Positions 1 through 64,000 of a DNA stretch of 64,000 nucleotides are shown in pieces. Origin of the DNA: Candidatus Latescibacterota bacterium (lineage in GTDB: Bacteria > Latescibacterota > UBA2968 > UBA8231). How positions within the stretch are numbered: the first letter of the stretch is position 1; each line of letters begins with the position of its first letter. The DNA lies in contig OZ244561.1 in NCBI GenBank assembly GCA_965217585.1, forward strand, positions 2,336,001-2,400,000. The letters are read 5' to 3'. Both the position numbers and the translations under genes were made by a program. The notes beneath the pieces are model-generated. The model did no database searches and was not told where the DNA came from. It worked only from the letters and a program-made list of their open reading frames with translations.

Positions 1-2
1 AC

Positions 3-323
3 GGCGACCAGTCGCCGCCAGCGCACTCGTCGGGCCAGAAGCTGATGGATCTCGCCGACGTCGTCCTCGACAACCAGTGTCCGCCGGGAGACTGCGTGAT
101 CGAACTAGAGGGGCTGGAGTGGCGGACCGGGCCGGTATCGACGGTGACCGGCGCAATGATGATGAATATGCTGCGTTGCGAGGTGGCCGAGCGGTTGTTG
201 GCGCGGGGGATAAAGCCGGAGCTATTGCCGAGCCATCAGTTTGTGGGCAATACAAGTGCAGAAGAGCAGCTAGAGCGGTTTTACGAGGGCTACCGCAAGA
301 GCCTCAAGCATTTGTACGAGTAG
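3..323 (+). CDS. SIS (sugar isomerase) domain protein, 3' part (5' end outside window)
   Basis: Frame open from the window edge; LADVVLDNQCPPGD...GPVSTVTGAMMMN resembles SIS-domain proteins; heads a co-directional sugar cluster. Confidence 0.6.
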   Translation, partial: GDQSPPAHSSGQKLMDLADVVLDNQCPPGDCVIELEGLEWRTGPVSTVTGAMMMNMLRCEVAERLLARGIKPELLPSHQFVGNTSAEEQLERFYEGYRKSLKHLYE

Positions 324-375
324 TAGTCAATTTCCGTTCCAACGCCTCATTTACAAAACCCCTTTCCACCGAACC

Positions 376-1155
376 GTGGGCACTCTCGAGAACAAGGTTT
401 GTCTGATCACCGGCTCTACCGGCATCGCCGAAGCCACGGCTCTGCACGCAGCCGAGGAAGGGGCCAAGGTATTCGTCACCTCGCGCACGGAAGACCATTG
501 TAAGGCACTCGCCGAAAAATTGGGTGCCCAAGGGGCGCAGCGGGCAGCCGATCTGACGCAATGGGAACAGGTCGCCGCAGCCGTGGGGGCCTGCGTGGAG
601 CAGTGGGGGCGGATCGATGGGTTGTTCAATGTGGCGGGGATCAGCGGGCGGCGCTTTGGCGATGGGCCGCTGCACGAGTGTACTGAGGAAGGGTGGGACG
701 CGACGTTGGATGCCAACGCCAAGAGCATGTTTTTGGTGTGTCGCGCCGTGCTGCAACAAATGTTGACCCAAGAATTGCGCGAAGACGGAGCGCGGGGGGC
801 GATCCTCAACATGGCCAGTGTGTTGGCCTTTTCACCGGAGCGGAAGTTTTTTGCCTCGCACGCCTATGCGGCCAGCAAGGGGGCCATTGTGTCGCTGAGC
901 AAGGCCATGGCCAGCTACTACGCGCCGCACGGGATTCGGGTCAATGCCATTGCGCCGGCGCTGGTGGAGACGCCCATGAGCCAGCGGGCTGGAGAAAACG
1001 CGGAAATCATGGCGTTTATGCGCGATAAGCAGCCGCTCGGGGCGATGATGAGCGCAGCGGATGTGGCGGGGATGGCGGTCTTTTTATTGGGGGACCGAGC
1101 GCGGGCGATTACCGGAACCGTGGTGACCGTGGATGCAGGTTGGTGCGTGAGTTGA
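376..1155 (+). CDS. SDR family NAD(P)-dependent oxidoreductase
   Basis: TGSTGIA nucleotide-binding motif, NVAG, YAASK catalytic motif, IRVNAIAP. Confidence 0.92.
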   Translation: MGTLENKVCLITGSTGIAEATALHAAEEGAKVFVTSRTEDHCKALAEKLGAQGAQRAADLTQWEQVAAAVGACVEQWGRIDGLFNVAGISGRRFGDGPLHECTEEGWDATLDANAKSMFLVCRAVLQQMLTQELREDGARGAILNMASVLAFSPERKFFASHAYAASKGAIVSLSKAMASYYAPHGIRVNAIAPALVETPMSQRAGENAEIMAFMRDKQPLGAMMSAADVAGMAVFLLGDRARAITGTVVTVDAGWCVS

Positions 1156-1169
1156 CACAAGGAGGGCGC

Positions 1170-2147
1170 ATGAAAGAATACGTCATTGGCTTTGACGTGG
1201 GCGGCACCCGGGTCAAAAGCGGCGCGGTGACTCGGCGGGGGCGAATGCTGGCACCGGGTATCAACCCGTCGGGATTTGCGCTGGGCATGGGCAATTTGCT
1301 CAAGACGCTCAAGGAGGAGGTCGCGCGGATTTCCAAGCGGCTAGGCGGCAAGCCGCAGGCCATTGGCTTGGGTTTTCCCGGAGCCGTGGATCCCGAGGTC
1401 GGCGTGGTGTACATGCCGGGCAAAATTAAAGGGCTGGAAGGCTATCCGATAGTCGAGCGGCTGGCCAAGGCTACAGGTGTGCCGGTCATCGCCGACAACG
1501 ACGGCCGCATCTCCATCTACGCCGAGCGCTACTACGGCCTAGCGCAGGATGTGGACTGGGCGGTGACCATCACTCTCGGCACCGGCGTCGGCTCCGGGGC
1601 CTTGCTCGACGGCAAAATCCTGCGCGACCCGCATCTCCAGTTCGGGACGCAGATGAGCCATATCGTCATGCAGGCCCTCGGCGGACGGCTGTGCCTGACC
1701 AACGCGCGGGGCACCGCTGAGATGATGTGCTCGGCCACGGCCCTGACTCAGCAGGTGCGGGACGGGCTGGCACGCGGCATTCCCTCGGTCCTGAGCGACC
1801 AGTACTTCAAAGACCCTAGCTCAATTGATTTCAAGGCCGCGATCCGTGGCGTCAAGCGCCAAGACCGGCTCTGCATGGACGAACTGGAGCACTGGACCCG
1901 CAACTTGGGCTGGCTGCTGGTAAGCGCGGTACACGTGTATGCTCCCCAGCGGATTATCCTCAGCGGCGGGGCGACCAATGCGGCCGAGCACTTTCTTGAA
2001 CCGCTGCAAAAGCAAGTTGACAACCACTTGTTCCGCTATCCGGCGGGCGCAGGCGTGCCAATTGTCCTGTCCAAGCTGCGCGACCACGCCGGCGTTTTGG
2101 GGACGGCGGCAATCGCTTGGGAAAAGGCGGATGGAGAAAAGACGTGA
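1170..2147 (+). CDS. ROK family sugar kinase
   Basis: IGFDVGGT, GLGFPGAVD, DNDG, TLGTGVGSG motifs; ATG 1170 after GGAGG. Confidence 0.9.
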   Translation: MKEYVIGFDVGGTRVKSGAVTRRGRMLAPGINPSGFALGMGNLLKTLKEEVARISKRLGGKPQAIGLGFPGAVDPEVGVVYMPGKIKGLEGYPIVERLAKATGVPVIADNDGRISIYAERYYGLAQDVDWAVTITLGTGVGSGALLDGKILRDPHLQFGTQMSHIVMQALGGRLCLTNARGTAEMMCSATALTQQVRDGLARGIPSVLSDQYFKDPSSIDFKAAIRGVKRQDRLCMDELEHWTRNLGWLLVSAVHVYAPQRIILSGGATNAAEHFLEPLQKQVDNHLFRYPAGAGVPIVLSKLRDHAGVLGTAAIAWEKADGEKT

Positions 2148-3172
2148 AAGAGCAGCCCTTACGCACCACCGTTATCGGCTCCTACCCCTTCCCAAGCTGG
2201 CTCGAATACGCATCTGAGCATCTAGCGGCCTTCGGGCCGGACGATATCGCCGAGATGCAGGACGACGCGGTCGTTGCCGCGCTCGGCGACCAAGTGCGCG
2301 CCGGGTTGGACGTAGTCACCGACGGCGAGCAGACCCGCTTTGACTTCAACCTCTCCTTTTACGGCTATCTCCAAGGCATCGACCTAGAGTCCGCACCGCC
2401 TAGGCACTTCGGCCCGCCCGCCCACGACCAGCGGGGGCGTCACGCAATCACTGGACCGCTGCAAGCGCCGCACGGCTTGGGCGCGGTGGAGGAGTTTGCG
2501 CGGCTCAAGCGGCTAGCGCCAGCAGGGCCGACGCTCAAGGCCAGTGTGCCGGGGCCTTATACGTTGAGCGGCCGGCTCGTCCCCAACGATCAGTATCCGG
2601 ACCGCTGGGCAGTGACCGAGGCGCTGTTGCCGATTGTGCGGAGCGAGCTGGAGGCGCTCTGTGCGGCGGGTTGCACGGAACTGACCGTCGATGAGCCGTC
2701 GATGAGTTGCTATGCCCACCGCGAGGATCCAGCGCGCTTCGTCGATATCTTCAATCGCACGGTCGAATCCGTCGCCGGGCAGTGCCGACTCTCGACCCAT
2801 CTGTGCTTCGGCAACTACAAGGGCCGCGCCGTGGGGTTGCGCCGCTACGCGCCCATGTTCCCGGCCTTCTTGGACATGCAGGTCGATGAAATGCACGTCG
2901 AGATGGCCAGCCGCGAATTCGCCGAACTGGAGACCATCGGCCCGATCGCCGCAAAGATGGACGTGGCCGTGGGGATCATCGACGTCAAGAGCTATTACAT
3001 TGAAACCGTAGAGGACATCGCGGCGCGGGTCGAGGCGTGCTTGGAGTATGCCCCGGCCGACAAGCTCTCTTTCGCGCCCGATTGCGGGCTGAGCCAAACG
3101 GCGCGCTGGGCAGCGAAGCAAAAGCTGGAGAACATGGTGGCTGGAGTGCGCGCCGTGCGGGAGAAGCTGTGA
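2144..3172 (+). CDS. Cobalamin-independent methionine synthase II-family protein (single catalytic barrel)
   Basis: TTVIGSYP, TDGEQ, PGPYTL, VDEP, HLCFGN, FAPDCGL zinc ligands; GTGA overlap with ROK stop. Confidence 0.88.
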   Translation: MKEQPLRTTVIGSYPFPSWLEYASEHLAAFGPDDIAEMQDDAVVAALGDQVRAGLDVVTDGEQTRFDFNLSFYGYLQGIDLESAPPRHFGPPAHDQRGRHAITGPLQAPHGLGAVEEFARLKRLAPAGPTLKASVPGPYTLSGRLVPNDQYPDRWAVTEALLPIVRSELEALCAAGCTELTVDEPSMSCYAHREDPARFVDIFNRTVESVAGQCRLSTHLCFGNYKGRAVGLRRYAPMFPAFLDMQVDEMHVEMASREFAELETIGPIAAKMDVAVGIIDVKSYYIETVEDIAARVEACLEYAPADKLSFAPDCGLSQTARWAAKQKLENMVAGVRAVREKL

Positions 3173-3197
3173 GAGGATTGCCAACGCGGAGGAAGAA

Positions 3198-4175
3198 ATG
3201 AGCTATAAACCAGTGGCTGCCCAGCGGCCCGATCGCTATAAAGTCTCCACGGCGGAATACGCCCAGTACCAGAAACAGGGGTTCCTCGTTGTCGAGCGCT
3301 TGGTCGATATGGAGGAAGTGGAAGAACTCAAAGCGCATGTCATGGCCATGCTCAAGGGCCAAATCGACGTTCCCGGCCAAGAGCCTCCAGCCCCGGAGGC
3401 GACGGATGCAGAGTTGGTACAGCGTTTCACGCGGGTACACCAACTGCACCGCTGGGACGCCACCTGCGAGCGCTTTTTACTGCACCCGCGCATCTTGGAC
3501 GTTTTGGAGGCGCTCATCGGGCCGGATGTGCTGGCTTTGCAGACCATGCAGTTTTTCAACGCGCCGGGCATGGGCGGACAGGGTTGGCACCAAGATTCCT
3601 ATTACATCACGACCTACCCGGATACCCTCATCGGCGCTTGGTTGGCCTTGGAGCGGGCCGACGAGGAGAATGGCTGCCTGTGGGTCGCGCCCGGGTCGAA
3701 CCACGAGCCTATTTATCCCGATGAAGGCCGGGGGCACCTAGTCCACGCCGAGGGGGCCTTTGACGAAATTGAGGTTGTAGAGGGGATTAGCCATCTCGAC
3801 GACGAGGTCAACACGCTGTCGGGTGTGGCGCGGCGCTACGGAGACGCAGTGCCAGTGGTGGTGGAAGCCGGCGATGTGGTGTTCTTCCATCCGCATCTCC
3901 TGCATCGCTCCCATCCCAATCAGTCGCCCGATCGCTGGCGGCGGGCTTTTGTCAGCCATTACTGCAACGCCCGCTCCTGGGTTCCGTGGAATCACGGGGC
4001 GGCCTATGAGGGACCGGCGGCTAATTACAAGCACATCCTAGCGCGGGGGCGGACCCATCTGCCCTTTGCCCGTCCCGCGTTCGGCACGCCGTGCGCGGCA
4101 TTGGCGACCGATGCGAATGGCGCTCCCGAGCGCATGGTGGCGAGCGGGGGCGATATGGAGAAGCAGGAGGCCTAG
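3198..4175 (+). CDS. Phytanoyl-CoA dioxygenase (PhyH) family Fe/2OG dioxygenase
   Basis: WHQD, ENGCLWVAPGS, GDVVFFH..LLHRS..N...R motifs. Confidence 0.9.
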   Translation: MSYKPVAAQRPDRYKVSTAEYAQYQKQGFLVVERLVDMEEVEELKAHVMAMLKGQIDVPGQEPPAPEATDAELVQRFTRVHQLHRWDATCERFLLHPRILDVLEALIGPDVLALQTMQFFNAPGMGGQGWHQDSYYITTYPDTLIGAWLALERADEENGCLWVAPGSNHEPIYPDEGRGHLVHAEGAFDEIEVVEGISHLDDEVNTLSGVARRYGDAVPVVVEAGDVVFFHPHLLHRSHPNQSPDRWRRAFVSHYCNARSWVPWNHGAAYEGPAANYKHILARGRTHLPFARPAFGTPCAALATDANGAPERMVASGGDMEKQEA

Positions 4176-4978
4176 GGCGTATGATCCGTGTCGATGGGTG
4201 CTTCGTCCTTATCTAGAAAGCGCTCGGTGGTATTGTGGGTCGCCGGGCTAGTGCGGAAATCGGCGATCCAAGGCTGGCGGAAATAAGCCTGCTTTTCGCG
4301 CGACAGGCTGTGCAGCACCACCGGGGGGATCTTCAGCCGGTGCCAGTGAGTAGCCAAATGCGAATAGGCGTTTAGTACGGTTACGCGCGGGGTGTCGCGG
4401 TTCCACACCGGTCCGGCGTGGCACAAATTTTCGGTGAAAAAAACCGCGCTGCCGGCCGGGCAGGCGTATGTGGTGAGGAAGGGACTGCGCTTGCCCTCTT
4501 CCAGCGACCGATGGTCTTCGTGGATGGGGAATTCCGACTTGTGGCTGCCGATTAAGAAATGGGTGCTCTGGTCTTCTAGCGCAATATCGGTCAATTCAAA
4601 AATAACCCGCACCATACCGGCGTGGATGCGTCCGTTTTTCACCCGATAGCCAAAAATGGGATCGGCTTGCCCAGGGCCGCCCCCGTGCAGCGCGCCGTGC
4701 TCCTCGCCCTTTTTGCGCCAGACGCAGCTACAGCCTTCCAGCCTTATATCGGGTCCAATTACTTCCCGAATCACATCGACCACTTGGGGATGGTCGATCA
4801 GTACGCTGGCCGGACCGCCGGGCACGTCGCGGTGTTCGGGTGGCAGCGATTGGGGGTCATGTTTGATGCGGTCGATCTGATCGACGATAGCGGCGACTTC
4901 GTCGGGCTTCAAAATGGCGGGGCGCACCAAAAAGCCGGTGAGGTCAAAGCGGAAGCGTTCTTCTTCGGTCATAGCCAT
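4172..4978 (-). CDS. PhyH-like dioxygenase (HGG variant)
   Basis: MTEEERFRFDLTGFL start, LHGGG, GSHKS, AGSAVFFTENLCH. Confidence 0.78.
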   Translation of the reverse strand: MAMTEEERFRFDLTGFLVRPAILKPDEVAAIVDQIDRIKHDPQSLPPEHRDVPGGPASVLIDHPQVVDVIREVIGPDIRLEGCSCVWRKKGEEHGALHGGGPGQADPIFGYRVKNGRIHAGMVRVIFELTDIALEDQSTHFLIGSHKSEFPIHEDHRSLEEGKRSPFLTTYACPAGSAVFFTENLCHAGPVWNRDTPRVTVLNAYSHLATHWHRLKIPPVVLHSLSREKQAYFRQPWIADFRTSPATHNTTERFLDKDEAPIDTDHTP

Positions 4979-5054
4979 GGGAATATCTCTCGGGAAGCGT
5001 TTTTCTAGTGAGTATAGGAGACGGGCCGGTCTTGTGAAGCCAGGACCGCCGGCC

Positions 5055-6188
5055 TCAGTTGACCCTCTGCATGAGGCGTTGGGTGATGGAGCCTTCCTGG
5101 GTCAGGGCGTAGATGATCACGTTGACCGCCATCTGATTGTAGCGCGGGTTGCTGCCCCAGCCTATGCCGCCAATACCGACCATCCGGCCGCGGATGAAGT
5201 ACCCGGTGACGATGTCCCTCCAGTCAATATGGCCCCCAGTACCACCTTTCAGAGAGAAAAAGGCATTGAAAATGGGATGGTCCAAGAGTAGGCGTTCGGA
5301 CCAGAAATCATACCCGTCCACTAAGCCACCGTACTTTACCAAGGCTTCGCGATGGTAACCTCCCAGAACGAAGCCCCCGGACAGCATATAGCGGGCATAG
5401 CTTTCCATATCGCTCTCGTTGAGGGACCCCTGAGGAATGAGAATGGGCAGTTCGAGTAGGCGGTTGTCGTTGTAGGTGATCGTGCCGATAAACTCGGCTT
5501 CGAGTCCGGTGTACTCATTGATAACGTCGCACAAAGCATCAATTGAGTACAGATTCAAATTGTTGTAACCCGCCAATTGATCGGTAATGCCGCGGCCCGA
5601 AATCACATGGGCTATTTTGATGAAGCCCTTGATCGCCTGGGGATCGCCGGGGTTCTGGATGACCATGGCCCGGTAGCGACCGGTATCCATGCTGTTGACA
5701 TCGAGCATTTCCAAGGCCATGTCGATTTTGTGCTCCGGCATCCGCGTACTGGTCACCGAGGTGGAGACGAGCTTGGGCTCGAGTATAAGGCTGTTCGTGG
5801 TGTTATCGGTAATCGGCTTGAACAAGCTAATGCCCGAGTTGCCGACGTGGCTGGAAATCAACGAGCGGACATTGAAGTTAGTCGTGGCCTGCACTTGATC
5901 TAGACGGGCGGCGGCCAAGTGGACTTGGCGGCGGGCTAGTTGGCGCTTGGGCTTGGGGATTTTGCGCAGTTCTAAGGGTTTGGTCAGACGGGGTTCGCGT
6001 TTGATGAATTTGGTGCTGAGAGGCCTAGGAGCTTTGGTCTCGACTTGTTGGAAGGGATTGAGGGCAACGAAGACCAAAATGAGACCGACGGCCAGCGCCA
6101 AGGACAGGAGGAGGCCTCGGCGTTGGCGAGCGACCAACTCGGCGAGATCGAAACCGGAAGCGGGAGAATTAAAGCGGGAAGAACTCAT
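5055..6188 (-). CDS. Membrane-anchored protein with DUF4159-like C-terminal domain
   Basis: N-terminal TM helix; C-terminal SGGFVL, HPIFNAFF, QMAVNVIIYALT typical of DUF4159. Confidence 0.6.
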   Translation of the reverse strand: MSSSRFNSPASGFDLAELVARQRRGLLLSLALAVGLILVFVALNPFQQVETKAPRPLSTKFIKREPRLTKPLELRKIPKPKRQLARRQVHLAAARLDQVQATTNFNVRSLISSHVGNSGISLFKPITDNTTNSLILEPKLVSTSVTSTRMPEHKIDMALEMLDVNSMDTGRYRAMVIQNPGDPQAIKGFIKIAHVISGRGITDQLAGYNNLNLYSIDALCDVINEYTGLEAEFIGTITYNDNRLLELPILIPQGSLNESDMESYARYMLSGGFVLGGYHREALVKYGGLVDGYDFWSERLLLDHPIFNAFFSLKGGTGGHIDWRDIVTGYFIRGRMVGIGGIGWGSNPRYNQMAVNVIIYALTQEGSITQRLMQRVN

Positions 6189-6274
6189 CGCGCCCTCCTG
6201 AGTGGAGGTTGAAGAGATCAGCCGACAACTTGGTGCTCAAGATATCCCAATCCACCACTGCAATCAAGCACGGC

Positions 6275-6538
6275 TCACTCCCGATTGCAGAAATCCAACA
6301 GGAACTGGGTCGCCTGTAGCCGCGAGGCCCGCGACGGCGAATGACCCGGAGAATCCACTACGTGCAGTTGGCTCAGCAAGGTGTCTTGGGGCAGGGTCCG
6401 GCGCTGCTCGGCAAAGAGCTGCATGGCAAAGCGGACGCAGGCTTCAGTATCGACCACGTCGTCCTGGCTACCCACGCTCAAGTAGGTGCAGCGGAGCTGT
6501 TGGTCGCCGGCGGCGACGGTGAATTCTTCGGTATTCAT
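6275..6538 (-). pseudogene. Probable internally deleted hydrolase remnant
   Basis: 87 aa; VGSQDDVVDT and DSPGHS resemble the C-terminus of an alpha/beta hydrolase, with no nucleophile region. Confidence 0.35.
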
Positions 6539-6692
6539 ACGGGCATAATGTAAAACTCCAACCGCTGATTGGAGAAATCAGTTGGGCCAATAATTTGGTG
6601 GTTATGGGGCGCTGCAAGGACCGCTGGAGCGGGAATTCTACATCCGCATGACCTGCAAGTTCGGCTGGACGAAGAATGTCCGCATCCACCAA

Positions 6693-8123
6693 TCACTGCT
6701 GCACAAAGCTGTATAAGCACGCGTCGCGCAAGTAGAACTTGAGGCGAATCACGCGGCCCTGCAGAGCGCCATACGAAGTCCGTCGCCAAGTCACCTGATG
6801 ATCGACCGAATCGCCGTCGAAGAGCGCGCAATCCATCCGGCCAAAGCCCTCGTGCTGGACGCCCGCCTCGTCGAGCACAGCCACCGCCACTAGGCCGCCT
6901 TTGGCCGCAGCATTGATGTGCAGCGAATCCCCTCGGCAGATAAAGGGCTTGGTGATGAGCGTGCCCGTTTCTGCGCCAGCGTTGACCGACACAAAGCCAT
7001 CGACGCGCAGCTTGGCCAAGCAGATGGGGCCGCTGCGTCCGGTGGGACCGTGCTCGATGGGGCAGGGCGAGTAGTAAAACCACAACTCGTCGCCCACGGA
7101 CACCGGCGCATGGGCCACGTACACTTCGCCAGCGTCGATGCTGTTGGGCGGGCCGTTGGGAATAAAGGCTTGGCGATCCCCTACTCGCTCCCAAGAAATG
7201 CCGTTGCGGCTGATGGCCAATTGCACGTCAACAGGGCCAAAAAAGCGGATGTGGGGTTCTTCGGGCGGGGTGTGGTAGGCCAGCAGTTGGCCAATGTACA
7301 GGCCCTCGTACTTGAAGACCTGCATGTTGTAGAATTGCAGGCCCTCGGGGTCTTGCCCGTCGGGTTCGAGAATCTCCTCGGGGTCGGTCCAGTGGATGAA
7401 ATCGTCGCTGACCGAGCGGCCGACGCGGCGGATCTTATTGCCCTCGTGGAGCGAAGGGCGGCAGTACGCCACGTATTGGCCGTGCAATTCGTCCCAGCCC
7501 AATAGCGTATGCGAGTCGCTGGCCCGGGTAATGACCGGATTACCCGGATACTTGGTCCAGTGCAAACCGTCGGACGAAAAGGCCACGGAGACGCCATCGC
7601 CTTCGTTGGAAGTGCCGTCGGCAGCGCGCGATTCGTAAAACAGCGACTTGTAGCGCCTGTCGGGGTCGGGGTCGTGCGGGTCGCAAATGACGTTGCCGCC
7701 GGCCGCGTTGATGAGCACAATATTGGTGTCTTTGCTGCCTTCGTACGCGACCAACCCCAAGTTGGGTCGCTCCCAAAAGATGCCGTCCTCGGAGGTGGCA
7801 AAGCAGGTGCTATAGAGCAGGTTCTGCGGGTCGAACCCCATAGCGGCCCACTTGGAGGTATTCTCAGCGCCCATCTGGGCCACGCCCATGCGGCCCAACC
7901 CCGTGTACCACATGCGGAAGTGGCCGCTGGCCGGGTCGCGCAGGACGGTGCCGTAGAGTTCGACCCGGCCCTCCCAAGGGTAGAGGGGAAAGAAGAGGGG
8001 GTTGCCGACGTATTTGGCCGGCTGATTCAAGGTGCGAGCCACGGCGTGCGTCTGGGCGATGATGTGGTCGTCGACGAACAGTTGCTTAGTGGTGCCGATG
8101 TCGAGGACGGTTTCGCGTTCCAT
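6693..8123 (-). CDS. Beta-propeller glycoside hydrolase-like protein (GH32/GH43 clan)
   Basis: QLFVDD start, repeated S.DG..W / SDDF..W motifs, LRVDGFVS, C-terminal beta-sandwich. Confidence 0.75.
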   Translation of the reverse strand: MERETVLDIGTTKQLFVDDHIIAQTHAVARTLNQPAKYVGNPLFFPLYPWEGRVELYGTVLRDPASGHFRMWYTGLGRMGVAQMGAENTSKWAAMGFDPQNLLYSTCFATSEDGIFWERPNLGLVAYEGSKDTNIVLINAAGGNVICDPHDPDPDRRYKSLFYESRAADGTSNEGDGVSVAFSSDGLHWTKYPGNPVITRASDSHTLLGWDELHGQYVAYCRPSLHEGNKIRRVGRSVSDDFIHWTDPEEILEPDGQDPEGLQFYNMQVFKYEGLYIGQLLAYHTPPEEPHIRFFGPVDVQLAISRNGISWERVGDRQAFIPNGPPNSIDAGEVYVAHAPVSVGDELWFYYSPCPIEHGPTGRSGPICLAKLRVDGFVSVNAGAETGTLITKPFICRGDSLHINAAAKGGLVAVAVLDEAGVQHEGFGRMDCALFDGDSVDHQVTWRRTSYGALQGRVIRLKFYLRDACLYSFVQQ

Positions 8124-8212
8124 GGTTTTTCAGACAGCTTCTAAGTGTTGTTCAAGTGAATTTCACCAGCAGTATCCATGCAATCCACATGCCCAAGTAA
8201 AGGAAAGGAATT

Positions 8213-9019
8213 GTGAAGATCGACAAAGACAAAGGTGCTGCCAAGCGCGATTTGGGCCGGGGCTTTGAGGGCCGCCGGATGGACCTAAACGTGGGGCATT
8301 TTTTCTACTGGGTGCGGGCGGGGGCCGCCCCAACCCTAGTGCTGATACCGGGCAGCTTTAATGACGCCTATGCCTTAGAGGGCATTATTGATGGACTCGA
8401 TGAGAGCATGCAGGTGGCAGTCATAGAAGTGCGCGGCCACGGCGGTGGTTGGCCGCCCCCGCGAGGGGGTTCAATTGAGCAATTCGCCCAAGACGCGCTG
8501 CGCGTCATTGATGAACTGGGACTCGATTGCTGCTATGTGGGTGGCCACAGCATTGGCGGTATGATCGCCCTAGAGGTGGGCCGCGTGCAGCCGCAAAAGG
8601 TCCGGGGCATCATTTCTATGGAGGGCTGGACCAGTCACCATGTCCTGGCCAATGCGTTTGGCAGCGATGTCTCCAGTACGCTCTCGCCGCGGCAACAAGC
8701 GCGCCATGAGGCCCTGCGTCGCCGGGTGCTGGGGCGCTGGACAGACGCGCAAATAGCGGAATTTCGCACGTACTGGAAAAAGTGGGATGGGTACGATTTT
8801 CTTTGCCGCACCGAGTTGCCCATCTTGGAATTGTACGGCGACCGGGGCCGCAACAGACCCAGTCTGGCCCAATTGCGCATTCCGGCGCGGGCCAATATCC
8901 AAGTCCAGTGGATGGCCCACGTATCGCACAATTTGCAGCTTGAATGCCCCCGGGCCGTGGCCCAGGCGTGCCGCGATTTTATCGCTCGGATCGAACGCGA
9001 GACTGGCTCGGGTCAATAA
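8213..9019 (+). CDS. Alpha/beta fold hydrolase
   Basis: RGHG, GHSIGG nucleophile elbow, C-terminal His; start uncertain. Confidence 0.85.
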   Translation: MKIDKDKGAAKRDLGRGFEGRRMDLNVGHFFYWVRAGAAPTLVLIPGSFNDAYALEGIIDGLDESMQVAVIEVRGHGGGWPPPRGGSIEQFAQDALRVIDELGLDCCYVGGHSIGGMIALEVGRVQPQKVRGIISMEGWTSHHVLANAFGSDVSSTLSPRQQARHEALRRRVLGRWTDAQIAEFRTYWKKWDGYDFLCRTELPILELYGDRGRNRPSLAQLRIPARANIQVQWMAHVSHNLQLECPRAVAQACRDFIARIERETGSGQ

Positions 9020-9030
9020 TTGCGCTCCGA

Positions 9031-10062
9031 TTAACCCACTCTCAGCGGATACACCCAACAGGTGCTGCCGCCCAGTTCGCAGGGCGCGCCAAAGGGTTCG
9101 AGGCGGCCGATCTCGTCAATGCGGTAGGAGACCAGCCGCGTGGAGCCGTCGCCACCGCCGTACATGAACTTGCCTTCGGGTTCAATGGCAAAGGGGCGCG
9201 GGGTGGCCTCGCCGGGCTGTTGCCCCAGCGAGCGGATCAGGCCGGTGTCTGGATCAATGGCGAACATCGCGATGCTGTCGTGGCCTCGGTTGGAGGCGTA
9301 GATCGACTTGCCGGAGGGGTGGATGTGGAGCTGGGCGTTGCTGTTGGCTTCGCGGCCGGGAAAATCTTCTTCGGGTAGGGTCGATACGGTCTGTACCGCC
9401 TGTAGGGTGCCTTGGTCCGTGTCGAAGCGGTACACGGTGACGCTGGAGCCTTGCTCGTTATCGGCGTACATCACGTCGAGGTTGGGGTGGAATGCTAGGT
9501 GGCGCGGGCCTTCGCCTTGTCCACAAGCCAGAATGGGTACAGCCGGGTTGGGGCTTAGTTTGCCGGTATCGGCGTCAAAGAGGAATTGATAGATCGAATT
9601 GGCCGACTCGACATGGGGCACAAAGGCGTAGCGGTTGGAAGGATCGGTGGCAATGCAGTGGGCGAAGCGCTCGGTCTTGTAGGTATCGACGGCCGGGTCC
9701 TGCAAAGCGCCGTCGCCACCAATGGAGTGGACCGTGGCCATGCCGCCGAGGTAGTAGGCGGCCAAAAGAAAGCGACCCGTGCGGTCGGTGGACAAATAGC
9801 AGGGCATGGCCGCGACCGGCACTTCGCCGGTGGGCGTCAAAGCCCCGGTGGCTGGATCGATGGCGTAGCTGCCAATGGCGTGATCGTCGCCGTCTCTCAA
9901 GCCGACGTACAGGTATTGGCGCTTTGGATCGGCGGCAACCGCGAAGCCGCTTTTGTTCAGGGTAATCTGGTGTTTGCGTTCGAGTTGGCCCGAATCGACA
10001 TCCATGGAAAAGACTAGCAATTGGTTCTCTGTCGAGATCGGCACGTAGAGGTAGTAGTTCAT
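9031..10062 (-). CDS. pgl: 6-phosphogluconolactonase-like 7-bladed lactonase (YbhE family)
   Basis: AHCIATDP, GPRHLAFHP, ASNRGHDSIA, TPRPFAI. Confidence 0.85.
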   Translation of the reverse strand: MNYYLYVPISTENQLLVFSMDVDSGQLERKHQITLNKSGFAVAADPKRQYLYVGLRDGDDHAIGSYAIDPATGALTPTGEVPVAAMPCYLSTDRTGRFLLAAYYLGGMATVHSIGGDGALQDPAVDTYKTERFAHCIATDPSNRYAFVPHVESANSIYQFLFDADTGKLSPNPAVPILACGQGEGPRHLAFHPNLDVMYADNEQGSSVTVYRFDTDQGTLQAVQTVSTLPEEDFPGREANSNAQLHIHPSGKSIYASNRGHDSIAMFAIDPDTGLIRSLGQQPGEATPRPFAIEPEGKFMYGGGDGSTRLVSYRIDEIGRLEPFGAPCELGGSTCWVYPLRVG

Positions 10063-10159
10063 GGTGTGATAGTCCTCTCTTCGTTAGGTTTCCGGTGAAT
10101 TGCCCTGATAAACTATGCAGCGCAGCCTGCGGAACCAATTTAACCCCCTGGAGGAAACT

Positions 10160-11728
10160 ATGACAGAGCGAACGGCCGCGCCCGACTACGGCATCATGTA
10201 CAACTGGGACGGTGCGCCCCACGGCTACAGCGAATACCCCCAATCGCTGGCGCAGTTCCTCGACAAAGTGTACGCGCCCCTAGCCGATACTCAGGTGGGG
10301 GCTTTGTGCTGGTGCGTGGGCGTCCACGAAGTGCCTTGGCCCTCAGAGCAATTGGATGTGGTAGGAGCATCGACCGAGCGGCACTACGATTCGGTGCAGA
10401 CTATGCGCCACACCGAAAACATTCGCGCCCTTTTCGAGCGGGGGGACGATTTGTACGGAGCACTGGTGCAGCGCGGGCGCGAACTGGGCATGGCGGTGCT
10501 GCCATCGCTGCGCATGAACGACAACCACTTCTGGGATTTGCGCCCGGGCGATCTAGGCGGCTTGCAACGGGCCGAGCTAACGCCGCTGCGGCAGCAGCAC
10601 CCCGAGTGGCTTTTGGGCGAGGAGCAGGCACCGGGCTGGGCCTCGACTTCGTGGAATATGGCCATCCCCGAAGTGCGGGCCTACATCTTGCAGCGCGTCG
10701 TCGAAGCCTGCCGCTTGGCCGACTGGGATGGCGTCGAGTTGGATTGGCAGCGGCACGCCTTTCACTTGCCAGCCGACGATGCGTACCGCTTGCGCTACGT
10801 TTTGACCGATCTCATGCGAGCCATACGAGCGCAGACCGACCAGATAGCCGAGGAGCGGGGGCGGCCCTTTCACGTGGCCGTGCGAGTGGCCACGACCTTT
10901 GAAGCCTGCCGCCGCATTGGCTACGATGTGGAGACTTGGGTGCGGGATGGATTGTGCGATGTGGTTATCAGCGGCGGCAATTCGGGGACCGATCCAGGGG
11001 CCGAGGTCGAGCGTTTTGTCGAGTTGTGCCGTCCTCACGGCGTGCGCTTCTACGCTGGCTTTGACTCGGACGGGCGGCAGCAGGCGCGGCGCTTGCTGCC
11101 TCATGGAGCGTGGCGGGTGGATTGGTTCCGCGGCTTGGCCCAAGACCAGCTAGCGCGTGGAGCGGACGGCGTGTATGTCTTCAACTGGCACGGCCATGCC
11201 CAGACGCACCGACCATTGCTCACTACCATGGGATCGGCAGCAACACTGGCCGGCTTGGACAAAGTGTACACTGCCCTGCACCGTAGCATTGGTCCCAAGA
11301 CCGGGAACCGAGTGGATGCCGAGCGCGACGACCGCCTGTACGGCGAGGTACCGGTGACGCTGTATCCCACCCTGACGGACAGTGGCCCGAGCTTCCACGT
11401 CCGCGTCGGTGACGAGGTCGAGACCGAAGGCGAGTTGGCAGCCGCCGAATTGCAGATCGAAATAGCCCACTGGTCGTCCGCCGACCGGATCGAAGTGATG
11501 TTGGACGGAGTCGCGTTGGCAGCGCCGGTGGTGCGCGATGCCGCGGCCGAAGATGCATCCGATCCAAGCGATGTGTCTGAGAACGCTTGGCTTTGCTGGC
11601 GCTTGACCGCGGCACAGGTGGGGCGCGGCGTTCACCAAATCCGGCTGCGTCTGTTAGAGCGGGATGCGCGGCTGCGGGTACCCTTGCGGGTCGAGCAGGT
11701 GGAAATCTATTTGCAGTACCACCGGTAG
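10160..11728 (+). CDS. Uncharacterised GH10-like/DUF187-type TIM-barrel protein with C-terminal beta domain
   Basis: MYNWDG, SLRMNDNH, DWDGVELDW, GADGVYVFNW; ATG after GAGG. Confidence 0.65.
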   Translation: MTERTAAPDYGIMYNWDGAPHGYSEYPQSLAQFLDKVYAPLADTQVGALCWCVGVHEVPWPSEQLDVVGASTERHYDSVQTMRHTENIRALFERGDDLYGALVQRGRELGMAVLPSLRMNDNHFWDLRPGDLGGLQRAELTPLRQQHPEWLLGEEQAPGWASTSWNMAIPEVRAYILQRVVEACRLADWDGVELDWQRHAFHLPADDAYRLRYVLTDLMRAIRAQTDQIAEERGRPFHVAVRVATTFEACRRIGYDVETWVRDGLCDVVISGGNSGTDPGAEVERFVELCRPHGVRFYAGFDSDGRQQARRLLPHGAWRVDWFRGLAQDQLARGADGVYVFNWHGHAQTHRPLLTTMGSAATLAGLDKVYTALHRSIGPKTGNRVDAERDDRLYGEVPVTLYPTLTDSGPSFHVRVGDEVETEGELAAAELQIEIAHWSSADRIEVMLDGVALAAPVVRDAAAEDASDPSDVSENAWLCWRLTAAQVGRGVHQIRLRLLERDARLRVPLRVEQVEIYLQYHR

Positions 11729-11788
11729 AGTTGTGCATTTATTGATAGTCAGTTCACTTTGCCCGATCCCACTGGAGTGGACCACTCG

Positions 11789-14140
11789 ATGCTGGGAATA
11801 GCTATATCCGCTGTTCTGGTCATAGGCCTAGTACTGCCGACGCACGCCCAAATTGAAAAGAGCGACCTCTATATCGGTCTGTTGCTCGATTTTGAGACCG
11901 AGGCAACTGATGACGAAAGTGAGCTGATCCTCCTGCAGGAGGAAATCCACAAGGTGCTAGGGGTCGATAAGTCGGTCCATTTCCTCCCCGAGCATCTGCG
12001 TTTCTCCGCCGATTACGAAGACTATCTATCCCTAGCCAACGACCCGGCGGTCGATCTGATCATTGCCGCCGGGCCAGTAAGCGCCGCAATGTTGGCCGCC
12101 CAAGGCAACCTGCCCAAACCGACGATCGCCGTGGGGATACTGGACGTGGAATTACAGCGAATGCCCCTAGTCGAGCCCGGCGTCTCCGGGGTGCACAATT
12201 TTACCTACGTTCTCAGTACCCACCCGATCCAAAAGGACTTGGCGGCGTTCCACCGCATCCATCCTTTTGCGCATCTGGCCGTTATCATCAGTGAAAACCT
12301 GCAAGGCACGCTGGATTTCGAGGGCTTCTTCGCCGGCCTCGCAGCGCCTTACGAGGCCCAGGTGGAGTTGGTTTTTTGGGAGACAGAAGCGTCTCTCCCG
12401 GCGCTGAGCGACGCGGTTGACGCGGTCTATCTAACGATGGTCTTCGAGCGCTCACCCGAGGAGGTCGCCCTGCTGGCCGAGGCCCTTGCCGAGCGCAAGC
12501 TGCCTTCCTTTGCCATGAGCCGGCCGTATGTGGACGCGGGGATGATGGCCTGTATCGGCGACGAAAACGGCCGCGACCAGATTTTCCGCAACTTGGCCCT
12601 GATCGTCGAGGGAGTCGCGCTGGGAGAAGAGCTGGCGGCGATGCCCGTGCGGCGCAATCTCGACGAGCAATGGGTGCTGAATGCCGCAACAATCCGACGG
12701 ATCGGTCTCGACCTCTCTTTTGCAACGCTGTTTTCCGCCCGTTTTCTCAAAGCCGACGAACCCGCTACCGATCGACGCCTGAGTTTGCAGGAGATTATCG
12801 CCGAAGGCTTGCAGCGCAACCTCGACCTACGCATCGAAAAACGCAACGTCGATTTGGCCCGCCAAGATATGCGCCAGGCCAAATCGTCCCTCCTGCCCAC
12901 TGTAGAAACCTCGACCACTCTGTTGCAGGTGGACCCAAATGTCGCCGAGCGCGCCTTGGGTCAACAGCCCGAGCGCACCGGCGCGGGCACGGGTACCGTA
13001 CAGCAGGTACTATTTTCCGAGCCAGTCTTCGCCAACGTCCAAATTCAGCGATATCTAGCCGAAGCCGCCCGCCATCGATCCGATCTAGTCGCACTCGACT
13101 TGGTGCTGAACCTAGCGACGGCCTATTTCGACATCTTGCTGGCCAAGACCGGGGTACGCATCCAAGATGAAAATCTCGAAGCCTCGCGCCGCAACTTGAA
13201 GATCGCCCGCACCCGCAATGCCGTCGGCTACGCTGGCATGGCCGACGTATTCCGCTGGGAGAGCGAAGTGGCCCGCGCTACCCAAGCCTCGATTGAGGCT
13301 TTCAACAGCCTCTACCTTGCCAAAGTGCAACTCAACCGATTGCTCAACCGGGCGGATATCGGCGCGGAGTTCGAGGTGGAGGATGCCCGGCTTTCCGACG
13401 AACTCTTTGGTCGCTTCGATCCGACCCGCATCGGTCCCCTGATTGACCGCGCCGGCGATGTGGAGATCCTGACCGACTTTCTCGTCGCAGAGGCCCTTAA
13501 AAACATGCCCTCGCTCAAACAGCTAGCGGCCAATATGAAAGCAGCCGAACGCCAGCAGCAGATGAACCGCCGGCTGTACTACCTGCCTACCGTGGCTTTG
13601 CGAGGACAGGCCGACTACACCTTCTGGCGCGCCGGCAAGGGGATGCCGCCCGTCTCCGCCGCTCCCATCGACGGCACTTGGAATTTGGCCCTTCACTTCA
13701 CCTATCCCCTCTTTCAGGGCAACCAGCGCAAGATTGCCATCGACCAGACCGCAATCCAGCAGCAGCAACTCCGCCTCCAAGAGGAGAGTTTGCGCCAGCA
13801 GCTATCCCAAGCCGTCCGGGTGCGAATGACCAACTTGGTGTCCAGGCGCACCAACATACACTTTGCCGAGGTGGCGGCGGCAAGCGCCCAAAAGAACTTT
13901 GAACTAGTGCAGGACGCCTATCAAAAGGGCCAACTGGAAATCACCCAACTGGTGGATGCCCAACGAGCCGCCCTTTCCGCCCGCCAAGCCGAGGCCGGGG
14001 CCGTTTACGAATACCTAGTCAGCTATCTCCAGTTGGAAAACAGCATCGGAGGCTACACCATGTTCATGACCTCAGAGGAGCAGCAGGCCTTTGTCGGGCG
14101 CTTGACGGCCTTCTTCTCCAAAAGAAAAAACGCACCATGA
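11789..14140 (+). CDS. TolC-family outer membrane efflux protein with N-terminal periplasmic binding-protein-like domain
   Basis: C-terminal about 450 aa show the OEP repeat pattern (LSLQEIIAEGLQRNLDL, YQKGQLEITQLVDAQR); N-terminal about 330 aa alpha/beta ending LNAATIRRIGL; start approximate. Confidence 0.85.
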   Translation: MLGIAISAVLVIGLVLPTHAQIEKSDLYIGLLLDFETEATDDESELILLQEEIHKVLGVDKSVHFLPEHLRFSADYEDYLSLANDPAVDLIIAAGPVSAAMLAAQGNLPKPTIAVGILDVELQRMPLVEPGVSGVHNFTYVLSTHPIQKDLAAFHRIHPFAHLAVIISENLQGTLDFEGFFAGLAAPYEAQVELVFWETEASLPALSDAVDAVYLTMVFERSPEEVALLAEALAERKLPSFAMSRPYVDAGMMACIGDENGRDQIFRNLALIVEGVALGEELAAMPVRRNLDEQWVLNAATIRRIGLDLSFATLFSARFLKADEPATDRRLSLQEIIAEGLQRNLDLRIEKRNVDLARQDMRQAKSSLLPTVETSTTLLQVDPNVAERALGQQPERTGAGTGTVQQVLFSEPVFANVQIQRYLAEAARHRSDLVALDLVLNLATAYFDILLAKTGVRIQDENLEASRRNLKIARTRNAVGYAGMADVFRWESEVARATQASIEAFNSLYLAKVQLNRLLNRADIGAEFEVEDARLSDELFGRFDPTRIGPLIDRAGDVEILTDFLVAEALKNMPSLKQLAANMKAAERQQQMNRRLYYLPTVALRGQADYTFWRAGKGMPPVSAAPIDGTWNLALHFTYPLFQGNQRKIAIDQTAIQQQQLRLQEESLRQQLSQAVRVRMTNLVSRRTNIHFAEVAAASAQKNFELVQDAYQKGQLEITQLVDAQRAALSARQAEAGAVYEYLVSYLQLENSIGGYTMFMTSEEQQAFVGRLTAFFSKRKNAP

Positions 14141-15243
14141 AGCGAGGTATCATGCCAAAGCGAAATTTCGCAGCCATCGGGGTCCATATTCTGGCAATGG
14201 GCCTGTGGGTTGGTTGTGGCGGCGAACCACAGGTCGCCGAACCCATTCGCCCGGTAAAATACGCCGAAGTCCGTCCCGCCAGCGCCGTCCAGAGCCAGCG
14301 TTTTGCCGGCACCGCCAAAGCCGGCATCGAAGCCAAACTCAGCTTTAGAACGGGCGGACTCATCGAAGCGATCGGCGTAAAGGTGGGCGACCAAGTCGAA
14401 GCAGGTCAGCGCATTGCCACACTCGACAACCGGGATGCAGTCCTCGCACATCAACGGGCCAAGGCGGCGCTAGAAAACGCCCGCGTGCAAAAGGCCAATG
14501 CCCAGTCCAAGCTCATTCGCGTACGGCAGCTCTACCAAGCCAACAATGTCTCCCTCGCTGAGTACGAACAGGCCAAAAACGGCTTTGCCTCGGCCACGTC
14601 CAGCTACGAATCGGCCCAGAAGAGTTTGGACTTACAGGAGCGCCAGCTAGGCTACAATGAGATATACGCCCCTGTCGCCGGCATAGTCACCGCGGTCCAC
14701 AACGAGGTCAACGAAGTGATCCAAGCCGGCGCGCCCTTAGTGGAGTTGAGCGCGGGCGAGGACATCGAAATGGAGGTAGGGGTGCCCGAGGGCTATATCG
14801 CCCAAATCCAGACCGGAGAACCGGTGAGCGTGCGTTTTTCAGCTCTGCCCGGACTGGATTTTGCGGCCCAAGTGCGCGAGATAGCATACGCACTCGACGC
14901 CTCCAGCACGTATCCGGTCATTGTGCGACTCGACGCCCCTGCTCCCGCCATCCGGCCCGGTATGGCCGGCGAGGTGGAATTTCGCTTTGGCACCGATGGG
15001 CCATCGGACCCGCTCGTGGTACCCGTCAAAGCGGTAGGGGAAGACGCCAAAGGCCAATATGTCTTTGTGATAGACGAGGTCGCCAAGGGCCTAGGTACTG
15101 TCCACCGCCGGCCGATTCGCATCGGCAAGCTGTTGGCGGACGGTTTTGTCGTGGAAGAAGGACTCGCCGAACGGGAGTTGGTCGCGACCGCGGGCCTCAG
15201 ATCGCTCTTGAACGGGATGAAGGTGCGTCTTTTGCAAGAGTGA
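14137..15243 (+). CDS. RND efflux membrane fusion protein
   Basis: LSFRTGG, VKVGDQVEAGQ, IYAPVAG, IRPGMAG; ATGA overlap with TolC gene. Confidence 0.92.
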   Translation: MKRGIMPKRNFAAIGVHILAMGLWVGCGGEPQVAEPIRPVKYAEVRPASAVQSQRFAGTAKAGIEAKLSFRTGGLIEAIGVKVGDQVEAGQRIATLDNRDAVLAHQRAKAALENARVQKANAQSKLIRVRQLYQANNVSLAEYEQAKNGFASATSSYESAQKSLDLQERQLGYNEIYAPVAGIVTAVHNEVNEVIQAGAPLVELSAGEDIEMEVGVPEGYIAQIQTGEPVSVRFSALPGLDFAAQVREIAYALDASSTYPVIVRLDAPAPAIRPGMAGEVEFRFGTDGPSDPLVVPVKAVGEDAKGQYVFVIDEVAKGLGTVHRRPIRIGKLLADGFVVEEGLAERELVATAGLRSLLNGMKVRLLQE

Positions 15244-15271
15244 GACGCGCCCGGCCTGAACGGACTATGCT

Positions 15272-18200
15272 ATGAACCTCACCCAAATTGCCTTGGAAAA
15301 TAACCGCGTCACCATCGTGGTCTTGCTCGTCGTTGGGCTGCTGGGCCTGGCTGGCTATCAGACGATGCCGCGCGACAGTATGCCCCCGTACACGGTCCGC
15401 GTCGCCTCGGTGGTGGCCAGCTTTCCCGGCGCTGGTCCCGAGCGGGTCGAGGCCCTGATCACCAGCAAGATCGAAGAAGTCGCGCAAGAGTTGCCCGAGC
15501 TGAAAGCCGTCGCTAGTGAGTCGCGGACCGGACTGTCGGTAGTGTCGGTAGAACTCAAACAGGAAGTACCGCCGGACGAACTCCAAGCCGTATGGGACCG
15601 ATTGCGTCGCAAGATTGAGACCATCCGCTCGGATCTGCCCGAAGGCATCTATGGCCCCGAGGTCAAGGACGATGGGATCGGGGTGGTGTACGGCATTGTG
15701 ATCGGCCTGACAGGAGATGGTTTCACCTTTGCCGAACTCGAGACCTACGCCAAAGACCTGCGCGACGACCTGATCAAGCTACCCGACGCTGCCGAGGTCC
15801 AAATAAGCGGCATCCAAAAGGAGCGGATATACCTGCAATTCAACGACGCCCGGCTGGCCGAGTTGGGCCTTTCGGCTCAAAAGATCAAGAACAGCATCGC
15901 CAGTACCAATATCGTTTTTTCCGGTGGCGAGGTTAGCCTAGAGGATGAACGCCTAGTGCTCGAACCGACCGGCAGTTACGCCGGGCTGGAAGATCTGGGG
16001 AGGACGTTGATCGCGGTGGGCAAGGGCGGGAGCGTGTACCTCGGCGACATAACCCGCATCGTGCGAGACTATGAGACGCCCCAACAGCGCTTGGTCAAAA
16101 TCAACGGTCAGCCGGGACTGTCGCTCTCGGTAACGCTCAGCGAAGGGGCCAATATCATCAAGCTGGGCAAGGAGATCGACCAACTGGTAGCCCTCCACCA
16201 AGCGCGGCTGCCGCTGGGGATAACCTTCAACAGAGTGGCATCCCAAGACTTTGAGGTAGAGAAATCGGTCGCCAACTTCACCAACAATCTCTTGCAAAGC
16301 GTCACTATCGTGCTGTTGTCCATGCTGATCTTTTTGGGACTGCGCACCGGTCTGGTCGTGGCCAGCCTCATTCCCATGACCATTGTCGCGACCCTTTTCA
16401 TCATGGGGGTGCTCGATATCGGTCTCAACCAAGTGTCGCTGGCGGCGCTGATCATGGCGCTGGGCATGTTGGTGGATAATGCCATCGTGGTGTCCGAAGC
16501 CATTATGGTCAAGATGGAAAAGGGCACCGACGCCAAAGAGGCCGCCATTGAATCGGCGCGGGAACTGGCCGTGCCGCTCTTGGTCTCTTCGCTGACCACT
16601 TCAGCCGCGTTCTTGTCCTTCTTTCTCGCCGCGTCCATCATGGGCGAGATGATGGGGCCGCTCTTCAGTGTGATTACCATAGCCCTGCTCTCTTCCTGGT
16701 TGCTCTCCCTGACCATGGTCACTTTGTTGGCGGTGTTTTTCATTCGGGTGAAACAGCAGGCCTCTCAGTCCGAGAAAAGCACTTTTATCGGTCGCCTCAA
16801 CGGCCAGTATAAAGAGCTGCTCCTCAAGGCCCTTGAGCGCCCCTATTCATTTATGGGGATCATCGCCGGTTTGTTTGTATTGTCGCTTTTCGGCTTTGGT
16901 TTCTTGCCGTTCATCTTCTTTCCCGACAGCGAGCGCAATCTGTTGACAGTAAATCTGAATTTGCCCTTGGGCACCAAGATCGAGACGACGGCTGCCCGGG
17001 TGGAACGGCTCGAGTCGTATATTGCGGATAGCCTCTTGGTGAGCACACACCGCCAGCGCGGGGTAACGGACTGGGCGACCTTTGTCGGCGAGGGGCCGCC
17101 TTCCTACGACCTAGGTTATCAGCCGGGTGAAGCCAATTCGGGTTACGCCCATATACTGCTCAACACTAGTTCGGGCGACGATAACCAATGGGTAATCGAC
17201 CGCCTAGATGCCTTTTGCTTCCGCTCCTTTCCAGACGCCGAAATACGGGTTTCGCGGTTGGCGGGGGGCGGAGGTGGCAGTGACGTGGCCGTGCGGATAA
17301 CAGGGCCGGATCCCAACGAACTGTTCGGTCTCGCCGACCGCATCAAGCAAAAACTCAACGAAATATCCAGTACGCAGAATATCGGCGACGATTGGGGGCC
17401 TAAAATCAAAAAAGTCGTCGTTGACATCGACCAGTCCAAGACCCGGAATGCCGGCCTGACCAATCAGGATATCGCCCTTTCGTTACAGACCGCGCTCACA
17501 GGGTTCAATACGGGTGCTTTCCGCGAGGGCGACCAGAGCATCCCCATCGTCCTGCGCAACGAAAGCAGTCAGGACGTCGATGTGCGACAGCTAGAAAGCA
17601 TCAACATCTACGCCCAAGGTTCGGGCAAAAACGTGCCCCTGGGACAAGTGGCACAGATTGTGCCCCAATGGCAACTCCCCAAGATTAAACGGCGCGATCT
17701 GTACCGCACCTTGACGATAACCTGCGACGCCAAAAGCGGTTTTACGGCGCAGGATATCACCGACGCGCTCATCCCTTGGCTCAAAGAAGACAGCGAATCT
17801 TGGAAACCGGGGTACCGCTACGAGCTAGGCGGCGAGTCGGAGCAGAGCGGCGAGGCCATGAGCGCGGTCGTCGCCAAACTGCCTCTGTCCGGCTTTATCA
17901 TTCTGGCGCTGTTGATTGTTCAGTTCAACTCCTTCCGCAAGACCTTTATCGTGCTGAGCACCATTCCTCTCGGTCTGATTGGGGTTATCGTCGGATTGCT
18001 TATCTTCCGGTCATTCTTTGGCTTTTTCGCCTTTCTCGGATTGATCTCGCTGGCCGGTATCGTCATCAACAACGCGATCGTGCTCATAGACCGCATACAA
18101 ATCGAACTGGATCGGGCCGGGCGGGCGTCTATTGAGGCGATTGTCGCCGCGGCTCAGCAGCGTTTTCGCCCCATCTTGCTGACCACCTGCACGACGACGC

Positions 18201-18346
18201 TGGGGCTTATTCCCCTCTATTTGGGCGGCGGGCTGATGTGGGAGCCGATGGCGGTGGCCATCATGGTGGGCTTGCTTTTTGCCACCGTTATCACCTTGCT
18301 GTTCGTGCCGGTGCTCTACAAAATTCTCTTCGCAGTCAAAAACTGA
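15272..18346 (+). CDS. RND efflux permease (AcrB/AcrD/AcrF family)
   Basis: 1024 aa; GMLVDNAIVV, GIVINNAIVLID, RFRPILLT. Confidence 0.95.
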   Translation: MNLTQIALENNRVTIVVLLVVGLLGLAGYQTMPRDSMPPYTVRVASVVASFPGAGPERVEALITSKIEEVAQELPELKAVASESRTGLSVVSVELKQEVPPDELQAVWDRLRRKIETIRSDLPEGIYGPEVKDDGIGVVYGIVIGLTGDGFTFAELETYAKDLRDDLIKLPDAAEVQISGIQKERIYLQFNDARLAELGLSAQKIKNSIASTNIVFSGGEVSLEDERLVLEPTGSYAGLEDLGRTLIAVGKGGSVYLGDITRIVRDYETPQQRLVKINGQPGLSLSVTLSEGANIIKLGKEIDQLVALHQARLPLGITFNRVASQDFEVEKSVANFTNNLLQSVTIVLLSMLIFLGLRTGLVVASLIPMTIVATLFIMGVLDIGLNQVSLAALIMALGMLVDNAIVVSEAIMVKMEKGTDAKEAAIESARELAVPLLVSSLTTSAAFLSFFLAASIMGEMMGPLFSVITIALLSSWLLSLTMVTLLAVFFIRVKQQASQSEKSTFIGRLNGQYKELLLKALERPYSFMGIIAGLFVLSLFGFGFLPFIFFPDSERNLLTVNLNLPLGTKIETTAARVERLESYIADSLLVSTHRQRGVTDWATFVGEGPPSYDLGYQPGEANSGYAHILLNTSSGDDNQWVIDRLDAFCFRSFPDAEIRVSRLAGGGGGSDVAVRITGPDPNELFGLADRIKQKLNEISSTQNIGDDWGPKIKKVVVDIDQSKTRNAGLTNQDIALSLQTALTGFNTGAFREGDQSIPIVLRNESSQDVDVRQLESINIYAQGSGKNVPLGQVAQIVPQWQLPKIKRRDLYRTLTITCDAKSGFTAQDITDALIPWLKEDSESWKPGYRYELGGESEQSGEAMSAVVAKLPLSGFIILALLIVQFNSFRKTFIVLSTIPLGLIGVIVGLLIFRSFFGFFAFLGLISLAGIVINNAIVLIDRIQIELDRAGRASIEAIVAAAQQRFRPILLTTCTTTLGLIPLYLGGGLMWEPMAVAIMVGLLFATVITLLFVPVLYKILFAVKN

Positions 18347-18382
18347 CCTGCGGTTTTTAACGACCAAACCATAGGAGGCGTC

Positions 18383-19633
18383 ATGAAAGTCACCGATATA
18401 GAAGTACACGAAATCAGCTTAGAGTACCAAGACTGGATCGCCTATCCGGTCAGCCACTATCAAGGCGTGACCCGGCGCACGGTGTACGTAGCCCACACCG
18501 ATACTGGTCTGATCGGCCTAGGCGAGGGCCGCACCGAGCCGCAGGAAGTCATCGACCAGTATGTGGGCAGCAATCCCTTCGAGTGGATGGGCGACGAAGT
18601 CTCCATCGGGCTAGGCACGGCCATGTACGATTTAATGGGCCAAGCCGCGGGCGTGCCGGTGTACAAGCTCTTCGGCCAGAAGTACCGCTCGTGGGTGCCG
18701 GTGGGCAGTTGGACCGTGTCGAGCGCCCCCCACCACATGGCCGAGGCCGTGGAGCGCTACGCCGCCCAAGGCTACACTTGGCTCAAGTTCCACCTGTCGC
18801 CCTTTGAGAATGTCTTCGACCAGACCGAGGCCATGCAGGCCGTGGCCCCGCCCGGGTTCAAGATCCACTACGATTTCACTGGCGGCGGCACCAATGACTA
18901 CGTGCCGGATCTGCTGGCGAGGTTGGCCCAATATCCCATTGCCGGCTGCTTTGAAGACTCGCTCAATGCCGGCGACACCTTGGCGTCGATTGACTTGCGC
19001 CGGCGCATTCCCCTGCCCATCGTGCGCCATCAAGCGCCGCTGGATGCCACGTACGAGGTGCTGATGGGGGCGGGAGACGTGTACATGCGCGGCCATCAGA
19101 AATTTGGCGAGGCGATCCGCGCCGCCGGTCTGTTCGCCGCTGGCAATATACCGTTCATGCTGCAAAACGTGGGCGGCACGATCACCCGGGCCATGGTCTG
19201 CCATATGATGGCGGCCTTTCCCTCTGCCACCTTTCACTTTATCGACAGCAGCGAAATTCTCAAGGATGAGGTGGTGAACGAGCGCTTGGATCCAGTCAAT
19301 GGACTTATTCGAGTGCCGGAAAAGCCGGGCCTAGGCCTGACTCTGGACCGCGACGAGTTGGAACGGCTAAAGAACCGGGAATTGCCGCCCATCAAGCCGT
19401 GGATCGTCAAATCGCAATTCGCCAATGGGACGCGGATGTACAATAGATACGATCCCCTGACGACGCGCCATTTCCTGATCCGGCCCGACTGGACCCGGGG
19501 CGGGATGCCCCACAGCTACGCCGCGCCCATTGAGACGGAGTACTGGGATGACGATGGCACGGCCGAATTTGCTCAGATGATGGCGCGGTTGGTGGACGAG
19601 GGGACGGTATTGGAGCCCCCAAGTTCCGTATGA
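18383..19633 (+). CDS. Mandelate racemase/muconate lactonizing enzyme (enolase superfamily)
   Basis: MKVTDIE, AMYDLMGQAAGVPVYKLFG, PEKPGLG. Confidence 0.85.
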   Translation: MKVTDIEVHEISLEYQDWIAYPVSHYQGVTRRTVYVAHTDTGLIGLGEGRTEPQEVIDQYVGSNPFEWMGDEVSIGLGTAMYDLMGQAAGVPVYKLFGQKYRSWVPVGSWTVSSAPHHMAEAVERYAAQGYTWLKFHLSPFENVFDQTEAMQAVAPPGFKIHYDFTGGGTNDYVPDLLARLAQYPIAGCFEDSLNAGDTLASIDLRRRIPLPIVRHQAPLDATYEVLMGAGDVYMRGHQKFGEAIRAAGLFAAGNIPFMLQNVGGTITRAMVCHMMAAFPSATFHFIDSSEILKDEVVNERLDPVNGLIRVPEKPGLGLTLDRDELERLKNRELPPIKPWIVKSQFANGTRMYNRYDPLTTRHFLIRPDWTRGGMPHSYAAPIETEYWDDDGTAEFAQMMARLVDEGTVLEPPSSV

Positions 19634-19697
19634 CGGTAGGAATCGGGCAGACAGACCACTAACTACGAACTTATTGGCGGGTTAGCGCCCCCACTCA

Positions 19698-21269
19698 TTA
19701 CACCTTGCGCTCAGAAGGTCCCAAGTCTGGATCGACATAAGCGCGGTGGAAATTCCTACCCTTGAGGTACTTAGTTTCCAACTCAACATCGGTCAGGGTG
19801 CAGAAGGGATCGGCCAAATCCGCGTCGCGCTCCAACAGCGTCACTTCAATGCGGTTTTTGCCTCGCACCGGCCAGTGCGCCGCGTCCAATTTGAAAATGT
19901 GCCAGTACCCACCCATCACCCGGTAGCGCGGGCCATCCATGTTGTAGAGCGAATTGATCTTGCGCCGCAGGTCGTCGGGCAAAATTTGGCCGTTGAGCGC
20001 AAACTGAATGCGATCAGTCTCGACATTGCCGTGAATGCGGAAGCGCAGCAAAACTTCGTGGACGCGGCCGAACTCCCCCCATTTTTGCAGGTCATCGGCA
20101 ATGGTCACTTCCAATTCGACGGGTTGGTCCAAATTCAATTGACGTGGTAGCGGATTAGGACGGCTGACCGGCAGCCCCCCCTCGGTGGCGGTAGGCAGGA
20201 AATAGTATTTGTCCTTGGCCGCCATAATGCTGGGGTAGGGCAGTTCCCTGAGCTTTTCGTAAAAGGACGCCTCGTACGGCCACAAGTGGAACCACTCGGA
20301 GACGTACAGGCCGTCAACGCCCTGATCCCAAAAATTGCAGACCGCGGCCCGCAGCATGGACAGGGGCGCGTCGAGCAGGCGGTCGGAAAAGACCATGCTG
20401 TTCAAGGGGGCCAATAGACGGCAGGGCGTCCCTTGGGTGAGGCCGATGAATTCGGCGTAGTCGGCCTGCATTTTCAGGCGGTAATTCTCGCCGAAGTTTT
20501 CCGCGACGACACCATCGACCAAACCCCGTTTGACCCATTCCTCTGGGTCGAGTCCGGTGCGGGCGCAATCTTCCAGGCGGTCGGGGATATGCACCACCAG
20601 CTCTTTGTCGGGGCCGCTTTGTTTGACCGCTTCGTGGACCCGGCCGATCCAGTCGGTCATCAGGGCGCGCCCAGCGTCGATTTCGTCGGGGTGGAAGAAA
20701 TAGGGCATTTGGTTGAGCTGTAGTTCAAAGCCGTCGGTCGGATACTCGCCCATCACTTCTTCGACAATGGCAAAGCGTTCGTCGCGGACCTCCGGGTGCT
20801 TGAAGTCGAGGCCGTCCAAGCCGGGGTAGTCCGGATCGAGATCGCCGGCCGCGCCAATTTCGAGGTGCTGGTTGTCAATGCGAAAATTGGAACAGCGCAC
20901 CGAGGCGTGGTCAACGCCGCCGCGCTGTACGATTAGGGTGGGATAAACCTGGATCCCCAACTCGTGGGCCCGGTCGCAGACCAAGCGCAGCGGATCGTGG
21001 CCAGCGTCGATGAGGGATTGGGCGTTTTGCCAAGCGCGGCGAAAGACGTGGTGATCCCAGACCTCGACATTGTGCCCCATTAACTCGCTGGCCCGGGTGT
21101 CGTGCAGCATGGTGCGGCCCTCGCCCAAACAAAAGGCGATGGCTTCGACCGTGGTGCCGGCCAATTCATCGACCAAGGCGATGTATTCCTCGGGGGCCAT
21201 GGGCGGCTCGTAGCGGTAGATGTGGGGATGCCGGCCGTCGTGGTAGTACATGATTTTGGGTTGATTCAT
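19698..21269 (-). CDS. Uncharacterised GH10-like/DUF187-type TIM-barrel protein (paralog of 59388-60965)
   Basis: YHDGRHPHIY, DGFELQLN, QGVDGLY shared with 59388-60965. Confidence 0.65.
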   Translation of the reverse strand: MNQPKIMYYHDGRHPHIYRYEPPMAPEEYIALVDELAGTTVEAIAFCLGEGRTMLHDTRASELMGHNVEVWDHHVFRRAWQNAQSLIDAGHDPLRLVCDRAHELGIQVYPTLIVQRGGVDHASVRCSNFRIDNQHLEIGAAGDLDPDYPGLDGLDFKHPEVRDERFAIVEEVMGEYPTDGFELQLNQMPYFFHPDEIDAGRALMTDWIGRVHEAVKQSGPDKELVVHIPDRLEDCARTGLDPEEWVKRGLVDGVVAENFGENYRLKMQADYAEFIGLTQGTPCRLLAPLNSMVFSDRLLDAPLSMLRAAVCNFWDQGVDGLYVSEWFHLWPYEASFYEKLRELPYPSIMAAKDKYYFLPTATEGGLPVSRPNPLPRQLNLDQPVELEVTIADDLQKWGEFGRVHEVLLRFRIHGNVETDRIQFALNGQILPDDLRRKINSLYNMDGPRYRVMGGYWHIFKLDAAHWPVRGKNRIEVTLLERDADLADPFCTLTDVELETKYLKGRNFHRAYVDPDLGPSERKV

Positions 21270-21326
21270 GGCGCGATCCTTTTCGTTAGCGATGCCCGGC
21301 CTTGCGCAAAAAAGCGGGCCGATCCC

Positions 21327-22220
21327 TCAATGGACATCCACGCCCACCTTTTGCGCCAACTCGTGAATGTAATTGCGCGCCCGAGTGTTTTCCCAGTCTG
21401 TGTCGGGGTAATTGACGTACACCGGCGAGGCGACCGTCCCCGAAACGCCGACATCTCGGTAGTGCTCTATGGTGAGCAGCACGTCCTCGTCCAGTTCGCC
21501 CAAGCGTTTCAGATAGGTCTCGTAGTCGAGCTGGCCCATCCCTATGGGGACCTCGTCGAGTTTGGTCACCCAATGGGAAGTATCCAAGGACACATCCTTG
21601 GCGTGGGCCGCGATAATGTCCGAGCCTAACAAATCGAAGGTGGAGTCGAGGAAGGCCGTGGTATTGTAATAGGTCCGGTGGGTGGTCATATTGACCGGGT
21701 CGAGGATCACTTTGAGCCTCGGCGAGGCCACGTCGTCGAGCAAGCGGCGCAGTTGCGCGGGCGCATCGAGCGGGCCGCGATTACCGGGGTGGACACCCAA
21801 ATCGACGCCTAGGTTTTCGGCGTCGGCCGCCACTTCGGCCATGCCCTGTACCAGCCGGTGCCAGACCTCGTCGGACCACAGGTCGCCTTCTTCGGGACCG
21901 TTGGCAATGACGCTGACGCCGACGCAGTGGGCCTTGAGGGCACGGGCGGCGCGAAAACCTTGGGACAAGGATTCGCTGGCTTCTCGGCGGATATCGGGAT
22001 CGAGGTTAGCTAGAGGCCAGCCACAGTGGTACAGAGTGACTTCGCCGACAAAGCAGCCCTGTGCTTCGACCGCGGCTCGGCACCGCTGCCATTGTTCCGG
22101 GTGCCAGTTGTGCGCGGCGATATGGCCGAGTCCTTTGACGCCTATACGGGCGAGGCGCTGCAAAGTCTCGTCGATGTTGTCGGGGTTGACGCCGCTCCAG
22201 AATCCCACGCCCAAGCGCAT
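21327..22220 (-). CDS. Sugar phosphate isomerase/epimerase (xylose isomerase-like TIM barrel)
   Basis: LDPVN, AHAKD, GMGQLDY, IEH metal ligands. Confidence 0.85.
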   Translation of the reverse strand: MRLGVGFWSGVNPDNIDETLQRLARIGVKGLGHIAAHNWHPEQWQRCRAAVEAQGCFVGEVTLYHCGWPLANLDPDIRREASESLSQGFRAARALKAHCVGVSVIANGPEEGDLWSDEVWHRLVQGMAEVAADAENLGVDLGVHPGNRGPLDAPAQLRRLLDDVASPRLKVILDPVNMTTHRTYYNTTAFLDSTFDLLGSDIIAAHAKDVSLDTSHWVTKLDEVPIGMGQLDYETYLKRLGELDEDVLLTIEHYRDVGVSGTVASPVYVNYPDTDWENTRARNYIHELAQKVGVDVH

Positions 22221-22497
22221 AGTTTGTACCCTCTGTTGGAATTGGACCTAATATTGCGCGATTGGTCACCAGAGACAAGCCAGGTAGGGGGAGCGGCTTA
22301 CTCGCTTTCGGTGCGACTGCAACCAGAGGATCGCGGCGTTTGACTTTCTGCGCGAAAATATCTTGAATACCGAGTTGCCCTCAGCGCACTAAGTGCTCTG
22401 CGGACAAACTGCATTTTTCGCTGGGTAGCCCACGCGGTCACCCAACATCCAAGGGCTATCGAACCCAAAAAGCCAGCTAAAAGGAGGACTGAGTTCC

Positions 22498-23337
22498 ATG
22501 AGCGAGTCAAAGAGCGATGCAACATATACGATGGGACGCACCCAGGAGGAAGAGGATCGTCTGATTCAGCAGTCGCAACTGTACGACGCCGTAACGCGGC
22601 GCTTTTTTAGAGAAGCGGGCATCAGCAGCGGGATGAAGGTGCTCGACATTGGCAGTGGCCCTGGGGACGTGGCCCTGACAGCCGCCGAGTTGGTCGGGCC
22701 AGAAGGAGCCGTCGTGGGCGTGGATGTAAATCCGGCGATTCTCGAAACGGCGCAGGCACGGGCGCAGGCAGCCGGATTTACCAACGTCGAACTCGTCGCG
22801 GGGGACGCCCGGACCCTAGACATAGGAAACGATTTCGACGCCATAACCGGCCGGCTAGTCCTCATGTACATGGCCGACCCCGCCGACGCCCTGAAACAAC
22901 TAGCGACCCGCTTGCGTCCGGGAGGAATCGCAGCCTTTCAGGAAGCTGATTTTACCCCGTATCAGCAAATGCCTCACTCTCCAGATACGCCCCTAGCAAA
23001 CGAGCTGATCGGTTGGATCCTCGAAGTATTCGAGCGTTCTGGGGCGCATATCGACATGGGCTTCAACCTGTATCGCGCTTTTGTCGAGGCGGGCCTGCCC
23101 GAGCCATACATGCATTGCGAGTATCCGGTCGGCGGTCCAGATGGTTGGGCTGGATATCAATACGCTGCCAACAGCTTGCGCAGCGTACTCCCACTCCTCG
23201 AACAGTACGGGATCACCACAGCGGAAGAACTTGACGTGGACACCCTAGCCGAGCGGGTTCGGCAAGAAGTGGTGACGTCGAAACGCCCGATTCGCTTAGC
23301 GCCCCATGTAACCGCTTGGGCACAGCTTGCGAGCTAA
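22498..23337 (+). CDS. Class I SAM-dependent methyltransferase
   Basis: VLDIGSGPG, VGVDVN, LRPGG; RBS GGAGG. Confidence 0.9.
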   Translation: MSESKSDATYTMGRTQEEEDRLIQQSQLYDAVTRRFFREAGISSGMKVLDIGSGPGDVALTAAELVGPEGAVVGVDVNPAILETAQARAQAAGFTNVELVAGDARTLDIGNDFDAITGRLVLMYMADPADALKQLATRLRPGGIAAFQEADFTPYQQMPHSPDTPLANELIGWILEVFERSGAHIDMGFNLYRAFVEAGLPEPYMHCEYPVGGPDGWAGYQYAANSLRSVLPLLEQYGITTAEELDVDTLAERVRQEVVTSKRPIRLAPHVTAWAQLAS

Positions 23338-23340
23338 ATA

Positions 23341-24417
23341 ATGAGCAAGTGGAAAATCGCCGGGATCAACTTCGACCATCTGCACATGGGCGACAATTTG
23401 CGCATGGCCTTTGAGCACTCAGATGTCGAGATCGTCGGCATCTGCGACGAGCAGCCCGAGCGCATGAAACAGGCGTGCGAGGATTTCGCCATTCCAGCCG
23501 ACCGGGTTTTCAGCGACTACCGGGCGTGTCTGGAAAAGACCCGGCCGGACATCGTCCTTTTGTGCCCGGCCACCGCCGAACACGGGGAGTGGACCGAAAA
23601 GGTCGCGCCTTTCGGCGTGCATATTATCATGGAAAAGCCCTTCGCCGCCACCCTCGCCGAGGCAGATCGGATGCAGCAAGCCATGGAGGGGACGGGCAAA
23701 CTGTTGGCGATCAACTGGCCGCTGGCTTGGTATCCACCGCACCGCACGGCACAACGGCTCATCGCCGCAGGCGAGATCGGCGAGGTGATCGAAGTCCACT
23801 ACTACGACGGCAACCGAGGACCGCTGTGGCACCTCGCCGACAAAGTGGAGCGCACCGCCGACGTCGTCGAGCGCGAAAAGCCCACGAGTTGGTTTTACAA
23901 AAAGGCCGCGGGCGGTGGCTCCCTGCTGGACTACCTAGGCTACGGCACCACACTGGGCACCTGGTACATGGACGGCCAAGCACCAATTGAGGTAACTGCC
24001 ACCGTAGATCAGCCCCAAGGGCTCGAAGTAGATGAGCACTGCATTGCAGTGGCGCGCTACGAGCGGGGCCTGTCGAAATTCGAGACGCGCTGGGGCACTT
24101 TTACCGACCCCTGGACCCTGCAACCCCAACCCAAGTGCGGCTTCGCGATCGTCGGCAGCGAGGGCACGATCACTTCCTACGACTACGAGGAGGTAATCCG
24201 CGTGCAGACGCGGGCGCGGCCAGCAACCGAGGAACGGCCGGTGGACGCGCTCGAACCGCCCTTCCAGAATCCCGTCCAGTACGTGATTCACTGCATCGAA
24301 GAGAACCAACCCATTGAGGGACCGCTCTCGCCGGCACTGTGCCGCATCGGCCAACAGATCGTCGATACTGCCTACCAGAGCGCCGCGCAGAAGCGCACGT
24401 TACCTCTAATTCAATAG
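23341..24417 (+). CDS. Gfo/Idh/MocA oxidoreductase
   Basis: MEKP motif, GGGSLLDY. Confidence 0.88.
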   Translation: MSKWKIAGINFDHLHMGDNLRMAFEHSDVEIVGICDEQPERMKQACEDFAIPADRVFSDYRACLEKTRPDIVLLCPATAEHGEWTEKVAPFGVHIIMEKPFAATLAEADRMQQAMEGTGKLLAINWPLAWYPPHRTAQRLIAAGEIGEVIEVHYYDGNRGPLWHLADKVERTADVVEREKPTSWFYKKAAGGGSLLDYLGYGTTLGTWYMDGQAPIEVTATVDQPQGLEVDEHCIAVARYERGLSKFETRWGTFTDPWTLQPQPKCGFAIVGSEGTITSYDYEEVIRVQTRARPATEERPVDALEPPFQNPVQYVIHCIEENQPIEGPLSPALCRIGQQIVDTAYQSAAQKRTLPLIQ

Positions 24418-24419
24418 CT

Positions 24420-25538
24420 ATGGCAGAAAGCCAAGACAGCGGCTATGGCCGAGGCAAGACTGGATCAGAAGCAGAAGTAGCAGCCCCGGACTTGCCCTAC
24501 CAGCCGCGTGATCCGGTGACCTATCGTCCGCAGATTGGCCTAATCGGCTGCGGCGGCATCTCCGAGATGCACTTGCGGGCCTATAAAAACGCCGGCTATG
24601 AGGTCGCGGCCCTGTGCAGCCGCGATCGGGGACGCGTCGAGCAGCGGCAGCGGGAATTCTACCCGGCGGCCGACACCTACCTCGACTATCGAGAGTTGCT
24701 CGCCCGCGACGATATCGAAGTGGTGGACCTTACACCCCATCCGCAAGAGCGGCTGCCGATCCTCGAAGCGGCTATTGACGCTGGTAAACACGTCCTCAGC
24801 CAGAAGCCTTTTGTGCTCAACTTGGATGTGGGCGAGGCGCTCATTGCACGGGCCGAGCGGCGCGGCGTGCAACTGGCCGTCAACCAGAATGGCCGCTGGG
24901 CACCGCATTTTAGCTACATGCGCCACGCGGTGGCCGCTGGCTTGGTCGGCCAAGTGCAGAGCGTCGAGTTCGCCGTGCATTGGGACCACAACTGGATCGC
25001 CGGCTCTGCCTTTGACGCGGTGGAAGATCTGGTGCTCTACGACTTTGGGATGCACTGGTTCGATATGGCGGCGGTGCTCTTAGGCAGCGAGACGCCGCAA
25101 AGGGTCCACGCTTCGGCCCGGCACGCAGCCGGTCAGGGAGCCAAACCGCCGCTTTTGGCCCAAGCGGCGATTGAGTGCGCGGGAGCGCAGGCAACGATCT
25201 TTCTCAACGGCAACACTCGCCAGGGACAACAGGACCGCACTTATTTGGTCGGCACGGAGGGCACGATAGAGGCCAGCGGCGTAGATCTGACAGCGCAGGA
25301 AGTCGCGCTATACACCGCAGCGGGCGTGGCCCGACCGCAGCTTGTGGGGACGTGGTTTGAGCAGGGGTTTCACGGGACCATGGGCGAACTGCTCTGCGCC
25401 GTCGAGGAAGGCCGCGAACCCAACAACAGCGCCCGCGCGAATCTCGCGAGCTTGGCGCTGTGCTTTGCAGCCGTGGCCAGCGCCCACCGTGGTGAGCCGG
25501 TGGTGCCGGGAGCGGTGCGGCGACTGCCCGGCCATTGA
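24420..25538 (+). CDS. Gfo/Idh/MocA oxidoreductase
   Basis: IGLIGCGGI, GKHVLSQKP, DFGMHWFD. Confidence 0.88.
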   Translation: MAESQDSGYGRGKTGSEAEVAAPDLPYQPRDPVTYRPQIGLIGCGGISEMHLRAYKNAGYEVAALCSRDRGRVEQRQREFYPAADTYLDYRELLARDDIEVVDLTPHPQERLPILEAAIDAGKHVLSQKPFVLNLDVGEALIARAERRGVQLAVNQNGRWAPHFSYMRHAVAAGLVGQVQSVEFAVHWDHNWIAGSAFDAVEDLVLYDFGMHWFDMAAVLLGSETPQRVHASARHAAGQGAKPPLLAQAAIECAGAQATIFLNGNTRQGQQDRTYLVGTEGTIEASGVDLTAQEVALYTAAGVARPQLVGTWFEQGFHGTMGELLCAVEEGREPNNSARANLASLALCFAAVASAHRGEPVVPGAVRRLPGH

Positions 25539-25614
25539 GCCGCCTACACTTTTGCCGCCTTGCAGTCCGCCCTCAGTACTGGGGGCGCGACGGCAATTCT
25601 CTTGGAGGTTTTCT

Positions 25615-26463
25615 ATGGATTCGACCTGCCTGCAACACACCTTGACCGAGGAGGAGCGCCGCCAATTTGCGGAGGACGGCTTCTTCATCGTCCGCGATGT
25701 GCTACCTCTGGATTTGGTAGCACAGCTCATCCCCATCGTCGATCGACTCGCTGCCGAGTACCGGCCGAAAAAGGGGCTGGAAAAGCACCAGATGCACAAC
25801 TTGTTCGACTTTATCGGCAAAGACGAACTCTTTCTGGAGTTGCTCGACTGGCCAAAGACGTTCGCCAAGGTCTTTGGGATTTTGGGCTGGCATATTCAGC
25901 TCTACCACTCGCACTTGATCGTTACTCCGCCTTTAGACGGCGTCACACCCAAACGCAAGCGGCTAGGCTGGCATCAAGACAGCGGACGGCTCAACCTCGA
26001 CCTGGAGACTCATCCCCGACCGAGGGTCTCGCTTAAGGTGGCGTATTTTCTCACGGACTGCACCGAGACCAATCGCGGCAACTTCCACGCCGTGCCCGGC
26101 TCGCACCTGAAAAACAAGCTGGAAATGCCAACGGACGAAGACTTAAACCCAGCGGGCGCGGTGCCGATTCAAGTGGCGGCGGGTGACGCGGTCTTTTTCG
26201 ACCGGCGGATTTGGCATGCGGCCGGCCACAACTTCTCGCCCGACGCGCGCAGGGCGCTGTTTTACGGCTATAGCTACCGTTGGTTGCGGCCACGCGACGA
26301 CATGACGGTAGAGCACCTGATGGACCGCTGCGATCCGATCCGGCAGCAACTACTCGGTGCCGGCCCGAGCGGCGGGCACGGCTACACTTCGCCGAAAGAA
26401 GAAGACGTGCCGCTGAGAGAGTGGATTCGCGAGCATCTGGGTGACGAAGCGGTGGTGCAGTAA
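25615..26463 (+). CDS. PhyH family Fe/2OG dioxygenase
   Basis: WHQDS, VPGSH, GDAVFFDRRIWHA; ATG after GGAGG. Confidence 0.9.
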   Translation: MDSTCLQHTLTEEERRQFAEDGFFIVRDVLPLDLVAQLIPIVDRLAAEYRPKKGLEKHQMHNLFDFIGKDELFLELLDWPKTFAKVFGILGWHIQLYHSHLIVTPPLDGVTPKRKRLGWHQDSGRLNLDLETHPRPRVSLKVAYFLTDCTETNRGNFHAVPGSHLKNKLEMPTDEDLNPAGAVPIQVAAGDAVFFDRRIWHAAGHNFSPDARRALFYGYSYRWLRPRDDMTVEHLMDRCDPIRQQLLGAGPSGGHGYTSPKEEDVPLREWIREHLGDEAVVQ

Positions 26464-26546
26464 ATCCAAAGACTAATATGTCTGACCTAGCTGATCGGGG
26501 TACTGCTCTTGTTCTGATTGCTTGAATATCCAATAAGCCATCACAT

Positions 26547-27482
26547 CTAGTATTCTCTGTTTACAACCCAGTCTATTCTCGGCTCTAGCCAGTTAATCAA
26601 GTCATGGCGAAGGGTATCCGGCACCCATTTACTCTCAGATACGTCATGTGCAAGTAGTCTGTACCGATCAAGGAGTAGACCGCCGGCCCGGTTGCTCTGC
26701 CGACGCATCTCTCTATCATCAAGGGAAAAAGGAAGCGAGAATGCCTTGCTGGGAACTGCCGCGAAATCGATGATTTTTGTCCACTCGTTTATGTTGGGCT
26801 TGCCAACTTTGTCGACCCAGTTCTTTCCACTGGCGCACTGGGCAAGGTACACCGGAGCACCACCTCGACTATCGGCAAAAGGCAGATGCCATACTAGATC
26901 GACTCCAGCTTCATTCGCTTGGTCGGAGGCATAGTCATCGACATATCCTATCGGCTCGTTGATGTGCGACGTGATCTTACGTACGACATCCGGCAGCTTC
27001 GAAGTCTCGTCTTTCCTCCAACCCGTATGGAGAAATTGCCACCCACTAAACCGCACTTCCATCGCAGTCTTTGTGACAAGCTCAAACAACTCGCCTTGCT
27101 CTGTGTAGTCTGGCCCAAAATAGTCCTCCCAGCCGTCGTACCGCGGTCCAAAGGACACAACCAGGCAAAAACTATGGGCTGGGACTTCTTTCCAGTCCGA
27201 GCACCTCATCATCCACCTGTCATCGAAGCTAATGGGGGAGTGACAACCAAGCCATGATAAGCGGCCTTTAAGGTCAGCCCATCTAGACGAGACATATGCT
27301 GACGCGAAATCTTGGTCGTCGTATAGCTGTTCTTCGATCAGGTACTCAATGATGTCTGTCGGCGAGAGTTCCTCCTCAGCGATCAACGTAGTTGCCTCCA
27401 CCCAATCAAGAAACGTCTCATCATCAATGTTATGGGCATTTACCGACCGTTGAAATCCGCGAGGAATGCTAAGCATCGTCAT
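26547..27482 (-). CDS. Putative restriction-endonuclease-fold protein
   Basis: GELFELV helix, AGVDLV...LAQCASG resembles a PD-(D/E)xK/Mrr-like core; third gene of the methyltransferase cluster; start approximate. Confidence 0.5.
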   Translation of the reverse strand: MTMLSIPRGFQRSVNAHNIDDETFLDWVEATTLIAEEELSPTDIIEYLIEEQLYDDQDFASAYVSSRWADLKGRLSWLGCHSPISFDDRWMMRCSDWKEVPAHSFCLVVSFGPRYDGWEDYFGPDYTEQGELFELVTKTAMEVRFSGWQFLHTGWRKDETSKLPDVVRKITSHINEPIGYVDDYASDQANEAGVDLVWHLPFADSRGGAPVYLAQCASGKNWVDKVGKPNINEWTKIIDFAAVPSKAFSLPFSLDDREMRRQSNRAGGLLLDRYRLLAHDVSESKWVPDTLRHDLINWLEPRIDWVVNREY

Positions 27483-28596
27483 CAGTGCCTCGTCGCATTC
27501 CGATTTTCTCTGCAATGCTAGGGAACTTCAACACAAGCTCTTTGGCATTCAGGGCTAGGCGTAGCATCGCTTTCTGAATTGACTCCGAATCAAGATGTAG
27601 ATGCACTCGACTTAGAGCGAGTTCCATTTGATTACTTGCTTCCTTGAGCTGATTTTCGATCTCCTCATCCTCTATGCCGGCTTTCTGTAAGGCCAACTCA
27701 AAGCTGGGATCAGGAACTGATCGAAGGTACTCTATGGCTTGATCGCTTGACAGAATGCGAGCAAAATTCCCAACATCTCGGGAATCTGTAAATAGGGGCT
27801 TGCTACTGTTAGATCCGAACAGCCACGCCACAAAGTCTGATAGGTTCTTCGTGTTGTCCTCAGGAACAGGTGTCTGAGCTTCTTCAGGCTCAGCCCTAAT
27901 GTCAACGCCGAGGAAACTCTGGACGCCCGCTTCTCTCAACGAGAGGAAGAGCACACTAAATCGTTTGTCAAGCCCCTCTTCAGATATGTCAATTTCAAGG
28001 TCGTCAATCTGGTGAAGGATTCGATAGGCGATGTAGTTGCGTCGTACGATGTCGGTTCGGCTTCCAATCTGCTTTCGGATGGACTCGTACGACATGTTTT
28101 TCTTATCCACCATCCGCGCGATGAACTCGGCCTTCTCGGCAGGGTCCCACTGTTTGATTCCAGTAACGTGTCTGAAGCCGATAAAGGCAGTGACTTCCTC
28201 GCGTGAGTGAGCAAGTATATAAGGCACCTTAGTAAATAGATTGTTGTCCGGCTGAACTCCTTCGGCAAGTTGTCTCCATATCCGTGGCACCGGTTCGCCA
28301 GCTACCGCCTTCTTCAGGTATTTAAGTGCTGCAATACGGCGATTGCCTTCTACTACCACTAGCGTGCTAGGTCGCCCATACAACTCCTCTGCCACAACTA
28401 TAACGGCTTCTTGCGGCCAGAACCCGTTTTCTAGGAAGGAGATTGCCAACTCATCCAGACTCCAAGTTCGCATGAGTTCCATCAGACGTTCCTGAGTCGC
28501 TGATGGCTCTGAACGGGCATCTCCTAACCTCGGATTGCGAGGATCGAGAAAGAGCTTCTCGAGTGCAACAAACTCAATCGAGTGCGATGGTGACAT
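27469..28596 (-). CDS. ParB/Sulfiredoxin N-terminal domain protein
   Basis: LFLDPRNPRL, LAISFLENGF, VVVEGNRRIAALK. Confidence 0.75.
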   Translation of the reverse strand: MSPSHSIEFVALEKLFLDPRNPRLGDARSEPSATQERLMELMRTWSLDELAISFLENGFWPQEAVIVVAEELYGRPSTLVVVEGNRRIAALKYLKKAVAGEPVPRIWRQLAEGVQPDNNLFTKVPYILAHSREEVTAFIGFRHVTGIKQWDPAEKAEFIARMVDKKNMSYESIRKQIGSRTDIVRRNYIAYRILHQIDDLEIDISEEGLDKRFSVLFLSLREAGVQSFLGVDIRAEPEEAQTPVPEDNTKNLSDFVAWLFGSNSSKPLFTDSRDVGNFARILSSDQAIEYLRSVPDPSFELALQKAGIEDEEIENQLKEASNQMELALSRVHLHLDSESIQKAMLRLALNAKELVLKFPSIAEKIGMRRGTDDDA

Positions 28597-28732
28597 AGCT
28601 CTTGCCTTTCTTCAGAAAATACATACCAAATACCGAGGCTTATAGCTCGGCCTCCTGTAAATCGCATATACGCCAACGGCCGGTCGAACGTCTATCGTTA
28701 TGTGATTGTTAGAAACAACCATATGAACACCC

Positions 28733-30100
28733 TTAGTCAATGCTGACAGTAGTTGGGTGTCTTATGCTTTCGACGTTAGTCTCTCTGGTCCGGAGAAGTC
28801 TTGTGGCAATCTCGTGAACGACATCAACATGTACCGCGTTTCCTAACGCCTTGAATGTCGAAGTCCTAGAGGCCGGAACGTGAAAGTCGTCTGGAAAGCC
28901 CTGTAAGCGCAGTCCCTCGGTCCGTGACAGGTGTCGTTGTTCTGGACCGAGGATAGGGATCTGCGTGTTAGTCATTGCGACTAGCGATGGACTGTTCGCG
29001 TATCTCTTGACGCGCAGCCCGGAAGGCCTGAACTGAAGGATATGTTTCCAGAGATCCCTCTGCTCACCCTGGCAGTTCCACTCAAGCTTGCGGAGGGAGG
29101 GCGGAAATGTGCGAAGGCCACTGATCCATTCTGATGGGAGCTCATCCCGGATCGTGGAAAGCCAAGTCCGGTTAGACTTGATGAATTTCACTTTCCACTG
29201 TGGAAATGTCTCGACCTCTGTGCGTGCGTAGCTGGGCAAAGCCTCAAAGCTCTCTTGGGCAGGAGATTTCCCGTTCCTGCTGAAGGCGGAGCCATTTGTC
29301 GCAGCAAGCACTTGAGCCCATGGAGTGATCTCTTCATAGGAGTAGGTTGCATCAATCTCGTCTCCCCATATCGGAAATGACGGTAGGGCAATCTTCTCTT
29401 CCGGTAGTGCATCTAGGAAAATGTTCCAGTGCTCTATGCAGCGACGGTGCTGGTCCACTATACGTGTCTCATTATGGTCTCTCTCTGACAACTCGTCTCT
29501 GGGCTGGACGATGTGTGCCATGGATGTTGATGCCCTTCGGTTCCTCGGAGGGAAGGTATCCGGCGGGAGGCCCTCAAGCGAAGCAACTGCGAAGAAGCGC
29601 TCTCTGTGATGTGGCCGTCCGATATGGTGTGGGGAGAGCAACCCTGCGCCACCGCTCGTTATATGTTCTGTTCCACTGACCTCATAGCGGAGACTCTCTA
29701 GGCTAGACTTGACGATATGCCATGTTCGTCCTTCGTCGTGCCGTTCAAAGTTCCCAACATTTTCCAAGATCACAAAGCTTGGCCTGTGCGTTTCCAAGAT
29801 CTCTAGTATCTCGTGAAAGAGGGTTCCAGTCGTTTGGTCGCTCAAACCGGCCTGTGCCCCTGACTTCGAGAAAGGTTGGCATGGAAATCCGGCGCACAGC
29901 AAGTCGTGTGGTGGCACATACCCCTTTGAAAGCCGGATGTCTCCATGGATCGGAGGGCCAGCAGGGAAGTTGCGGTTGTACACCTCTTGAAGTTGACTAT
30001 CTATCTCCGAAGCAAAAACACACTCATGTCCGAGTCGCTCAAGAGCAAGTCGAAAACCACCAAGGCCAGCAAACAGATCAATAAATCTCATTGCCAGCAT
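28733..30100 (-). CDS. DNA (cytosine-5)-methyltransferase
   Basis: Motifs FAGLGG, GFPCQ, ENV, RERFF, RLQGFP, GNAV; start 30100 or 30091; specificity unknown. Confidence 0.95.
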   Translation of the reverse strand: MLAMRFIDLFAGLGGFRLALERLGHECVFASEIDSQLQEVYNRNFPAGPPIHGDIRLSKGYVPPHDLLCAGFPCQPFSKSGAQAGLSDQTTGTLFHEILEILETHRPSFVILENVGNFERHDEGRTWHIVKSSLESLRYEVSGTEHITSGGAGLLSPHHIGRPHHRERFFAVASLEGLPPDTFPPRNRRASTSMAHIVQPRDELSERDHNETRIVDQHRRCIEHWNIFLDALPEEKIALPSFPIWGDEIDATYSYEEITPWAQVLAATNGSAFSRNGKSPAQESFEALPSYARTEVETFPQWKVKFIKSNRTWLSTIRDELPSEWISGLRTFPPSLRKLEWNCQGEQRDLWKHILQFRPSGLRVKRYANSPSLVAMTNTQIPILGPEQRHLSRTEGLRLQGFPDDFHVPASRTSTFKALGNAVHVDVVHEIATRLLRTRETNVESIRHPTTVSID

Positions 30101-30778
30101 CCTGATACGAGATAAAAGGATTCGAGGGCGACCAGATCATTGCGCGGTGATCACCAGACGAAACCTGGGCCTTAAGGACAATGCGCAGTCCCTGGCACTC
30201 TGAATCCGGTCCATAGGTTCGTTCGGAGGAGGGGTGAACAGGGTATCTTGTACGCCGACCTCTAACTGGCCACTTTGATGTGCGTTCACGGCAACTGTAA
30301 CCCTCAAGACGACTCTGCTTGTCGCTTATACTGGGCGATAATCTCATTGAGCTTTCTACTAATTGTCTTCCTCCAAGTGCTGCTCGGGCCTTGAGCCATC
30401 GACACAGATACCGGTCAACACGGATATTGGTTGGTCCGGCGCAGCCACGTTGAGACACCACTGAAATACCTCGTTCGCCCTTGTGCATGGAAACTCTACA
30501 GCGACGTAATAAGACACTTTGGGGACCCTCTGTCAAAGCGCTGAAAACACGTAAGGGGCAGGGCAGGTGGCGAACTTGAACTGTGGCTGAGGCGGGCCCC
30601 TCGTCGAGGTCACCATCGGCAGTCCCACTCCGAGCAGATAGCAACGAATCGAAGAAGGAATGGCTTCTAATCAACGTCGTCCTTTGGCCCCGACCGCGCG
30701 CTTGCGGTGCCTGCAAAACGCCCGATGCCAGCGAGACATCGGGCGCTTTGCAGGGGTCGAGGGCAGGGCCTATTTGAG

Positions 30779-31183
30779 TTAAAAGTCGCCGAATCTCAGC
30801 GCCGGGTTGACTGTGATCATAGCTTCCGGCAGTTGCAGCGCGGTAATCGCCGTACCAGCGGTGTACGCTTGGTCTGCGACCGCCCCGGTGAAAGCAAAGG
30901 CCATCCCGCCGTCTTCGATCCTCCTGATTGTGTACGTGGTGCCGTGCAACTTGAAGTCGTCGTCGGATAGAACATTGGAGTTGCTGCACTTTATGCTGAC
31001 GGGGTTACTGTGGGAACAACCGAATTCGTCCTGGGCGGTATTCAGGGTTTTCACGTCCAGATCGGCAGACCAGATGGTCACGTCTTGCGCGGAGGCCGGC
31101 GGCGCGATGACGAGCGAGGCCGCGAAGAGGACGCCGCAGAGGACCGCGGCGAGGGGCCGGTGGCCGGTCGATTTCAAATCCAT
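30779..31183 (-). pseudogene. Truncated secreted surface-protein remnant
   Basis: AAGGAG RBS, signal peptide ending PASAQ, then short Ig-like fragments (VADQAYTAGTAITALQLPEA) and a stop at 134 aa. Confidence 0.5.
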
Positions 31184-31284
31184 GGCAACGTCTCCTTTTC
31201 TATCATGAAGGTCGGTTGAGGACCGCCGGTGCCCGGCTCGACCCCGGTCGAGGAGGAGGCAAGCCGGCGGCCCTCGGGCCGGGT

Positions 31285-34200
31285 CTACTCGAGGTAGAGC
31301 ATGCGCCGGGTATGCACGCCGCCCGGATAGTGCAGGCGCGTGAAGTAAATCCCCGTGGCCACGCTCCGAGCCGCGGCGTCGCGGACGTCCCAGCGCACCC
31401 GGTAGGTGCCGGCCTTCTGCACCTCGTCCACGAGGGTGCGTATGCGCTGCCCGAGGATGTTGTAGATGACCAAGCGCACGGGTCCGGGCGCATCGAGTCG
31501 GTAGAGGATGACGGTGTTGCCGTTGAAGGGGTTGGGCGCGTTGGGCGCCAGGCCCGGCGGCCCGTCCGCGACCGCCGGCTTGGACGACGACTTGATTTTT
31601 TTGACCGTCAGCTCGTAGTAGCCCCACTCGAACGACTCGCCGCTCGCCGCGATGTAATAGGTGCCACCGGCATGGGCGTGAAACGTCACCCGGAACAGGT
31701 GGTGGGAGATTGATTCGTCGCGGGACCGCGTGTTGACAAGGGACTCCCCGTCCGCATCGTAGATCGCGTTGATCTGCGGGAGGCGCAGGGTGAGATCGTT
31801 GGTGGGAATCGCGCCCTTCATGTCGATCCGGTAGGTCCGGCCCTTCTTCAGCTCCACCGCGAACCAGTCGGTGTCGAACTCGTAACCATCTACGTCGTTG
31901 CCGCCTGTTCTTTCCACGAAGATCGGTTTGTAGATGGTGCTCCTGGCCCCGTCCCCGCCCACCTCAACCATGCTGGTGGTGGTCGTGTTGGCGGGCAGGT
32001 CCTCCACGTCCACCACGACGAAGATGTAGCCACGGTGGTCGTGGTCCCCTAACGGCCCGGCCAGAGACGGCTGGGTGGAGATCTCCCCGGTCACCGGCTC
32101 GGTCGATATCCCGGTGACGGTGACCACCGTGCCCTCGACCTTGCCGGCCTCCACCGTGAACACCCTCTCGCCGCCAGCGATCGTCACCGGGATAGCGACC
32201 TTGAGCGGCGCCCCCGCCAGCACCTTCGCCAGCACCTGATTGGGCCCCACATGCTCCAGGGTCACGGAAAGCGGCAGCAGATCGTCGGGGTCGGGGTTGT
32301 GGCGCAGGTCGAGAAGGAGCAGCTCCTCCAGGCCGGAGAACACGCCGTCGGGAAGCGACGTCAGATCGTTGTTGTGCAGATCGAGCAGCCCCAGCTCCTC
32401 CAGGCCGGAGAACACGCCGGCGGGAAGCGACGTCAGAGCGTTGTCTCTCAGCAAGAGGTTCTTCAGCTTCGTCAGGCCGGAGAACACGCCGGCGGGAAGC
32501 GACGTCAGAGCGTTGTCGTGCAGCCAGAGCGTCTTCAGCTTCGTCAGGCCGGAGAACACGCCGGCGGGAAGCGACGTCAGAGCGTTCTCTCTCAGCAAGA
32601 GCTCCTCCAGCTTCGTCAGGCCGGAGAACACGCCAGCGGGAAGCGACGTCAGACCGTTGTTGTACAGACGGAGCAGCTTCAGCGCCTCCAGGTCGGAGAA
32701 CACATCGGCAGGAAGCGACGTCAGAGCGTTGTTGTGCAGCCAGAGCTCCTCCAGCTCCGTCAGGCCGGAGAACACGCCGGCGGGAAGAAGCGACGTCAGA
32801 GCGTTGTTCAGCCTGAGCTTCTCTAGCGCCGTCAGGTCGGAGAACACGCCGGCGGGAAGCGACGTCAGAGCGTTGTCGTACAGCCAGAGCAGCTTCAGCT
32901 TCGTCAGGCCGGAGAACACGCCGGCGGGAAGCGACGTCAGAGCGTTGTCGTACAGATAGAGGCTCTCTAGCGCCGTCAGGTCGGAGAACACGTCAGCGGG
33001 AAGCGCGCTGAGCGTGTTGCGGCTCAGACTGAGGAACGTCAGCGCCGTCAGGCCGGAGAACACGCCGGCGGGAAGCGCGCTGAGCGTGTTGCCGCTCAGA
33101 TTGAGGCTCTCTAGCGCCGTCAGGTCGGAGAACACGTCGGCGTCAGGAAGCGTGCTGAGCGCGTTGCCGCTCAGACTGAGGTACGTCAGCGCCGTCAGGC
33201 CGGAGAACACGTCAGCGCGAAGCGACGTCAGATCGTTGTCGTGCAGATCGAGGCTCTTCAGCGCGTCCAGGTCGGAGAACACGCCGGCGGGAAGCGACGT
33301 CAGATCGTTGTCGTTCAGCCAGAGCTTATCTAGCGCCGTCAGGCCGGAGAAATCACCCGGCTTCAAGGACTGGATGTTATCATCCTCGAGATTGAAAGTA
33401 CCCGTCACGCTGGCCAGTTGCGTTGTCGTCACCTCGGCGCAGTCCGACACGCCGACGATTGCAGCCATGATCGCGTCCCGCACCTGAGCGGTGCGATCGC
33501 AGATGCTGGACAGCTGCCGCGTTCCACCGCCGGGCGCGCCGACGGGATCGTCCTCCCCGTCCGGGTCGGCCGGGTCGTCGGCTTCGACGAAAGTCGACTG
33601 CGGCGCGGCCGGCGTGGCGACGTGGAACCAGCGGGAGCGTTCGCTCACCCCGTGCGCGTTGATCGCCTTGATCCGGTAGGTATACGTCGTGCTTGCAGCC
33701 ACCGTGTCGTCGGTGTACGTCGTCGCCGCCGTGCCCGTATCCGGCACCAGTTCACTGAACTCGCCCCCTTGATCGTTCACGCGCACGCGCCGCAAGATCA
33801 CGTAGCCGGTGATGCTGGCGTCGCCAGGGTCGGCCCAGGTGAGCACCACCTGGCCGAGCGTCGCCGTGGCGGACAGCCCCGTGGGCTGGGCGGGTACGGG
33901 CGCCGCCGGCGTGTCGACGTGGAACCAGAGGGAGCGCTCGCTCACCCCGTACGCGTTGATCGCCTTGATCCGGTAGGTATACGTCGTGCTTGCAGCCACC
34001 GTGTCGTCGGTGTAGGTCGTCGCCGCCGAACCCGTGTCCGCTACCAGCTCATCGAAGTGGCCCTTCTCGTCGGTATCCCGGTTGCGCCGCAAGATCACGT
34101 AGCCGGTGATGCTGTCGTCGTCAGGATCATCCCAAGTCAGGGTTATGGCATCGTGGGACGCCGTGGCGGACAGCCCCGTGGGCTGGGCGGGTGCGGAGTC

Positions 34201-34290
34201 CTCCTGCGCCTGCACTGGTGAGCAGAGCAGGGCCAGCGCCGCGATGGCGGCGAACAGAACGGGGAATCGTCGTCTATCGGTGCGAGTCAT
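31285..34290 (-). CDS. Secreted eukaryote-like protein: 2x FN3, about 15 LRR, PPC-like domain, FlgD/T9SS-type C-terminal domain
   Basis: AGGAGG before ATG 34290; signal peptide; FN3 (LTWDDP..ITGY..YRIKA); 24-aa LRRs; NPFN...IYNILGQ...WD...GIYF. Confidence 0.9.
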   Translation of the reverse strand: MTRTDRRRFPVLFAAIAALALLCSPVQAQEDSAPAQPTGLSATASHDAITLTWDDPDDDSITGYVILRRNRDTDEKGHFDELVADTGSAATTYTDDTVAASTTYTYRIKAINAYGVSERSLWFHVDTPAAPVPAQPTGLSATATLGQVVLTWADPGDASITGYVILRRVRVNDQGGEFSELVPDTGTAATTYTDDTVAASTTYTYRIKAINAHGVSERSRWFHVATPAAPQSTFVEADDPADPDGEDDPVGAPGGGTRQLSSICDRTAQVRDAIMAAIVGVSDCAEVTTTQLASVTGTFNLEDDNIQSLKPGDFSGLTALDKLWLNDNDLTSLPAGVFSDLDALKSLDLHDNDLTSLRADVFSGLTALTYLSLSGNALSTLPDADVFSDLTALESLNLSGNTLSALPAGVFSGLTALTFLSLSRNTLSALPADVFSDLTALESLYLYDNALTSLPAGVFSGLTKLKLLWLYDNALTSLPAGVFSDLTALEKLRLNNALTSLLPAGVFSGLTELEELWLHNNALTSLPADVFSDLEALKLLRLYNNGLTSLPAGVFSGLTKLEELLLRENALTSLPAGVFSGLTKLKTLWLHDNALTSLPAGVFSGLTKLKNLLLRDNALTSLPAGVFSGLEELGLLDLHNNDLTSLPDGVFSGLEELLLLDLRHNPDPDDLLPLSVTLEHVGPNQVLAKVLAGAPLKVAIPVTIAGGERVFTVEAGKVEGTVVTVTGISTEPVTGEISTQPSLAGPLGDHDHRGYIFVVVDVEDLPANTTTTSMVEVGGDGARSTIYKPIFVERTGGNDVDGYEFDTDWFAVELKKGRTYRIDMKGAIPTNDLTLRLPQINAIYDADGESLVNTRSRDESISHHLFRVTFHAHAGGTYYIAASGESFEWGYYELTVKKIKSSSKPAVADGPPGLAPNAPNPFNGNTVILYRLDAPGPVRLVIYNILGQRIRTLVDEVQKAGTYRVRWDVRDAAARSVATGIYFTRLHYPGGVHTRRMLYLE
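32296..33400 (-). repeat. Tandem coding repeats of about 72 bp (LRR units)
   Basis: Recurring cggagaacacgccggcgggaagcgacgtcagagcgtt, about 15 units. Confidence 0.95.
33600..34195 (-). repeat. 297-bp tandem duplication (two FN3 domains)
   Basis: gccgtggcggacagccccgtgggctgggcgggt at 33863 and 34160; long identical stretches. Confidence 0.9.
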
Positions 34291-34603
34291 GGTCGTTCCT
34301 CCTTGTGCTTGTGGGGGGGTATGGGACGCCGGAGCGATAGCGAGAAACCGAGTGCTCAGCCGCTGAGGCCGGCGCAGACTCCGGTGCGTGGATAGCGGTC
34401 TCATGATTCTCCTCCGTTTGGATAGTGAACGTGTTCGGGCAGGCGCAAAAAGAAAGGGCGAACGTCTGTAAATAAGGAACAAACGTTCATATCAGGTCGC
34501 ACAACCAAGGCGACCTCCAGCCCATCGGACCTCGACCAAGAACCGAGCAGGCGCGGCCAAACAGACGTTGGCCGCAGTATGGAAAGAGTGGGTCTTAGAG
34601 AAT

Positions 34604-34619
34604 GGGGGGGGGGGGGGGG
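34604..34619. repeat. G16 homopolymer
   Basis: 16 consecutive G, about 310 bp upstream of the LRR gene start. Confidence 0.9.
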
Positions 34620-34827
34620 TAAACTACTGTTTTTGAACGACTTATGAAATTATATCTGTCGTCCAAAGCTCGGGGCCGGACGCTACATAGGGCCACAGCA
34701 CCAAGCGCTGTCCTATCAGATGACGGGGTATGTACCATTATTTTCGGCCAATATGAATATGCAAATGTCTGCGGTCACTAAAATGCAAACGATTAGGGGG
34801 AAGTCAAGCACGCAGCACAATTTCAGA

Positions 34828-37194
34828 TCAGTAAACTACTGAGACCAACTCGGCAGCCAGCTCGGTGCTCCCATCCCCTTTGACCTTCAACCGCGCTATA
34901 TAATTGCCCGGCGGCACTTGCCCTCCCGTCCCGGTGCGCCCGTCCCACGCCAACCGCAGCGGTCCGGCCATGCCCATCGACTCTACCCCGGCCACGCGCC
35001 GTCCCGCCAAATCGAAAATCTCCAGCTGCACGGGCCGCGCTGTCAAAACATCGACCAGATCCAGTGCGACGACCAACTCGTCGTTGACCCCGTCGCCGTT
35101 GGGCGTCAACACGCTGGGGGCAATGGACATATTGGCCCACAAGGATCGACCCAGCGGCAAGCGCACCACATTGGTGCTGCTTTCCACCAACTCCGCAGCA
35201 TCCCCTGGTTCGACCCGCTGGCGCACGGGCTCGGCCAGACGACTGTCCTCCAGGAACAGCTCAAAGCGAGTGGCGTCGAGGAATATGGCCGCGGCAAAAT
35301 CCACTTCCACCAACTGCCCCGAGCGCACTGGCTGCGGCAATTGCACGGCAAAACCATCCTCCACCGCGGCCACTGCCGCTTCCCGCACCACCCCATCCAC
35401 CCGCACCTGGTCGAACTGCAAATCCGTCGAGGCCTGCACCAATAGTCGGTCAAAGCCGTTGCGCGTGCGCACGGGCCGCACATAGTAGGTGAAAATCTCC
35501 TGCCGGCCCGGTTGCACCAGCACGGGTGCCAGTTCCGCGGCCACCTGCTGGGCCAGGGGCTCGGAAAAATTCAGCACCACCCAATCCAGCAGCGCCCCCA
35601 CCGCCGGATCGCCGGATACCAGCCGCCCTTCCAGCTGCACATAGCGCCGCATGGAGGGCGACTGGAAGGGCTGGTCCGGCTCCAAGTACACCGGACTCCA
35701 CGGACTCCAATCCGCCCCTGGCACAAAGACCGTGTCAATGGGCCCGCGAAAAGAGGGGATGCGCCGCTCCCACTGCCGCTGAGTGATTTCCTTGCCCTCT
35801 GGATTGCGGTATATCACCTCGGTGTCGAGCGTATTGCCCGAGCGGCTGCGCAGCTCCAGATGCGTGCCCCCCGGGGCCTGACCGCCCCAGCGCAAGGCAT
35901 TGATATTCTTCTGTCCCTGTAAATCCAAAATGGGCGAGCGCAGATCTACCTGGACCGGCACGCCGCGGCCAAAGACCTGGAGTTCGGAGATAGTACCAGA
36001 AGCTCCGCAGCCGCGCGCAGCCGCGCCGCCGAACTCGTCGCCGCAGTTGGCGTCCCACGTCTTCCATCTGATGCGCACAAAGCGGACCGGTAGACTGGTA
36101 AAACGGTGATCGGCCAAGCCCTGTACCCGGTTGAGCTGGCCGCCCCAACCGGAGAAGTGCTTGGTCCAGAGCAGCGAGCCGTCCGGGGCCCGCGAACCGT
36201 CCGAGGTCAATACCTCGTAGAAATTGAACGAGAATCCGCGGTACTGGCGGGAAAAGGTGATCAGCCGCACCTGGTCGACCCAGTAAACAGCCCCCAGATC
36301 CAGGGTGATCTGGGCAATCACATCGGCATCGGCCCGGGTCGCCCGGATATTAGACCAGACTGTGCTGATGCGGCCGTCCATCAACTGCAGGGCATTGGCC
36401 AGATTCGGGGTATCGGGCTTCTTGGTATCGACCCCCACGACAATGTCCACGCTGCCGCCTCGCTTGATGGCCCCTTGTACCAGATTGTCGCCAAAGGCCT
36501 CCACCTCGATCTCGACCAGTCGCGCCTCGGGTGCCGCTTTCAGGACCTCTACCCGCACGAAGTGCACTGGGAAGGGCTCGTCCGGGTTCAATTCATAGGT
36601 GATCCGGCGGCGGCGGTCCTCGGTAAAGCGCTCTTTAATCCGGTACGCCAGGGTGCCTTCTATCTGCGTGCGGGTCTCGTCGCGGAACTGTTCGCCGGTG
36701 GACAGCAGCAGATCGAAAATCTCAAAGGGAGGCCCTCGCGCGGAAAAAACCAGATGCACCCGGTGGGCCGAAACCACCCGGCCCAGATCCACTTCGACAA
36801 ACCAGTCCTCGACCCTCTCGTCCAAATCCGGACCCCAGCCTGTGTCCCCGTCCCCGTCCAGCACCCCCGGTGCCTCTAGGGCATTGGAACCCACCCGGCT
36901 GATCCCCCCGCCAAAGGCCACCGCGTCCAGGGCCGCATTGTTGTTCTGGCGCACCGCCACCGGCCGAATGATCCCCTCTCGCGTCAGCTCCACCGCCCCC
37001 AGGGGCAACTCCCACTGGCGCCACTGGGCCGCTGTTGCAAAGCGCAACTCGTCGCCGGCACCCTTTTGCCAAGGGGCCAACAGAATGCCGATGGCGAGCA
37101 AAAACGCCCGGCCTGAATCCATCGCCGCACGACGGAAAATGCCCCCACTCGCCGCCGCATCCCGGCGGATTTCTACTCCCTGCTCCATCGACAC
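34828..37194 (-). CDS. Secreted protein with discoidin-like (F5/8) domains and C-terminal FlgD Ig-like domain
   Basis: VLDGDGDTGW..VEVDLG and LMDGRISTVW..ITLDLG; C-terminal TPNGDGVND..IFDLAGRRV..WDGR..VPPGNY; start uncertain. Confidence 0.72.
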   Translation of the reverse strand: MSMEQGVEIRRDAAASGGIFRRAAMDSGRAFLLAIGILLAPWQKGAGDELRFATAAQWRQWELPLGAVELTREGIIRPVAVRQNNNAALDAVAFGGGISRVGSNALEAPGVLDGDGDTGWGPDLDERVEDWFVEVDLGRVVSAHRVHLVFSARGPPFEIFDLLLSTGEQFRDETRTQIEGTLAYRIKERFTEDRRRRITYELNPDEPFPVHFVRVEVLKAAPEARLVEIEVEAFGDNLVQGAIKRGGSVDIVVGVDTKKPDTPNLANALQLMDGRISTVWSNIRATRADADVIAQITLDLGAVYWVDQVRLITFSRQYRGFSFNFYEVLTSDGSRAPDGSLLWTKHFSGWGGQLNRVQGLADHRFTSLPVRFVRIRWKTWDANCGDEFGGAAARGCGASGTISELQVFGRGVPVQVDLRSPILDLQGQKNINALRWGGQAPGGTHLELRSRSGNTLDTEVIYRNPEGKEITQRQWERRIPSFRGPIDTVFVPGADWSPWSPVYLEPDQPFQSPSMRRYVQLEGRLVSGDPAVGALLDWVVLNFSEPLAQQVAAELAPVLVQPGRQEIFTYYVRPVRTRNGFDRLLVQASTDLQFDQVRVDGVVREAAVAAVEDGFAVQLPQPVRSGQLVEVDFAAAIFLDATRFELFLEDSRLAEPVRQRVEPGDAAELVESSTNVVRLPLGRSLWANMSIAPSVLTPNGDGVNDELVVALDLVDVLTARPVQLEIFDLAGRRVAGVESMGMAGPLRLAWDGRTGTGGQVPPGNYIARLKVKGDGSTELAAELVSVVY

Positions 37195-37235
37195 CCGCTT
37201 CCCCTTTGACAGAGTTTGTGGACATTTATACTAAT

Positions 37236-37256
37236 AAAAAGCGACGCATGCGTCGC
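37236..37256 (-). terminator. Intrinsic terminator of the sigma/RNAP-like operon
   Basis: Perfect palindrome GCGACGCATGCGTCGC (37241-37256) followed by TTTTT on the minus strand, 2 nt after the stop at 37259. Confidence 0.75.
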
Positions 37257-37258
37257 CC

Positions 37259-40200
37259 CTAGGCCGGCAGCCCTGCAAAGAGCCGGCTGAACAGGCTGGT
37301 CAAGGGCTCGGTCTCGCCGCGCTCGGCCGCCCTAGCAAAGACTACGCCCGGCTGCGCCGCCCTAGCGGCCCGGCCCAAAATGTGGTAATCGGCCCGGCTA
37401 GGCCGCTGGGCCGCTTCCCGCGCCTCGGTCCAGCCCTGGTTGGTGGCGGCCAAACCCCATAGGGCACGCGGTGCCCGCACCTTGGCCTCCTCCACCGACA
37501 GGCCGTCGCGCCAACAACCGCGCTGAGCGAATAGACTACCATCTTCCCGATAGATCAGCCCGCCGCCCACGTATTGGATCAACTGCTGTTGGTTGCCCCG
37601 CGCCCCCGACAGCGCTAACAGGGCTAGGGGCCCCAAGTCGTTGTCGTCGAAATCGGCCTGCTGGTGGAAAGCCGCCACTAATTCGTCGCTGTACATTTGC
37701 CACTCGTCCCAATCGATCTCTGCGGGCTGCTCGGGCCACTCCTTGCCCGAACCGAGGAAGGGGTTGAAGGAGGCTCCAGACTGCTTGCAGACCTCAAAAC
37801 CGCGCCGCGTCAGTCGGTCGAGTACCTCCAGCGCTCGCTCCAAACCCTCGCGCTGCAGCACCTGGACTAGCAAGCGGTTGAGATCGCGCTTGGCGAACAG
37901 CCGGCTGCCATCCACGGCCACTCCGATCAGCCCCTCCACTTCAGCGCGACCTTCCTCCGTGCGGCACAGCCGCGCCAAACCCCATATCATGCCGTGGTAG
38001 TTGTCGGCCACGTAGCGCCATACATCCGCATCGCGCTGTATGTGTCCGGCCACCGACAGCGCGGTCTCGGCTTCGGCCTGGGCTTCCTCAGTGAGGGGCA
38101 AAAACACCTCTATCTGATCGCCATCGAAATCTAGCTCCATCAGTCGGCAAACGCGCGGATGGACGCGCACTGCGGCCCCGGCCAAACGCTGCGGACGAAA
38201 GGCCACCATCGCGGTGGGCGGCACGTGGAACACCGGGCCGTGGCCCTCGTCCACCAGCACCCGCTGGGCGCTGTATAGCAGCACCCACGAGCGTGCCATG
38301 ATCGCGTCCAGAACCTCAGCCGCTCGGGCCGAACGCCGCGCCACTTCCTCGGCGCGATCCATCTCCCGCTCTACCTGAGGCGCGAACAAAGCCCAGGCCA
38401 TTTCCTCGGGCAGGCCCACTTGGTCGAGATTCAACTCAAAACCCGAGGCAAGCGCGGCCCGGCCGCTAAACAGCGGCCTAGCCCGGAAGTGGAGGTGCTC
38501 CGGGCGCAACAACGCAGAAAAAAGATCCTCCACCCGTTGGGCCACCTGGGCCACCGCCGGTCTGACTAGGGCCTCGGGCGCTTCGCTATCGACGATGCGC
38601 TGCAAGCGCGTATTGGCTTCGACCAAATCCTCGAAGCAGCCTCGGATTGGGTCGAACTCGGTCCCCACTGGCAAAGCAACGGGGGATCCCACCGTCCCCA
38701 CTTGGCGTCCTGGGGCCCACGGATGTGGCACTGGGCGGGCCAAGGTCAGCCCCTCGGACTCGGCGAAGGAAAAGCGCAACTCCGCGCTCGCCAACTCGGC
38801 CCGTATCCCGGCCATACCCAGTAGCTGCTGCAACAAGGCAAAGCGCGGGGACGGGGGCGGGGACGGGGATACCGGACCGGTGGCCAAGCACTGGCCCAGC
38901 GCATTGGCGTCGGGCCGCTCGGCCGCGGCCGTGTTGAACAAAGCGTGGATATTGGCTACGGCCCCGGCCTCGCGCAAAGCACCGTAGGCCATCATGTCGA
39001 TTTCCGGTCCGCCGGCTCCTGCCACCGCGGTTTCCAAGCGCTCGGCCGCGGTGTGGGTCAGGCGGCCCCAGTACACCCAACCCACAGTACTGCGATAAGG
39101 CAGCTCCTCGCCTTTGAGGGTCAGTTGCTCCATGCCGTCTTCGGGCAGTCCCGCCTCGACTAGACGCGCTTTCAACATCTCTTCACTGGGTGCCTGAAAA
39201 GGTGGCACCACCGCCGGGTGCCCGGCGGCCTGGGCGAGGCGACCCATGACCGCCTCGCGCTGCTGGCCGAAATTGAGCCGCGAGACCATACTGGTGGGAC
39301 TGAAGATGAGTTCTATCGGCGCACCATCGGGCAACTGCGGCATGTCGGCGTCGGGCAGGATGCGCGTCACCACCCCTTTGGCACCGTGGCGGTTGCTCAT
39401 GCGGTCGCCCACCCCCACTGCGGCGGGAAAATCCATCCGCGCCGCGGCCGACTCGCTAATGACTAAGCCATCCTCAAACGTGTCCCCATCCCACATGATG
39501 AAGGCGGTCAACAGATTGTAGCCACCCCAAAAGTCGACGGCCCCAGGCTCGTATCCCGTCTGCACTAGGGCCGGCTCGGGTTTGTGGCCCTTGGAGGCCA
39601 AGCGTTGGTCGTACTGCTGGCGGAACCAACCCGTGGAGTGGATCGGTGCCGCTGTATCGGCTGCGCTCGTCCACTGGCGCATCATATTGATGCCCATCAG
39701 GGCGCGATTGGTATCGTCGTGTTCGAGAAAGGGCACCATGGAGGCCGAAAAACCCAAGATGCTGTCGGGCGCTTTGTCGATTCGTTCGAGCTTGCCGTCG
39801 CGGATGCGGGCACCGCGGGCCACTTCCAGCACTCGGCCGATATTGGGCCCTTCGGGGGTGCAGTAGGGGCACACTAGGCCGTATTGGCTGTAGGAGAAAA
39901 CGTCTTGGTCGTCAAAAGGCTCGACGACGACGGGGATCAAAGTCAGCCGCCGCAGATGGGTATAGCGGTCCAGCCAGTTGGTCGCCTGTAGATACTGCGA
40001 AGTTTCCTCCAAGTGGAAGTCGCGCAGCCAGGCGTCCAGCGGCAGCCAGTTGCGCACCAAGTCGCCATCCCAAGCCAACTGCTCGGGGGCCGCCTCCAAC
40101 CTTTGGTCAATAAAGTCGTAGAGCTGCTCGCCCACGCACAGAATCCGCGCTTGGTCGAGTTCGCGCCGGTCGGGATAGGGGACCACGACCCGGTAGTTGC

Positions 40201-40432
40201 CTTCAATGTGGAAAAGGCCATCGCGGTCGGGCCGAGGCAAATCCCGGTACTCAACCTCGACCGAGGCATCGCCGAGTCCCAAGCTCAGTTTAATGGAAAA
40301 AGTATAAGAGTCCTGTTGTTCGACTTGATAGTCGGCCAGCGGCAAGCGCTCGCCCAAAAGCCGGGGCAGTCGCTGGTGGACGAAAAGGTCAAAAGATTCC
40401 CTATGCCAAGGTACGTCGAGATTCAATGTCAT
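37259..40432 (-). CDS. Single-chain minimised RNA polymerase beta/beta' fusion-like protein (1057 aa)
   Basis: Collinear RpoB motifs ([45 protein letters not shown]) then RpoC motifs (FSGR..[23 protein letters not shown]); uninterrupted ORF. Confidence 0.9.
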   Translation of the reverse strand: [1057 protein letters not shown]

Positions 40433-41028
40433 TGATGTTCCTCCGGGTTATGGATAGCCTGCCAAGCCTGTGAGAGCTGGCGGCGGCCGTGGTGCAGACG
40501 CGACTTTACGGTGCCTTCGGGAATGCCCAGTCGCTCGGCGGCGTCCCGCACCTCGACTTGGGCGTCGTAGATCAGACGGAAAACCTCGCGCTTGTCCTCG
40601 GACAACTCTTGTACCTGTCGCCGCAGCCAGCGCTGCTGGTCAGCCCACTCCACTTGGGCGTCGGGGCGCTCAGACGCGGCCTCAATCATCCATTCGGGCA
40701 CTTGCTGCGTTTCCTGCTCCACGGTTTCAGACAGCATTTCCAGCCGCTGCTCCCGCCGCCGCCGCACAGTGCGCAGGTGCGTCAGGGAAAGATGAGTAGC
40801 AATGCGGAACAGCCAAGCAGCCACAGACCCTCGACCACTCCATTGGCCAGCCCGGTTCCACACCCGCAAGAAAACCTCTTGTACTACATCGTTAGCACTC
40901 GCATCGTCGCGGACGATGCAGCGCACGTGATGGTGGATCTGCTCCCGATAGCGCTCAAAGAACTGCTGGAACGCGCATGCGTCGCGTTCTTTTATTTGCG
41001 CTATAAGTTGTGGATCCGGTATCTGCAT
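40429..41028 (-). CDS. ECF sigma-70 factor
   Basis: Region 2 DVVQEVFLRVW..WLFRIA; region 4 AERLGIPEGTVKSRLHHGR; ATGA overlap with downstream gene. Confidence 0.93.
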   Translation of the reverse strand: MQIPDPQLIAQIKERDACAFQQFFERYREQIHHHVRCIVRDDASANDVVQEVFLRVWNRAGQWSGRGSVAAWLFRIATHLSLTHLRTVRRRREQRLEMLSETVEQETQQVPEWMIEAASERPDAQVEWADQQRWLRRQVQELSEDKREVFRLIYDAQVEVRDAAERLGIPEGTVKSRLHHGRRQLSQAWQAIHNPEEHQ

Positions 41029-41046
41029 CGAGGCCTCTGCAGATAA

Positions 41047-41073
41047 AGACGCCGCCCGGAAAGTACAGGTTCA
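41047..41073 (-). promoter_or_regulatory. ECF-type promoter TGAACC-N16-CGTCT upstream of the sigma gene
   Basis: Minus strand reads TGAACC tgtactttccgggcgg CGTCT, ending 18 nt before the ATG; fits the AAC/CGT ECF pattern. Confidence 0.6.
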
Positions 41074-41329
41074 AGGGCGAAGGTGAAAAAGCCCGGAAAT
41101 CTCATTGAAGGCTGGCTTCCTCCTTGAGTTGACCCACTAGTCGAGCATGGTATTTTACAGCAGTCCTGAATGACTTGAACGATTCGATAGGCGGATCGTC
41201 TTGTGAATATTATTCTGCGTCTGTCTGCGTCCATCTGCGGATCATCTTGTGAATGGTTTTGCTATACCACCCACCGCCTGAAGACCAGCTTCAACCCTTA
41301 CAGGCGCTCTTGCGCCAGATCGAGACCCC

Positions 41330-42286
41330 ATGAGCCTAACGCCAGCCCAACTCGACCAATTCCACCGCGACGGCTATATCATCGTTCCCGACCTATTCAC
41401 GGCTGACGAGATGGACGCTGCCCGAGCGGCGATGGAACAGACTTTCTACGGCCAATCCTTCCAGCAATGGCTGGCCGATTGCGACCGCGGTGAAGCGGCC
41501 GGGGTCTCGGACGGCTTCACCACTACGCACGACCACTCCGAGGGACGCTCGCAATTTCCCGTGGGCGCACCGGCCTTGGATCGGCTGATAGAAAACGAGA
41601 CGTATCTCGACATTTTTGAGCAATGCCTAGGCGCAAAAGCCAGCTACTGCAACGCCCACCTTTTTATGCGCTCGGGGCCTACTGACAAGCGCCATCCCGA
41701 CAATCCCTGGGAGGGGTACCACATTGACCACTACACCAATTGCCTGCTGCCGCCCCACGACCAGACAGGCCGTTTTGACTACGTCAATTCGGGGGTGTAT
41801 CTGCACGATGTCGAAGACGACGGTGCCCCCATGCTGCTCATCCCCGGCTCGCACAAAGTAGCTGGCCCCGCTTTTGTGCGGGCACTTGCCCAAGGCAACG
41901 CCGCAGGTGGGTCCTTCAAAGACCTTCGCCAAGCCACCGAACTGGCTGCCCCGGTTCCCGCCACTGGCCGACGGGGGACGGCTGCGTTCTACTCGTCGTA
42001 CCTAGTCCACGCAGCGCAACCCTTTGCCAATAAGCGCACGCAGCGCGCCTTTTGGACCTTGTCCATGTGCCGCTGCGACAACGATCGCTGGACCCGATTC
42101 GCCAATCCCTTCATCTACGGCGAACGCGAGCACATGCTGCCCTTTTTCACGGCCACCACGCCCCGAGTGCGCGGCCTGTTCGGCTGGCCCGAACCCGGAC
42201 ACCCGTACTTCACCAGCCAAACCTTGGACCTCTTGGAACATACCCTACCCGGTATTGATACAGGCCCCTATCGCGATGACAGTTGA
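41330..42286 (+). CDS. PhyH family Fe/2OG dioxygenase
   Basis: LTPAQLDQFHRDGY, YHIDH, IPGSH, YLVHAA. Confidence 0.85.
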   Translation: MSLTPAQLDQFHRDGYIIVPDLFTADEMDAARAAMEQTFYGQSFQQWLADCDRGEAAGVSDGFTTTHDHSEGRSQFPVGAPALDRLIENETYLDIFEQCLGAKASYCNAHLFMRSGPTDKRHPDNPWEGYHIDHYTNCLLPPHDQTGRFDYVNSGVYLHDVEDDGAPMLLIPGSHKVAGPAFVRALAQGNAAGGSFKDLRQATELAAPVPATGRRGTAAFYSSYLVHAAQPFANKRTQRAFWTLSMCRCDNDRWTRFANPFIYGEREHMLPFFTATTPRVRGLFGWPEPGHPYFTSQTLDLLEHTLPGIDTGPYRDDS

Positions 42287-42325
42287 AAGACAGCCAACTA
42301 TGAATCGAGAGGTGGTTTCTCATCT

Positions 42326-43237
42326 ATGACTCCGACAATCACCCTGCGACAAAAAGTAATAGAAGGGGCCCAAAAAGGGCCCAACCTGCTGCTCCTAGGC
42401 GGCGTCCACGGCGACGAATTCGAGTCTATGGCAGCCATCCGCCGCCTGCTGGACCACCTCGACCCAGCGGCCTTGCGGGGCCGCCTCACCGCTATCCCCG
42501 TAGTCAACGAGGCCGCCTATTGGCGCGGCCAGCGCACAGCCGAGGACGAGCTGGACTTGGCCCGCACCTGCCCAGGCCGGCCCGACGGCTCGATCACCGA
42601 GCGCACGGCCCACGCCGTCAGCCAGGAAATCCGCCGGGCCGACTATCTCATCGACCTGCATAGCGGCGGGCTAGTCATGGAATTCTACCCTACCGTGGGG
42701 TACTCCCTGCATCCCGATAAAGCCGTCCTCGACGTGCAACGGCGCATGGCCCGGGCTTTGAATATGCCCATCATCTGGGGCACCTCGGCCCGGCTCGACG
42801 GACGCACGCTCTCGGTGGCCCGCGACGCCAACGTGCCGGCCATCTACGCCGAGTGGATGGGGAGTGGTACGTGCGATCCCCGGGGCGCGGATGCTTATTT
42901 CGAGGGCTGCCTGAACGTCTTGGCCGAACTGGATATGATCGACCGCATCCTGCCGCCCCTGCACACCGAGTACACCGTGGAGGACGACCGCGACAACGCA
43001 GGTCACATACAGATCAATTACCCGGCGCCTTTTGCCGGTTATTTCGAGCCCCAGGTAACATTGAAGGCACCCGTGCAACCGGGCGATGTGATCGGCACGG
43101 TGGTCGATCATCTGGGGCAGCGGCGCGAGGAAGTGGTATCGACCCAAGCGGGCTTGATCCTGTGTCTGCGGGTCTTCAATCGCGTCCACCAGGGCGACAG
43201 TTTGGCCGCGGTTTTGGAACTCGACCCTTCCCAATGA
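42326..43237 (+). CDS. Succinylglutamate desuccinylase/aspartoacylase (M14) family hydrolase
   Basis: GGVHGDE, DLARTCPG, IDLHSGG. Confidence 0.88.
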   Translation: MTPTITLRQKVIEGAQKGPNLLLLGGVHGDEFESMAAIRRLLDHLDPAALRGRLTAIPVVNEAAYWRGQRTAEDELDLARTCPGRPDGSITERTAHAVSQEIRRADYLIDLHSGGLVMEFYPTVGYSLHPDKAVLDVQRRMARALNMPIIWGTSARLDGRTLSVARDANVPAIYAEWMGSGTCDPRGADAYFEGCLNVLAELDMIDRILPPLHTEYTVEDDRDNAGHIQINYPAPFAGYFEPQVTLKAPVQPGDVIGTVVDHLGQRREEVVSTQAGLILCLRVFNRVHQGDSLAAVLELDPSQ

Positions 43238-44568
43238 TCAACTTTTCCGCGCCGCTGGACTCGCGCCGTTTCCAGTCCGCGCTCCTGCTTCTTTTAGGCC
43301 CCCTGTTCATCGGGGTCTCCTTTGTCCTTATGCTGCGACGGGTGGAACCTGTGACCACCTTGTTTTATCTGTGCGCTTGGTACGGTACCATTTGGACCCT
43401 GGACCGACTCATCCACTGGCGGGAAGGGCGCCCGCTCATCGCCCGCTGCGGTCCGGCTTTTTTGCTGATCCTTTTTTGGTCCGCAGTGGTGTGGTACGCC
43501 TTTGAGTTGATCAATTTCCGTCTGCAAAACTGGTATTATATCTTCGTCCTCGACCGCCCTGTTTTGCAGACGCTGAACGCCTTCTTCTCCTTTGCCACTG
43601 TTTTCCCCGGCCTGCTGTGGTTGGAATACTACTTGGGTCTGCACGGCGTGGCTGCCGGTTGGCAAGGTCGCCGTTGGTCGCTGACTCCCCGTCGCCTAAC
43701 CTTCCTGCAAATAGCCGGCCTGATCGGGCTAGCGCTGGTCCTTTTGTGGCCGCGCTACTTCTTCCCGCTCACTTGGCTCGCCTTTATCCTGCTCTTGGCT
43801 CCCGTCGAATATCGCCGCCTGCCCGACAGCTTGCTGCATCAATTGGCACGCGGCGACTACGCCCCATTGACCCGCCAGTTGCTGGCTGGATTCATCGCCG
43901 GTGGTCTGTGGGAGTTCTTCAACTACTGGGCCCAAGTCAAGTGGATCTACACAGTGCCTTTCTTTGCAGAATTGAAACTCTTTGAAATGCCGCTGGCCGG
44001 CTTTTTGGGCTTTCCTCCCTTTGCCGTGGAATGCGCTCTAGTCTATCGCCTGTTGGTCTGGTACAGGTTGGCACCTCCATTGGGAGCGCATCGGGACCAG
44101 CGGTCGGGACCGATCAAGGTCTGGAGTGCGCTCGTCGTCCTTTTGGCCGCGGCTTTCGCCCTGACGGTCAACCACTACATACACTTGAATATCGGCTCGG
44201 TGAAGCCGCGCTTGGCCAAAGTGGACAGTCTGGATCCGGCCGCCCGCACTTTTTTGCAGGACAAAGGCATCGTCTATCTGACCGATTTGGAAGCTGGAGG
44301 ATCGGCGGAAATTTGGCGGCAAATGGAAGGAGAATTGGGCCGCGAACGCACCCAATCTACCCGCAGCCGCATCGAACTATACCTGCACCAAGGCATTGGG
44401 GTAGCATACGGCAATCTGCTAGTCAAAGCCGGGATCCGTTCACTGGCGGATTTGGCTACCTCATCTGCCGAGCAAGTAGAGGAGCGGATAAACGCGCTTT
44501 CCGGGAATGTCCGACGGCCCACCCCAGCGCAAATTCGCCTGTGGATCCGGCGGGTTCCAAGCCCTTGA
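43234..44568 (+). CDS. Multi-pass membrane protein with C-terminal DUF4332-like HhH region
   Basis: Many TM helices, WEFFNYWA..KWIY..LFEMPLAGFLGFPPF; C-terminal GIG..YGNLLVKAGIRSLADLA; ATGA overlap. Confidence 0.65.
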   Translation: MINFSAPLDSRRFQSALLLLLGPLFIGVSFVLMLRRVEPVTTLFYLCAWYGTIWTLDRLIHWREGRPLIARCGPAFLLILFWSAVVWYAFELINFRLQNWYYIFVLDRPVLQTLNAFFSFATVFPGLLWLEYYLGLHGVAAGWQGRRWSLTPRRLTFLQIAGLIGLALVLLWPRYFFPLTWLAFILLLAPVEYRRLPDSLLHQLARGDYAPLTRQLLAGFIAGGLWEFFNYWAQVKWIYTVPFFAELKLFEMPLAGFLGFPPFAVECALVYRLLVWYRLAPPLGAHRDQRSGPIKVWSALVVLLAAAFALTVNHYIHLNIGSVKPRLAKVDSLDPAARTFLQDKGIVYLTDLEAGGSAEIWRQMEGELGRERTQSTRSRIELYLHQGIGVAYGNLLVKAGIRSLADLATSSAEQVEERINALSGNVRRPTPAQIRLWIRRVPSP

Positions 44569-44722
44569 CTACCCAAACCGGGCGATCCGGCCGGAGGGGA
44601 AATCGCCATTGCACGTCGGTCGGATCGGTCAGATATTGATTCGCTCATTTGCCGTGATCGTACTCAATCAGCCCCCGCGATGGACGGGGCGCACCGCATT
44701 GGAGGAAACAAGGGAGTAACAA

Positions 44723-45652
44723 ATGTTTCGCGAAGCAATCGGTTTATTCGTCCCTGAACCAAAGGCCAAACTCTACATCCCCAAGAACAGTGGTCTGCAT
44801 GAATATGTGAACAATCTGCTGAGTGAAATTGGCGTTAGAGACGGAGGTGAGTTCACGCGGACTGACGAGAGTGTGGGAACCCTCGAAATAATTTCGGCGC
44901 GCGGTGAGGATGTGCCCCAACGGGTTGACGATTGCCTCCTACGTGGAGAAGTCGCGTATGGCCTCACTGGAGACGATCTATTCGACGAGTATATGCTGGG
45001 GGCTGGAGACTCTCCACTTGGGGTCCTCAATACCTACGATTGGTTCGATCCAAGTGCTCAATTCTATCGGCCTGCCCTTTGTCTGTTGAATTGCGCAGGG
45101 CGGATTCCAGATTCGTCCGCGATGGTTTCCATTGCCGTGAACAAGAAATATGAACTATCCTCTCGCCAGTATCTGTCGCAGCGCTTCCAATCCAGCAAAC
45201 TGCAGATCAGTATCGTTGCTTACGCTGGCGACACTGAAAACACCGTAGCAGAGGGTACTCACGACTGGTGTGTCGAGGTGGTGTATCGGGGGGAACGCTC
45301 GCCCGCAAGCGCGATGTCCAAGACTGGCCTCAAGGTCGCCGAGGTCGTCCGCTTCAGCGACATCTCATTGATCGGACGGGAAATCGTCAATCCCTGGGCA
45401 GAGGAGTACCGGAGAATATCCGCGGTCGCGCAAAAGCCCACAGGCTCCAGTACGTCAAAGCTCCTTGCAGACAGCAATGAGATTTGCAAGAAAGTCGGTG
45501 AGGAATCGGCTGAGTTTGTGAGAGCTTTTACACAGGAAACGGGGATTCCAGAAGAATTTAACGGCGTCGTGTATGCGTTGATGGTCGCAGCCGCAAAACT
45601 GCAAGTTCCCTGGCAGGAAATCGAGGCGGATCTGAAATCTAGGTGGTCGTGA
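44723..45652 (+). CDS. Divergent ATP phosphoribosyltransferase (HisG-like) fused to phosphoribosyl-ATP pyrophosphatase (HisE-like)
   Basis: HisG-like IPK.SGL, RGEDVP, GLTGDDLFDE, GDTE..AEG..D..VEVV..G; HisE-like GSSTSKLL..ICKKVGEESAE. Confidence 0.72.
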   Translation: MFREAIGLFVPEPKAKLYIPKNSGLHEYVNNLLSEIGVRDGGEFTRTDESVGTLEIISARGEDVPQRVDDCLLRGEVAYGLTGDDLFDEYMLGAGDSPLGVLNTYDWFDPSAQFYRPALCLLNCAGRIPDSSAMVSIAVNKKYELSSRQYLSQRFQSSKLQISIVAYAGDTENTVAEGTHDWCVEVVYRGERSPASAMSKTGLKVAEVVRFSDISLIGREIVNPWAEEYRRISAVAQKPTGSSTSKLLADSNEICKKVGEESAEFVRAFTQETGIPEEFNGVVYALMVAAAKLQVPWQEIEADLKSRWS

Positions 45653-45728
45653 TCTACCGATGCGCCAGCACCGCAGCTAACAACAGATGGCCTGTGCGCT
45701 CCTTTTTGGCAATTTGAAAACGTTGGAG
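45639..45728 (+). repeat. Direct repeat of about 90 bp, copy 1, containing a 54-bp attC-like element
   Basis: AGCTAAC(45675)..ATGGCC..GGCAAT..GAAAACGTTGGAG(45728); matches the copy at 46400-46493. Confidence 0.6.
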
Positions 45729-45847
45729 GAGATTGACCTGCGTCACCAGCAGTATTACTGTACAAATATCATCTACCATCACGGTCTGCGTCGTCCCGCC
45801 GGATACGGGCTGACGCAGACGCAACCCACGGCGAAAGGAAGTTTCTG

Positions 45848-46339
45848 ATGGCCATTATCAATGAACTCCTCGAGAACAACGCCCGCTATGCCGAGAACTT
45901 CGACAAGGGCGACCTTCCCCTGCCTCCAGGACTGCACCTCGCGGTGGTGGCCTGCATGGACGCGCGCCTCGACACGCACAGCCTGCTAGGGCTCGCAGAA
46001 GGGGACGCGCACGTGATTCGGAACGCGGGCGGCGTGATAACCGACGACGCGATTCGTTCGCTGACTATCTCGCAGCGGCTACTGGGCACGACTTCGATCA
46101 TGCTCATCCACCACACGGACTGCGGCATGCTGACGTTCCGCGACGACGAGGTGAAGGACGCGATCGTGGCGGATACCGGCATCCGCCCGGCCTTCGCCCT
46201 AGAGGCATTCGGCGATCTCGCGGCGGACGTAAGGCAGTCGATAGCCCGCATTCAGTCTAGCCCGTTCATCCCGCACAAGGACGACGTGCGGGGGTTCGTC
46301 TATGACTGCGCCACCGGAAAGCTGAACGAGGTCACCTAA
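45848..46339 (+). CDS. Beta-class carbonic anhydrase
   Basis: CMDARL, IRNAGG, HHTDCG zinc motifs. Confidence 0.93.
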   Translation: MAIINELLENNARYAENFDKGDLPLPPGLHLAVVACMDARLDTHSLLGLAEGDAHVIRNAGGVITDDAIRSLTISQRLLGTTSIMLIHHTDCGMLTFRDDEVKDAIVADTGIRPAFALEAFGDLAADVRQSIARIQSSPFIPHKDDVRGFVYDCATGKLNEVT

Positions 46340-46345
46340 CCCCGA

Positions 46346-46383
46346 GCCGAGGCACCACAGCCGTGCAGCATTGGTGCCTCGGC
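46346..46383 (+). terminator. 12-bp stem hairpin after carbonic anhydrase
   Basis: gccgaggcacca...tggtgcctcggc perfect inverted repeat; no U-tract. Confidence 0.4.
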
Positions 46384-46399
46384 ACGCTTCGCGGCGACA

Positions 46400-46493
46400 C
46401 TAGGTAATCGTGATCTATCTATTGGTACGCCAGTGCCGCAATTAACAACGAATTGCCGCTGCGCTCCCCTTCAGCAACTTGAAAACGTTGGGC
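46400..46493 (+). repeat. Direct repeat of about 90 bp, copy 2, containing a 54-bp attC-like element
   Basis: AATTAAC(46440)..ATTGCC..AGCAAC..GAAAACGTTGGGC(46493); GTTGGGC fits GTTRRRY. Confidence 0.6.
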
Positions 46494-46547
46494 CGCCGTA
46501 AAGCCGCTGCTTCAGCTTCATTAGAAGACGCGAAATTTTGAGAGATC

Positions 46548-47093
46548 GTGCGACACTTGTTGCTGATTAGACATTGTCAGTCCTCAGGGCAAGACCCGGA
46601 TGCGGCGCTGACAGAGATTGGGCGGAAACAGGCGGAAGCACTCGCTAGGTTCTTGTCCGACTACCAGATCGACATGATCGTCTCCAGTTCCTACACGCGG
46701 GCACAGCAAAGCATTGAACCGTTCGCTGCTAACGTGGGATTACCTGTTCACTTGGATCACCGCCTAATCGAACGGACGCTTTCGGGGAGTCCGATTGACA
46801 ACTGGCGCGAGGTGGTCCGCGATTCATTTGGAGACTTGGAGTTGCGGCTACCGGGAGGCGAGTCGGCACGCGAAGTATTAGACCGCGGCTGGACCGCCAT
46901 AACCGAGCTAATCGACGGTGGTCACCAGTTCCCTATTGCGGTAACCCATGGCAACCTCTTGAGTCTGATCCTGAACTCACTGGACCCTACTTTCGGCTAC
47001 GCTGGATGGGAATCTCTATCGAATCCAGACGTATTCGCACTCAAATACGCCGACAATGGGCGATTGGTATTTGAGAGACTCTGGTCTGAGTAG
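46548..47093 (+). CDS. Histidine phosphatase (phosphoglycerate mutase-like) family protein
   Basis: LIRHCQS, SSSYTRAQQS, GGES, VTHG. Confidence 0.9.
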   Translation: MRHLLLIRHCQSSGQDPDAALTEIGRKQAEALARFLSDYQIDMIVSSSYTRAQQSIEPFAANVGLPVHLDHRLIERTLSGSPIDNWREVVRDSFGDLELRLPGGESAREVLDRGWTAITELIDGGHQFPIAVTHGNLLSLILNSLDPTFGYAGWESLSNPDVFALKYADNGRLVFERLWSE

Positions 47094-47158
47094 GCACCGC
47101 TGACAACGCAGTTCGAGTACAAATGATTTTTGAGGTTGAAATATGAGGAGTACGTAGA

Positions 47159-47605
47159 ATGATACGGGCCATCACGTCAGAGGACTTGAAAGGTTGCGCG
47201 CGTCTATTCGTGAAGGTTTTCTCCGAATGGCCGTACGAGGAATCGTGGAGTGTCACCCAAGCGCACCACTATCTCAGTCGATTCTGGAAGTTCGATCCCG
47301 CTCATTGCCTCCTCGTTCTCGAAAAAGATGACGTGATCGGAGCGATGTTCGGATACTGCTATCCCTGGCAAGACCGAATCAACTATTACATGCAGGAACT
47401 TTTTATCGAGCCTGATCAAAGGCGGTCAGGCCACGGACGAAGACTGGTGCGTCATCTACTCGACAAAATCGGGGAATCGAACGCATCCATGTCCCTAATT
47501 GCCAATGAGGCAACGCCGGCAGCCGCGTTTTACGAGGAACTTGGATTGCGGCAGCATAGATATTACAAGTTCTATTGTGGCACCGTGAAAACGGGCGTGG
47601 AATAG
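47159..47605 (+). CDS. GNAT family acetyltransferase
   Basis: ELFIEPDQRRSGHGRRL, AAAFYEELG. Confidence 0.9.
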   Translation: MIRAITSEDLKGCARLFVKVFSEWPYEESWSVTQAHHYLSRFWKFDPAHCLLVLEKDDVIGAMFGYCYPWQDRINYYMQELFIEPDQRRSGHGRRLVRHLLDKIGESNASMSLIANEATPAAAFYEELGLRQHRYYKFYCGTVKTGVE

Positions 47606-47686
47606 TCCACCGTATAACACAGCGGTTTTCGCTGCGGTAGAAAGGTGATTCAATGCCCACGTTCTCTCTCGAATCAATCGACGTTT

Positions 47687-48658
47687 TTAGGCGCAAACGG
47701 CCGCGGCGGCGCTCCAGCGGTTGAAGGGGGTGTGCGCCTCTTGCGCCAGCCGGTCGCGGGTGTCGCGCCAGAGCTTTTCCCACGCCGCTGGATCGCGCAG
47801 GACGCTTTCTGGGTTCGCTCTACTGCGGGCGACAAAGCCGGGGAAAATATCGCGACCGGTGGTTTGGCCAACGGGATTGTAGCGCAGGTCGAAGCTCCAG
47901 CGCACGTCGTCGCTGTGGTTGGACAGCGAGCCGTGGATGGTGTGGCGGGTGAGGAAGAGCACGTCGCCGGGCTGCATCGGCACCGGCATAGCCGATTCCA
48001 TATCCATAAATTGCTCGGGGATGCGCAGGCCGCTGGGATGGCCGGGGCAGTGGGTGTGCAGGCCCGAGCGATGGCTTTGGGGCATAATCTGCAGACAGCC
48101 GTTTTCGAGCGTCGCCTCATTGAGCGGAAACCACACCGTCAACACCTTGGACGCATCGGCTTCGGGCAGGACCACGCCGCTATCCTGGTGCCAGTTGGTG
48201 GCGCTGACCAGCGCTTGGCCGTTGTGGTCTTTGGGCACTAGGCGCTCGGGCGGCTTGAGGCGCACGTGCTGGACGGGGTTGGACCAGATCTCGGGGCCGA
48301 CGATCGACTCGGCCACGTCGAGCAGAGTGGGGTCGGTAATGCAGCGAAAGACGGCCGGTCCGGCCCAGAAGGGGGTATTCGCTTCAATGCCCGTCTGGGG
48401 CAAGGAGAAGTCGAAGTACTGGGCGTGGATCTGGCCGCTCTCGACGACGATTTGGGTCAGGCGCTTGCCAAAGGGCAGGTCGTCGTACGTGGATGCGATC
48501 TGGCCGACTTGGTAGAGCTCACGAGCTAGGTTGTCGAGGACGCCGTGGTATTCGTCGATAATGGGCTGGATGACCTTGTCCACGTCGAGCATCCCCCTCA
48601 CTAGTAGGTAGCCTTCTTCGTCAAAGTGTGTGAGTTGTTCGTCCGTCAAGCATGGCAT
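47687..48658 (-). CDS. PhyH family Fe/2OG dioxygenase
   Basis: NPVQHVRLK, WHQDS, ENGCL, HGSLSN..VRWSFDLRY; ATG after GGAGG. Confidence 0.9.
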   Translation of the reverse strand: MPCLTDEQLTHFDEEGYLLVRGMLDVDKVIQPIIDEYHGVLDNLARELYQVGQIASTYDDLPFGKRLTQIVVESGQIHAQYFDFSLPQTGIEANTPFWAGPAVFRCITDPTLLDVAESIVGPEIWSNPVQHVRLKPPERLVPKDHNGQALVSATNWHQDSGVVLPEADASKVLTVWFPLNEATLENGCLQIMPQSHRSGLHTHCPGHPSGLRIPEQFMDMESAMPVPMQPGDVLFLTRHTIHGSLSNHSDDVRWSFDLRYNPVGQTTGRDIFPGFVARSRANPESVLRDPAAWEKLWRDTRDRLAQEAHTPFNRWSAAAAVCA

Positions 48659-48766
48659 ATGCTTTCCTCCGTGGGTTGAAGAATCCAATCTGCGCTTGAA
48701 TATAGCGCGATATGGTCCGTTTGCGAATAGTTGAAAGGAGGAGCGGCGCTCAATTGTCGCGTCGCA

Positions 48767-49699
48767 ATGGTTATGGAATTTCCCAAACTCGACGAAGCCC
48801 TGCGCTTGGAGCGCTTGACGCCGCCGACAGGCAAGGTGCGGATGGTGCTCGACACCGATACGTACAACGAGATCGACGATCAGTTTGCGGTGGTCCAGGC
48901 GCTGCTCTCGCCCGACCAGCTCGCGGTCGAGGCGATCTACGCGGCACCTTTCTACAACAGTCGTTCGTCCGGGCCGGGCGACGGGATGGAGAAAAGCTAC
49001 GCGGAAATCCTGCGGCTATTGGAGCGGTTGGATATTTCGCCGGAGGGCTTGGTGTTCCGGGGAGCGACGGATGTGCTGCGGGACGACGCGCCGCAGAAAA
49101 GCGCAGCGGTCGATGACCTGATCGCCAAATCCAAAACCGCCGCCGACCCGCTCTACGTGGTGGCGATCGGCGCGCTCACCAACGTGGCCTCGGCTATTCT
49201 GCAAGATCCTGCCATAATCGAGCGAATCGTCGTGGTCTGGCTCGGCGGCCACGCGCTCTACTGGCCGACCGCTAACGAATTCAATCTCCAAGGCGACCTC
49301 GTAGCATCGCAAGTAGTCTTCGACAGCGGTGTGCCCTTCGTACAGATTCCATGTCACCCGGTGGCCTCGCACCTGTTGACGACGCTGACGGAATTGGAGC
49401 GCTTCGTCAAGGGGCGGGGGGCGATTGGCGACTATCTGGTCGAGATCTTCGCCGCCTATTCCCCAAACCACTTCGCCGCTTCCAAGGTGATTTGGGACAT
49501 GTCGGCGGTCGCTTGGCTGCTCGACGCATCGTGGGTGCCGACCGACGTGGTACATAGCCCGGTATTGACCGATCAGAAGACTTGGAGCCACGATCCGTCG
49601 CGGCACTTTATGCGAGTGGCGCAGACGGTGCGGCGCGATGCGATCTTCGGGGATTTCTTCGAGAAATTGGAGAGGTGGGCGGGGAAGCTCGAAGCATAG
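48767..49699 (+). CDS. Inosine-uridine preferring nucleoside hydrolase family protein
   Basis: DTDTYNEIDDQFA, IGALTNVA, EFN, IWD; start approximate. Confidence 0.88.
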   Translation: MVMEFPKLDEALRLERLTPPTGKVRMVLDTDTYNEIDDQFAVVQALLSPDQLAVEAIYAAPFYNSRSSGPGDGMEKSYAEILRLLERLDISPEGLVFRGATDVLRDDAPQKSAAVDDLIAKSKTAADPLYVVAIGALTNVASAILQDPAIIERIVVVWLGGHALYWPTANEFNLQGDLVASQVVFDSGVPFVQIPCHPVASHLLTTLTELERFVKGRGAIGDYLVEIFAAYSPNHFAASKVIWDMSAVAWLLDASWVPTDVVHSPVLTDQKTWSHDPSRHFMRVAQTVRRDAIFGDFFEKLERWAGKLEA

Positions 49700-49752
49700 A
49701 AGGGCAATGGTCAATCATTGCGCCGGAGCTAGTCGATTAGTAGCATAAATCC

Positions 49753-52260
49753 ATGGCCACCGTCGTCCTCACCGAAAAGCCCAGTGTGGCGCGCGATATT
49801 GCCCGAGTCCTAGGGGCCAACAAACGCGGCCAAGGCTATGCCGAAGGCAACGGCTATATCGTCACCTGGGCACTAGGGCACCTCGTGCAATTCGCCGAAC
49901 CAGACGAGTACGGCCCGCCCTGGAACAGCCGCTGGTCCTTTGCCCAGCTACCGATGATCCCCGAGCAGTGGAAGCTCAAGACGACGCGCTCGACCTCCGA
50001 TCAGTACCAAATCGTCAAAAAGTTGCTCAACAGCCCGCAGACCGAGCGCGTCATCTGCGCTACGGACGCCGGGCGCGAGGGCGAGCACATCTTTCGCTTG
50101 ATCTACGAGCACGCCCGCTGCAAAAAACCGTTTGGCAGGCTGTGGGTTTCAAGCCTGACTGACGAGGCAATTCAGGGCGGCTTCCGCGCCTTGCAGGAAG
50201 GAGCGGCCTTCGATCATCTCGCTGCGGCCGCCCGGGCGCGCGGCCAAGCCGACTGGATAATGGGCATGAACCTGACCCGCGCCTACACCGTCCATAACAA
50301 GGTACTCTGCACCATCGGCCGAGTGCAGACGCCGACCCTGTCCTTGGTGGTCAAGCGCGATGCGGCAATTGCCAGCTTTGTAAAGGCGTACTTTTACGAG
50401 TTGGTGGCGCAGTTAGAAGAGGGCTTTGCCGCCAAGTACTGCAAGGATGGCCAGACGCGCATCGACAAGAAGGAGGAAGCCGAGCGCCTGCATCGCCAGC
50501 TCAGCCCCAACAAGGTCGGCACCGTCCGCAAAGTTGAGAAGAAAGTCAAAAAAAACCGGCCGCCTGCCCTCTACGACCTCAACAATCTCCAGCGCGACGC
50601 CAACCGCTATTTTGGCTTTACCGCGGCGCAAACCCTCGAACGCGCCCAAGCCCTGTACGAAACCCACAAGCTCATCACGTACCCGCGCACCGAGAGCCGC
50701 CACATCTCCGAGGACATGGTGCCCAAGCTACCCGGCATCCTAGAAAAGCTAGCGCACCCGCAGGCAGCGGCTGCACTGGCGCGGCTGCGCGGCGGGCACC
50801 GGCTCGGCAGGGCGTATGTCGATCGCACCAAACTCACCGATCACCACGCCATTATTCCCACCGGGCAACAGCCCGCCCCCAATCTCGCACCGGACCTACA
50901 GAAGGTGTACGACTTGGTGGTAGCGCGCTTCGTCGGCGTCTTCCTGCCCGACCAAGTGGTCGAGGAGACGACCGTCTTGCTCGACATCGGCGGTGCCGAC
51001 TTTGTGGCCAAAGGCTCTGTCGTCCTAGAGGCGGGCTGGACGGTGGTGGAACCTGCCCCCGCGAAAGCGGGGGTGCGGCCTCCGAACGCTGCAAAGGGCA
51101 AAGAGAAGGAAGAAGAAGACCAGCGACAGGTGCTCCCGCCGTTGCAACAAGGTCAGCAAGTTCACGTAACGAGCATGGATGTGGTCGAGAAGGAAACCCA
51201 GCCGCCTCGGCCGTACAACGACGCCACGCTCCTAGCGGCGATGAAGAACGCCGGCCGCGAAATCGAGGACGACGAACTAGCCGCGGCCATGAAGGAATCG
51301 GGGCTGGGCACGCCGGCCACGAGGGCCGAGACCATCGAAAAGCTGATTCGCACCGGCTATGTAGTCCGCGACCGCAAGGCGATCACCTCGACGGAGAAGG
51401 GCAAAGCACTGGTGGGTTTGGTGGCCGAACCGCTGCGTAGCCCGGAGTTGACGGCCGAATGGGAGCAGCAGCTCAAGGAAGTCGAAGAAGGGCAGCGGCC
51501 GGTGGCAGGGTTCTACGAAGGGATCGCCGATCTGGTGAGAACGCTGGTCCCCAAGGTCCAGCAAGGACCGGCGCTCTCGCCCGAGCAGGCGGCGCAGGCA
51601 CAAGGCAATAAGAGGAGCAGCGGTAAAGGCAGCGGCAAAGTGTTGGGGCCTTGTCCCAAGTGCAAAGAGGGGCAAGTAGTAGAAAACGCCAAGGCGTACG
51701 GATGCAGCCGCTACCGGGAGGGCTGCAACTTTACTATCTGGAAGACGGTGGCGCGCAAGAAGCTGACCGAAAAGCAGGTGCAGTTGTTGATGGCCAACGG
51801 CCGCACCGAAAAGATGCAGGGCTTTATCTCCAAGGCCGGCAAGAAGTTTGCGGCGCGGCTCAAATTCGACGATGAGTTCAAGGTCGTCTTCGAGTTTGAT
51901 GATCGGCCGCAGAATGACTCCGCTAGGTCGGAGCGACGCGAGGAGCCGCCAGCGGAGTCTACCCGATCCACCGCCGACCCATCGGCTGCCCTCACCTGCC
52001 CCAAGTGTCGTCAGGGACAAATAATCGAGGGGCAGCGCGGCTTTGGTTGCAATCGCTACCGCCAAGGGTGCGACTTCGTGGTGTGGAAGGAAATGGCGGG
52101 CAAGAAGCTAACGGAACGGCAGATACAGACCTTGATCGCCAAAGGTAAAACCGGAGTGATCAAAGGCTTCAAGAGCAAAAAGGGCAGCAAATTTGACGCG
52201 CGGTTGAAGCTCGGGCCGGAGTGCAAGGCTGCGTTTGATTTTCCCGCCGGAGCGCGCTGA
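49753..52260 (+). CDS. topB: DNA topoisomerase III with C-terminal zinc-ribbon repeats
   Basis: EKPSVA, ATDAGREGE, GRVQTPTL, ITYPRTES, GLGTPATR; two CPKC..GC..Y..GC repeats. Confidence 0.93.
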   Translation: MATVVLTEKPSVARDIARVLGANKRGQGYAEGNGYIVTWALGHLVQFAEPDEYGPPWNSRWSFAQLPMIPEQWKLKTTRSTSDQYQIVKKLLNSPQTERVICATDAGREGEHIFRLIYEHARCKKPFGRLWVSSLTDEAIQGGFRALQEGAAFDHLAAAARARGQADWIMGMNLTRAYTVHNKVLCTIGRVQTPTLSLVVKRDAAIASFVKAYFYELVAQLEEGFAAKYCKDGQTRIDKKEEAERLHRQLSPNKVGTVRKVEKKVKKNRPPALYDLNNLQRDANRYFGFTAAQTLERAQALYETHKLITYPRTESRHISEDMVPKLPGILEKLAHPQAAAALARLRGGHRLGRAYVDRTKLTDHHAIIPTGQQPAPNLAPDLQKVYDLVVARFVGVFLPDQVVEETTVLLDIGGADFVAKGSVVLEAGWTVVEPAPAKAGVRPPNAAKGKEKEEEDQRQVLPPLQQGQQVHVTSMDVVEKETQPPRPYNDATLLAAMKNAGREIEDDELAAAMKESGLGTPATRAETIEKLIRTGYVVRDRKAITSTEKGKALVGLVAEPLRSPELTAEWEQQLKEVEEGQRPVAGFYEGIADLVRTLVPKVQQGPALSPEQAAQAQGNKRSSGKGSGKVLGPCPKCKEGQVVENAKAYGCSRYREGCNFTIWKTVARKKLTEKQVQLLMANGRTEKMQGFISKAGKKFAARLKFDDEFKVVFEFDDRPQNDSARSERREEPPAESTRSTADPSAALTCPKCRQGQIIEGQRGFGCNRYRQGCDFVVWKEMAGKKLTERQIQTLIAKGKTGVIKGFKSKKGSKFDARLKLGPECKAAFDFPAGAR

Positions 52261-52261
52261 T

Positions 52262-52840
52262 ATGGCTCTCCAACGCTGCCCGTGGCTGGACCTCGACAAA
52301 CCCGATTACGTCGCGTATCACGACCGCGAGTGGGGAGTCCCGGTCCACGACGACCGCAAACACTTCGAGTTTCTCACCCTCGAATCCGCCCAAGCCGGTC
52401 TTAGCTGGTACACCGTCCTCCGCAAGCGCGCCAACTACCGCAAAGCCTTCGCCGAATTCGATCCTGCTAAGGTCGCTCGCTTCAGCGCGGCCAAGGTCGA
52501 ACAGATGCTCCAAGACCCCGGGCTGATTCGCAATCGCCGCAAGATCGGCGCGGCCGTGGAAAACGCGCGGCACTTCCTCGCCGTGCAGGACGAATTCGGC
52601 AGCTTCGACGCCTATATTTGGCGCTTTGTCGATGGCAGACCCATCGTCAACGAGTGGCGCACCCTCGCCGATTTACCAGCCACCAGCCGCGAATCCGACG
52701 CTTTGAGCAAAGACCTCAAAAGCCGCGGCTTCAAATTCATCGGCTCGATCGTCATCTACTCCCACATGCAGGCCACCGGCCTGGTCAACGACCATGTACT
52801 CGACTGCTTCCGCCGCAGCCAGATCCTCAGCGCGGGATAG
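52262..52840 (+). CDS. tag: DNA-3-methyladenine glycosylase I
   Basis: RCPW, YHDREWG, LESAQAGLSW, IRNRRKI, NDH..DC. Confidence 0.95.
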   Translation: MALQRCPWLDLDKPDYVAYHDREWGVPVHDDRKHFEFLTLESAQAGLSWYTVLRKRANYRKAFAEFDPAKVARFSAAKVEQMLQDPGLIRNRRKIGAAVENARHFLAVQDEFGSFDAYIWRFVDGRPIVNEWRTLADLPATSRESDALSKDLKSRGFKFIGSIVIYSHMQATGLVNDHVLDCFRRSQILSAG

Positions 52841-52868
52841 GCACCCGCCACTCCACAGGAGAACGCCC

Positions 52869-53666
52869 ATGCTCAGCACCGAACAATACCAGCACTTTCA
52901 GACCTTTGGCTTCGTCATCCTGCGCCAATTCTTCACCGCCGACGAGGTGGCCACCTTGAGCGCAGAGTTTGAAACGGGCCTCGACCTCGCTTATGGACAC
53001 CGCCCCTTCGACGGCTCTGAGCGCCATTGGGTGCCGCAAATGGGGCCGAGCACGCCCTTGTACGCCAGCTTGCTAGAGGACGAGCGTTTCTGGTCGATTA
53101 CCGCGCAGCTCTACGGCGAGGATGCCTTTGCCGTGGGCGTGGATGCCAACCGCTACGTCGGCGACACCCGCTGGCACCCCGACCACCGCGTCGATCCCAC
53201 CCAAGACTGCTACGGAATCAAGTTTGCCTTCTATCTCGATCCGGTCGGCCCAGATACAGGTGCCCTGCGCCTCGTGCCCGGCTCGCACAAAAACCCGCTG
53301 CACGACGACTTGCGGGCATATATTCAGGACCAGAGCATGGAACTGGCGGACACCCCCTCGTACACCTGTTCCTCCGAGCCGGGCGACGTCGTCGCCTTTG
53401 ACGTGCGCTGCTGGCACTCCAGCTTCGGTGGGCAACAGGGACGCCGCATGAGCACCTGCGTGTACTACAAAAACCCCGAGACCCCAGAGCAAGAACAAGC
53501 GGCCCGGCAACGCGCCCAAAGCAGCCACCAAGCACCCGCGCAATACCACCGCCCCGGCGACCCGCTCATCCACCCCCATTGGATCGCCAATCACTCGGCC
53601 AGCCCCTTGCGCCAACGCTGGATCGAACGGTTAGACGATCTCGGATTCCTGCATCCGGCGGCCTGA
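52869..53666 (+). CDS. PhyH family Fe/2OG dioxygenase
   Basis: WHPDH, GALRLVPGSH, PGDVVAFD..CWHSS. Confidence 0.88.
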   Translation: MLSTEQYQHFQTFGFVILRQFFTADEVATLSAEFETGLDLAYGHRPFDGSERHWVPQMGPSTPLYASLLEDERFWSITAQLYGEDAFAVGVDANRYVGDTRWHPDHRVDPTQDCYGIKFAFYLDPVGPDTGALRLVPGSHKNPLHDDLRAYIQDQSMELADTPSYTCSSEPGDVVAFDVRCWHSSFGGQQGRRMSTCVYYKNPETPEQEQAARQRAQSSHQAPAQYHRPGDPLIHPHWIANHSASPLRQRWIERLDDLGFLHPAA

Positions 53667-53737
53667 AAAATTGCCAGACTAGCGCCGCTTGCGTACCGTT
53701 TCCGACCCGGCCCTTTCACCCCACCAAGGAGTCTCTC

Positions 53738-54736
53738 ATGCACGTCGGCACCCAGCAGTTCAATACATCGGACGAAGACCTCGAATATCTGGCCCGCCAC
53801 GGGGTCTTCAACAAGAACGAAAACTTCATCGCGTTCCACCGCGAATACGGTTGGGACGTCGAAGAGTTGGTCGCCAAGAAGGAGAAGTGCGCTCGCTTTG
53901 GCATCAATCTGGAAATGGTCGCCCTGCCCATGGCCCAGTTCAACATCAACGGCGATAGCGTGCCCAACTTTATGATGGGCAACTACGAAGAGGGCGACAA
54001 AGAGATCGAGCTGGTCATCAACATGGTTCGGCAGGCGGCCGAAGCCGGCATCCCAGCCATTAAATACTATCTCTGCGCCCTCGAAAACCAGCGCACCGAA
54101 AGCACGCCCCCCGGTCGCGGTGGCTCCATGTACAGCACTTGGGACCTCGAAAAGGCCGACGCCGATACGCCGCGCTACGACCAACCGGTCACCGCAGAGG
54201 AAAACTGGCGTCGCATCACCTACTTCTTGGAGCGGGTCATCCCCGTCGCTGCTGAGTGCAAGGTCCGCATGGCCTGCCATCCCTGCGACCCGTGGCTGCC
54301 GCCCGGCTATAAGGGCGTCGATCGCGTGATGGGCGGCTTTGACGGCTTCAAGCAGTTTATCGAGATCTGCCCCAGCCCCTACCACGGCGTCAATCTCTGC
54401 TTGGGCTGCATGGCCGAGAGCGTCGAAGATCCGCTCAACGAGGTGCCCGACATCATCCGCTACTTAGGCTCGCGCGACAAAATTTTCCTCTGCCACTTCC
54501 GCAACATCGTCGGCAAGCGCAACAAGTTCCAAGAGGTCTGGCCCGATGAGGGGGTGATGAACATGCACCGCAACATGCAAGCTCTCAAAGAAGTGGGCTA
54601 CCAGCACATGTGCGTCCCGGATCACGCGCCCGGGCACAAAGATCCCCACAGCTCGCGCCAGGCTTGGGCCTATGAGTTCGGCTATATACAGGCCATGATC
54701 CAGGCGGTGATGGACGAGAATGGAGCGAGCGCGTGA
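53738..54736 (+). CDS. uxuA: Mannonate dehydratase (UxuA) family protein
   Basis: YFLERVIPVA, CHPCDP, CLGC, HFRN, PDHAP; ATG after AAGGAG. Confidence 0.78.
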   Translation: MHVGTQQFNTSDEDLEYLARHGVFNKNENFIAFHREYGWDVEELVAKKEKCARFGINLEMVALPMAQFNINGDSVPNFMMGNYEEGDKEIELVINMVRQAAEAGIPAIKYYLCALENQRTESTPPGRGGSMYSTWDLEKADADTPRYDQPVTAEENWRRITYFLERVIPVAAECKVRMACHPCDPWLPPGYKGVDRVMGGFDGFKQFIEICPSPYHGVNLCLGCMAESVEDPLNEVPDIIRYLGSRDKIFLCHFRNIVGKRNKFQEVWPDEGVMNMHRNMQALKEVGYQHMCVPDHAPGHKDPHSSRQAWAYEFGYIQAMIQAVMDENGASA

Positions 54737-54803
54737 CCATATTTTCGGCGTGGCGTTCGGCAAGGGGCCACTGGCGGCCTCTTGCCGAACGCGCTAGACG
54801 CCC

Positions 54804-55622
54804 ATGAGCACCGCCCATCCACTGCGCGACATCGAGCGCATCGACGGGCCGCCCGGTCCGTATCTCAAATCAATCGGCACCATCTTCGCCACCTTCGGTG
54901 CGCCTGCCCAAGACTCGGGCAATGTCTCCTATGGCGTGCAGGTTGGCGGCGAGCGCTTCTTCGTCAAAACCACCGATCCCGAGGCCGAGGTCTTCGGCGA
55001 CCACGCGACCCGCGTGGCACTCTTGTACAATGCGGCTCGGCTCAGGCGCAGCTGCGATCATCCGACCTTGCCAGCGCTGCATCGCATCTTCGAAACTGCG
55101 CACGGCCCGGCACTCGTGTACGACTGGGTTGACGGCGAGTGCTTATACGGTGGACGCGACGATCCGCAATCGGCGCATCAGCGATTTCGCCACCTGCCCG
55201 CCGACGCCATGCTCGCCGTGCTCGACGCGATCTACGATTTGCACGTCCAGCTCGTCCAGCGCGGGTGGATTGCCGTGGATTTCTACGATGGCTGTCTGAT
55301 GTACGACTTCGAGCGCCAAGCCGCGCACATCGTGGATCTCGATAACTATCACTTGGGGGCGTTCACCAACCAGATGGGGCGGATGTTTGGCTCGACGCGC
55401 TTTATGGCTCCAGAGGAATTCGAGCGCGGCGCGCTAATCGACGAGCGCACAACCGTCTTTACTATGGGCCGCACCGCAGTCGCATTCCTCGGCGACGACA
55501 TCGGCGGTACGATGGGGGAGGTCGTGCGGCGCGCCTGTCGCCAAAAGCGCGAGGCGCGCTACCGTTCTATGGAGGAGTTTTACGCTGCTTGGCAGCAGGC
55601 GAGGCGGCTAGGGCACGGCTGA
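54804..55622 (+). CDS. Protein kinase-like (Ser/Thr kinase/APH fold) protein
   Basis: FFVK, DFYDGCL, VDLD, GSTRFMAPEE. Confidence 0.75.
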   Translation: MSTAHPLRDIERIDGPPGPYLKSIGTIFATFGAPAQDSGNVSYGVQVGGERFFVKTTDPEAEVFGDHATRVALLYNAARLRRSCDHPTLPALHRIFETAHGPALVYDWVDGECLYGGRDDPQSAHQRFRHLPADAMLAVLDAIYDLHVQLVQRGWIAVDFYDGCLMYDFERQAAHIVDLDNYHLGAFTNQMGRMFGSTRFMAPEEFERGALIDERTTVFTMGRTAVAFLGDDIGGTMGEVVRRACRQKREARYRSMEEFYAAWQQARRLGHG

Positions 55623-55767
55623 TAGGTTCTGCCCGTTGTATCCTTTAGGTGCCAACGCCGTAGCGCCTAGCTCCCATTCTGAATTTTAACAGCCCTACCG
55701 GCCTCAGAGCCACCTCCGCTGGCACGGTTCTTGTTTCCTGTTACCTGTCTCAACGGAAAGGAACCGC

Positions 55768-57294
55768 ATGCCTTCCACCGTCCTCTCGGCCGCCACGCTC
55801 GGGATTGACGCGTACCCGGTCCACGTCGAAGTCGATACCGACCGCAGCTTGCCGACCTTCACGGTCGTCGGCCTGCCCGACTCCGCAGTCCGCGAAAGCA
55901 AGGAGCGCGTCTTAGCGGCCATCAAAAACGCTGGCTATCAGTGGCCGCGCCGCAAGATCACCATCAATCTCGCACCGGCCGACCGCAAGAAGGAAGGCTC
56001 GGCTTTCGACCTGCCCATAGCCGTCGGCGTCTTGGCGGCCTCCCGGCAGATCAAGCCCGTGTGTCTCGCCGAGTTCGCGCTCTTGGGCGAGCTGTCGCTC
56101 AACGGCAGCGTGCGCCCGGTACACGGCATGCTTCCCATGGCCACGTCCCTGCACCAGCAGGGTCTCTACGGCATGATCGTACCGACGCAAAACGCCCGCG
56201 AGGCCGCTATTGCCAATGGGCCGCTCATCTATGGCGTTAGTTCACTAAACGAAGCCCTAGCCATTTTGACCGGCGACGCGCGCCAACGGCCCTACGAATT
56301 GAACCTGGAGGAGGTATTTAGCAGTAACGCCAACTACGGGATTGACTTTGCGGAGGTGCGCGGCCAAGATCACGCCAAGCGCGCCCTCGAAGTCGCCGCC
56401 AGCGGGGGGCACAACTTGCTCATGGTCGGGCCGCCTGGGTCGGGCAAAACTATGCTCGCCCGCCGCCTGCCCACGATCCTCCCGGCACCGACCCTGCGAG
56501 AGGCGCTCGACACCACCAAAATCCATTCGGTCGCCGGCATCCTTGCCCCAGGCCAAGCCCTAGTCGCCACCCGGCCCTTCCGCGCTCCGCACCACACCAT
56601 TTCGGACGCTGGCCTCATCGGCGGCGGTGCGTACCCTCGCCCGGGCGAAGTGTCGCTCTCCCACCACGGCGTGCTCTTCCTAGACGAGCTGCCCGAATTT
56701 CGCCGCAACGTCGTCGAAGCCCTGCGCCAGCCGCTCGAAGACCACACCGTCACCATCACGCGGGCGCAGATCTCGCTCGCCTATCCAGCGGATTTTACCC
56801 TCGTCGCGGCGATGAATCCCTGCCCTTGCGGCTACCTTGCGGACGCCCGCCACACCTGCACCTGCTCTCCGGCCGCAATCCGCCGCTATCGCGCGCGCGT
56901 TTCCGGGCCGCTCCTCGACCGCATCGACATCCACATCGAAGTGCCAGCCCTCGCCTACGACGACTTGGCCAACAAGCAAAGCGGGGAAAGCTCAGCGCAA
57001 ATCCTCCAGCGCGTCAACGCCGCTCGCCAGCGGCAACTCGACCGCTTTGCCGGCGAGCTATTCTGCAACGCCCATATGAGCACGCGGCACACCCGCCGCC
57101 ACTGCGCGCTCGACGACGCCGGGCAAGCCCTGCTCGAAAAAGCCATGGCCCGCCTCGGCCTCTCGGCCCGGGCCTACGACCGCATCCTCAAAGTCGCCCG
57201 CACCATAGCCGACTTGGCCGACGCCCCGATTCAGTCGCAGCATCTAGCAGAGGCCATACAATATCGGGCACTTGATCGCAGCGGCCTTCTGTAG
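55768..57294 (+). CDS. comM: YifB/ComM Mg-chelatase-like AAA+ ATPase
   Basis: VGLPD, INLAPAD, GPPGSGKT, LFLDELPEF, MNPCPCG. Confidence 0.93.
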   Translation: MPSTVLSAATLGIDAYPVHVEVDTDRSLPTFTVVGLPDSAVRESKERVLAAIKNAGYQWPRRKITINLAPADRKKEGSAFDLPIAVGVLAASRQIKPVCLAEFALLGELSLNGSVRPVHGMLPMATSLHQQGLYGMIVPTQNAREAAIANGPLIYGVSSLNEALAILTGDARQRPYELNLEEVFSSNANYGIDFAEVRGQDHAKRALEVAASGGHNLLMVGPPGSGKTMLARRLPTILPAPTLREALDTTKIHSVAGILAPGQALVATRPFRAPHHTISDAGLIGGGAYPRPGEVSLSHHGVLFLDELPEFRRNVVEALRQPLEDHTVTITRAQISLAYPADFTLVAAMNPCPCGYLADARHTCTCSPAAIRRYRARVSGPLLDRIDIHIEVPALAYDDLANKQSGESSAQILQRVNAARQRQLDRFAGELFCNAHMSTRHTRRHCALDDAGQALLEKAMARLGLSARAYDRILKVARTIADLADAPIQSQHLAEAIQYRALDRSGLL

Positions 57295-57398
57295 CTTAGG
57301 AACGCGGGCGGCCAGAGGGCCGGCAACGTAGCGCATTAAGTTCCCGCGCTTCATATTCCTATGTAGATAGCCGTCCCCACCACTAAAAGGAAAAGACC

Positions 57399-58328
57399 AT
57401 GGCCTCTAGTCCCGACCCGCGAATTCCCTGGTACACCCCCGCCGGTGCGGTAACCGTAGAAAAGCACACCCCCGGCAAACCCCACCAAGGCAAGGTGCTA
57501 GCCGCCGTCCAAGCCCATGCCGACGATATTCCCCTCTTCTGCTCCGGCCTCGTCGCCAAGCTCATCGCCGAAGGCTACACCGCCTATTTGATCCAGACCA
57601 CCAACGACGAGAAGTGCGGACCGGGGACGATGGGCGAGACCATTCTCCAAAACGAGCGCGAAGTCGAAGTGCTAGCCGGGGAGTTGGGCTTCAAACAGGT
57701 CATCCACCTCGGCTACCGCAATCACTTCCTCGACGAAGCCGCCCCCACCGAGCTGAGGGCCCGGCTGGTCTTTCTAATCCGCGCTCTCAAAATCGACACC
57801 ATCACCACTTTCAGTCCTTGGGGTCACTGGGAAGAAAATCCCGATCACTATATCACCGGCCAAGCCGTCGAAGCCGCTCGCTGGATGGCTGGCATGGGCA
57901 AGGATTACCCCGAGCAGTTGGCCTGTGGGATGCAGCCGCACTCGGTTGGGGATCTCTACTATTGGGCGATGCGCCCCGGGCAACCCTACAACTCCGTCGT
58001 CGATATAGCGCCTCATCTCGACGCAAAGGTCGCCGCCATGAGTGCCAACAAGGCCCAAGGGCCAGCGGGTGCCCACGGCCGCCGTCTCAAGGAACGGCTG
58101 GCACGTCAAGGCAAGTACCTGCCCGCCTTGGGCGACGACGATGAAGAGGCCGACCGCCAGTACATCCGCCTCTTTGGCTTGCAAGAATACCAACGCCTCG
58201 GCGAGCCCTATGGCTTGGACTACGCCGAGGCGTTCTACTATATGCCGCCCGGCGGAACCTTTACCGGCGCGATGAGCGCAGCGGAGATCGAGCGCTACAT
58301 CGCAGACCACGCCGAGGATTTGGGCTGA
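57399..58328 (+). CDS. PIG-L/LmbE family deacetylase
   Basis: AHADD, NPDH, AEAF motifs. Confidence 0.82.
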   Translation: MASSPDPRIPWYTPAGAVTVEKHTPGKPHQGKVLAAVQAHADDIPLFCSGLVAKLIAEGYTAYLIQTTNDEKCGPGTMGETILQNEREVEVLAGELGFKQVIHLGYRNHFLDEAAPTELRARLVFLIRALKIDTITTFSPWGHWEENPDHYITGQAVEAARWMAGMGKDYPEQLACGMQPHSVGDLYYWAMRPGQPYNSVVDIAPHLDAKVAAMSANKAQGPAGAHGRRLKERLARQGKYLPALGDDDEEADRQYIRLFGLQEYQRLGEPYGLDYAEAFYYMPPGGTFTGAMSAAEIERYIADHAEDLG

Positions 58329-58439
58329 GAAGTGTGGGAGCGCGCTGTTGCGGAATGGAGACTGGAAGACGCCGAGCCGTTTACAGCTTGGTAGTCGTTT
58401 CTTTAATTTGCCCGCACAACTGATTGGGGAGAAACCGCG

Positions 58440-59324
58440 ATGAAACTCACGACGGAACAGATCGCAGAATTCAACACCCGAGGCGTCATCATCGCCCGCG
58501 AGGCACTGACCTACGATGACTTGCAGCCGGTGATCGACGAGCTGTCGGCGTGGATCAACGAGCGCGCGCGGGTGCTACACTCAGAAGGGGAGCTAGCGGA
58601 CCTGCACGAGGACGCCCCGTTTGCGACGCGCTACGGCTTGCTGTTCAAACAATGCCCAGACATCGGACACGGAATGGACATCATGCACTATCGGGGGCGG
58701 GCGATGTTTGAGTTTTTGCGCAATGAGAATCTGCTCGACCTCCTCGAATCCCTCTTGGGTCCCGAGCTGACTTGCAACCCCATCCAGCATTTGCGATCCA
58801 AGCCGCCGCAAGCCTACGAAAACCGCGAAGGCCCCTCTTTCCACAACGCGCCCTGGCATCAAGACGCCGGCGTGATGATGCCGGAAGCCGAAGGCTCTGA
58901 CGTCGTCACCTGCTGGCTGCCTTTGGCCGCAGCCACGGTAGAGACCGGCTGCATGGAGGTCTTGCCCGGCCTCGTCGAAACCGGCTACCTCCGGCATTTG
59001 GCGGCCGGCGGCACCACCATCGCCCCCGAGGCCATGCCCCAAATTGAACCCTTCCCCTTGGAGTGCAAGCGCGGCGACGTGGTGCTCATGAGCCGCTTTA
59101 CGCCCCATCGCTCCACCCCCAATTACTCAGACCAATGCCGTTGGTCCCTCGACCTGCGCTACCAGCCCACTGGCGAGCACACCGGCCGCACCGGCCACCC
59201 CGACTTTGTCGCGCACTCCCGCCGCGGTCCGTCCGGCGAACTGACCGACTACGAGGAATGGTGCCGCCTGTGGATTGACGCCTTTGATAATCCCCATGGC
59301 GTTGTCGCACACCGCGGCGAATAG
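58440..59324 (+). CDS. PhyH family Fe/2OG dioxygenase
   Basis: NPIQHLRSK, WHQDAG, HRSTPN..RWSLDLRY. Confidence 0.9.
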   Translation: MKLTTEQIAEFNTRGVIIAREALTYDDLQPVIDELSAWINERARVLHSEGELADLHEDAPFATRYGLLFKQCPDIGHGMDIMHYRGRAMFEFLRNENLLDLLESLLGPELTCNPIQHLRSKPPQAYENREGPSFHNAPWHQDAGVMMPEAEGSDVVTCWLPLAAATVETGCMEVLPGLVETGYLRHLAAGGTTIAPEAMPQIEPFPLECKRGDVVLMSRFTPHRSTPNYSDQCRWSLDLRYQPTGEHTGRTGHPDFVAHSRRGPSGELTDYEEWCRLWIDAFDNPHGVVAHRGE

Positions 59325-59387
59325 CGCGGCGCTACAAGCAAACTTGGCGAATGGCTAGCTGCGCTGAGCGATTACAAGGAGACGACG

Positions 59388-60965
59388 ATGGCCAAACCAC
59401 GCATTTTTTTCGACCACGACGGTCGGCACCCGCTGATCTACATGTACGAGCCGCCGATGCAGAAAGAAGAGCTGGAGGCGGCGGTAGACGAGTTGGTGGG
59501 GACGCCAGTCGAGGCGCTGTCGCTGACCCTGGGCGATGCGCAGAGCCTGCTCTACGATTCGCAGGTGGGCGCGTTGTGGGGACGGGATATAAAGAAGTGG
59601 CCGCATCTGATCTGGAAGCGGGCCAACCAGAATTTCACCCAATTGATCAAAGCCGGATGCGATCCGCTCCAGGTGCTCTGCGACAAAGCCCATGCCAATG
59701 GCCTGCTGCTCTACGCGATGCTATTGCCGCAGCAGGGGCCGCGGGAGTGGATGTTGAAAAGCTGGGAAAATCCGCGCTTCGCCGCCGAGCAGCGCGACCT
59801 GCAGCCGTTGGAGATCGGCAGCAAGGGCGGTGTGGACGCGGAGTGGCCGGGGTATCGCGCGTGGGATTACGCTTGTGATGCAGTGCGCGAGCGGAATTTG
59901 GCGATTGTCGAGGAAGTGCTCGCGCGCTATCCCGTTGACGGTTTTGAGCTACAGCTCAATTACTGCCCCTATTATTTTCACCCCGATGAGATTGCGGCGG
60001 GGATGGGGATTATGACCGAGTGGATAGGGCGGGTTTATGCGGCTGTAAAAAAGAGCGATCCGGCACGAGAATTGGTCCTGCGCGTGCCGGCGAATCTGGA
60101 TGGATGCCGGGCGGTGGGGCTGGAGCCATTGGAGTGGATGCGCCGGGGCATTGTCGACGCGATCGTGCCCGAGGCATCGGGAGCGGCGGATCCGTCGGCG
60201 GATTTCAGCGCCTTCGTCAAAGCGGCACACGGGACGGTGTGTCGGGTCTTGCCGGCGTTACAAAGTCGGATCGACAGCGACCGGGTCGGCGAGGGGACGA
60301 TCGAAATGGTGCGGGCGGGGGCTTGCAACTATTGGGCGCAGGGAGTCGACGGCCTCTATATCGCGCATTGGTTTGGCTGTTGGCCGTATAAGGCCGATTT
60401 CTACCAGAAGCTGCGCGAGGTGCCCTTCCCCGAGACGATGGCGGCCAAGGACAAGGTCTATCGAATCCCCAGCGAGGGCAGCGCGCCGGCGCCGGAGGCG
60501 ATTGCGCCGCATGTCGCTAATCCGCTACCCATTGAGTTGACAAAGGGGCAGGCGCAACAGGTGGGTTTTGCGGTGAGCGATGATCTGAAAAAATGGGACA
60601 AGGTCGATCGGGTCCACGAGGTGATCTTGCGGGTGCGAGTGCAGGAGACGACGGAGCGGGACCGCTTGCGCTTTGCTTTTAACGGCAAAGAATTACCGCA
60701 ATCGCTGCTGCGCAAAATCAATCAGATGTACGTGATGGATGCGCCGCGCTATCGGGTTTTTGGCTATTGGTATGTCTTTCGTTTGGACGAAAAATTTAGG
60801 CCGGTGCAGGGGTGGAATGTGCTGGAGGTCGAACTGCTCAAACGGGACGGGCAGGCGCTACCGGCTGTCGTATTGCGCGATGTAGAGCTGGAAATCAAGT
60901 ACTTGATGGGGAAGAATTACCATCGGGGTTTGATCGATGCAGATCTGGGACCGGGTGAATTGTAG
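59388..60965 (+). CDS. Uncharacterised GH10-like/DUF187-type TIM-barrel protein (paralog of 19698-21269)
   Basis: HDGRHPLIY, DGFELQLN, QGVDGLY, near-identical C-terminus YLMGKNYHR..DLGP. Confidence 0.65.
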   Translation: MAKPRIFFDHDGRHPLIYMYEPPMQKEELEAAVDELVGTPVEALSLTLGDAQSLLYDSQVGALWGRDIKKWPHLIWKRANQNFTQLIKAGCDPLQVLCDKAHANGLLLYAMLLPQQGPREWMLKSWENPRFAAEQRDLQPLEIGSKGGVDAEWPGYRAWDYACDAVRERNLAIVEEVLARYPVDGFELQLNYCPYYFHPDEIAAGMGIMTEWIGRVYAAVKKSDPARELVLRVPANLDGCRAVGLEPLEWMRRGIVDAIVPEASGAADPSADFSAFVKAAHGTVCRVLPALQSRIDSDRVGEGTIEMVRAGACNYWAQGVDGLYIAHWFGCWPYKADFYQKLREVPFPETMAAKDKVYRIPSEGSAPAPEAIAPHVANPLPIELTKGQAQQVGFAVSDDLKKWDKVDRVHEVILRVRVQETTERDRLRFAFNGKELPQSLLRKINQMYVMDAPRYRVFGYWYVFRLDEKFRPVQGWNVLEVELLKRDGQALPAVVLRDVELEIKYLMGKNYHRGLIDADLGPGEL

Positions 60966-61353
60966 CTTCTCTGCACGTGCCCTGGTGCTGGGGGGCGCTC
61001 CAGCCCTGTTTCAGAGTTTCGGTGGGTATGGGCTGGCGCTCCAAGGGGAGTACGGGCTGCTGGAAAATATCTATCCCGAGATCGAGCGGCGGGGTTGGGA
61101 CCAGGTGCTCGATAAAAAATGGTTGGATCTCGTTACCTTCGACGGGGAATTTTACGGCATTCCCATCGAAGCCGCTACGTTCGGGATCATCGCCAATACG
61201 ACCCTCTTCGACCGTCATGGCATCGAGTATCCCACGGATTGGCCGACGTTTGTGCGGGCCTGCGAAGCGTTCAAGGCGCGCGGTATCCAGCCGCTGCTGA
61301 TAGCCGGCAAGGAAGAAGGCGGCGGCAATAAGACGCAGATTGACGCTTTCTAA
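60966..61353 (+). pseudogene. Fragment of ABC sugar-binding protein
   Basis: FDGEFYGIP, NTTLFDRHGIEYPTDW, GIQPL are internal SBP motifs; no signal peptide or start; early stop. Confidence 0.65.
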
Positions 61354-61674
61354 GCTGCTTTGCAACTTAGATCCGGTGTACATATTAGGAACCCGACTAT
61401 CGCCTTTTAGGATGACGATTATGCCGCCCCAGCAAACTCGCTATCCTGCCAAAGAAACGGCGCGGCGGTGGCGACGCGGGAGAAAATCCATTCGGCATGG
61501 GCATTCGGGCACACTATATTCGGGGCGGGCAGCGGCAGGCTTTGCGCAGGTACCAGAGACGTATCAGCCGAGGTACTCACGGAAGTTAGGGGCGACTGGC
61601 GATGGTGGGGGAAAGGTAGCCCATTGTCAAATTACTCTGAAAGGTGTCGGCATAGATGTCAAAGAAACCCACCG

Positions 61675-61734
61675 CTATATATGAAGCGTCTATATATGAA
61701 GCGTCTATATAATCCATATCTATATGTGAAAGGA
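61675..61734 (+). repeat. Four 15-bp phased CTATAT repeats overlapping a TATAAT box
   Basis: Units at 61675, 61690, 61705, 61720; first two identical (ctatatatgaagcgt); TATAAT at 61708-61713. Confidence 0.8.
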
Positions 61735-61742
61735 GCCGTTGC

Positions 61743-62438
61743 ATGACACGGGATAGAACGCGCAGCAACGGGGGGAATGAGCCGAGCATCGAGATTGTCG
61801 AGTTCTCCGTTGTCGTGATCGCAACTGCAAACAATCCGTCCATCTTAAATCTTGATTTCTTGCGATACAACGAAATCGTGAATCCAGATTGGCAGGTACA
61901 GGGTTCTCCCGTCTCGAATCCAGCTTTTGCCCAAGTGTCATTTGAGGACGGGCTTACCGTTACCGCTGACCTGAACCGCGTCATCTTTGAGCAAAAAACC
62001 GGAGGCACTTTGGTCGCACCAGAAGTGGCGAAACGCTATTTTCAGCAGGTCCCGCATGTTCCTTATTCCGGCATCGGCATCAATCCCAAGTTCTTTCTGC
62101 GCTCAACGGGAGAGCATCTGTCGCTTATGGATAGTGTAGTGTGCGATCAAGGCGCTTGGATGTCGTTCAAGGATGCAGCGCCGACGGTTCAACTGAAATT
62201 AATCTATCGCTACGAAGACGAAGCAAGGACTATTTTCCTTGATGTTGCCCAGATTGAACCGACAATAGATGACCAGACGGTTTCTGGGATACTGTTCCAA
62301 GCGAATGTCCATCGTGACGTGGAAGGACCGAACGCACAAGCCCGAAACGAGCACATCCAGTCTATTTTGGACAGGTGGGAAGACGATCTGGAGGATGTCC
62401 GTCAGTTGAGTAAGGTTCTGTCAGGAGGGATAAAATGA
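61743..62438 (+). CDS. Hypothetical protein (TIGR04255-like)
   Basis: AAGGAG RBS; SVVVI..NPSIL, GIGIN, FQANVH pattern; lower GC. Confidence 0.55.
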   Translation: MTRDRTRSNGGNEPSIEIVEFSVVVIATANNPSILNLDFLRYNEIVNPDWQVQGSPVSNPAFAQVSFEDGLTVTADLNRVIFEQKTGGTLVAPEVAKRYFQQVPHVPYSGIGINPKFFLRSTGEHLSLMDSVVCDQGAWMSFKDAAPTVQLKLIYRYEDEARTIFLDVAQIEPTIDDQTVSGILFQANVHRDVEGPNAQARNEHIQSILDRWEDDLEDVRQLSKVLSGGIK

Positions 62439-63328
62439 CTGCGGTCCTCAATGAATCCATAACGACTGCATACTACGGGGACGAACCCGTATCACCAACG
62501 GCCGAGGGTCCTGCTCCAGTCATACCTCCAGAGCCTCCTGCGGAAGATGATTCGGCAGACGTGTATCTGGTTACGGCAGAAGGGCTACGCAGTGTCTCTC
62601 AGTTTGGAGAAGGCTCAGAAGCCGAACTCATATCCCCGAAAACGGCATACGCGGAATATTTAATACGGAGCGGAGTAGGAAAGGACCTTTTTACGAGCCA
62701 GAGTGCGGAAGGTTTTCCTTGGGGGCCTCCTAATGCCTTATTCGGTCTTGAGCAAAGCACTGACGCAAGGGAAAAGGAATTACTCCTAACGGCCTTACCG
62801 AACGTCCTCGATACTTCCAAACGGCCTTATAATATCTATTCCACGCCAGTGTGGACGTCTCCGATATGGAACGAGGTAGGAACGCACCACGTCAGGCACC
62901 AGAGAACGGAACATCCTTCCGGAGCGTTTTTTGATGCCGTACTCTCTTTTGAGCAGAGCAGTGAAGACGCAAAGGAAGAGGACCTCGCCAACGCCTTACG
63001 CGATCTTCACGAGATAAACGAAGAGGCCGACGAAGAAGGAATTCCGCCGCCTTCAGAATCGGCTATTGCCAACGCGGATCGTCTGATACGAGCAATCTAT
63101 GACATATTGCCACGTCAATATCTGGTGGAACTCCTGCCGGAAGGGGTTATTGCTATCACCGTTCCCGGCGGATTTCGGCGTTCAGTTATATTATTGTGCG
63201 AATCTAAGGGCGGGGCACTGTGCTCTGTCAACATGAACGGCGAACATCGGCGCAAACGGTATCCACACGCGGACCAACTGCCGGATAGATTTCTGCATGA
63301 AGCCTTGAGTGAACTGGGACAGGAGTAA
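62435..63328 (+). CDS. Hypothetical acidic protein, putative antitoxin-like partner
   Basis: ATGA overlap; low-complexity acidic N-terminus and compact C-terminal domain (PPSESAIANA..PEGVIAI). Confidence 0.55.
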   Translation: MTAVLNESITTAYYGDEPVSPTAEGPAPVIPPEPPAEDDSADVYLVTAEGLRSVSQFGEGSEAELISPKTAYAEYLIRSGVGKDLFTSQSAEGFPWGPPNALFGLEQSTDAREKELLLTALPNVLDTSKRPYNIYSTPVWTSPIWNEVGTHHVRHQRTEHPSGAFFDAVLSFEQSSEDAKEEDLANALRDLHEINEEADEEGIPPPSESAIANADRLIRAIYDILPRQYLVELLPEGVIAITVPGGFRRSVILLCESKGGALCSVNMNGEHRRKRYPHADQLPDRFLHEALSELGQE

Positions 63329-63333
63329 GTTGG

Positions 63334-63789
63334 TTGGCTCGCACGAGCCTCCCTCAGAGCATATCTCCGAACGAGACTTTGGGGAGGGGCGTATTTTCAA
63401 GCAGACAGGCACGCCAAGCTAGACGCGGGACGAAAATGCCCCTCCGTGCATTCCTCGAAGCGTGGGGGAAAGTGACGCTCTCCGTTGACCGGCTTGATTT
63501 CGCAGAACCTGAAGAGATGGCGACGCTTGGCGACAGTGTAGCAGCTAGCCGTAGTAGCGTGGACCGTAAGGTCACTTTTTATGGCTGGGCCGTCATTGCT
63601 GCTAAAGACGCCGAAAACAATGGGCGGCAGGTGGTTTACACTCCACAACCCGATAATCCATACCATACAGACATTATCTTGCCAGACTCCACAGCGGAGG
63701 ACCGCGACGAACAAATTAGTCACGCCCAAGAGTTGGCGGATGCGTCCCTATGGCGCGAACGTCCAAACTCCACGAAAACTGACGAATGA
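63334..63789 (+). CDS. Small putative ART/RES-like toxin
   Basis: ETLGRGV..AFL..LSVDRL..DNPYHTDI pattern reminiscent of ADP-ribosyltransferase-like folds; TTG start. Confidence 0.45.
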   Translation: MARTSLPQSISPNETLGRGVFSSRQARQARRGTKMPLRAFLEAWGKVTLSVDRLDFAEPEEMATLGDSVAASRSSVDRKVTFYGWAVIAAKDAENNGRQVVYTPQPDNPYHTDIILPDSTAEDRDEQISHAQELADASLWRERPNSTKTDE

Positions 63790-63938
63790 CTCTTCGCGGA
63801 TTGGCTCAATCGAAAATAAAATCGACCTAATCGGCTCCTCGGGCCGCCTCGCACCAGCTTGACCAAGCAGGCGGATTGCATTAACTCAGAAGTGCACTGC
63901 CTCCGGGCTACCGAAGCTAACCGAAAGACAGGTGCAAC

Positions 63939-64000
63939 GTGGACCTAGACGCACTGCTGCGCGACGTGGATCTAGACGAAATGATGCGCCTCTACGACGA
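63939..64000 (+). CDS. 5' end of a hypothetical CDS running out of the window
   Basis: GTG start, host-like codons (MDLDALLRDVDLDEMMRLYD), open to the edge. Confidence 0.3.
   Translation, partial: MDLDALLRDVDLDEMMRLYD

Follow-up and report, generated by a model that had tools for sequence, protein, structure and literature searches.

A miniature single-chain relative of the RNA polymerase catalytic core encoded beside an ECF sigma factor in several bacterial phyla

The window analysed here, meaning the whole 64-kb stretch of DNA, encodes in one open reading frame a single chain that joins a reduced RNA polymerase beta subunit to a reduced beta' subunit. Judged from its sequence, this protein, P0001, corresponds to the catalytic core of bacterial RNA polymerase in miniature, in a single chain of ~115 kDa. 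The start of its gene is overlapped by 4 nt by the stop codon of an ECF sigma factor gene, P0002; from the gene order we infer that the two genes are co-transcribed and that they make up a conserved, probably self-activating two-gene module. Tentatively, and at somewhat less than an even chance, we read P0001 as an active polymerase that would take P0002 as its own initiation factor. The features of the locus are the following, in the direction of transcription.

41048..41073 (-): ECF-type promoter-like motif TGAACC-N15-GGCGTC (equivalent to TGAAC-N16-GCGTC), with its end ~20 nt upstream of the sigma start
40429..41028 (-): ECF sigma factor gene, P0002, 199 aa (Pfam Sigma70_r2 and Sigma70_r4_2)
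37259..40432 (-): fused, cut-down beta::beta' gene, P0001, 1057 aa (Pfam Rpb2_3, Rpb2_6 and Rpb1_2), with the parts below
39584..40432 (-): what is left of the beta N-terminus, with the fork (Rpb2 domain 3) and the PFLEHDD..NRALMG region, residues 1-283
39008..39583 (-): beta-type double-psi barrel with FED (319-321) and GDRMSNRHGAKG (342-353), residues 284-475
39410..39469 (-): 20-residue stretch at the point where ordinary beta carries the flap (~135 aa there), residues 322-341
38663..39007 (-): beta C-terminal region fused straight to the beta' N-terminal clamp-core strands (PVPHPW), residues 476-590
38510..38662 (-): clamp helices (coiled coil), from the model helices and the profile, residues 591-641
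38288..38509 (-): shortened switch 2 and dock region, from the profile alignment to beta', residues 642-715
38033..38287 (-): beta'-type double-psi barrel, with DFDGD at 38117-38131, residues 716-800
37262..37612 (-): F-loop (SGARG), bridge helix and beta' C-terminal clamp segment, residues 941-1057

P0001 joins the catalytic parts of beta and beta'

P0001 has both a beta-type and a beta'-type double-psi barrel, with the motifs FED, GDR..NRHG.KG and DFDGD, and it has kept the clamp helices, switch 2, the dock, the F-loop and the bridge helix. Pfam searches detected Rpb2_6 with an E value of 3.7e-32 and Rpb1_2 with 8.9e-13. Aligned with the Clostridium thermocellum beta subunit (8i23_C), positions 105-205 of the P0001 family profile correspond to residues 449-560 and positions 206-266 to residues 628-688. 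On the beta' side, profile positions 350-442 correspond to beta' 697-797 (E 1.4e-10), covering the F-loop and the bridge helix, and positions 469-492 align with beta' 1143-1166, below threshold and in order. In the profile search LA.PVPHPW also aligned, weakly and in order, with the beta' motif near residues 110-131.

An AlphaFold2 model of P0001 was obtained with a pLDDT of 93.7 and a pTM of 0.92, in which the bridge helix appears as a long helix at residues 980-1008; the only segment with a pLDDT below 50 is a clade-specific insert at 726-736. A Foldseek search with this model revealed RNA polymerase entries in all 50 of the 50 matches listed, nearly all from bacteria or plastids (chains C/D or I/J). 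Matches in a viral structure library were weaker than the bacterial ones (best E 3.4e-17), and those with names were mostly giant-virus subunits. P0001 differs from a housekeeping RpoB or RpoC, as it has neither the full domain set nor scores above the equivalog cut-offs: the NCBIfam models gave 167.3 bits for rpoB against a cut-off of 801 and 92.8 bits for rpoC against 963.5.

P0001 retains the clamp helices but has no flap

In ordinary RNA polymerase the clamp helices are the docking element for sigma region 2. An earlier note on this DNA had likened a coiled coil in P0001 to the clamp helices of RpoC, and this likeness was borne out: the segment at 38510-38662 (-), TEFDPIRGCFEDLVEANTRLQRIVDSEAPEALVRPAVAQVAQRVEDLFSAL, is modelled as a helical hairpin formed by helices 591-615 and 620-641. 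The single sequence of P0001 matched the beta' clamp helices weakly, in order, at 2.9 bits (independent E 370). The family profile gave one domain of 134 bits (independent E 5.6e-38), which begins at the clamp helices, extends as far as DFDGD and corresponds to residues 267-515 of E. coli beta'. Since the clamp-helix match lies within this domain, it is more than chance. Among 18 sequences, N607, P619 and L622 were invariant in the clamp helices.

The spacing of 20 residues between FED (319-321) and GDR (342-344), on which the same note had based a deletion of the flap, was found again at 39401-39478 (-), which reads FEDGLVISESAAARMDFPAAVGVGDR. In E. coli beta, ~250 aa lie between these motifs and hold the flap. 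P0001 residues 299-330 align with residues 765-796 of 8i23_C and residues 338-470 with 932-1066, and in agreement with this, family profile positions 261-295 correspond to 759-793 and positions 303-521 to 929-1161. The flap deletion is therefore confirmed, ~135 residues having been replaced by ~7 throughout the family. The beta' zinc-binding region, which the note could not recognize, is indeed missing: residues 546-1057 contain no four-Cys cluster, and the cysteines of the beta' part are isolated (599, 762, 823, 882 and 973), C762 alone being conserved (63 of 81 sequences). Neither a zinc ribbon nor a Cys cluster was found in residues 476-590, and both zinc sites are absent.

Three further losses add to those named before. 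The profile alignment contains no family counterpart to residues 137-448 of 8i23_C, which form the beta lobes, and a 25-column gap against beta' marks the rudder, of which ~25 residues are missing. Between the bridge helix and the C-terminal segment, P0001 lacks the ~345 residues that hold the trigger loop and jaw in beta', with ~25 profile positions in their place, and so has no trigger loop.

Catalytic residues are conserved in most members

The metal- and substrate-binding residues of both barrels are conserved across proteins that are only ~35-50% identical. Counted over 81 sequences, D768 is present in 77, D770 in 79, D772 in 78 and D321 in 76, D343 and R348 are present in all 81, and K352 in 74. 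Of 112 full-length proteins, 102 have the exact DFDGD motif (residues 768-772), as do 67 of 71 loci. Comparison of the P0001 gene with 18 close relatives, in pairs that are not independent, gave an overall dN/dS of 0.17, and the lowest value within the gene, 0.11, was that of the beta' barrel segment. The conservation of catalytic residues favours an active enzyme.

A catalytic Asp is substituted in 10 of the 112 proteins and 4 of the 71 loci, to YFDGD in L020 and to NFDGD in L039, L044 and L076. The modules concerned are otherwise intact and sigma-linked, so part of the function needs no canonical catalysis.

The clade to which the window belongs (7 of the 81 sequences) differs from the rest of the family beside the active site. 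It has ELDFDGD in place of NADFDGD, YSAQ in place of the R-A-P motif, GDR in place of GDK and, at the start of the bridge helix, PRALWGL in place of GARxGL; one Asp has been lost in three of its seven members. The E for N before DFDGD and the S for R in R-A-P fall at positions that ordinarily contact the sugar of the incoming nucleotide, and these changes could have shifted the choice of substrate.

An ECF sigma gene and a predicted promoter precede the large gene

P0002 scored 101.8 bits against TIGR02937 (cut-off 42.9) and, as expected of an ECF (group 4) sigma factor, has regions 2 and 4 only, within ~200 aa. Its closest solved relatives, aligned over the full length, are the ECF sigmas 8z6g_B and 6in7_B, followed by SigW and sigma-E. 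The linker between sigma2 and sigma4 is unusually conserved across phyla and includes a PxWMID motif whose W113 is invariant. In 74 of 79 loci an orthologue of P0002 (42-97% identity) precedes the large gene on the same strand, at a distance of at most 300 nt in 65, and two loci (L011 and L063) have the large gene without an adjacent sigma. Path distances in the two trees, that of the sigma and that of the large protein, were correlated (r = 0.94, 66 loci), as expected from long co-inheritance. Extending over 74 of 79 loci and seven phylum labels, the sigma linkage is much stronger than the earlier note, written from one locus, could know.

The motif TGAACC-N15-GGCGTC occurs once in the window, where 0.23 matches are expected. 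Across the family, 72 of 74 loci have a GAAC-N16-GNGTC that ends no more than 250 nt ahead of the sigma start, 67 of them at 19-27 nt, against a background rate of 0.004 per 250 nt. The consensus is TGAAC-N16-G(C/T)GTC with a fixed 16-nt spacer, so that a GAAC-type -35 and a GTC-type -10, together a predicted promoter, stand before the sigma gene. In L063, one of the two loci without an adjacent sigma, the motif is found directly before the large gene. Extra copies inside the loci fall in the coding sequence of close relatives and were not accepted as promoters.

In the ordinary holoenzyme the flap tip holds sigma region 4, and it had been proposed from the missing flap that -35 recognition could not be positioned normally. 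As stated, this is unsupported, as the -35-like TGAAC and the 16-nt spacer are kept in 72 of 74 loci; reading of a canonical -35 by sigma region 4 therefore appears to be under selection. The anatomy described before (sigma-2 docking element kept, flap and zinc domain gone) stands. Moreover, since the flap is absent and the canonical -35 and spacer are kept, the simplest reader of this promoter would be the host core and not P0001.

The module is chromosomal and occurs under seven phylum labels

Relatives of P0001, ~1000-1100 aa long, are found in chromosomes labelled with seven phyla, which include Latescibacterota, Poribacteria and Chloroflexota; the loci sit in chromosomes of 4-8 Mb. The best 150 matches include ~100 full-length cluster representatives (50% identity), and among the best 150 representatives the longest family member has 1101 aa and none has the sigma fused to the P0001-like protein. 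Long proteins (1,948-2,522 aa) appeared in the representative search only at 223 bits or less, compared with at least 455 bits for full-length family members. Some copies are damaged: the large gene is split into two ORFs in L060 and L061, the sigma gene of L018 is in two pieces, and L023 lacks both the sigma and the first 93 codons.

Apart from the sigma, no neighbour is shared between lineages. Two large genes for secreted proteins, downstream in the window, are not conserved neighbours and lie outside the module. The genes around P0001 are ordinary chromosomal ones, and the setting is not a ribosomal-protein/rpoBC neighbourhood. A terminator scan revealed sites no more often than in shuffled sequence. 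A phage origin was rejected, since none of the 37 matched records out of 50,697 phage records covered at least 80%, and so was a plasmid origin, with none of 68 matched records reaching this coverage; in both cases the partial matches were ordinary rpoB/rpoC. The PADLOC defence-system models gave nothing for P0001, and a weak CARF-labelled match to the HTH of P0002 was disregarded.

Every source that names relatives of P0001 annotates them as "hypothetical protein", and no description of the family was found in the literature searched. The main text and one supplementary file of the ECF re-classification (PMC7826278) mention neither Rpb2 and RpoB nor Latescibacteria and Poribacteria.

An active polymerase with its own sigma, and the alternatives

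If P0001 is an active polymerase that uses P0002, sigma region 2 would dock on its clamp helices, and region 4 would read the -35 while held by something other than the flap tip, for which the conserved linker is a candidate. Several observations argue for this reading: the conserved catalytic residues of both barrels and the purifying selection, the confident model, closest in structure to the beta and beta' chains of bacteria and plastids, and the retention of the clamp helices when nearly all peripheral elements have been lost. The sigma adjacency in 74 of 79 loci, the correlation of the trees, the promoter motif in 72 of 74 loci and the conserved linker point the same way. YonO provides a precedent, being described as synthesizing RNA without detectable trigger-loop homology (PMC5467207). 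Against this reading we counted the loss of the flap, the Asp-substituted modules, the motif changes in the window's clade and the position of the gene, which is that of an anti-sigma gene. An active pair would reveal the fewest parts with which a sigma-dependent enzyme can recognise a promoter and initiate, and how region 4 of the sigma can be placed without a flap; it would also supply synthetic biology with a compact, possibly orthogonal two-gene transcription module.

A stronger form of this reading, possible but doubtful, is that the two proteins are self-contained: a core of ~115 kDa and an ECF sigma of 23 kDa would serve TGAAC-N16-GYGTC promoters with no alpha, omega, flap, zinc domain, rudder or trigger loop. 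Here the sigma linker or a family-specific surface would replace the flap in holding sigma region 4. Such a system would be the smallest sigma-dependent RNA polymerase known, working alongside the housekeeping enzyme.

Alternatively, sigma and host core might only switch the operon on, and P0001 would then work sigma-free, making for example a specific RNA, a primer or another polynucleotide, with the clamp helices serving a NusG-like partner or the integrity of the clamp. This would account for a canonical promoter geometry in the absence of the flap, for the conserved catalytic residues and for the large genes without an adjacent sigma in L011 and L063, and YonO, as published, requires no known sigma (PMC5467207). 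We nevertheless consider it rather unlikely: the large gene is almost universally adjacent to one orthologous sigma and shares no other neighbour, the clamp helices were kept while other peripheral elements were lost, and a conserved linker would be unexpected in a sigma that serves the host core only. The maintenance of members with a substituted Asp triad also speaks against it.

ECF operons usually carry an anti-sigma gene exactly where the P0001 gene sits. P0001 might accordingly be a pseudo-core decoy, a new kind of anti-sigma, a role that the earlier note had offered beside an unusual initiation mode: P0002 would work with the host core, and P0001 would capture it through the clamp helices, form no productive holoenzyme for want of a flap, and buffer or gate the sigma, perhaps with the active-site cleft as a sensor. 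The position directly downstream of the sigma with the 4-nt overlap, the lack of another conserved neighbour or a recognisable anti-sigma, the clamp helices kept while the flap is lost, and a -35/-10 promoter suited to the host core are all consistent with a decoy, as are the catalytic Asp substitutions (4 of 71 loci, 10 of 112 proteins) and the altered motifs beside the active site in the window's clade. However, both barrels retain their catalytic residues in ~90% or more of the members, under seven phylum labels, and no segment of the gene is under tighter constraint than the beta' barrel. A full active-site architecture of 1000 aa is hard to explain as the mere carrier of a 50-aa coiled coil, and no anti-sigma domain was detected in P0001, for which Pfam and NCBIfam gave RNA polymerase domains only. 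A decoy thus seems unlikely; if real, it would be the first anti-sigma to act by mimicry of the polymerase core.

Finally, a decaying, functionless relic of a duplicated rpoB-rpoC region, for which only the few damaged copies (L060, L061, L023 and L018) speak, is hardly credible given a dN/dS of 0.17, full-length conservation over seven phylum labels with ~100 full-length representatives among the best 150 matches, and a confident, compact model.

Whether P0001 is an active polymerase with its own sigma, as we prefer, or a decoy, the chromosomes of several poorly known phyla carry a second, dedicated polymerase-like component.

Comparison with known systems

P0001 is homologous to bacterial RpoB and RpoC in sequence and fold, with the conserved regions in the same order from the fork through the C-terminal clamp segment. 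Those subunits, however, comprise ~2,500 aa in two chains, whereas P0001 has 1057 aa in one and adjoins a sigma gene. The natural RpoB-RpoC fusions of the Helicobacter/Wolinella type resemble P0001 in having beta followed by beta' in one polypeptide, but they are complete housekeeping enzymes of ~2,800-2,900 aa, and against the full-length fusion model PRK09603 P0001 scored 157 bits with a cut-off of 5372. A natural RpoB-RpoC fusion is also described for Candidatus Adlerbacteria (PMC11515920).

YonO of the Bacillus subtilis SPbeta prophage is described as a single-chain relative of the multisubunit RNA polymerases that synthesizes RNA efficiently (PMC5467207). Like P0001, it is a single chain (~100 kDa) with both barrels, without trigger-loop homology and with most regulatory domains lost (PMC5467207). 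According to the same paper, only a few of its catalytic residues align with the cellular enzymes (PMC5467207). YonO is encoded by a prophage and has no known promoter factor, whereas P0001 is chromosomal, paired with a sigma and strongly similar to beta and beta'. Neither the phage records nor the neighbouring genes point to a phage or prophage origin of the YonO type for P0001.

Orf6 of the yeast killer plasmid pGKL2 is an Rpb2::Rpb1 fusion of 982 aa in which about half of the coding sequence has been deleted (PMC2919709). It shares with P0001 the design of a second-largest subunit fused to a largest one, which has arisen independently in the two. Orf6 is of eukaryotic descent, resides on a cytoplasmic linear plasmid, has no sigma and is, according to the same paper, biochemically uncharacterised (PMC2919709).

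ECF operons of the RpoE-RseA and SigW-RsiW type resemble the P0002-P0001 pair in their two-domain sigma, their GAAC..GTC-type promoter and their downstream partner gene. In those operons the partner is an anti-sigma factor, whereas that of P0002 occupies the anti-sigma position without a recognised anti-sigma domain and is instead a homologue of the polymerase core, next to a sigma with an unusually conserved linker.

A sigma gene and a fused, reduced RNA polymerase gene

The large gene, encoding a fused and cut-down RNA polymerase beta::beta' chain, lies directly behind an ECF sigma gene and a promoter-like motif.

41048-41073, (-) strand: promoter-like motif TGAACC..GGCGTC, upstream of the sigma gene
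40429-41028, (-) strand: sigma gene, 199 codons, preceding the large gene
37259-40432, (-) strand: large gene, 1057 codons, whose start overlaps the sigma stop by 4 nt

The sigma is a standard two-domain ECF sigma (Pfam Sigma70_r2 and Sigma70_r4_2; 101.8 bits against TIGR02937, cut-off 42.9), and the solved structures closest to it are the ECF sigmas 8z6g_B and 6in7_B, followed by SigW and sigma-E. The large protein carries three RNA polymerase domains in the Pfam order Rpb2_3, Rpb2_6, Rpb1_2; against solved chains, its first half matches beta and its second half beta'.

An earlier note had proposed that the flap is deleted, the beta' zinc region unrecognisable and the clamp helices retained, and our comparisons bear this anatomy out. 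FED (residues 319-321, window 39470-39478) is separated from GDR (342-344, 39401-39409) by 20 residues, versus about 135, which make up the flap, between the same blocks in Clostridium thermocellum beta, and the deletion was also found with the family profile. No cluster of cysteines occurs in the beta' half, so neither zinc site is present. Residues 591-641 (window 38510-38662), the proposed coiled coil, are predicted to form a helical hairpin. Compared with beta' as a single sequence, this segment gives an insignificant 2.9 bits; a profile built from the beta' half of 33 sequences gives a continuous 134-bit alignment (independent E 5.6e-38) spanning the clamp helices, switch 2, dock and DFDGD, equivalent to E. 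coli beta' 267-515. We found further losses that the note had not listed: the beta lobes (residues 137-448 of the C. thermocellum beta chain 8i23_C have no counterpart), about 25 residues at the rudder, and about 345 residues of the interval that in ordinary beta' runs from the bridge helix to the C-terminal clamp segment and holds the trigger loop and jaw. What is kept on the beta side is an N-terminal remnant, the fork, the barrel and the C-terminus, which runs straight into the clamp-core strands of beta'; the beta' side keeps the clamp helices, switch 2, dock, barrel, F-loop, bridge helix and last clamp segment.

AlphaFold2, given an 81-sequence alignment, modelled the large protein with a pLDDT of 93.7 and a pTM of 0.92, residues 726-736 being the sole disordered stretch. 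All 50 matches listed by Foldseek against the PDB were RNA polymerases, nearly always chains C/D or I/J of an enzyme from bacteria or plastids; 8ras_C headed the list (E 8.7e-23). TM-scores were only 0.3-0.4 because each target covers one half of the fused chain. A viral structure library returned weaker matches (best E 3.4e-17), the named ones mostly giant-virus subunits.

Family and distribution

A word-indexed protein search returned 533 relatives (E <= 0.001); among the best 120 are full-length members (about 1000-1075 aa) with identities down to 43%, and every named row among them reads 'hypothetical protein'. When cluster representatives (50% identity) were searched exhaustively, about 100 of the 150 best were full-length relatives (945-1101 aa, at least 455 bits), and proteins the size of complete fused subunits (1,948-2,522 aa) all scored 223 bits or less. 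A collection of one-genome-per-species contigs yielded 173 stretches coding for a relative, and 79 of these were kept for analysis. By record title these loci belong to Latescibacterota, Poribacteria, Chloroflexota, Gemmatimonadota, Planctomycetota, Hydrogenedentota and Armatimonadota, and many sit in 4-8 Mb chromosomes. In a quickly built tree of 72 sequences, the branching mostly matches the phylum labels (7 label changes vs a minimum of 6), with Poribacteria as a single clade and the window protein grouping with Latescibacterota (nearest relative at locus L023, 94% identity). The phage and plasmid collections searched held no full-length copy of the large protein, and PADLOC gave no defence-system match. 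The ESM Atlas has other single-protein clusters carrying Rpb2_6 and Rpb1_2 (1.2-1.8 thousand aa, taxa not recorded), which suggests further fused, reduced polymerase-like families.

Genomic context and promoter motif

A sigma orthologue (42-97% identity) stands upstream of the large gene on the same strand at 74 of 79 loci, within 30 nt in 34, at 31-300 nt in 31 and at 1.3-2.1 kb in nine, where the gap mostly holds an ABC-transporter-type ORF. Five loci have no adjacent sigma: upstream DNA is missing at L035 and L079, the large gene occurs on its own at L011 and L063, and at L023 both the sigma and the first 93 codons of the large gene are gone. The sigma is in two pieces at L018 and the large gene is broken into two ORFs at L060 and L061. 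Sequencing errors may account for some of these damaged or incomplete copies, those at L011, L023 and L063 included. No other gene was common to the module across lineages among the compared loci.

GAAC-N16-GNGTC, usually as TGAAC-N16-GGTGTC, was found upstream of the sigma in 72 of 74 loci (background 0.004 per 250 nt); in 67 of these its end lies 19-27 nt ahead of the start codon. As exceptions, L046 has a 15-nt spacer, and in L070 the motif stands ahead of two transporter genes, with the sigma gene following them. At L063, which has no adjacent sigma, the motif stands directly before the large gene. Judged by this arrangement, the module has the look of a classic auto-regulated ECF operon. 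In the Chloroflexota clade (L064, L067, L068, L071 and L072, around position 8124-8145 of these loci, (-) strand), a GAAC-N16-GGCGTC match runs antisense inside the large gene; coding constraint within this group of close relatives probably explains its conservation.

The surroundings vary. In the window, about 11 kb of extra DNA (26000-37200) separates the large gene from the oxidoreductase/methyltransferase genes found after it in close relatives. The relatives have a PhyH gene in place of the extra DNA; a 785-aa gene is common to L005 and L012 only. The extra DNA encodes two large secreted proteins (788 aa, F5/8-type-C; 1065 aa, fn3, leucine-rich-repeat and PPC), both ending in type IX secretion C-terminal domains, whose genes recur downstream in two other loci only. 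It also contains a stretch of low GC content (0.52), in which lie a gene for a C5 cytosine DNA methylase (28733-30100) and ORFs that match no Pfam family. Across its 64 kb the window has nine or more paralogues of the PhyH (phytanoyl-CoA dioxygenase) family, one of them (41330-42286) divergent from the sigma promoter. One Latescibacterota lineage and L022 have, just upstream of the sigma promoter, an approximately 344-aa DksA/TraR-type zinc finger protein beside an approximately 315-aa protein without Pfam match (L037, L041, L047-L050, L052, L054-L056, L058, L066, L077 and L022). That lineage, without L022, usually has a BlaI-like repressor and a BlaR1-TonB_C protein after the large gene, and it includes the nine loci with the 1.3-2.1 kb gap.

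Catalytic residues

The reading we favour, tentatively and at somewhat short of an even chance, is that the large protein is a compact sigma-dependent polymerase. Metal and substrate residues are near-invariant among 81 members (D768 in 77, D770 in 79, D772 in 78), as are those of the beta barrel (D321 in 76, D343 and R348 in 81, K352 in 74). Exact DFDGD occurs in 102 of 112 full-length proteins and at 67 of 71 loci. The window's large gene has a dN/dS of 0.17 against 18 close relatives and of 0.11 in the beta' barrel, its most constrained part (pooled pairs, not independent). As for the missing trigger loop, YonO shows that a one-chain relative in which no such loop can be recognised may still polymerise efficiently (PMC5467207).

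One triad Asp is replaced in intact sigma-linked modules, by YFDGD at L020 and by NFDGD in a three-species Poribacteria subclade (L039, L044, L076), and several proteins carry DFDGN or DFAGD. All these substituted members, proteins P0058, P0063, P0065, P0070, P0075, P0106 and P0121 included, are otherwise full-length, and those with a known locus retain both sigma and promoter motif. The persistence of such modules speaks against a purely catalytic role. All three Asp are required for catalysis in E. coli polymerase. In the window's own clade (seven of the 81 sequences), residues adjoining the active site deviate from the family pattern: DFDGD is preceded by E in place of N, the R-A-P motif has S and Q where the family has R and P and is followed by 12 inserted residues, GDK has R for K, and the bridge helix starts differently. 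Three of the seven lack one Asp; the window protein has the full triad.

Sigma binding and -35 recognition

We infer that the sigma and the large protein probably bind each other, because the clamp helices are kept while almost all peripheral elements are shed, and because the protein is paired with one sigma lineage. The anatomy fits the earlier idea of a core that docks sigma region 2 and lacks the region 4 flap, but the corollary that the -35 element is not positioned normally sits badly with a conserved -35-like element at fixed 16-nt spacing. This conservation indicates that in every lineage the sigma reads a -35 element with canonical geometry.

Two accounts could reconcile these observations. 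The mini-core may hold sigma region 4 in a new way, the candidate holder being the sigma2-sigma4 linker. This linker is conserved across phyla (RRRREQPLE ... PxWMID; W113 invariant in the 37 sequences of alignment A3), which is unusual for an ECF sigma, where it is generally poorly conserved. Alternatively, the host core, which has a flap, would be the enzyme at the sigma promoter, with the large protein competing for the sigma as a decoy or being simply one product of the regulon. Two rival readings seem less probable than the favoured one: a polymerase regulated by the sigma and itself sigma-independent is rather unlikely, and a sigma-sequestering pseudo-core slightly more so. That the large gene is a relic is highly improbable.

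Comparison with known systems

Full-text searches found no description of the family among the literature reachable, and the ECF re-classification paper (main text and one supplementary file) does not mention it. The closest published analogues of the large protein are YonO (PMC5467207) and the yeast killer-plasmid Rpb2::Rpb1 fusion (PMC2919709). As described there, neither of them belongs to a bacterial chromosome, resembles beta and beta' closely in sequence or has a sigma partner, unlike the large protein.

Follow-up and report, generated by a model that had tools for sequence, protein, structure and literature searches.

The sigma gene and the mini RNA polymerase gene

The window, which is the whole 64,000-nucleotide stretch of contig OZ244561.1 analyzed here from a Latescibacterota bacterium, carries on its minus strand a gene for a protein that is a trimmed fusion of the bacterial RNA polymerase (RNAP) beta subunit, in its N-terminal half, and the beta' subunit, in its C-terminal half. 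Directly upstream lies a dedicated gene for an ECF-type sigma factor. The genes and their main structural features are as follows.

37259..40432, minus strand: gene for a single-chain mini RNA polymerase (mini-RNAP, P0001), 1057 aa, a trimmed beta::beta' fusion, from the open reading frame and its translation
37409..37495, minus strand: bridge helix, residues 980-1008 in the model, with 49 residues remaining C-terminal to it
38510..38662, minus strand: helical hairpin homologous to the beta' clamp helices, residues 591-641, with helices 591-615 and 620-641 in the model
40429..41028, minus strand: gene for the ECF-type sigma factor, 199 aa, whose TGA stop codon overlaps the mini-RNAP ATG (ATGA)
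41048..41073, minus strand: candidate ECF-type promoter TGAACC-N15-GCGTC, ending 20 nt before the sigma start codon

The two genes form an operon, with the sigma gene first under its own promoter and the mini-RNAP gene second, and constitute a conserved chromosomal module beside the normal rpoB (1814 bits) and rpoC (1773 bits), which are located elsewhere on the same 7.32-Mb contig. The mini-RNAP itself stays far below both equivalog cut-offs of NCBIfam, with 167.3 bits for rpoB TIGR02013 (cut-off, 801.15) and 92.8 bits for rpoC TIGR02386 (cut-off, 963.5). Its Pfam matches are Rpb2_3, Rpb2_6, and Rpb1_2; the beta-side motifs lie inside RNA_pol_Rpb2_6 (E value, 3.7e-32) and the DFDGD region inside RNA_pol_Rpb1_2 (E value, 8.9e-13), and the motif pattern is therefore not a product of chance. 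The AlphaFold2 model (pLDDT, 93.6; pTM, 0.91) has beta and beta' chains as its best Foldseek matches (E values, 1e-22 to 1e-18), and residues 1-550 superpose on beta/Rpb2 chains over about 520 residues in VIA-align (Z, 27 to 28.5; rmsd, 2.5 to 3.0). The best sequence matches in the PDB are also bacterial beta (2e-46) and beta' (about 1e-21).

The family profile maps onto residues 428-538, 604-665, 747-781, and 1034-1266 of the host beta subunit and onto residues 269-493 and 562-780 of the host beta' subunit. According to the model and this map, both double-psi beta-barrels, the fork, the clamp helices, switch 2, and the bridge helix are retained, and the map lacks the beta lobes, the flap, the beta' N-terminal clamp, and the rudder. 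Profile positions 561-749 correspond to host beta' 269-493, beginning at DLYRRVINRNNRLKKL; switch 2 reads FSGRA (residues 655-659), the profile follows host beta' through ...THGARKGLADTALKT, and the alignment at the bridge-helix end stops at host beta' 780, ...THGARKGLADTALKTAEAGY. No match of the mini-RNAP to a trigger loop was found in NCBIfam, phmmer, or host-profile searches, and the chain ends 49 residues past the bridge helix, with a conserved C-terminal tail (residues 1011-1057).

The sigma protein consists of the regions 2 and 4 that characterize ECF sigma factors (Pfam Sigma70_r2, 2.6e-15; r4_2, 5.3e-14), with 101.8 bits for TIGR02937 (cut-off, 42.9), and none of the named ECF subgroups in NCBIfam reaches its cut-off for it. 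A sigma ortholog lies directly upstream of the mini-RNAP gene in 32 of the 35 assessable loci, which come from at least four phyla. The candidate promoter is conserved as TGAAC[CT]-N14-15-[GC]NGTC in 13 of the 14 loci read, with a variant in L010, and is shared by loci of Latescibacterota, Poribacteria, Caldilineaceae, and Spirochaetales. A scan of 7.3 Mb for further regulon targets with TGAAC[CT]-N14-16-G[CT]GTC returned 31 sites, which is about the chance level (a uniform base composition predicts about 40), and only the operon's own promoter is convincing among them. The sigma gene context and the canonical consensus of the family (see below) are both absent from the sequence-only reading of this DNA.

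The beta' clamp helices are the docking site of sigma region 2 in canonical RNAP, and the model and the profile agree on a homolog of this site in the mini-RNAP. In the canonical holoenzyme, sigma region 4 is positioned by the tip of the beta flap, but the mini-RNAP has no flap: the stretch that carries it, host beta 781-1034, is without a counterpart, and only about 22 residues separate FED from GDR. A missing flap together with the standard ECF -35/-10 geometry would fit a sigma factor that works with the host core and not with the mini-RNAP. Complex prediction for mini-RNAP residues 1-800 with the sigma protein weakly suggests binding, with a score of 0.54 against 0.00 for the best of three controls, at least 43% of contacts agreeing between runs, and a partner pLDDT of at least 65. 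Of 80 solved complexes, 58 reach the mark applied, as do 2 of 110 mismatched pairs, and passes with a score of 0.60 or lower account for only 7 of the 80 solved complexes and for both of the passing mismatches; since sigma/beta' complexes have already been solved, the pass may reflect likeness only.

Full-length homologs with 43% to 94% identity occur in Latescibacteria, Gemmatimonadota, Hydrogenedentes, Poribacteria, and Chloroflexi, and those bearing a name are all annotated as hypothetical. Atlas clusters of the same domain make-up have automatic names only ("DNA-directed RNA polymerase family protein" and "hypothetical protein"), and a description of an ECF-sigma-linked mini beta::beta' protein was not found in the literature searched, which mostly excluded subscription journals; this chromosomal, single-chain beta::beta' family of about 1,000 aa is thus apparently undescribed. 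None of the 32 matches in phage records and none of the 68 in plasmid records covered at least 80% of the query, PHROG matches are to long beta- and beta'-like families only, and PADLOC gave no match for the mini-RNAP. A pattern search of the genome contigs also fits canonical beta, and only L007 to L012 among its 80 loci are family members. Three RNA-library runs from two studies contain contigs that are 90% to 95% like parts of the sigma and polymerase genes, one of which spans the sigma/polymerase junction; these contigs come from relatives, and the metatranscriptome libraries may contain DNA.

The gene is present in 66 of the 168 genomes of the phylum and in 21 of the 30 genomes of the window's genus, and some complete single-contig genomes lack it. 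Such patchiness, and degraded loci such as L106 (a broken N-terminus and no sigma gene) and L101 (a frameshifted sigma gene), would be expected if the gene were decaying and functionless in this genome. This is very improbable, however, as the 1057-codon reading frame is intact, the whole-gene dN/dS against 18 same-genus orthologs is 0.13 to 0.18, the structural model is very confident, and neither the sigma gene nor the overlap nor the promoter is damaged.

Active-site residues and their register

The catalytic motifs and the residues around them are located as follows.

38117..38131, minus strand: DFDGD, residues 768-772, with the Mg-binding aspartates D768, D770, and D772, in a beta'-type barrel loop
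38135..38137, minus strand: E766, at the position of beta' N458, from direct reading and the family alignment
38222..38257, minus strand: clade-specific insert LVDEGHGPVFHV, 12 residues (726-737) directly after YSAQRV, predicted to be disordered
38258..38275, minus strand: YSAQRV in place of NRAPTL, residues 720-725, with S721 at the beta' R425 position
39053..39055, minus strand: H460, the histidine of LTH, kept
39272..39283, minus strand: SRLN, kept
39374..39409, minus strand: beta basic motif GDRMSNRHGAKG, with R344 at K1065 and K352 at K1073
39470..39478, minus strand: FED, with the beta acidic pair E320 and D321, from direct reading

Each of the motifs named in the sequence-only reading is borne out by direct reading and translation, and all of them lie on the minus strand. 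In the window protein, the Mg triad, E320/D321, R348, K352, R385, and H460 are intact and RHGAKG is kept, whereas canonical GDK reads GDR and canonical NADFDGD reads ELDFDGD, with E766-L767 before DFDGD; the canonical beta' of the same genome has LLNRAPTLHKLGIQAF...NADFDGD with NRAPTLH. The clade of this protein is derived, with beta' R425 replaced by S, N424 by Y, P427 by Q, and N458 by E and with a flexible loop inserted directly after YSAQRV; in this genome, beta K1065 is also replaced by R. In the window protein, S721 and E766 thus stand at the places of the two ribose contacts R425 and N458.

This assignment takes Y720, S721, and E766 to be the positions of N424, R425, and N458, respectively, in the E. 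coli numbering, which agrees with that in PMC7862312. The column of S721 is R in 55 of 66 family representatives and that of Q723 is P in 58 of 66, which supports the register proposed in the earlier reading, and strand 717-720 of the AlphaFold2 model stops just before S721, consistent with it. Part of the insert (GHGPVFH or HGPVF) is aligned under (N)RAPTL(H) by phmmer against 6wvj_D and by MAFFT with 177 sequences, and therefore sequence alone leaves the residue-level register unsettled. GHGPVFH was nevertheless set aside as the true NRAPTLH counterpart: orthologs with 90% identity lack its His and most of the insert, and disorder is predicted for the segment. Residues 725-735 are the sole segment of the model with a pLDDT below 50, residues 726-735 fall in a gap in 64 to 65 of the 66 representatives, and the length and sequence of the insert differ even between 90%-identical orthologs. 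No conserved steric-gate His or aromatic residue of the kind found in PolD occurs at the insert site among the clade sequences.

Of the 19 same-genus orthologs, 13 carry AAA (K) and 6 carry CGC (R) at position 344, so that GDR is not fixed, and this polymorphism within the genus indicates a site no longer tightly held. By contrast with other clade members, in which the position of R724 is E, D, or another residue (SAQEV, SGQET, SGQDV, and GGKEI), R724 of AQRV is encoded by CGG or CGA in all 19 same-genus orthologs. The loss of R425 could conceivably be compensated by R724, conserved in the genus, or by H731 in the insert.

The sequence-only reading had connected R425 and N458 with the choice between rNTPs and dNTPs, and this is backed by PMC7862312, according to which both residues are universally conserved, selection against 2'-dNTPs depends mainly on R425, and the effects of N458S are small. 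The same text reports for E. coli that R425K lowers GTP affinity and reduces selectivity 17- to 25-fold per step and that processive transcription is severely impaired in R425L. PMC7708050 cites the beta K1065R change as abolishing transcription in E. coli.

An ordinary rNTP-selective RNAP, in which E766 (through a hydrogen bond to the ribose), R724, or H731 makes up for the lost contacts and sigma-specified transcription proceeds normally, would account for the intact catalytic residues, the low dN/dS, and the invariance of R724 in the genus, and many family members have another hydrogen-bonding residue in place of N458 (D in 18, E in 5, and Q in 3 of the 66 representatives). It is an unlikely reading even so: R724 is not kept elsewhere in the clade, H731 is absent from most of the 90%-identical orthologs and sits in a segment predicted to be disordered, the absence of a recognizable trigger loop would also remove beta' Q929 and M932, and R425K alone has the cost in selectivity given above. 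A changed product is a further alternative, in which the protein would prefer dNTPs or make DNA, mixed primers, or short signaling oligonucleotides, in parallel with the evolution of PolD from a two-barrel RNAP core. Both ribose contacts of the active site have been lost and no trigger loop is recognizable, the phmmer alignment puts the His-containing GHGPVFH under NRAPTLH, and PolD is described in PMC7708050 as a two-barrel core that became a DNA polymerase by way of a selectivity motif located in the same neighborhood. Against these points, no steric-gate residue is conserved, the insert His is missing in most close orthologs, sister lineages lose catalysis and do not refine it, PADLOC has no match, and no primase, helicase, reverse transcriptase, nuclease, or defense gene is linked to the locus, whose neighbors besides the sigma gene are not conserved; we regard this alternative as distinctly improbable.

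The derived clade and its catalytic residues

The family consensus is canonical, with NRAP..NADFDGD and GDK. Across the 66 representatives, the DFDGD columns are D in 64, F in 57, D in 64, G in 65, and D in 63, the N458 column is N in 37, D in 18, E in 5, Q in 3, G in 2, and S in 1, and K1065 is kept in 59. The alignment proposed in the sequence-only reading thus shows nearly invariant aspartates beside variable R425 and N458 positions. The window protein belongs to a derived clade that lacks R425 and N458 and bears the insert, and this clade is monophyletic (support, 100 in FastTree and 99 in IQ-TREE quick). Apart from P0067, every one of the 22 clade-A rows has E at the E766 position. FED is well kept both inside the derived clade (E in 20/22 and D in 22/22) and outside it (E in 107/118 and D in 113/118), and K344 and K352 are found outside it in 113/118 and 115/118 sequences, respectively. 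Mean pairwise identity within the clade is 0.70 for the beta fork and 0.69 for the beta barrel, compared with 0.55 for the whole protein.

All 48 sequences of the window's genus with at least 86% identity keep the nine core catalytic residues intact, as do P0048, P0049, and P0054. The codons of D770 and D772 vary synonymously between GAC and GAT without replacement in 19 orthologs, although the conservation of the aspartates in these close orthologs is weak evidence alone because 664 of the 1,057 columns are invariant among them. The path from the clade root to the window protein is about 0.56 substitutions per site long, over which nine unconstrained sites would be unlikely to be retained (about exp(-5) by estimate). 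The Mg center of the window protein is thus probably still under selection, as the sequence-only reading had supposed, which fits both the 48 intact sequences and the dN/dS of the genus.

The more distant members of the clade differ in this respect. Among nine of them, an aspartate is lost in six and the second lysine, K352, also in six, and the tree inside the clade contains at least four state changes in the aspartate triad and at least three at K352. The switch-2 arginine is kept in the window's genus and lost in sister lineages. Free loss of the aspartates among homologs, which the earlier reading had named as evidence against a selected Mg center, is therefore seen in these distant members and not in the genus itself. 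The idea of an altered substrate fares similarly: the sugar-contact residues are indeed variable, but the repeated loss of aspartates and lysine makes relaxed catalytic constraint an equally good explanation of the substitutions. No evidence was found for the suggested primer synthesis or hydrolysis.

Taken further, these losses raise the alternative that the clade performs no useful catalysis and acts by binding, as a sigma partner, a chaperone or sequestering decoy that mimics the core, or a scaffold bound to promoters or other nucleic acids. The mini-RNAP gene is translationally coupled to the sigma gene and occupies the place after an ECF sigma gene that is usual for an anti-sigma gene. 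The aspartate-lacking sister proteins remain full-length; L108 (D768Y), the one aspartate-less locus examined, has an intact reading frame, the sigma gene, and the promoter, and the clamp helices are conserved even in the aspartate-less P0123 and P0192. All three triad losses among the 66 representatives fall in the R425-less background (3/11, against 0/55 of the R425-bearing proteins, counts that are not phylogenetically independent), and the K1065R change and the R425 loss of the window protein recall the defective E. coli mutants. However, the window's genus has kept the nine core residues over a long branch together with the switch-2 arginine, the conservation of the fork and barrel exceeds what sigma docking needs, and the prediction of sigma binding is weak, all of which make this alternative rather doubtful for the window protein. 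K1065R together with the loss of R425, N458, and the trigger loop could nonetheless mean that the protein has no useful catalysis at all.

Proposed activity and relation to known systems

From the sequence features, conservation pattern, gene linkage, promoter motif, and fold described above, we infer an activity, sugar selectivity, sigma binding, and biological role for the mini-RNAP, in which the window protein would be an Mg-binding, sigma-partnered enzyme with weak, sugar-unselective, and poorly processive synthesis (probability, roughly 0.5). Since every catalytic and NTP-contact residue is canonical in the family, the ancestral protein was most likely a sigma-directed, trigger-loop-less RNAP. 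The window protein would still bind Mg2+ and nucleic acid and be able to form phosphodiester bonds, given that the Mg triad and the other catalytic residues are under purifying selection in the genus. By analogy with the E. coli R425 and K1065 mutants, its synthesis would be slow, with weak NTP binding, little discrimination between rNTPs and dNTPs, and short products at best. The loss of aspartates in sister proteins whose reading frames are kept, in L108 together with the sigma gene and the promoter, implies that part of the selected function of the module lies in binding sigma, the promoter, or nucleic acid and not in efficient synthesis.

More tentatively, the ECF sigma and the beta::beta' protein of about 1,000 aa may together be a self-contained miniature transcription machine, of which the window's clade would represent the conversion into a short-product synthase or a core mimic; the outcome may be a dNTP-tolerant synthase that does not select the sugar, or a mimic that is silent in catalysis and serves to hold or deliver sigma. 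If such a machine exists, it would be the smallest sigma-using RNAP of the cellular type, without alpha, omega, flap, or trigger loop, and the mimic, if real, would be unprecedented as an anti-sigma-like regulator descended from RNAP itself. An active family would be a minimal sigma-dependent two-barrel RNAP of about 115 kDa in one chain, which would reveal the parts of the 400-kDa core that are dispensable for promoter-directed synthesis and would supply a small, orthogonal module for transcription, equipped with a sigma and a promoter of its own. If the protein does no more than bind sigma, it would represent a novel type of sigma partner, made out of the polymerase itself.

The closest relatives are RpoB and RpoC, including the fused beta::beta' of Helicobacter and Wolbachia (NF007172 and NF011417), with which the mini-RNAP shares the beta-then-beta' order, the barrels, the fork, the clamp helices, switch 2, the bridge helix, and the catalytic motifs. 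It differs from them in its length of about 1,057 aa compared with about 2,600 to 2,900, in lacking the jaw and a recognizable trigger loop, and in being an accessory, patchily distributed extra copy that falls far under every family cut-off. YonO of the Bacillus subtilis prophage SPbeta (PMC5467207) and the YonO-like proteins reviewed in PMC2919709 are likewise single-chain two-barrel proteins of about 100 kDa, and like them the mini-RNAP could act without alpha and omega subunits. As described there, YonO is prophage encoded and very distantly related to multisubunit RNAPs, whereas the mini-RNAP is chromosomal, recognizably bacterial beta/beta', and sigma linked. The Rpb2::Rpb1 fusion Orf6, encoded on the linear cytoplasmic killer plasmids of yeast, likewise joins the second-largest subunit to the largest in this order, is of similar size, and has a simplified active-site region, but by its description in PMC2919709 and PMC6211774 it is set apart by its eukaryotic plasmid, its eukaryote-type relatives, and its lack of a sigma factor.

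The gene arrangement resembles that of the ECF sigma/anti-sigma modules (PMC7826278), which have the same autoregulated sigma layout, translationally coupled partner, and GAAC...GTC promoter, except that the partner here is a mini RNA polymerase and not an anti-sigma domain protein; Rpb1, Rpb2, PF00562, and PF00623 are absent from the main text and one supplementary file of that study. For the active site, the archaeal PolD subunit DP2 (PMC7708050) is a precedent for acidic and basic motifs of a two-barrel core being kept while a nearby selectivity motif changes the sugar choice. The steric-gate histidine of PolD is conserved, and the enzyme works with a dedicated exonuclease, whereas the mini-RNAP clade has no conserved replacement residue and its sister lineages lose catalytic residues. 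The clade forms a natural mutagenesis series, with R425-less, N458-less, K1065R, and aspartate-less forms of otherwise closely similar proteins beside canonical relatives, which can be used to test sugar selection by beta' R425 and the way in which a polymerase becomes a noncatalytic regulator.

The mini-RNAP gene, its sigma partner and its promoter

The mini-RNAP gene of the window encodes a protein, P0001, that carries beta and beta' motifs in one chain and lies immediately downstream of an ECF-type sigma gene.

Features of the mini-RNAP operon, all on the minus strand (residue numbers refer to P0001)
37259-40432, minus: mini-RNAP ORF, 1057 aa (translation)
38117-38131, minus: DFDGD, residues 768-772 (DNA reading and translation)
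38258-38275, minus: YSAQRV, residues 720-725 (DNA reading and translation)
Residues 726-737, minus: insert LVDEGHGPVFHV, directly after YSAQRV (translation)
Residues 319-321, minus: FED, beta side (translation)
Residues 342-353, minus: GDRMSNRHGAKG, beta side (translation)
Residues 384-387, minus: SRLN, beta side (translation)
Residue H460, minus: histidine of LTH, beta side (translation)
Residues 146-210: RNA_pol_Rpb2_3 (Pfam)
Residues 340-467: RNA_pol_Rpb2_6 (Pfam, E 3.7e-32)
Residues 741-792: RNA_pol_Rpb1_2 (Pfam, E 8.9e-13)
40429-41028, minus: ECF-type sigma gene, immediately upstream of the mini-RNAP gene (Sigma70_r2, r4_2, TIGR02937)
41048-41073, minus: putative ECF-type promoter, a conserved motif upstream of the sigma gene

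The sequence-only reading had remarked on kept catalytic aspartates beside changed ribose-selecting residues, and every motif that it named is present, the re-read DNA and the translation being in agreement. The universal NADFDGD reads ELDFDGD in P0001 because E766 and L767 directly precede DFDGD. The NCBIfam models give 167 bits for an rpoB piece and 93 bits for an rpoC piece, far below the cut-offs of 801 and 963, and P0001 is outside both the RpoB and RpoC equivalogs. The genome is one contig of 7.32 Mb, and about 3 Mb from the mini-RNAP gene it carries ordinary copies of rpoB (1814 bits) and rpoC (1773 bits). The host's canonical beta' reads LLNRAPTLHKLGIQAF...NADFDGD; the gene in the window is an extra, non-canonical polymerase-like gene.

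The sigma protein scores 101.8 bits against TIGR02937 (cut-off, 42.9), and the TGA stop of its gene overlaps the mini-RNAP ATG. In 32 of the 36 family loci examined, the next gene upstream in the same orientation is a sigma ortholog, L012 falling outside the assessment for want of upstream DNA. The loci without a sigma upstream are L105 and L116, in which the polymerase gene is intact, and L106 (genome G146, same genus), in which the polymerase gene is broken at its N-terminus and a PhyH-like gene directly adjoins it because the sigma gene is gone. In L101 (G141, same genus) the sigma gene is frameshifted, and L106 and L101 are degraded copies of the module. The motif TGAAC[CT]-N14-15-[GC]NGTC precedes the start codon of sigma by about 20 to 45 nt in 13 of the 14 loci inspected, L010 having a variant. 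The loci, among them the window, L008-L011 and L108-L115, come from Latescibacterota, Poribacteria, Caldilineaceae and Spirochaetales (four phyla). By its sequence it appears to be a classical ECF-type promoter, and its conservation suggests autoregulation. A scan of the 7.3-Mb genome returned 31 sites, about chance level, with no convincing copy besides the operon's own, and neighbours other than sigma are not conserved across the loci compared. Sigma linkage and the shared promoter therefore make the unit a two-gene module, probably autoregulated, of a dedicated sigma and a mini beta::beta' protein.

Downstream of the operon lie two genes for large, probably secreted proteins, neither of which is conserved beside the module in other genomes, and a dioxygenase gene is divergent from the sigma promoter region.

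Genes flanking the operon
31285-34482, minus: 1065 aa, two fn3, about 11 LRR_8 units, PPC and a FlgD_ig/Por-secretion-like tail
34828-37194, minus: 788 aa, F5/8 type C-like and CHU_C/FlgD_ig domains
41330-42286, plus: PhyH-family dioxygenase, a neighbour also in same-genus loci, e.g., L007 and L106

Architecture of the mini-RNAP

An AlphaFold2 model of P0001 built from a 140-sequence alignment has a mean pLDDT of 93.6 and a pTM of 0.91, and the only segment with a pLDDT below 50 is 725-735, the insert. Its best Foldseek matches in the PDB are bacterial and plastid beta/beta' chains (E 1e-22 to 1e-18), and VIA-align places residues 1-550 onto beta/Rpb2 chains with Z scores of 27 to 28.5 and an rmsd of 2.5 to 3.0, about 520 residues being aligned across the entire target chain. 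P0001 descends from bacterial RNAP beta and beta' and would work like them. The family profile was aligned to the host's own beta and beta' to map the modules that are kept.

Segments of host beta and beta' kept in the family profile
Beta 428-538: fork
Beta 604-665: FLEHDD...NMQRQ
Beta 747-781: FED
Beta 1034-1266: GDK to C-terminus
Beta' 269-493: clamp helices, switch 2, NRAPTLH, NADFDGD
Beta' 562-780: up to bridge helix

No counterpart was found in this alignment for the beta lobes and host beta 781-1034 (flap), or for the beta' N-terminal clamp, the rudder and everything beyond the bridge helix. Helix 980-1008 of P0001 is followed by just 49 residues, and no trigger loop was aligned by any search (NCBIfam, sequence and profile comparisons, model). 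The trigger-loop residues Q929 and M932 (E. coli beta') also touch the substrate, and neither has a counterpart in the mini-RNAP. The clamp-helix pair, the docking site of sigma region 2 in canonical RNAP, is hairpin 591-641 of P0001. Beyond the bridge helix, a tail of 47 residues (37259-37399, minus strand, residues 1011-1057) is among the best-conserved parts of the family and matches nothing in beta'; A1035 is invariant, and R1021, A1022, R1024, P1028, G1029, V1031, A1033, A1036, E1040, P1043, L1044, R1050, L1051 and G1054 are near-invariant.

YonO (PMC2919709, PMC5467207) and the yeast-plasmid Rpb2::Rpb1 fusion (PMC2919709, PMC6211774) are also single chains, but according to these papers they do not share the origin or the genomic setting of the mini-RNAP, nor its sigma partner.

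Family, ancestral state and losses in the window's clade

Full-length homologs of P0001 are numerous (about 1000 to 1075 aa, 43 to 94% identity), and the named ones are all annotated as hypothetical proteins. They come from MAGs of Latescibacteria, Gemmatimonadota, Hydrogenedentes, Poribacteria and Chloroflexi, the contigs concerned reaching 8 Mb. The gene is patchily present, in 66 of 168 genomes of the window's phylum and 21 of 30 of its genus, and is therefore accessory; it is usually single-copy and is absent from some complete genomes. None of the 32 matching phage records and none of the 68 matching plasmid records covers at least 80% of the query. No published description of a sigma-linked mini beta::beta' family was found in the searchable, incomplete literature, and the larger point is this apparently undescribed sigma-coupled family itself. 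In the Atlas, the nearest neighbours include other clusters whose single proteins of 1200 to 1800 aa contain both Rpb2_6 and Rpb1_2, a hint of further, larger fused beta::beta' kinds.

An exhaustive search gave 380 matches below 1e-30, including 65 full-length representatives (one per 50%-identity cluster), which were aligned with P0001 (n=66). The sequence-only reading had proposed to check in homologs whether the aspartates are invariant while the N458 and R425 positions (E. coli beta' numbering) vary. DFDGD is near-invariant (D64, F57, D64, G65, D63), the N458 column (E766 in P0001) reads N37, D18, E5, Q3, G2 and S1, and the R425 column (S721) is R in 55 of 66, the remainder being S3, K3, G2, H2 and C1. 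The N424 column includes N28, H11 and Y9, and P427 is P in 58 of 66. The family consensus is ...RAP...PT...AF.PVR....AIR.HP..C.LMNADFDGDQ.AVFLP in the beta' part and GDKLSNRHG.KG in the beta part. Among 118 sequences outside the window's clade, the beta residues are near-invariant (E320, 107; D321, 113; D343, 117; K344, 113; R348, 118; K352, 115; R385, 117; H460, 113), and a Spirochaete member at 30% identity reads LLNRAPT...NLDFDGD. The Poribacteria ortholog at L008 is one canonical member (NRAP, NADFDGD, GDK). Together these argue for a canonical ancestral state, and taken as a whole the family has the look of an active nucleotidyl transferase. Elsewhere in the family, K, S, H or G has taken the place of R425 on several occasions with DFDGD kept (8 of 66 representatives), as in P0127 and P0133 of the clade's sister group and in P0125, P0129, P0165, P0171 and P0186, and the R425-less, aspartate-bearing state is therefore recurrent beyond the window's clade.

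The clade of P0001 is well supported (100 in FastTree, 99 in a quick IQ-TREE) and has LYS[AG]Q for NRAP, E at N458 and an insert variable in length and sequence, whereas its nearest outgroups read LY-RAPA...[ND]ADFDGD and have no insert. Nine more distant clade members (P0054, P0055, P0059, P0060, P0061, P0062, P0063, P0064 and P0067) were compared. An aspartate is gone in six of them, P0055, P0059 to P0062 and P0067 (DFDGN in four, SFDGD and YFDGD in one each), K352, the second lysine (E. coli beta K1073), is gone in six, and the switch-2 arginine is also absent, yet these proteins are still full-length. On the clade tree the triad changes state at least four times and K352 at least three times. 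Family-wide, 11 of 177 full-length members have lost an aspartate, P0123 and P0192 all three, and by R425 state the losses among the 66 representatives number 3/11 R425-less versus 0/55, counts that are not phylogenetically independent. Clamp helices are recognisable in all aspartate-less members, and at the one aspartate-less locus examined, L108 (D768Y), both the sigma gene and the promoter are retained. Within-clade identity is 0.70 in the beta fork and 0.69 in the beta barrel, versus 0.55 overall.

Selection in the window's lineage and proposed working

Nine core residues (E320, D321, D343, R348, K352, R385, D768, D770 and D772) are intact in all 48 sequences at ≥86% identity and in P0048, P0049 and P0054. 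The dN/dS of the P0001 gene against 18 same-genus orthologs is 0.13 to 0.18, and across the 19 sequences the codons of D770 and D772 vary only synonymously (GAC/GAT). A few conserved residues are weak evidence alone, because these 19 sequences all agree in 664 of 1057 columns. The branches from the clade root to P0001 sum to about 0.56 substitutions per site, and by our own arithmetic it is improbable that nine unconstrained positions would all be kept along this path. From the kept residues, the low dN/dS and the long path, we accept that the Mg centre is still selected in the window's lineage. A decaying gene is a rival reading, to be weighed against these values and beside the degraded copies in L101 and L106.

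Two points cut the other way. The position of E. coli beta K1065 (residue 344) is polymorphic in the genus (AAA in 13 of 19, CGC in 6 of 19, the window having R), and PMC7708050 cites E. coli K1065R as abolishing transcription. According to PMC7862312, rNTP selection depends chiefly on beta' R425; the R425K enzyme binds GTP less tightly and is less selective, R425L is "strongly defective during processive transcription," and N458S has small effects. A fully competent enzyme with compensation is a rival that faces these defects, with the Mg triad, E320/D321 and K352 intact in its favour. Because relatives in the clade lose aspartates and the K1065 position is drifting, a relaxation or partial abandonment of catalysis is no less likely than a new substrate. 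Of the sequence-only interpretation, a Mg centre kept in the lineage and vanished sugar contacts stand, but the loss of aspartates in same-clade relatives counts against it. PolD is a precedent for altered sugar choice in a two-barrel core, and a dNTP user is named among the rivals; no PolD-type steric gate is conserved in the alignment of the window's clade.

P0001 is in sum a sigma-linked, trimmed beta::beta' protein. Its Mg site is intact, basic and acidic motifs are present, and the bridge helix, switch 2 and the clamp helices are retained; it is without a flap or a recognisable trigger loop and, like its clade, without R425 and N458. In the reading preferred here, it would still bind Mg2+, template and nucleotides and could form phosphodiester bonds; it would probably bind NTPs poorly, discriminate little between sugars and have low processivity. 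Selection may act in part on binding, to sigma via the clamp helices or to promoter or hybrid nucleic acid via the highly conserved beta fork and barrel. A dead core-mimic would take binding as the whole role; the full-length aspartate-less relatives fit it, and the nine kept residues of the window's own lineage speak for the preferred, partly catalytic reading.

When residues 1-800 and the sigma were modelled as a complex, the score was 0.54, versus 0.00 for the best of three controls, with at least 43% of contacts in agreement between runs and a partner pLDDT of at least 65. Among 80 solved complexes 58 attain the mark, against 2 of 110 mismatches, and at ≤0.60 the passes are only 7 of the 80 and both of these mismatches. 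The prediction weakly favours mini-RNAP/sigma binding, which may reflect likeness only because sigma/beta' complexes are already solved. The beta flap positions sigma region 4 in the canonical holoenzyme; in the mini-RNAP it is missing, yet standard ECF promoter spacing is kept, which argues against an autonomous holoenzyme and fits equally a sigma that works with the host core enzyme instead.

In the sigma protein (coding span 40432-41028, minus), the linker that joins regions 2 and 4 (residues about 100 to 125; VP.WMID.A...PDA) shows a conservation unusual among ECF sigmas, P111 and P122 being invariant and W113 near-invariant in 15 orthologs, and could be a contact with the mini-RNAP.

Follow-up and report, generated by a model that had tools for sequence, protein, structure and literature searches.

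A two-gene locus on the minus strand

The window considered here, a stretch of 64,000 nucleotides of a Latescibacterota chromosome, carries two overlapping genes on its minus strand. The upstream one (40429..41028) encodes a dedicated ECF sigma factor of 199 aa (P0002), in which Pfam and NCBIfam recognise a sigma-2 domain and a sigma-4 domain on either side of a conserved linker. The downstream one (37259..40432) is an intact ORF of 1057 aa (P0001), which Pfam, NCBIfam, hhalign, AF2 and Foldseek identify as a single-chain β-β′ homologue of RNA polymerase, and which we call mini-polymerase on account of this homology. The TGA stop of the sigma gene overlaps the ATG of the mini-polymerase gene in an ATGA at 40432-40429. 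Before the sigma gene lie a Shine-Dalgarno sequence AGAGG (41034-41038) and, on the minus strand, a conserved ECF-type promoter made of a -35 element TTGAAC (41069..41074) and a -10 element GGCGTC (41048..41053), the latter 19 nt before the sigma ATG.

The neighbours of this module are not ribosomal-protein genes. The genome, a single contig of 7.32 Mb, also has a canonical rpoB and rpoC (open frames of 1271 and 1366 aa), grouped at a distance of about 3 Mb from the module. The original prediction, made from the sequence alone, had described a sigma gene upstream, an ATGA overlap and a lack of ribosomal-protein neighbours, with which domains, coordinates and neighbour annotation agree, and the normal rpoBC that it expected elsewhere in the genome is indeed there. 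It had also raised the danger of a chimeric assembly, which is excluded: an independent contig from a DNA sequencing run crosses the β-to-β′ junction with 0 differences (38486-38820), and the same architecture is present in 79 loci, kept from a search in which 169 of 197 pattern matches among genome contigs encode a relative.

A fused and trimmed β-β′ chain

Three Pfam families score above their cut-offs in the mini-polymerase, namely RNA_pol_Rpb2_3 (residues 146-210), RNA_pol_Rpb2_6 (E 3.7e-32) and RNA_pol_Rpb1_2 (residues 741-792, E 8.9e-13). Profile-profile comparison with hhalign aligns family columns 92-553 with residues 403-1267 of the genome's own RpoB (probability 100%) and columns 589-986 with residues 266-778 of its own RpoC (99.8%). 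The RpoB and RpoC blocks, which had been proposed to follow each other in native order, thus reflect real homology. A profile search of the PDB leads to the same chains (E 1.3e-68 for β and 5.3e-45 for β′), and the best Foldseek matches of the AF2 model are bacterial and plastid β and β′ chains. The model of the chain alone, one of the checks proposed at the outset, is a single compact fold (pLDDT 90.9, pTM 0.88).

The β-derived part (residues ~90-555; 38768..40165, minus strand) corresponds in hhalign and in BLASTP segments to RpoB 403-1267 minus the flap and other insertions. It contains the fork-loop/Rpb2_3 region, the NMMRQ loop, the E320-D321 pair and the β double-psi barrel, with its NRHGAKG motif at 39374..39394 (minus strand), of which R348 is invariant and K352 is present in 64 of 70 family members. 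It is followed by a two-helix coiled coil (residues 591-641; 38510..38662, minus strand) that is homologous to the β′ clamp helices: AF2 draws helices at 591-615 and 620-641, hhalign aligns the segment with RpoC 266-316, phmmer recovers it as its domain 1, and N607, P619 and L622 are invariant in the family alignment A1. In bacterial polymerase, the β′ clamp helices are the main docking site of sigma-2. Further on come the β′ double-psi barrel, with the Mg-binding aspartate triad DFDGD (D768/D770/D772; 38117..38131, minus strand), intact in 61 of 70 members, and then the bridge helix (residues 980-1008; 37409..37495, minus strand), which is preceded by an SGARG F-loop block and is delineated by AF2, by hhalign up to RpoC 778 and by phmmer domain 3. 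The sequence features of the two-double-psi-barrel RNA polymerase superfamily, a β-type barrel with basic residues and a β′-type barrel with the DxDxD triad, are present, from the Rpb2_6 and Rpb1_2 matches to D768/D770/D772, R348 and K352.

At 1057 aa against an open frame of 2637 aa for the genome's own rpoB plus rpoC, the chain has about 40% of the normal size. Every hybrid-binding block is kept; the flap, the lobes, the rudder loop, β 1-402, β′ 1-265 and all that lies beyond the bridge helix are absent. In particular, RpoB ~795-1033, which is the flap, has no counterpart in the hhalign alignment, and positions 98-221 of the Pfam Rpb2_6 profile are unmatched. No trigger loop was detected by hhalign, which covered residues 1-987 of the RpoC frame. 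The original prediction had taken a last block of ten residues for it; this block lies in the C-terminal tail (residues 1018-1057; 37262..37381, minus strand), for which hhalign finds no counterpart over these same 987 residues. Few stretches of the family are as well conserved as this tail, in which R1021, A1022, P1028, G1029, A1035, L1044, R1050 and G1054 are invariant in alignment A2. The protein also falls outside the full-length families. It is not a canonical RpoB/RpoC equivalog (TIGR02013 167 bits against a cut-off of 801, TIGR02386 93 against 963), nor a full-length RpoBC fusion of ~2800-2900 aa (157 bits with NF007172, cut-off 5372, and 147 bits with NF011417, cut-off 4632).

The sigma factor and its predicted contact with the chain

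The sigma factor carries Sigma70_r2 and Sigma70_r4_2 (Pfam) and reaches 101.8 bits with TIGR02937, well above the cut-off of 42.9. Its linker, P111-x-W113-M-I-D...P122, has an invariant W113 and near-invariant P111, P122 and E127 among the 45 orthologues of alignment A3; to our knowledge, such a conserved linker is unusual for ECF sigmas. Complex prediction of residues 1-800 of the mini-polymerase with the sigma factor gave an ipSAE of 0.56 in three of three runs, which share at least 40% of their contacts (partner pLDDT 66), against 0.00 for the best of three controls. Of 80 solved complexes, 58 pass the mark applied, as do 2 of 110 mismatched pairs, and values at 0.60 or under account for only 7 of the 80 together with both mismatches. 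Since sigma-polymerase complexes are themselves solved, this pass may reflect likeness only, and the prediction, which listed no interface, lends weak support to sigma binding by the mini-polymerase. In 3 metatranscriptome runs from 2 studies, contigs that are 90-95% identical to this region extend over parts of the two genes; they are a weak hint of expression, since they may stem from DNA carry-over.

A widespread family under purifying selection

The mini-polymerase is a member of a large family without annotation, which extends over Latescibacterota, Poribacteria, Chloroflexota, Planctomycetota, Armatimonadota and others. In most lineages, at an overall identity of 43-50%, the family keeps both barrels and the bridge helix, the fork and NMMRQ loops and the catalytic residues. 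In 77 of 80 loci, an orthologous ECF sigma gene precedes the mini-polymerase gene on the same strand, directly adjacent in 70 and with one gene between in 7, and these two genes are the only gene clusters common to different clades, no other neighbour being conserved. Among the 168 genomes of the window's phylum, the mini-polymerase is present in 66, the sigma factor in 63 and both in 62, out of 67 having either. The five exceptions comprise two cases at contig edges, two truncated remnants and one loss of the sigma gene, so that the sigma factor is seen without the mini-polymerase only once, at a contig edge. Of 30 other genomes of the genus, 21 carry the mini-polymerase gene. Remnants or truncated copies also occur (in G141 and G151, and as a second fragment in G042), and some genomes have two copies.

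Compared with 14 close orthologues, the mini-polymerase has a dN/dS of 0.13-0.18 (about 0.15), far from neutral, and it is under purifying selection. The original prediction of an accessory paralogue, under 40% of the usual size and with a dedicated sigma factor, is well supported by the conserved family, the 77 linked loci, the co-occurrence, the dN/dS and the presence of a normal rpoBC.

Catalytic residues were scored across 70 family members. R252, D321, R348 and R385 are present in all 70, D770 in 69, D768 and D772 in 66 each, and K352 in 64. All three aspartates of the triad are kept in 61, the protein of the window included. The nine others carry D772N (four), a change of D768 to S, Y or N (four) or D770A (one), and several of them also have K352 changed. 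According to a FastTree phylogeny, these substitutions arose independently at least four times (at least 4-5), and some are shared by sister pairs on terminal branches of 0.09-0.22, with full-length ORFs. The protein can therefore persist in lineages that lack canonical catalysis. The residues speak in two directions: their integrity in 61 of 70 members, together with the retained hybrid-binding blocks, favours an enzyme, and the fact that 9 of 70 have lost an Mg-binding aspartate, recurrently and persistently, favours a role that dispenses with catalysis.

A conserved promoter before the sigma gene

The ECF-type pattern TGAAC..N..GGYGTC precedes the sigma gene across phyla, the -10 element being GGTGTC in most other clades, with an invariant GAAC-N18-GTC spacing that a strict regular expression recovers at this place in 64 of 77 loci and a looser one in 72 of 77. 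In the 7.3-Mb genome, the best PWM site is the sigma promoter itself (34.5 bits), the next one scoring 16.2. The strict pattern has 3 matches there for 4.2 expected, and only the module's own promoter stands before a gene. In 5 further complete genomes, where 30 of 34 pattern matches were inspected, only the 5 sigma promoters are intergenic and ~20 nt before a start codon, with the possible exception of one further candidate site. This candidate aside, promoter searches in the six complete genomes detected no regulon beyond the operon. In cellular polymerases, it is the flap that holds sigma-4. The ordinary ECF -35/-10 geometry, kept despite the lost flap, would also fit use of this promoter by the host core enzyme.

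Likeness to known systems

Cellular RpoB and RpoC, and their natural full-length fusions, share with the mini-polymerase the native β-then-β′ order, the barrels, DFDGD, the basic β residues, the fork loop, the clamp helices and the bridge helix; it differs from cellular RpoB/RpoC in being accessory to a normal rpoBC and in scoring far below every NCBIfam cut-off. Duplicated full-length rpoB paralogues are described in actinomycetes such as Nonomuraea (PMC5431353), and these are likewise second polymerase-subunit genes besides the housekeeping one. As described there, they provide a full-length β to a normal core, whereas the mini-polymerase joins trimmed subunits in one chain and is accompanied by a sigma factor of its own.

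Single-chain two-barrel polymerases are already known as a kind. Orf6 of the Kluyveromyces lactis cytoplasmic plasmid pGKL2 is a 982-aa Rpb2::Rpb1 fusion (PMC2919709), similar in size, also β-like then β′-like in one chain and also lacking about half of each parent. By that description, it is set apart in being eukaryote-derived, plasmid-borne and without a sigma factor, and the β barrels of the killer plasmids retain the flap (SBHM) insert according to PMC7824862, whereas the mini-polymerase has deleted it. YonO of the Bacillus subtilis SPβ prophage is a ~100-kDa single-chain two-barrel RNA polymerase with very distant homology to multisubunit polymerases (PMC5467207). The mini-polymerase is likewise a single polypeptide of ~100 kDa related to these enzymes; however, as far as the description of YonO goes, it differs in being chromosomal rather than prophage-encoded, in having a dedicated ECF sigma factor and in matching β and β′ at E 1e-68 and 1e-45. 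Assignment to a YonO-like class was rejected, on the basis of that same description, for its strong β/β′ similarity, the absence of a full-length relative in 50,697 phage records and the lack of a prophage context.

The module also resembles ECF sigma/anti-sigma pairs, with a co-transcribed, translationally coupled partner after the sigma gene and an autoregulating ECF-type promoter, but here the partner is a polymerase-core homologue with no known anti-sigma domain, and no regulon is detectable beyond the operon. No published description of a sigma factor paired with a fused mini-polymerase was found in the literature searched, which agrees with the initial statement that no such system had been described.

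What the module may do

The best reading of the module, to which we give a probability of about one half, is that of a sigma-dependent, self-amplifying minimal RNA polymerase. It would derive from a bacterial rpoB-rpoC pair that was fused and lost ~60% of its sequence. The chain retains the two double-psi barrels and, for catalysis, the Mg-binding and basic residues, together with fork loop, bridge helix and β′ clamp helices; the flap, the lobes and the jaw are gone, as is the greater part of both clamp and trigger loop. In this self-contained two-gene module, the ECF sigma factor would drive a single promoter, its own, from which the sigma factor and then the 117-kDa single-chain polymerase would be made, coupled in translation through the ATGA overlap. 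Sigma-2 would dock on the retained clamp helices to form a two-protein holoenzyme, and this holoenzyme, rather than the host core, would open the TGAAC-N-GGYGTC promoter and synthesise RNA; since that promoter is the module's own, the module would therefore amplify itself. A polymerase with only its own recognisable promoter has no evident output, which stands against reading the chain as a minimal polymerase. The deleted flap, a promoter geometry that would also suit the host core, the undetected trigger loop and the triad substitutions stand against this reading as well.

The original prediction had left two functions side by side, a second enzyme or a polymerase mimic, and both still stand, the evidence not deciding between them. 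As a mimic, a possible but more doubtful role, the chain would need no catalysis: it would bind the sigma factor through its clamp helices as a decoy, an anti-sigma factor or a sigma store, and the host core with this sigma factor would transcribe the operon. A ligand of the conserved active-centre cleft (NTP, alarmone or polymerase-targeting natural product) might even control sigma release, which would make the protein a target-mimic sensor or sponge. Such a role would suit a gene in the usual ECF anti-sigma position and translationally coupled to the sigma gene, a chain that kept the clamp helices and not the flap, the canonical ECF promoter spacing, the weak support of the complex prediction and the recurrent triad substitutions. 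Three kinds of gene are moreover inserted inside the operon, of which two, independent of each other, are ABC exporters (ABC_membrane + ABC_tran), in one Latescibacterota clade (5 loci) and in one Chloroflexota locus; a gene of the serine-β-lactamase family follows directly downstream in 2 Chloroflexota loci, an MFS exporter in 1. This neighbour theme is however post hoc and comes without an enrichment statistic, ABC, MFS and β-lactamase families being common. The mini-polymerase matches no anti-sigma Pfam family, and an anti-sigma factor would here regulate nothing but itself, because the only recognisable promoter of the sigma factor is its own and this sigma factor is not seen without its partner, the contig-edge case aside. 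A pure sigma-binder, finally, would have no need of catalytic residues, of two barrels, or of the bridge helix, the fork loop and the NMMRQ loop, yet most lineages conserve all of these.

That the module is the transcription unit of a phage, plasmid or other mobile element settled in the chromosome, serving the element and not the cell, is improbable. The analogy with YonO for SPβ and Orf6 for pGKL2 invites it, as do the patchy distribution over at least six phyla and within the genus, the remnants and double copies, the DDE transposases that flank the module at two loci (L025 and L067) and the IS200-like gene at another (L068). However, no third gene is conserved beside the pair, the flanking genes are ordinary and differ between clades, and the chromosomal setting has so far yielded no integrase, replication or capsid genes. 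None of 32 phage records and none of 68 plasmid records covers at least 80% of the protein, the PHROG matches are β- or β′-length families that cover parts of it only, and the viral structure library holds no single-chain equivalent. PADLOC, which covers anti-phage defence, returns 0 families for the mini-polymerase and one weak helix-turn-helix-type match for the sigma factor (E 2.7e-4). As for a decaying relic or an assembly artefact without function, which the truncated copies could suggest, it is refuted for practical purposes by the low dN/dS, the full-length ORFs at 79 loci of independent assemblies, the high-confidence predicted fold, the conserved promoter and the independent contig across the fusion junction.

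Coming back to the minimal polymerase, we would tentatively go further, to an autonomous second transcription system present in several phyla, in which a 117-kDa core takes its sigma factor on the clamp helices without a flap and serves one self-amplifying promoter. It would be the smallest known sigma-dependent RNA polymerase of the cellular type, and it may serve when the main enzyme is compromised, for instance by polymerase-targeting natural products, an idea that comes from the recruitment of exporters into the operon in two lineages.

If the chain is active, it would define the smallest set of parts with which a polymerase of bacterial type still responds to a sigma factor, and this without α, ω, flap, lobes, jaw and full trigger loop. 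It would bear directly on sigma-dependent initiation and on the ways in which a two-barrel polymerase can be pared down, and the module would be a compact two-gene transcription system, orthogonal to that of the host and with a known promoter. If the chain is a core mimic, it would be a sigma regulator of a new class, made out of the very target of the sigma factor. The function is directly testable, since the module is small, its promoter is defined and natural variants are many, including apparently catalytically dead ones. The textbook bacterium has a single RNA polymerase core and, either way, this statement would need a footnote for at least six phyla.

An extra polymerase-like gene behind an ECF sigma gene

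The sigma gene (40429-41028, minus strand) encodes a 199-aa ECF sigma factor with Sigma70_r2 and Sigma70_r4_2 domains, which passes the ECF superfamily model TIGR02937. Its TGA stop codon is overlapped by the ATG of the mini-polymerase gene (37259-40432, minus strand). The 1057-aa product of the latter matches Pfam RNA_pol_Rpb2_3, RNA_pol_Rpb2_6 and RNA_pol_Rpb1_2 above cut-offs, and the NCBIfam models for rpoB, rpoC and fused rpoBC match it piecewise only, all far under cut-off. The single-chain β-β' frame that the original prediction had placed behind an ECF sigma gene is real, as judged by Pfam, profile-profile alignment and the overlap of the two frames. An assembly chimera is excluded both by independent assemblies that carry the same gene and by a contig from a DNA run that spans the β-to-β' junction with 0 differences.

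One contig of 7.32 Mb carries the whole window. It had been proposed to look for a normal rpoBC elsewhere in the genome, and we found ordinary, adjoining rpoB (open frame of 1271 aa) and rpoC (1366 aa) genes on the same contig, about 3 Mb away, so the mini-polymerase is an extra gene and not the housekeeping enzyme. Three metatranscriptome runs from two studies yielded contigs that share 90-95% identity with the region and extend over parts of both genes; this is a weak hint that the module is transcribed in relatives, from which these contigs come, and they could include DNA carry-over.

A reduced core that keeps its catalytic blocks

The family aligns, β part then β' part, to residues 403-1267 of the genome's own RpoB (profile-profile probability 100%) and to residues 266-778 of its RpoC (99.8%). 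On the β side, the fork-loop block, the PFLEHDD..NMMRQ loop, the E-D pair, the β barrel with NRHGAKG and the C-terminal β segments are retained, and on the β' side the two clamp helices, the switch-2 block, the β' barrel with DFDGD, the funnel helices, the SGARG block and the bridge helix. All the blocks with which a canonical polymerase contacts its catalytic metals or the RNA-DNA hybrid are among those kept. The losses comprise RpoB 1-402, of which a weak trace of the first ~140 residues in residues 1-91 of the mini-polymerase is the sole remnant, the flap (RpoB ~795-1033), RpoC 1-265, about 20 residues at the position of the rudder and everything beyond the bridge helix.

The C-terminal 40 residues are among the best-conserved stretches of the family, and hhalign finds no counterpart for them in RpoC frame residues 1-987, the portion compared. 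The original prediction had read the last "RpoC block" as the trigger loop, a reading that was not supported, as this block is unaligned to those first 987 residues; nor was the tail borne out as the first arm of such a loop in the same comparison. The structure prediction that had been suggested for the protein alone gave one compact fold (AlphaFold2 with the 70-sequence alignment; pLDDT 90.9, pTM 0.88), in which residues 725-735 form the sole disordered loop and to which bacterial and plastid β and β' chains are the closest solved structures.

At Q149 of the mini-polymerase (window ~39986-39988), the alignment places a family glutamine where canonical β has the aspartate of its FMDQ block. 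We take this aspartate to be a rifampicin-resistance hot spot; if so, the pocket of the mini-enzyme would differ from the canonical rifamycin site. That the mini-polymerase could serve as a rifamycin decoy is an idea that we raise beside it.

A widespread accessory family under selection

Of 8000 candidates scored in the protein search, 533 proteins reached E<=0.001. Among the matches listed (the best 120 of the 533), identity runs from 94% down to 43%, every named protein is called 'hypothetical', and most are full length (~1000-1070 aa), with a minority shorter. With one genome per species, relatives are encoded at 169 of 197 pattern matches, and 79 loci were kept, from MAGs labelled Latescibacterota, Poribacteria, Planctomycetota, Armatimonadota, Hydrogenedentota, Gemmatimonadota, one Verrucomicrobiota genus and Chloroflexota (Anaerolineae, Ktedonobacteraceae and Herpetosiphonaceae). 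The gene is present in 66 of the 168 genomes surveyed in the window's phylum and in 21 of the 30 other genomes of its genus; certain complete single-contig genomes of the phylum are devoid of it and others carry remnants, and this patchiness indicates that the gene is accessory and occasionally lost. Where it is kept, selection acts on it: the dN/dS ratio, which the original prediction had wished to see compared with neutrality, is 0.13-0.18 against 14 close orthologues. One genome of the phylum (G076) carries two full copies of both genes, at two places, and in another (G014:C8:794715-797852) the mini-polymerase match is split into two slightly overlapping pieces, owing perhaps to an insertion or to a problem of frame.

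The expected homologues with sigma linkage do exist. An orthologous sigma gene (88-435 bits to that of the window) lies upstream on the same strand in 77 of the 80 loci (79 and the window), directly next to the mini-polymerase gene in 70 and with one gene in between in 7. The three unlinked loci are L053, which starts at a contig edge, L014, with a deletion of the sigma gene, and L068, with an IS200-like insertion; in the latter, from a Chthonomonadaceae genome (4107-4538 and 5146-5175), no sigma gene stands beside the mini-polymerase gene and an IS200-like transposase ORF lies upstream. The phylum survey gives a similar picture, with both genes together in 62 genomes, the mini-polymerase alone in four (a remnant, an N-terminally truncated copy, a contig-edge fragment and a sigma deletion) and the sigma alone in one, at a contig edge; a lone sigma in a complete context was not seen in this survey. 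Between the sigma-2 and sigma-4 domains, the linker has an invariant W113 and near-invariant prolines.

The conserved unit is limited to this pair. Clustering of all the ORFs of the 80 loci yielded no third gene common across clades, the 500 nt 3' of the mini-polymerase gene are similar only within clades, with no shared downstream non-coding element, and the next gene downstream is often convergent. One Latescibacterota genome encodes, 716 nt 3' of the mini-polymerase gene, a further ECF-type sigma, in a 481-aa fusion with ankyrin repeats (L029, 11863-13305).

A dedicated promoter

The sigma gene is preceded by a promoter of the ordinary ECF type, TTGAACC-N14-GGCGTC (41074-41048, minus strand), 19 nt 5' of its ATG. 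The element TGAAC(C/T)T...GG(T/C)GTC, with a gap of exactly 18 nt between GAAC and GTC, is found in 64 of 77 upstream regions with a strict pattern and in 72 with a looser one. A scan of whole loci places it farther upstream in 7 of the loci missed by the strict pattern, and immediately 5' of the mini-polymerase gene in the sigma-less L068. Such a promoter before a sigma gene implies autoregulation.

The strict pattern occurs 3 times in the window's genome, against 4.2 expected, and the module's own promoter is the only one of these to precede a gene. With a weight matrix built in part from this very site and its close relatives, it scores 34.5 bits and the next best site 16.2 (14.6 Mb, both strands). 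In five other complete genomes, where 30 of the 34 pattern matches were inspected, the five sigma promoters are intergenic and ~20 nt before a start codon; no other such site was found among those 30, except for one candidate in a Poribacteria genome (L110), 76 nt 5' of a 474-aa ORF. Thus, nothing convincing emerged beyond the own promoter in these six genomes and, as far as sequence can show, the regulon of the sigma would be its own operon, with the mini-polymerase as its output.

The ~20 nt between the -10 and the start codon (41026-41047) are also alike across phyla (…TA(G/C)(A/T)(G/A)TAGAGGG…), a likeness that exceeds a Shine-Dalgarno and may reflect a conserved initially transcribed region. 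Farther upstream, between the module and a divergent PhyH-family gene (41330-42286, plus strand), the intergenic stretch 41159-41259 has a much higher summed contig depth (up to 554, raised in all four runs) and is matched by parts of many contigs, suggestive of an element that is repeated or widespread.

Insertions, neighbours and hints of a role

In different lineages the operon has taken up additional genes, of three kinds. In five Latescibacterota loci (L042, about 6162-7958, L045, L056, L060 and L064), the sigma and mini-polymerase genes are separated by a gene for an ABC exporter half-transporter (ABC_membrane and ABC_tran). In one Chloroflexota locus (L077, 3560-7230), the promoter is parted from the sigma gene by two ABC exporter genes, and there the insertion duplicated the -10 region, so that a second -10 copy without a -35 adjoins the sigma gene. 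ABC exporter genes have entered the operon twice, independently. The third kind encodes a 381-aa protein with no Pfam match. Downstream, two Chloroflexota loci have serine-β-lactamase-family genes, in one case co-oriented and 14 nt 3', and one locus has a gene for an MFS exporter. We regard a response of the module to a toxic compound, possibly directed at polymerase itself, as a lead, exporter and β-lactamase families being common in general.

DDE transposase genes lie immediately downstream of the module in two distant lineages (L025, 11423-13718; L067, 11288-12667), which fits with a module residing in variable, transfer-prone regions. In the window, the strand of the module also encodes two large proteins farther downstream (31285-37194, minus strand): one of 788 aa with an F5/8 type C domain and a CHU_C/FlgD_ig C-terminal domain, and one of 1065 aa with two fn3 domains, a long LRR array, PPC and a Por_Secre_tail-like end. 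These two resemble cargo of type IX secretion, and in other clades the module does not have them as conserved neighbours.

Relation to known systems

That no system like this one had been described, as the original prediction held, agrees with our full-text search of the literature, in which no account of a sigma factor paired with a trimmed β-β' fusion came up; the ECF reclassification paper (PMC7826278) is silent, in its main text, on polymerase-subunit genes as neighbours. The nearest known cases are Orf6 of the yeast plasmid pGKL2, a 982-aa Rpb2::Rpb1 fusion (PMC2919709), YonO, a single-chain polymerase whose homology to the multisubunit enzymes is very distant (PMC5467207), full-length β-β' fusions and the duplicated rpoB genes of actinomycetes (PMC5431353). 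Unlike all of these, the module joins a chromosomal, bacterial-type, flap-less mini-core to a dedicated sigma and a dedicated promoter.

Enzyme or mimic

The accessory β-β' paralogue with a dedicated sigma that was originally proposed stands, and what is left to weigh is its function. We favor, at roughly even odds (about 0.5), a sigma-dependent minimal polymerase in a self-amplifying loop. Across the 70-sequence set, R252, D321, R348 and R385 are invariant and the aspartate triad is complete in 61 sequences, including that of the window; such conservation of catalytic residues at 43-50% overall identity indicates selection on the active centre. The other 9 sequences carry triad substitutions (D772N in 4, D768S/Y/N in 4 and D770A in 1), often with a changed K352, and these arose at least 4-5 times on the FastTree phylogeny. 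Sister pairs share them on terminal branches of 0.09-0.22 substitutions per site with full-length ORFs, so that, in these lineages, the protein has a use for which one metal ligand can be dispensed with. A purely enzymatic role is weakened by these seemingly inactive variants, whose retention speaks for a core mimic that holds the sigma without any need of catalysis. This second possibility is the main rival, and we hold it less likely than the first; a simple anti-sigma role sits poorly with a sigma that has no detectable regulon and is never found alone. A mobile-element origin of the transcription unit is very improbable: no element genes are conserved beside the pair, tblastn against phage and plasmid collections gave no full-length relative and matched only canonical or phage β and β' pieces, a viral structure library matched only polymerase subunits of giant viruses and phages, and a PADLOC scan assigned 0 defence models to the mini-polymerase.

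Under either of the first two readings, the clamp helices kept in so reduced a protein and the obligate sigma point, at the sequence level, to probable sigma binding. The predicted complex of mini-polymerase residues 1-800 with the sigma has an ipSAE of 0.56 in 3/3 runs, the best of three controls having 0.00, and is rated as 'weak support' by the tool. Among solved complexes 58 of 80 reach the mark for such predictions, and among mismatches 2 of 110 do; only 7 of those 80 solved complexes, but both mismatches, reach it with a score of 0.60 or less. As sigma-polymerase complexes have already been solved, the pass may also reflect mere likeness. The absence of the flap bars sigma-4 from its position in the cellular enzyme, and the canonical spacing of the promoter would equally suit the host core. 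The roles of enzyme and mimic may be stages of one mechanism, in which the sigma and the mini-polymerase would bind each other in all the lineages and carry out synthesis in most of them; how the module works is directly testable.
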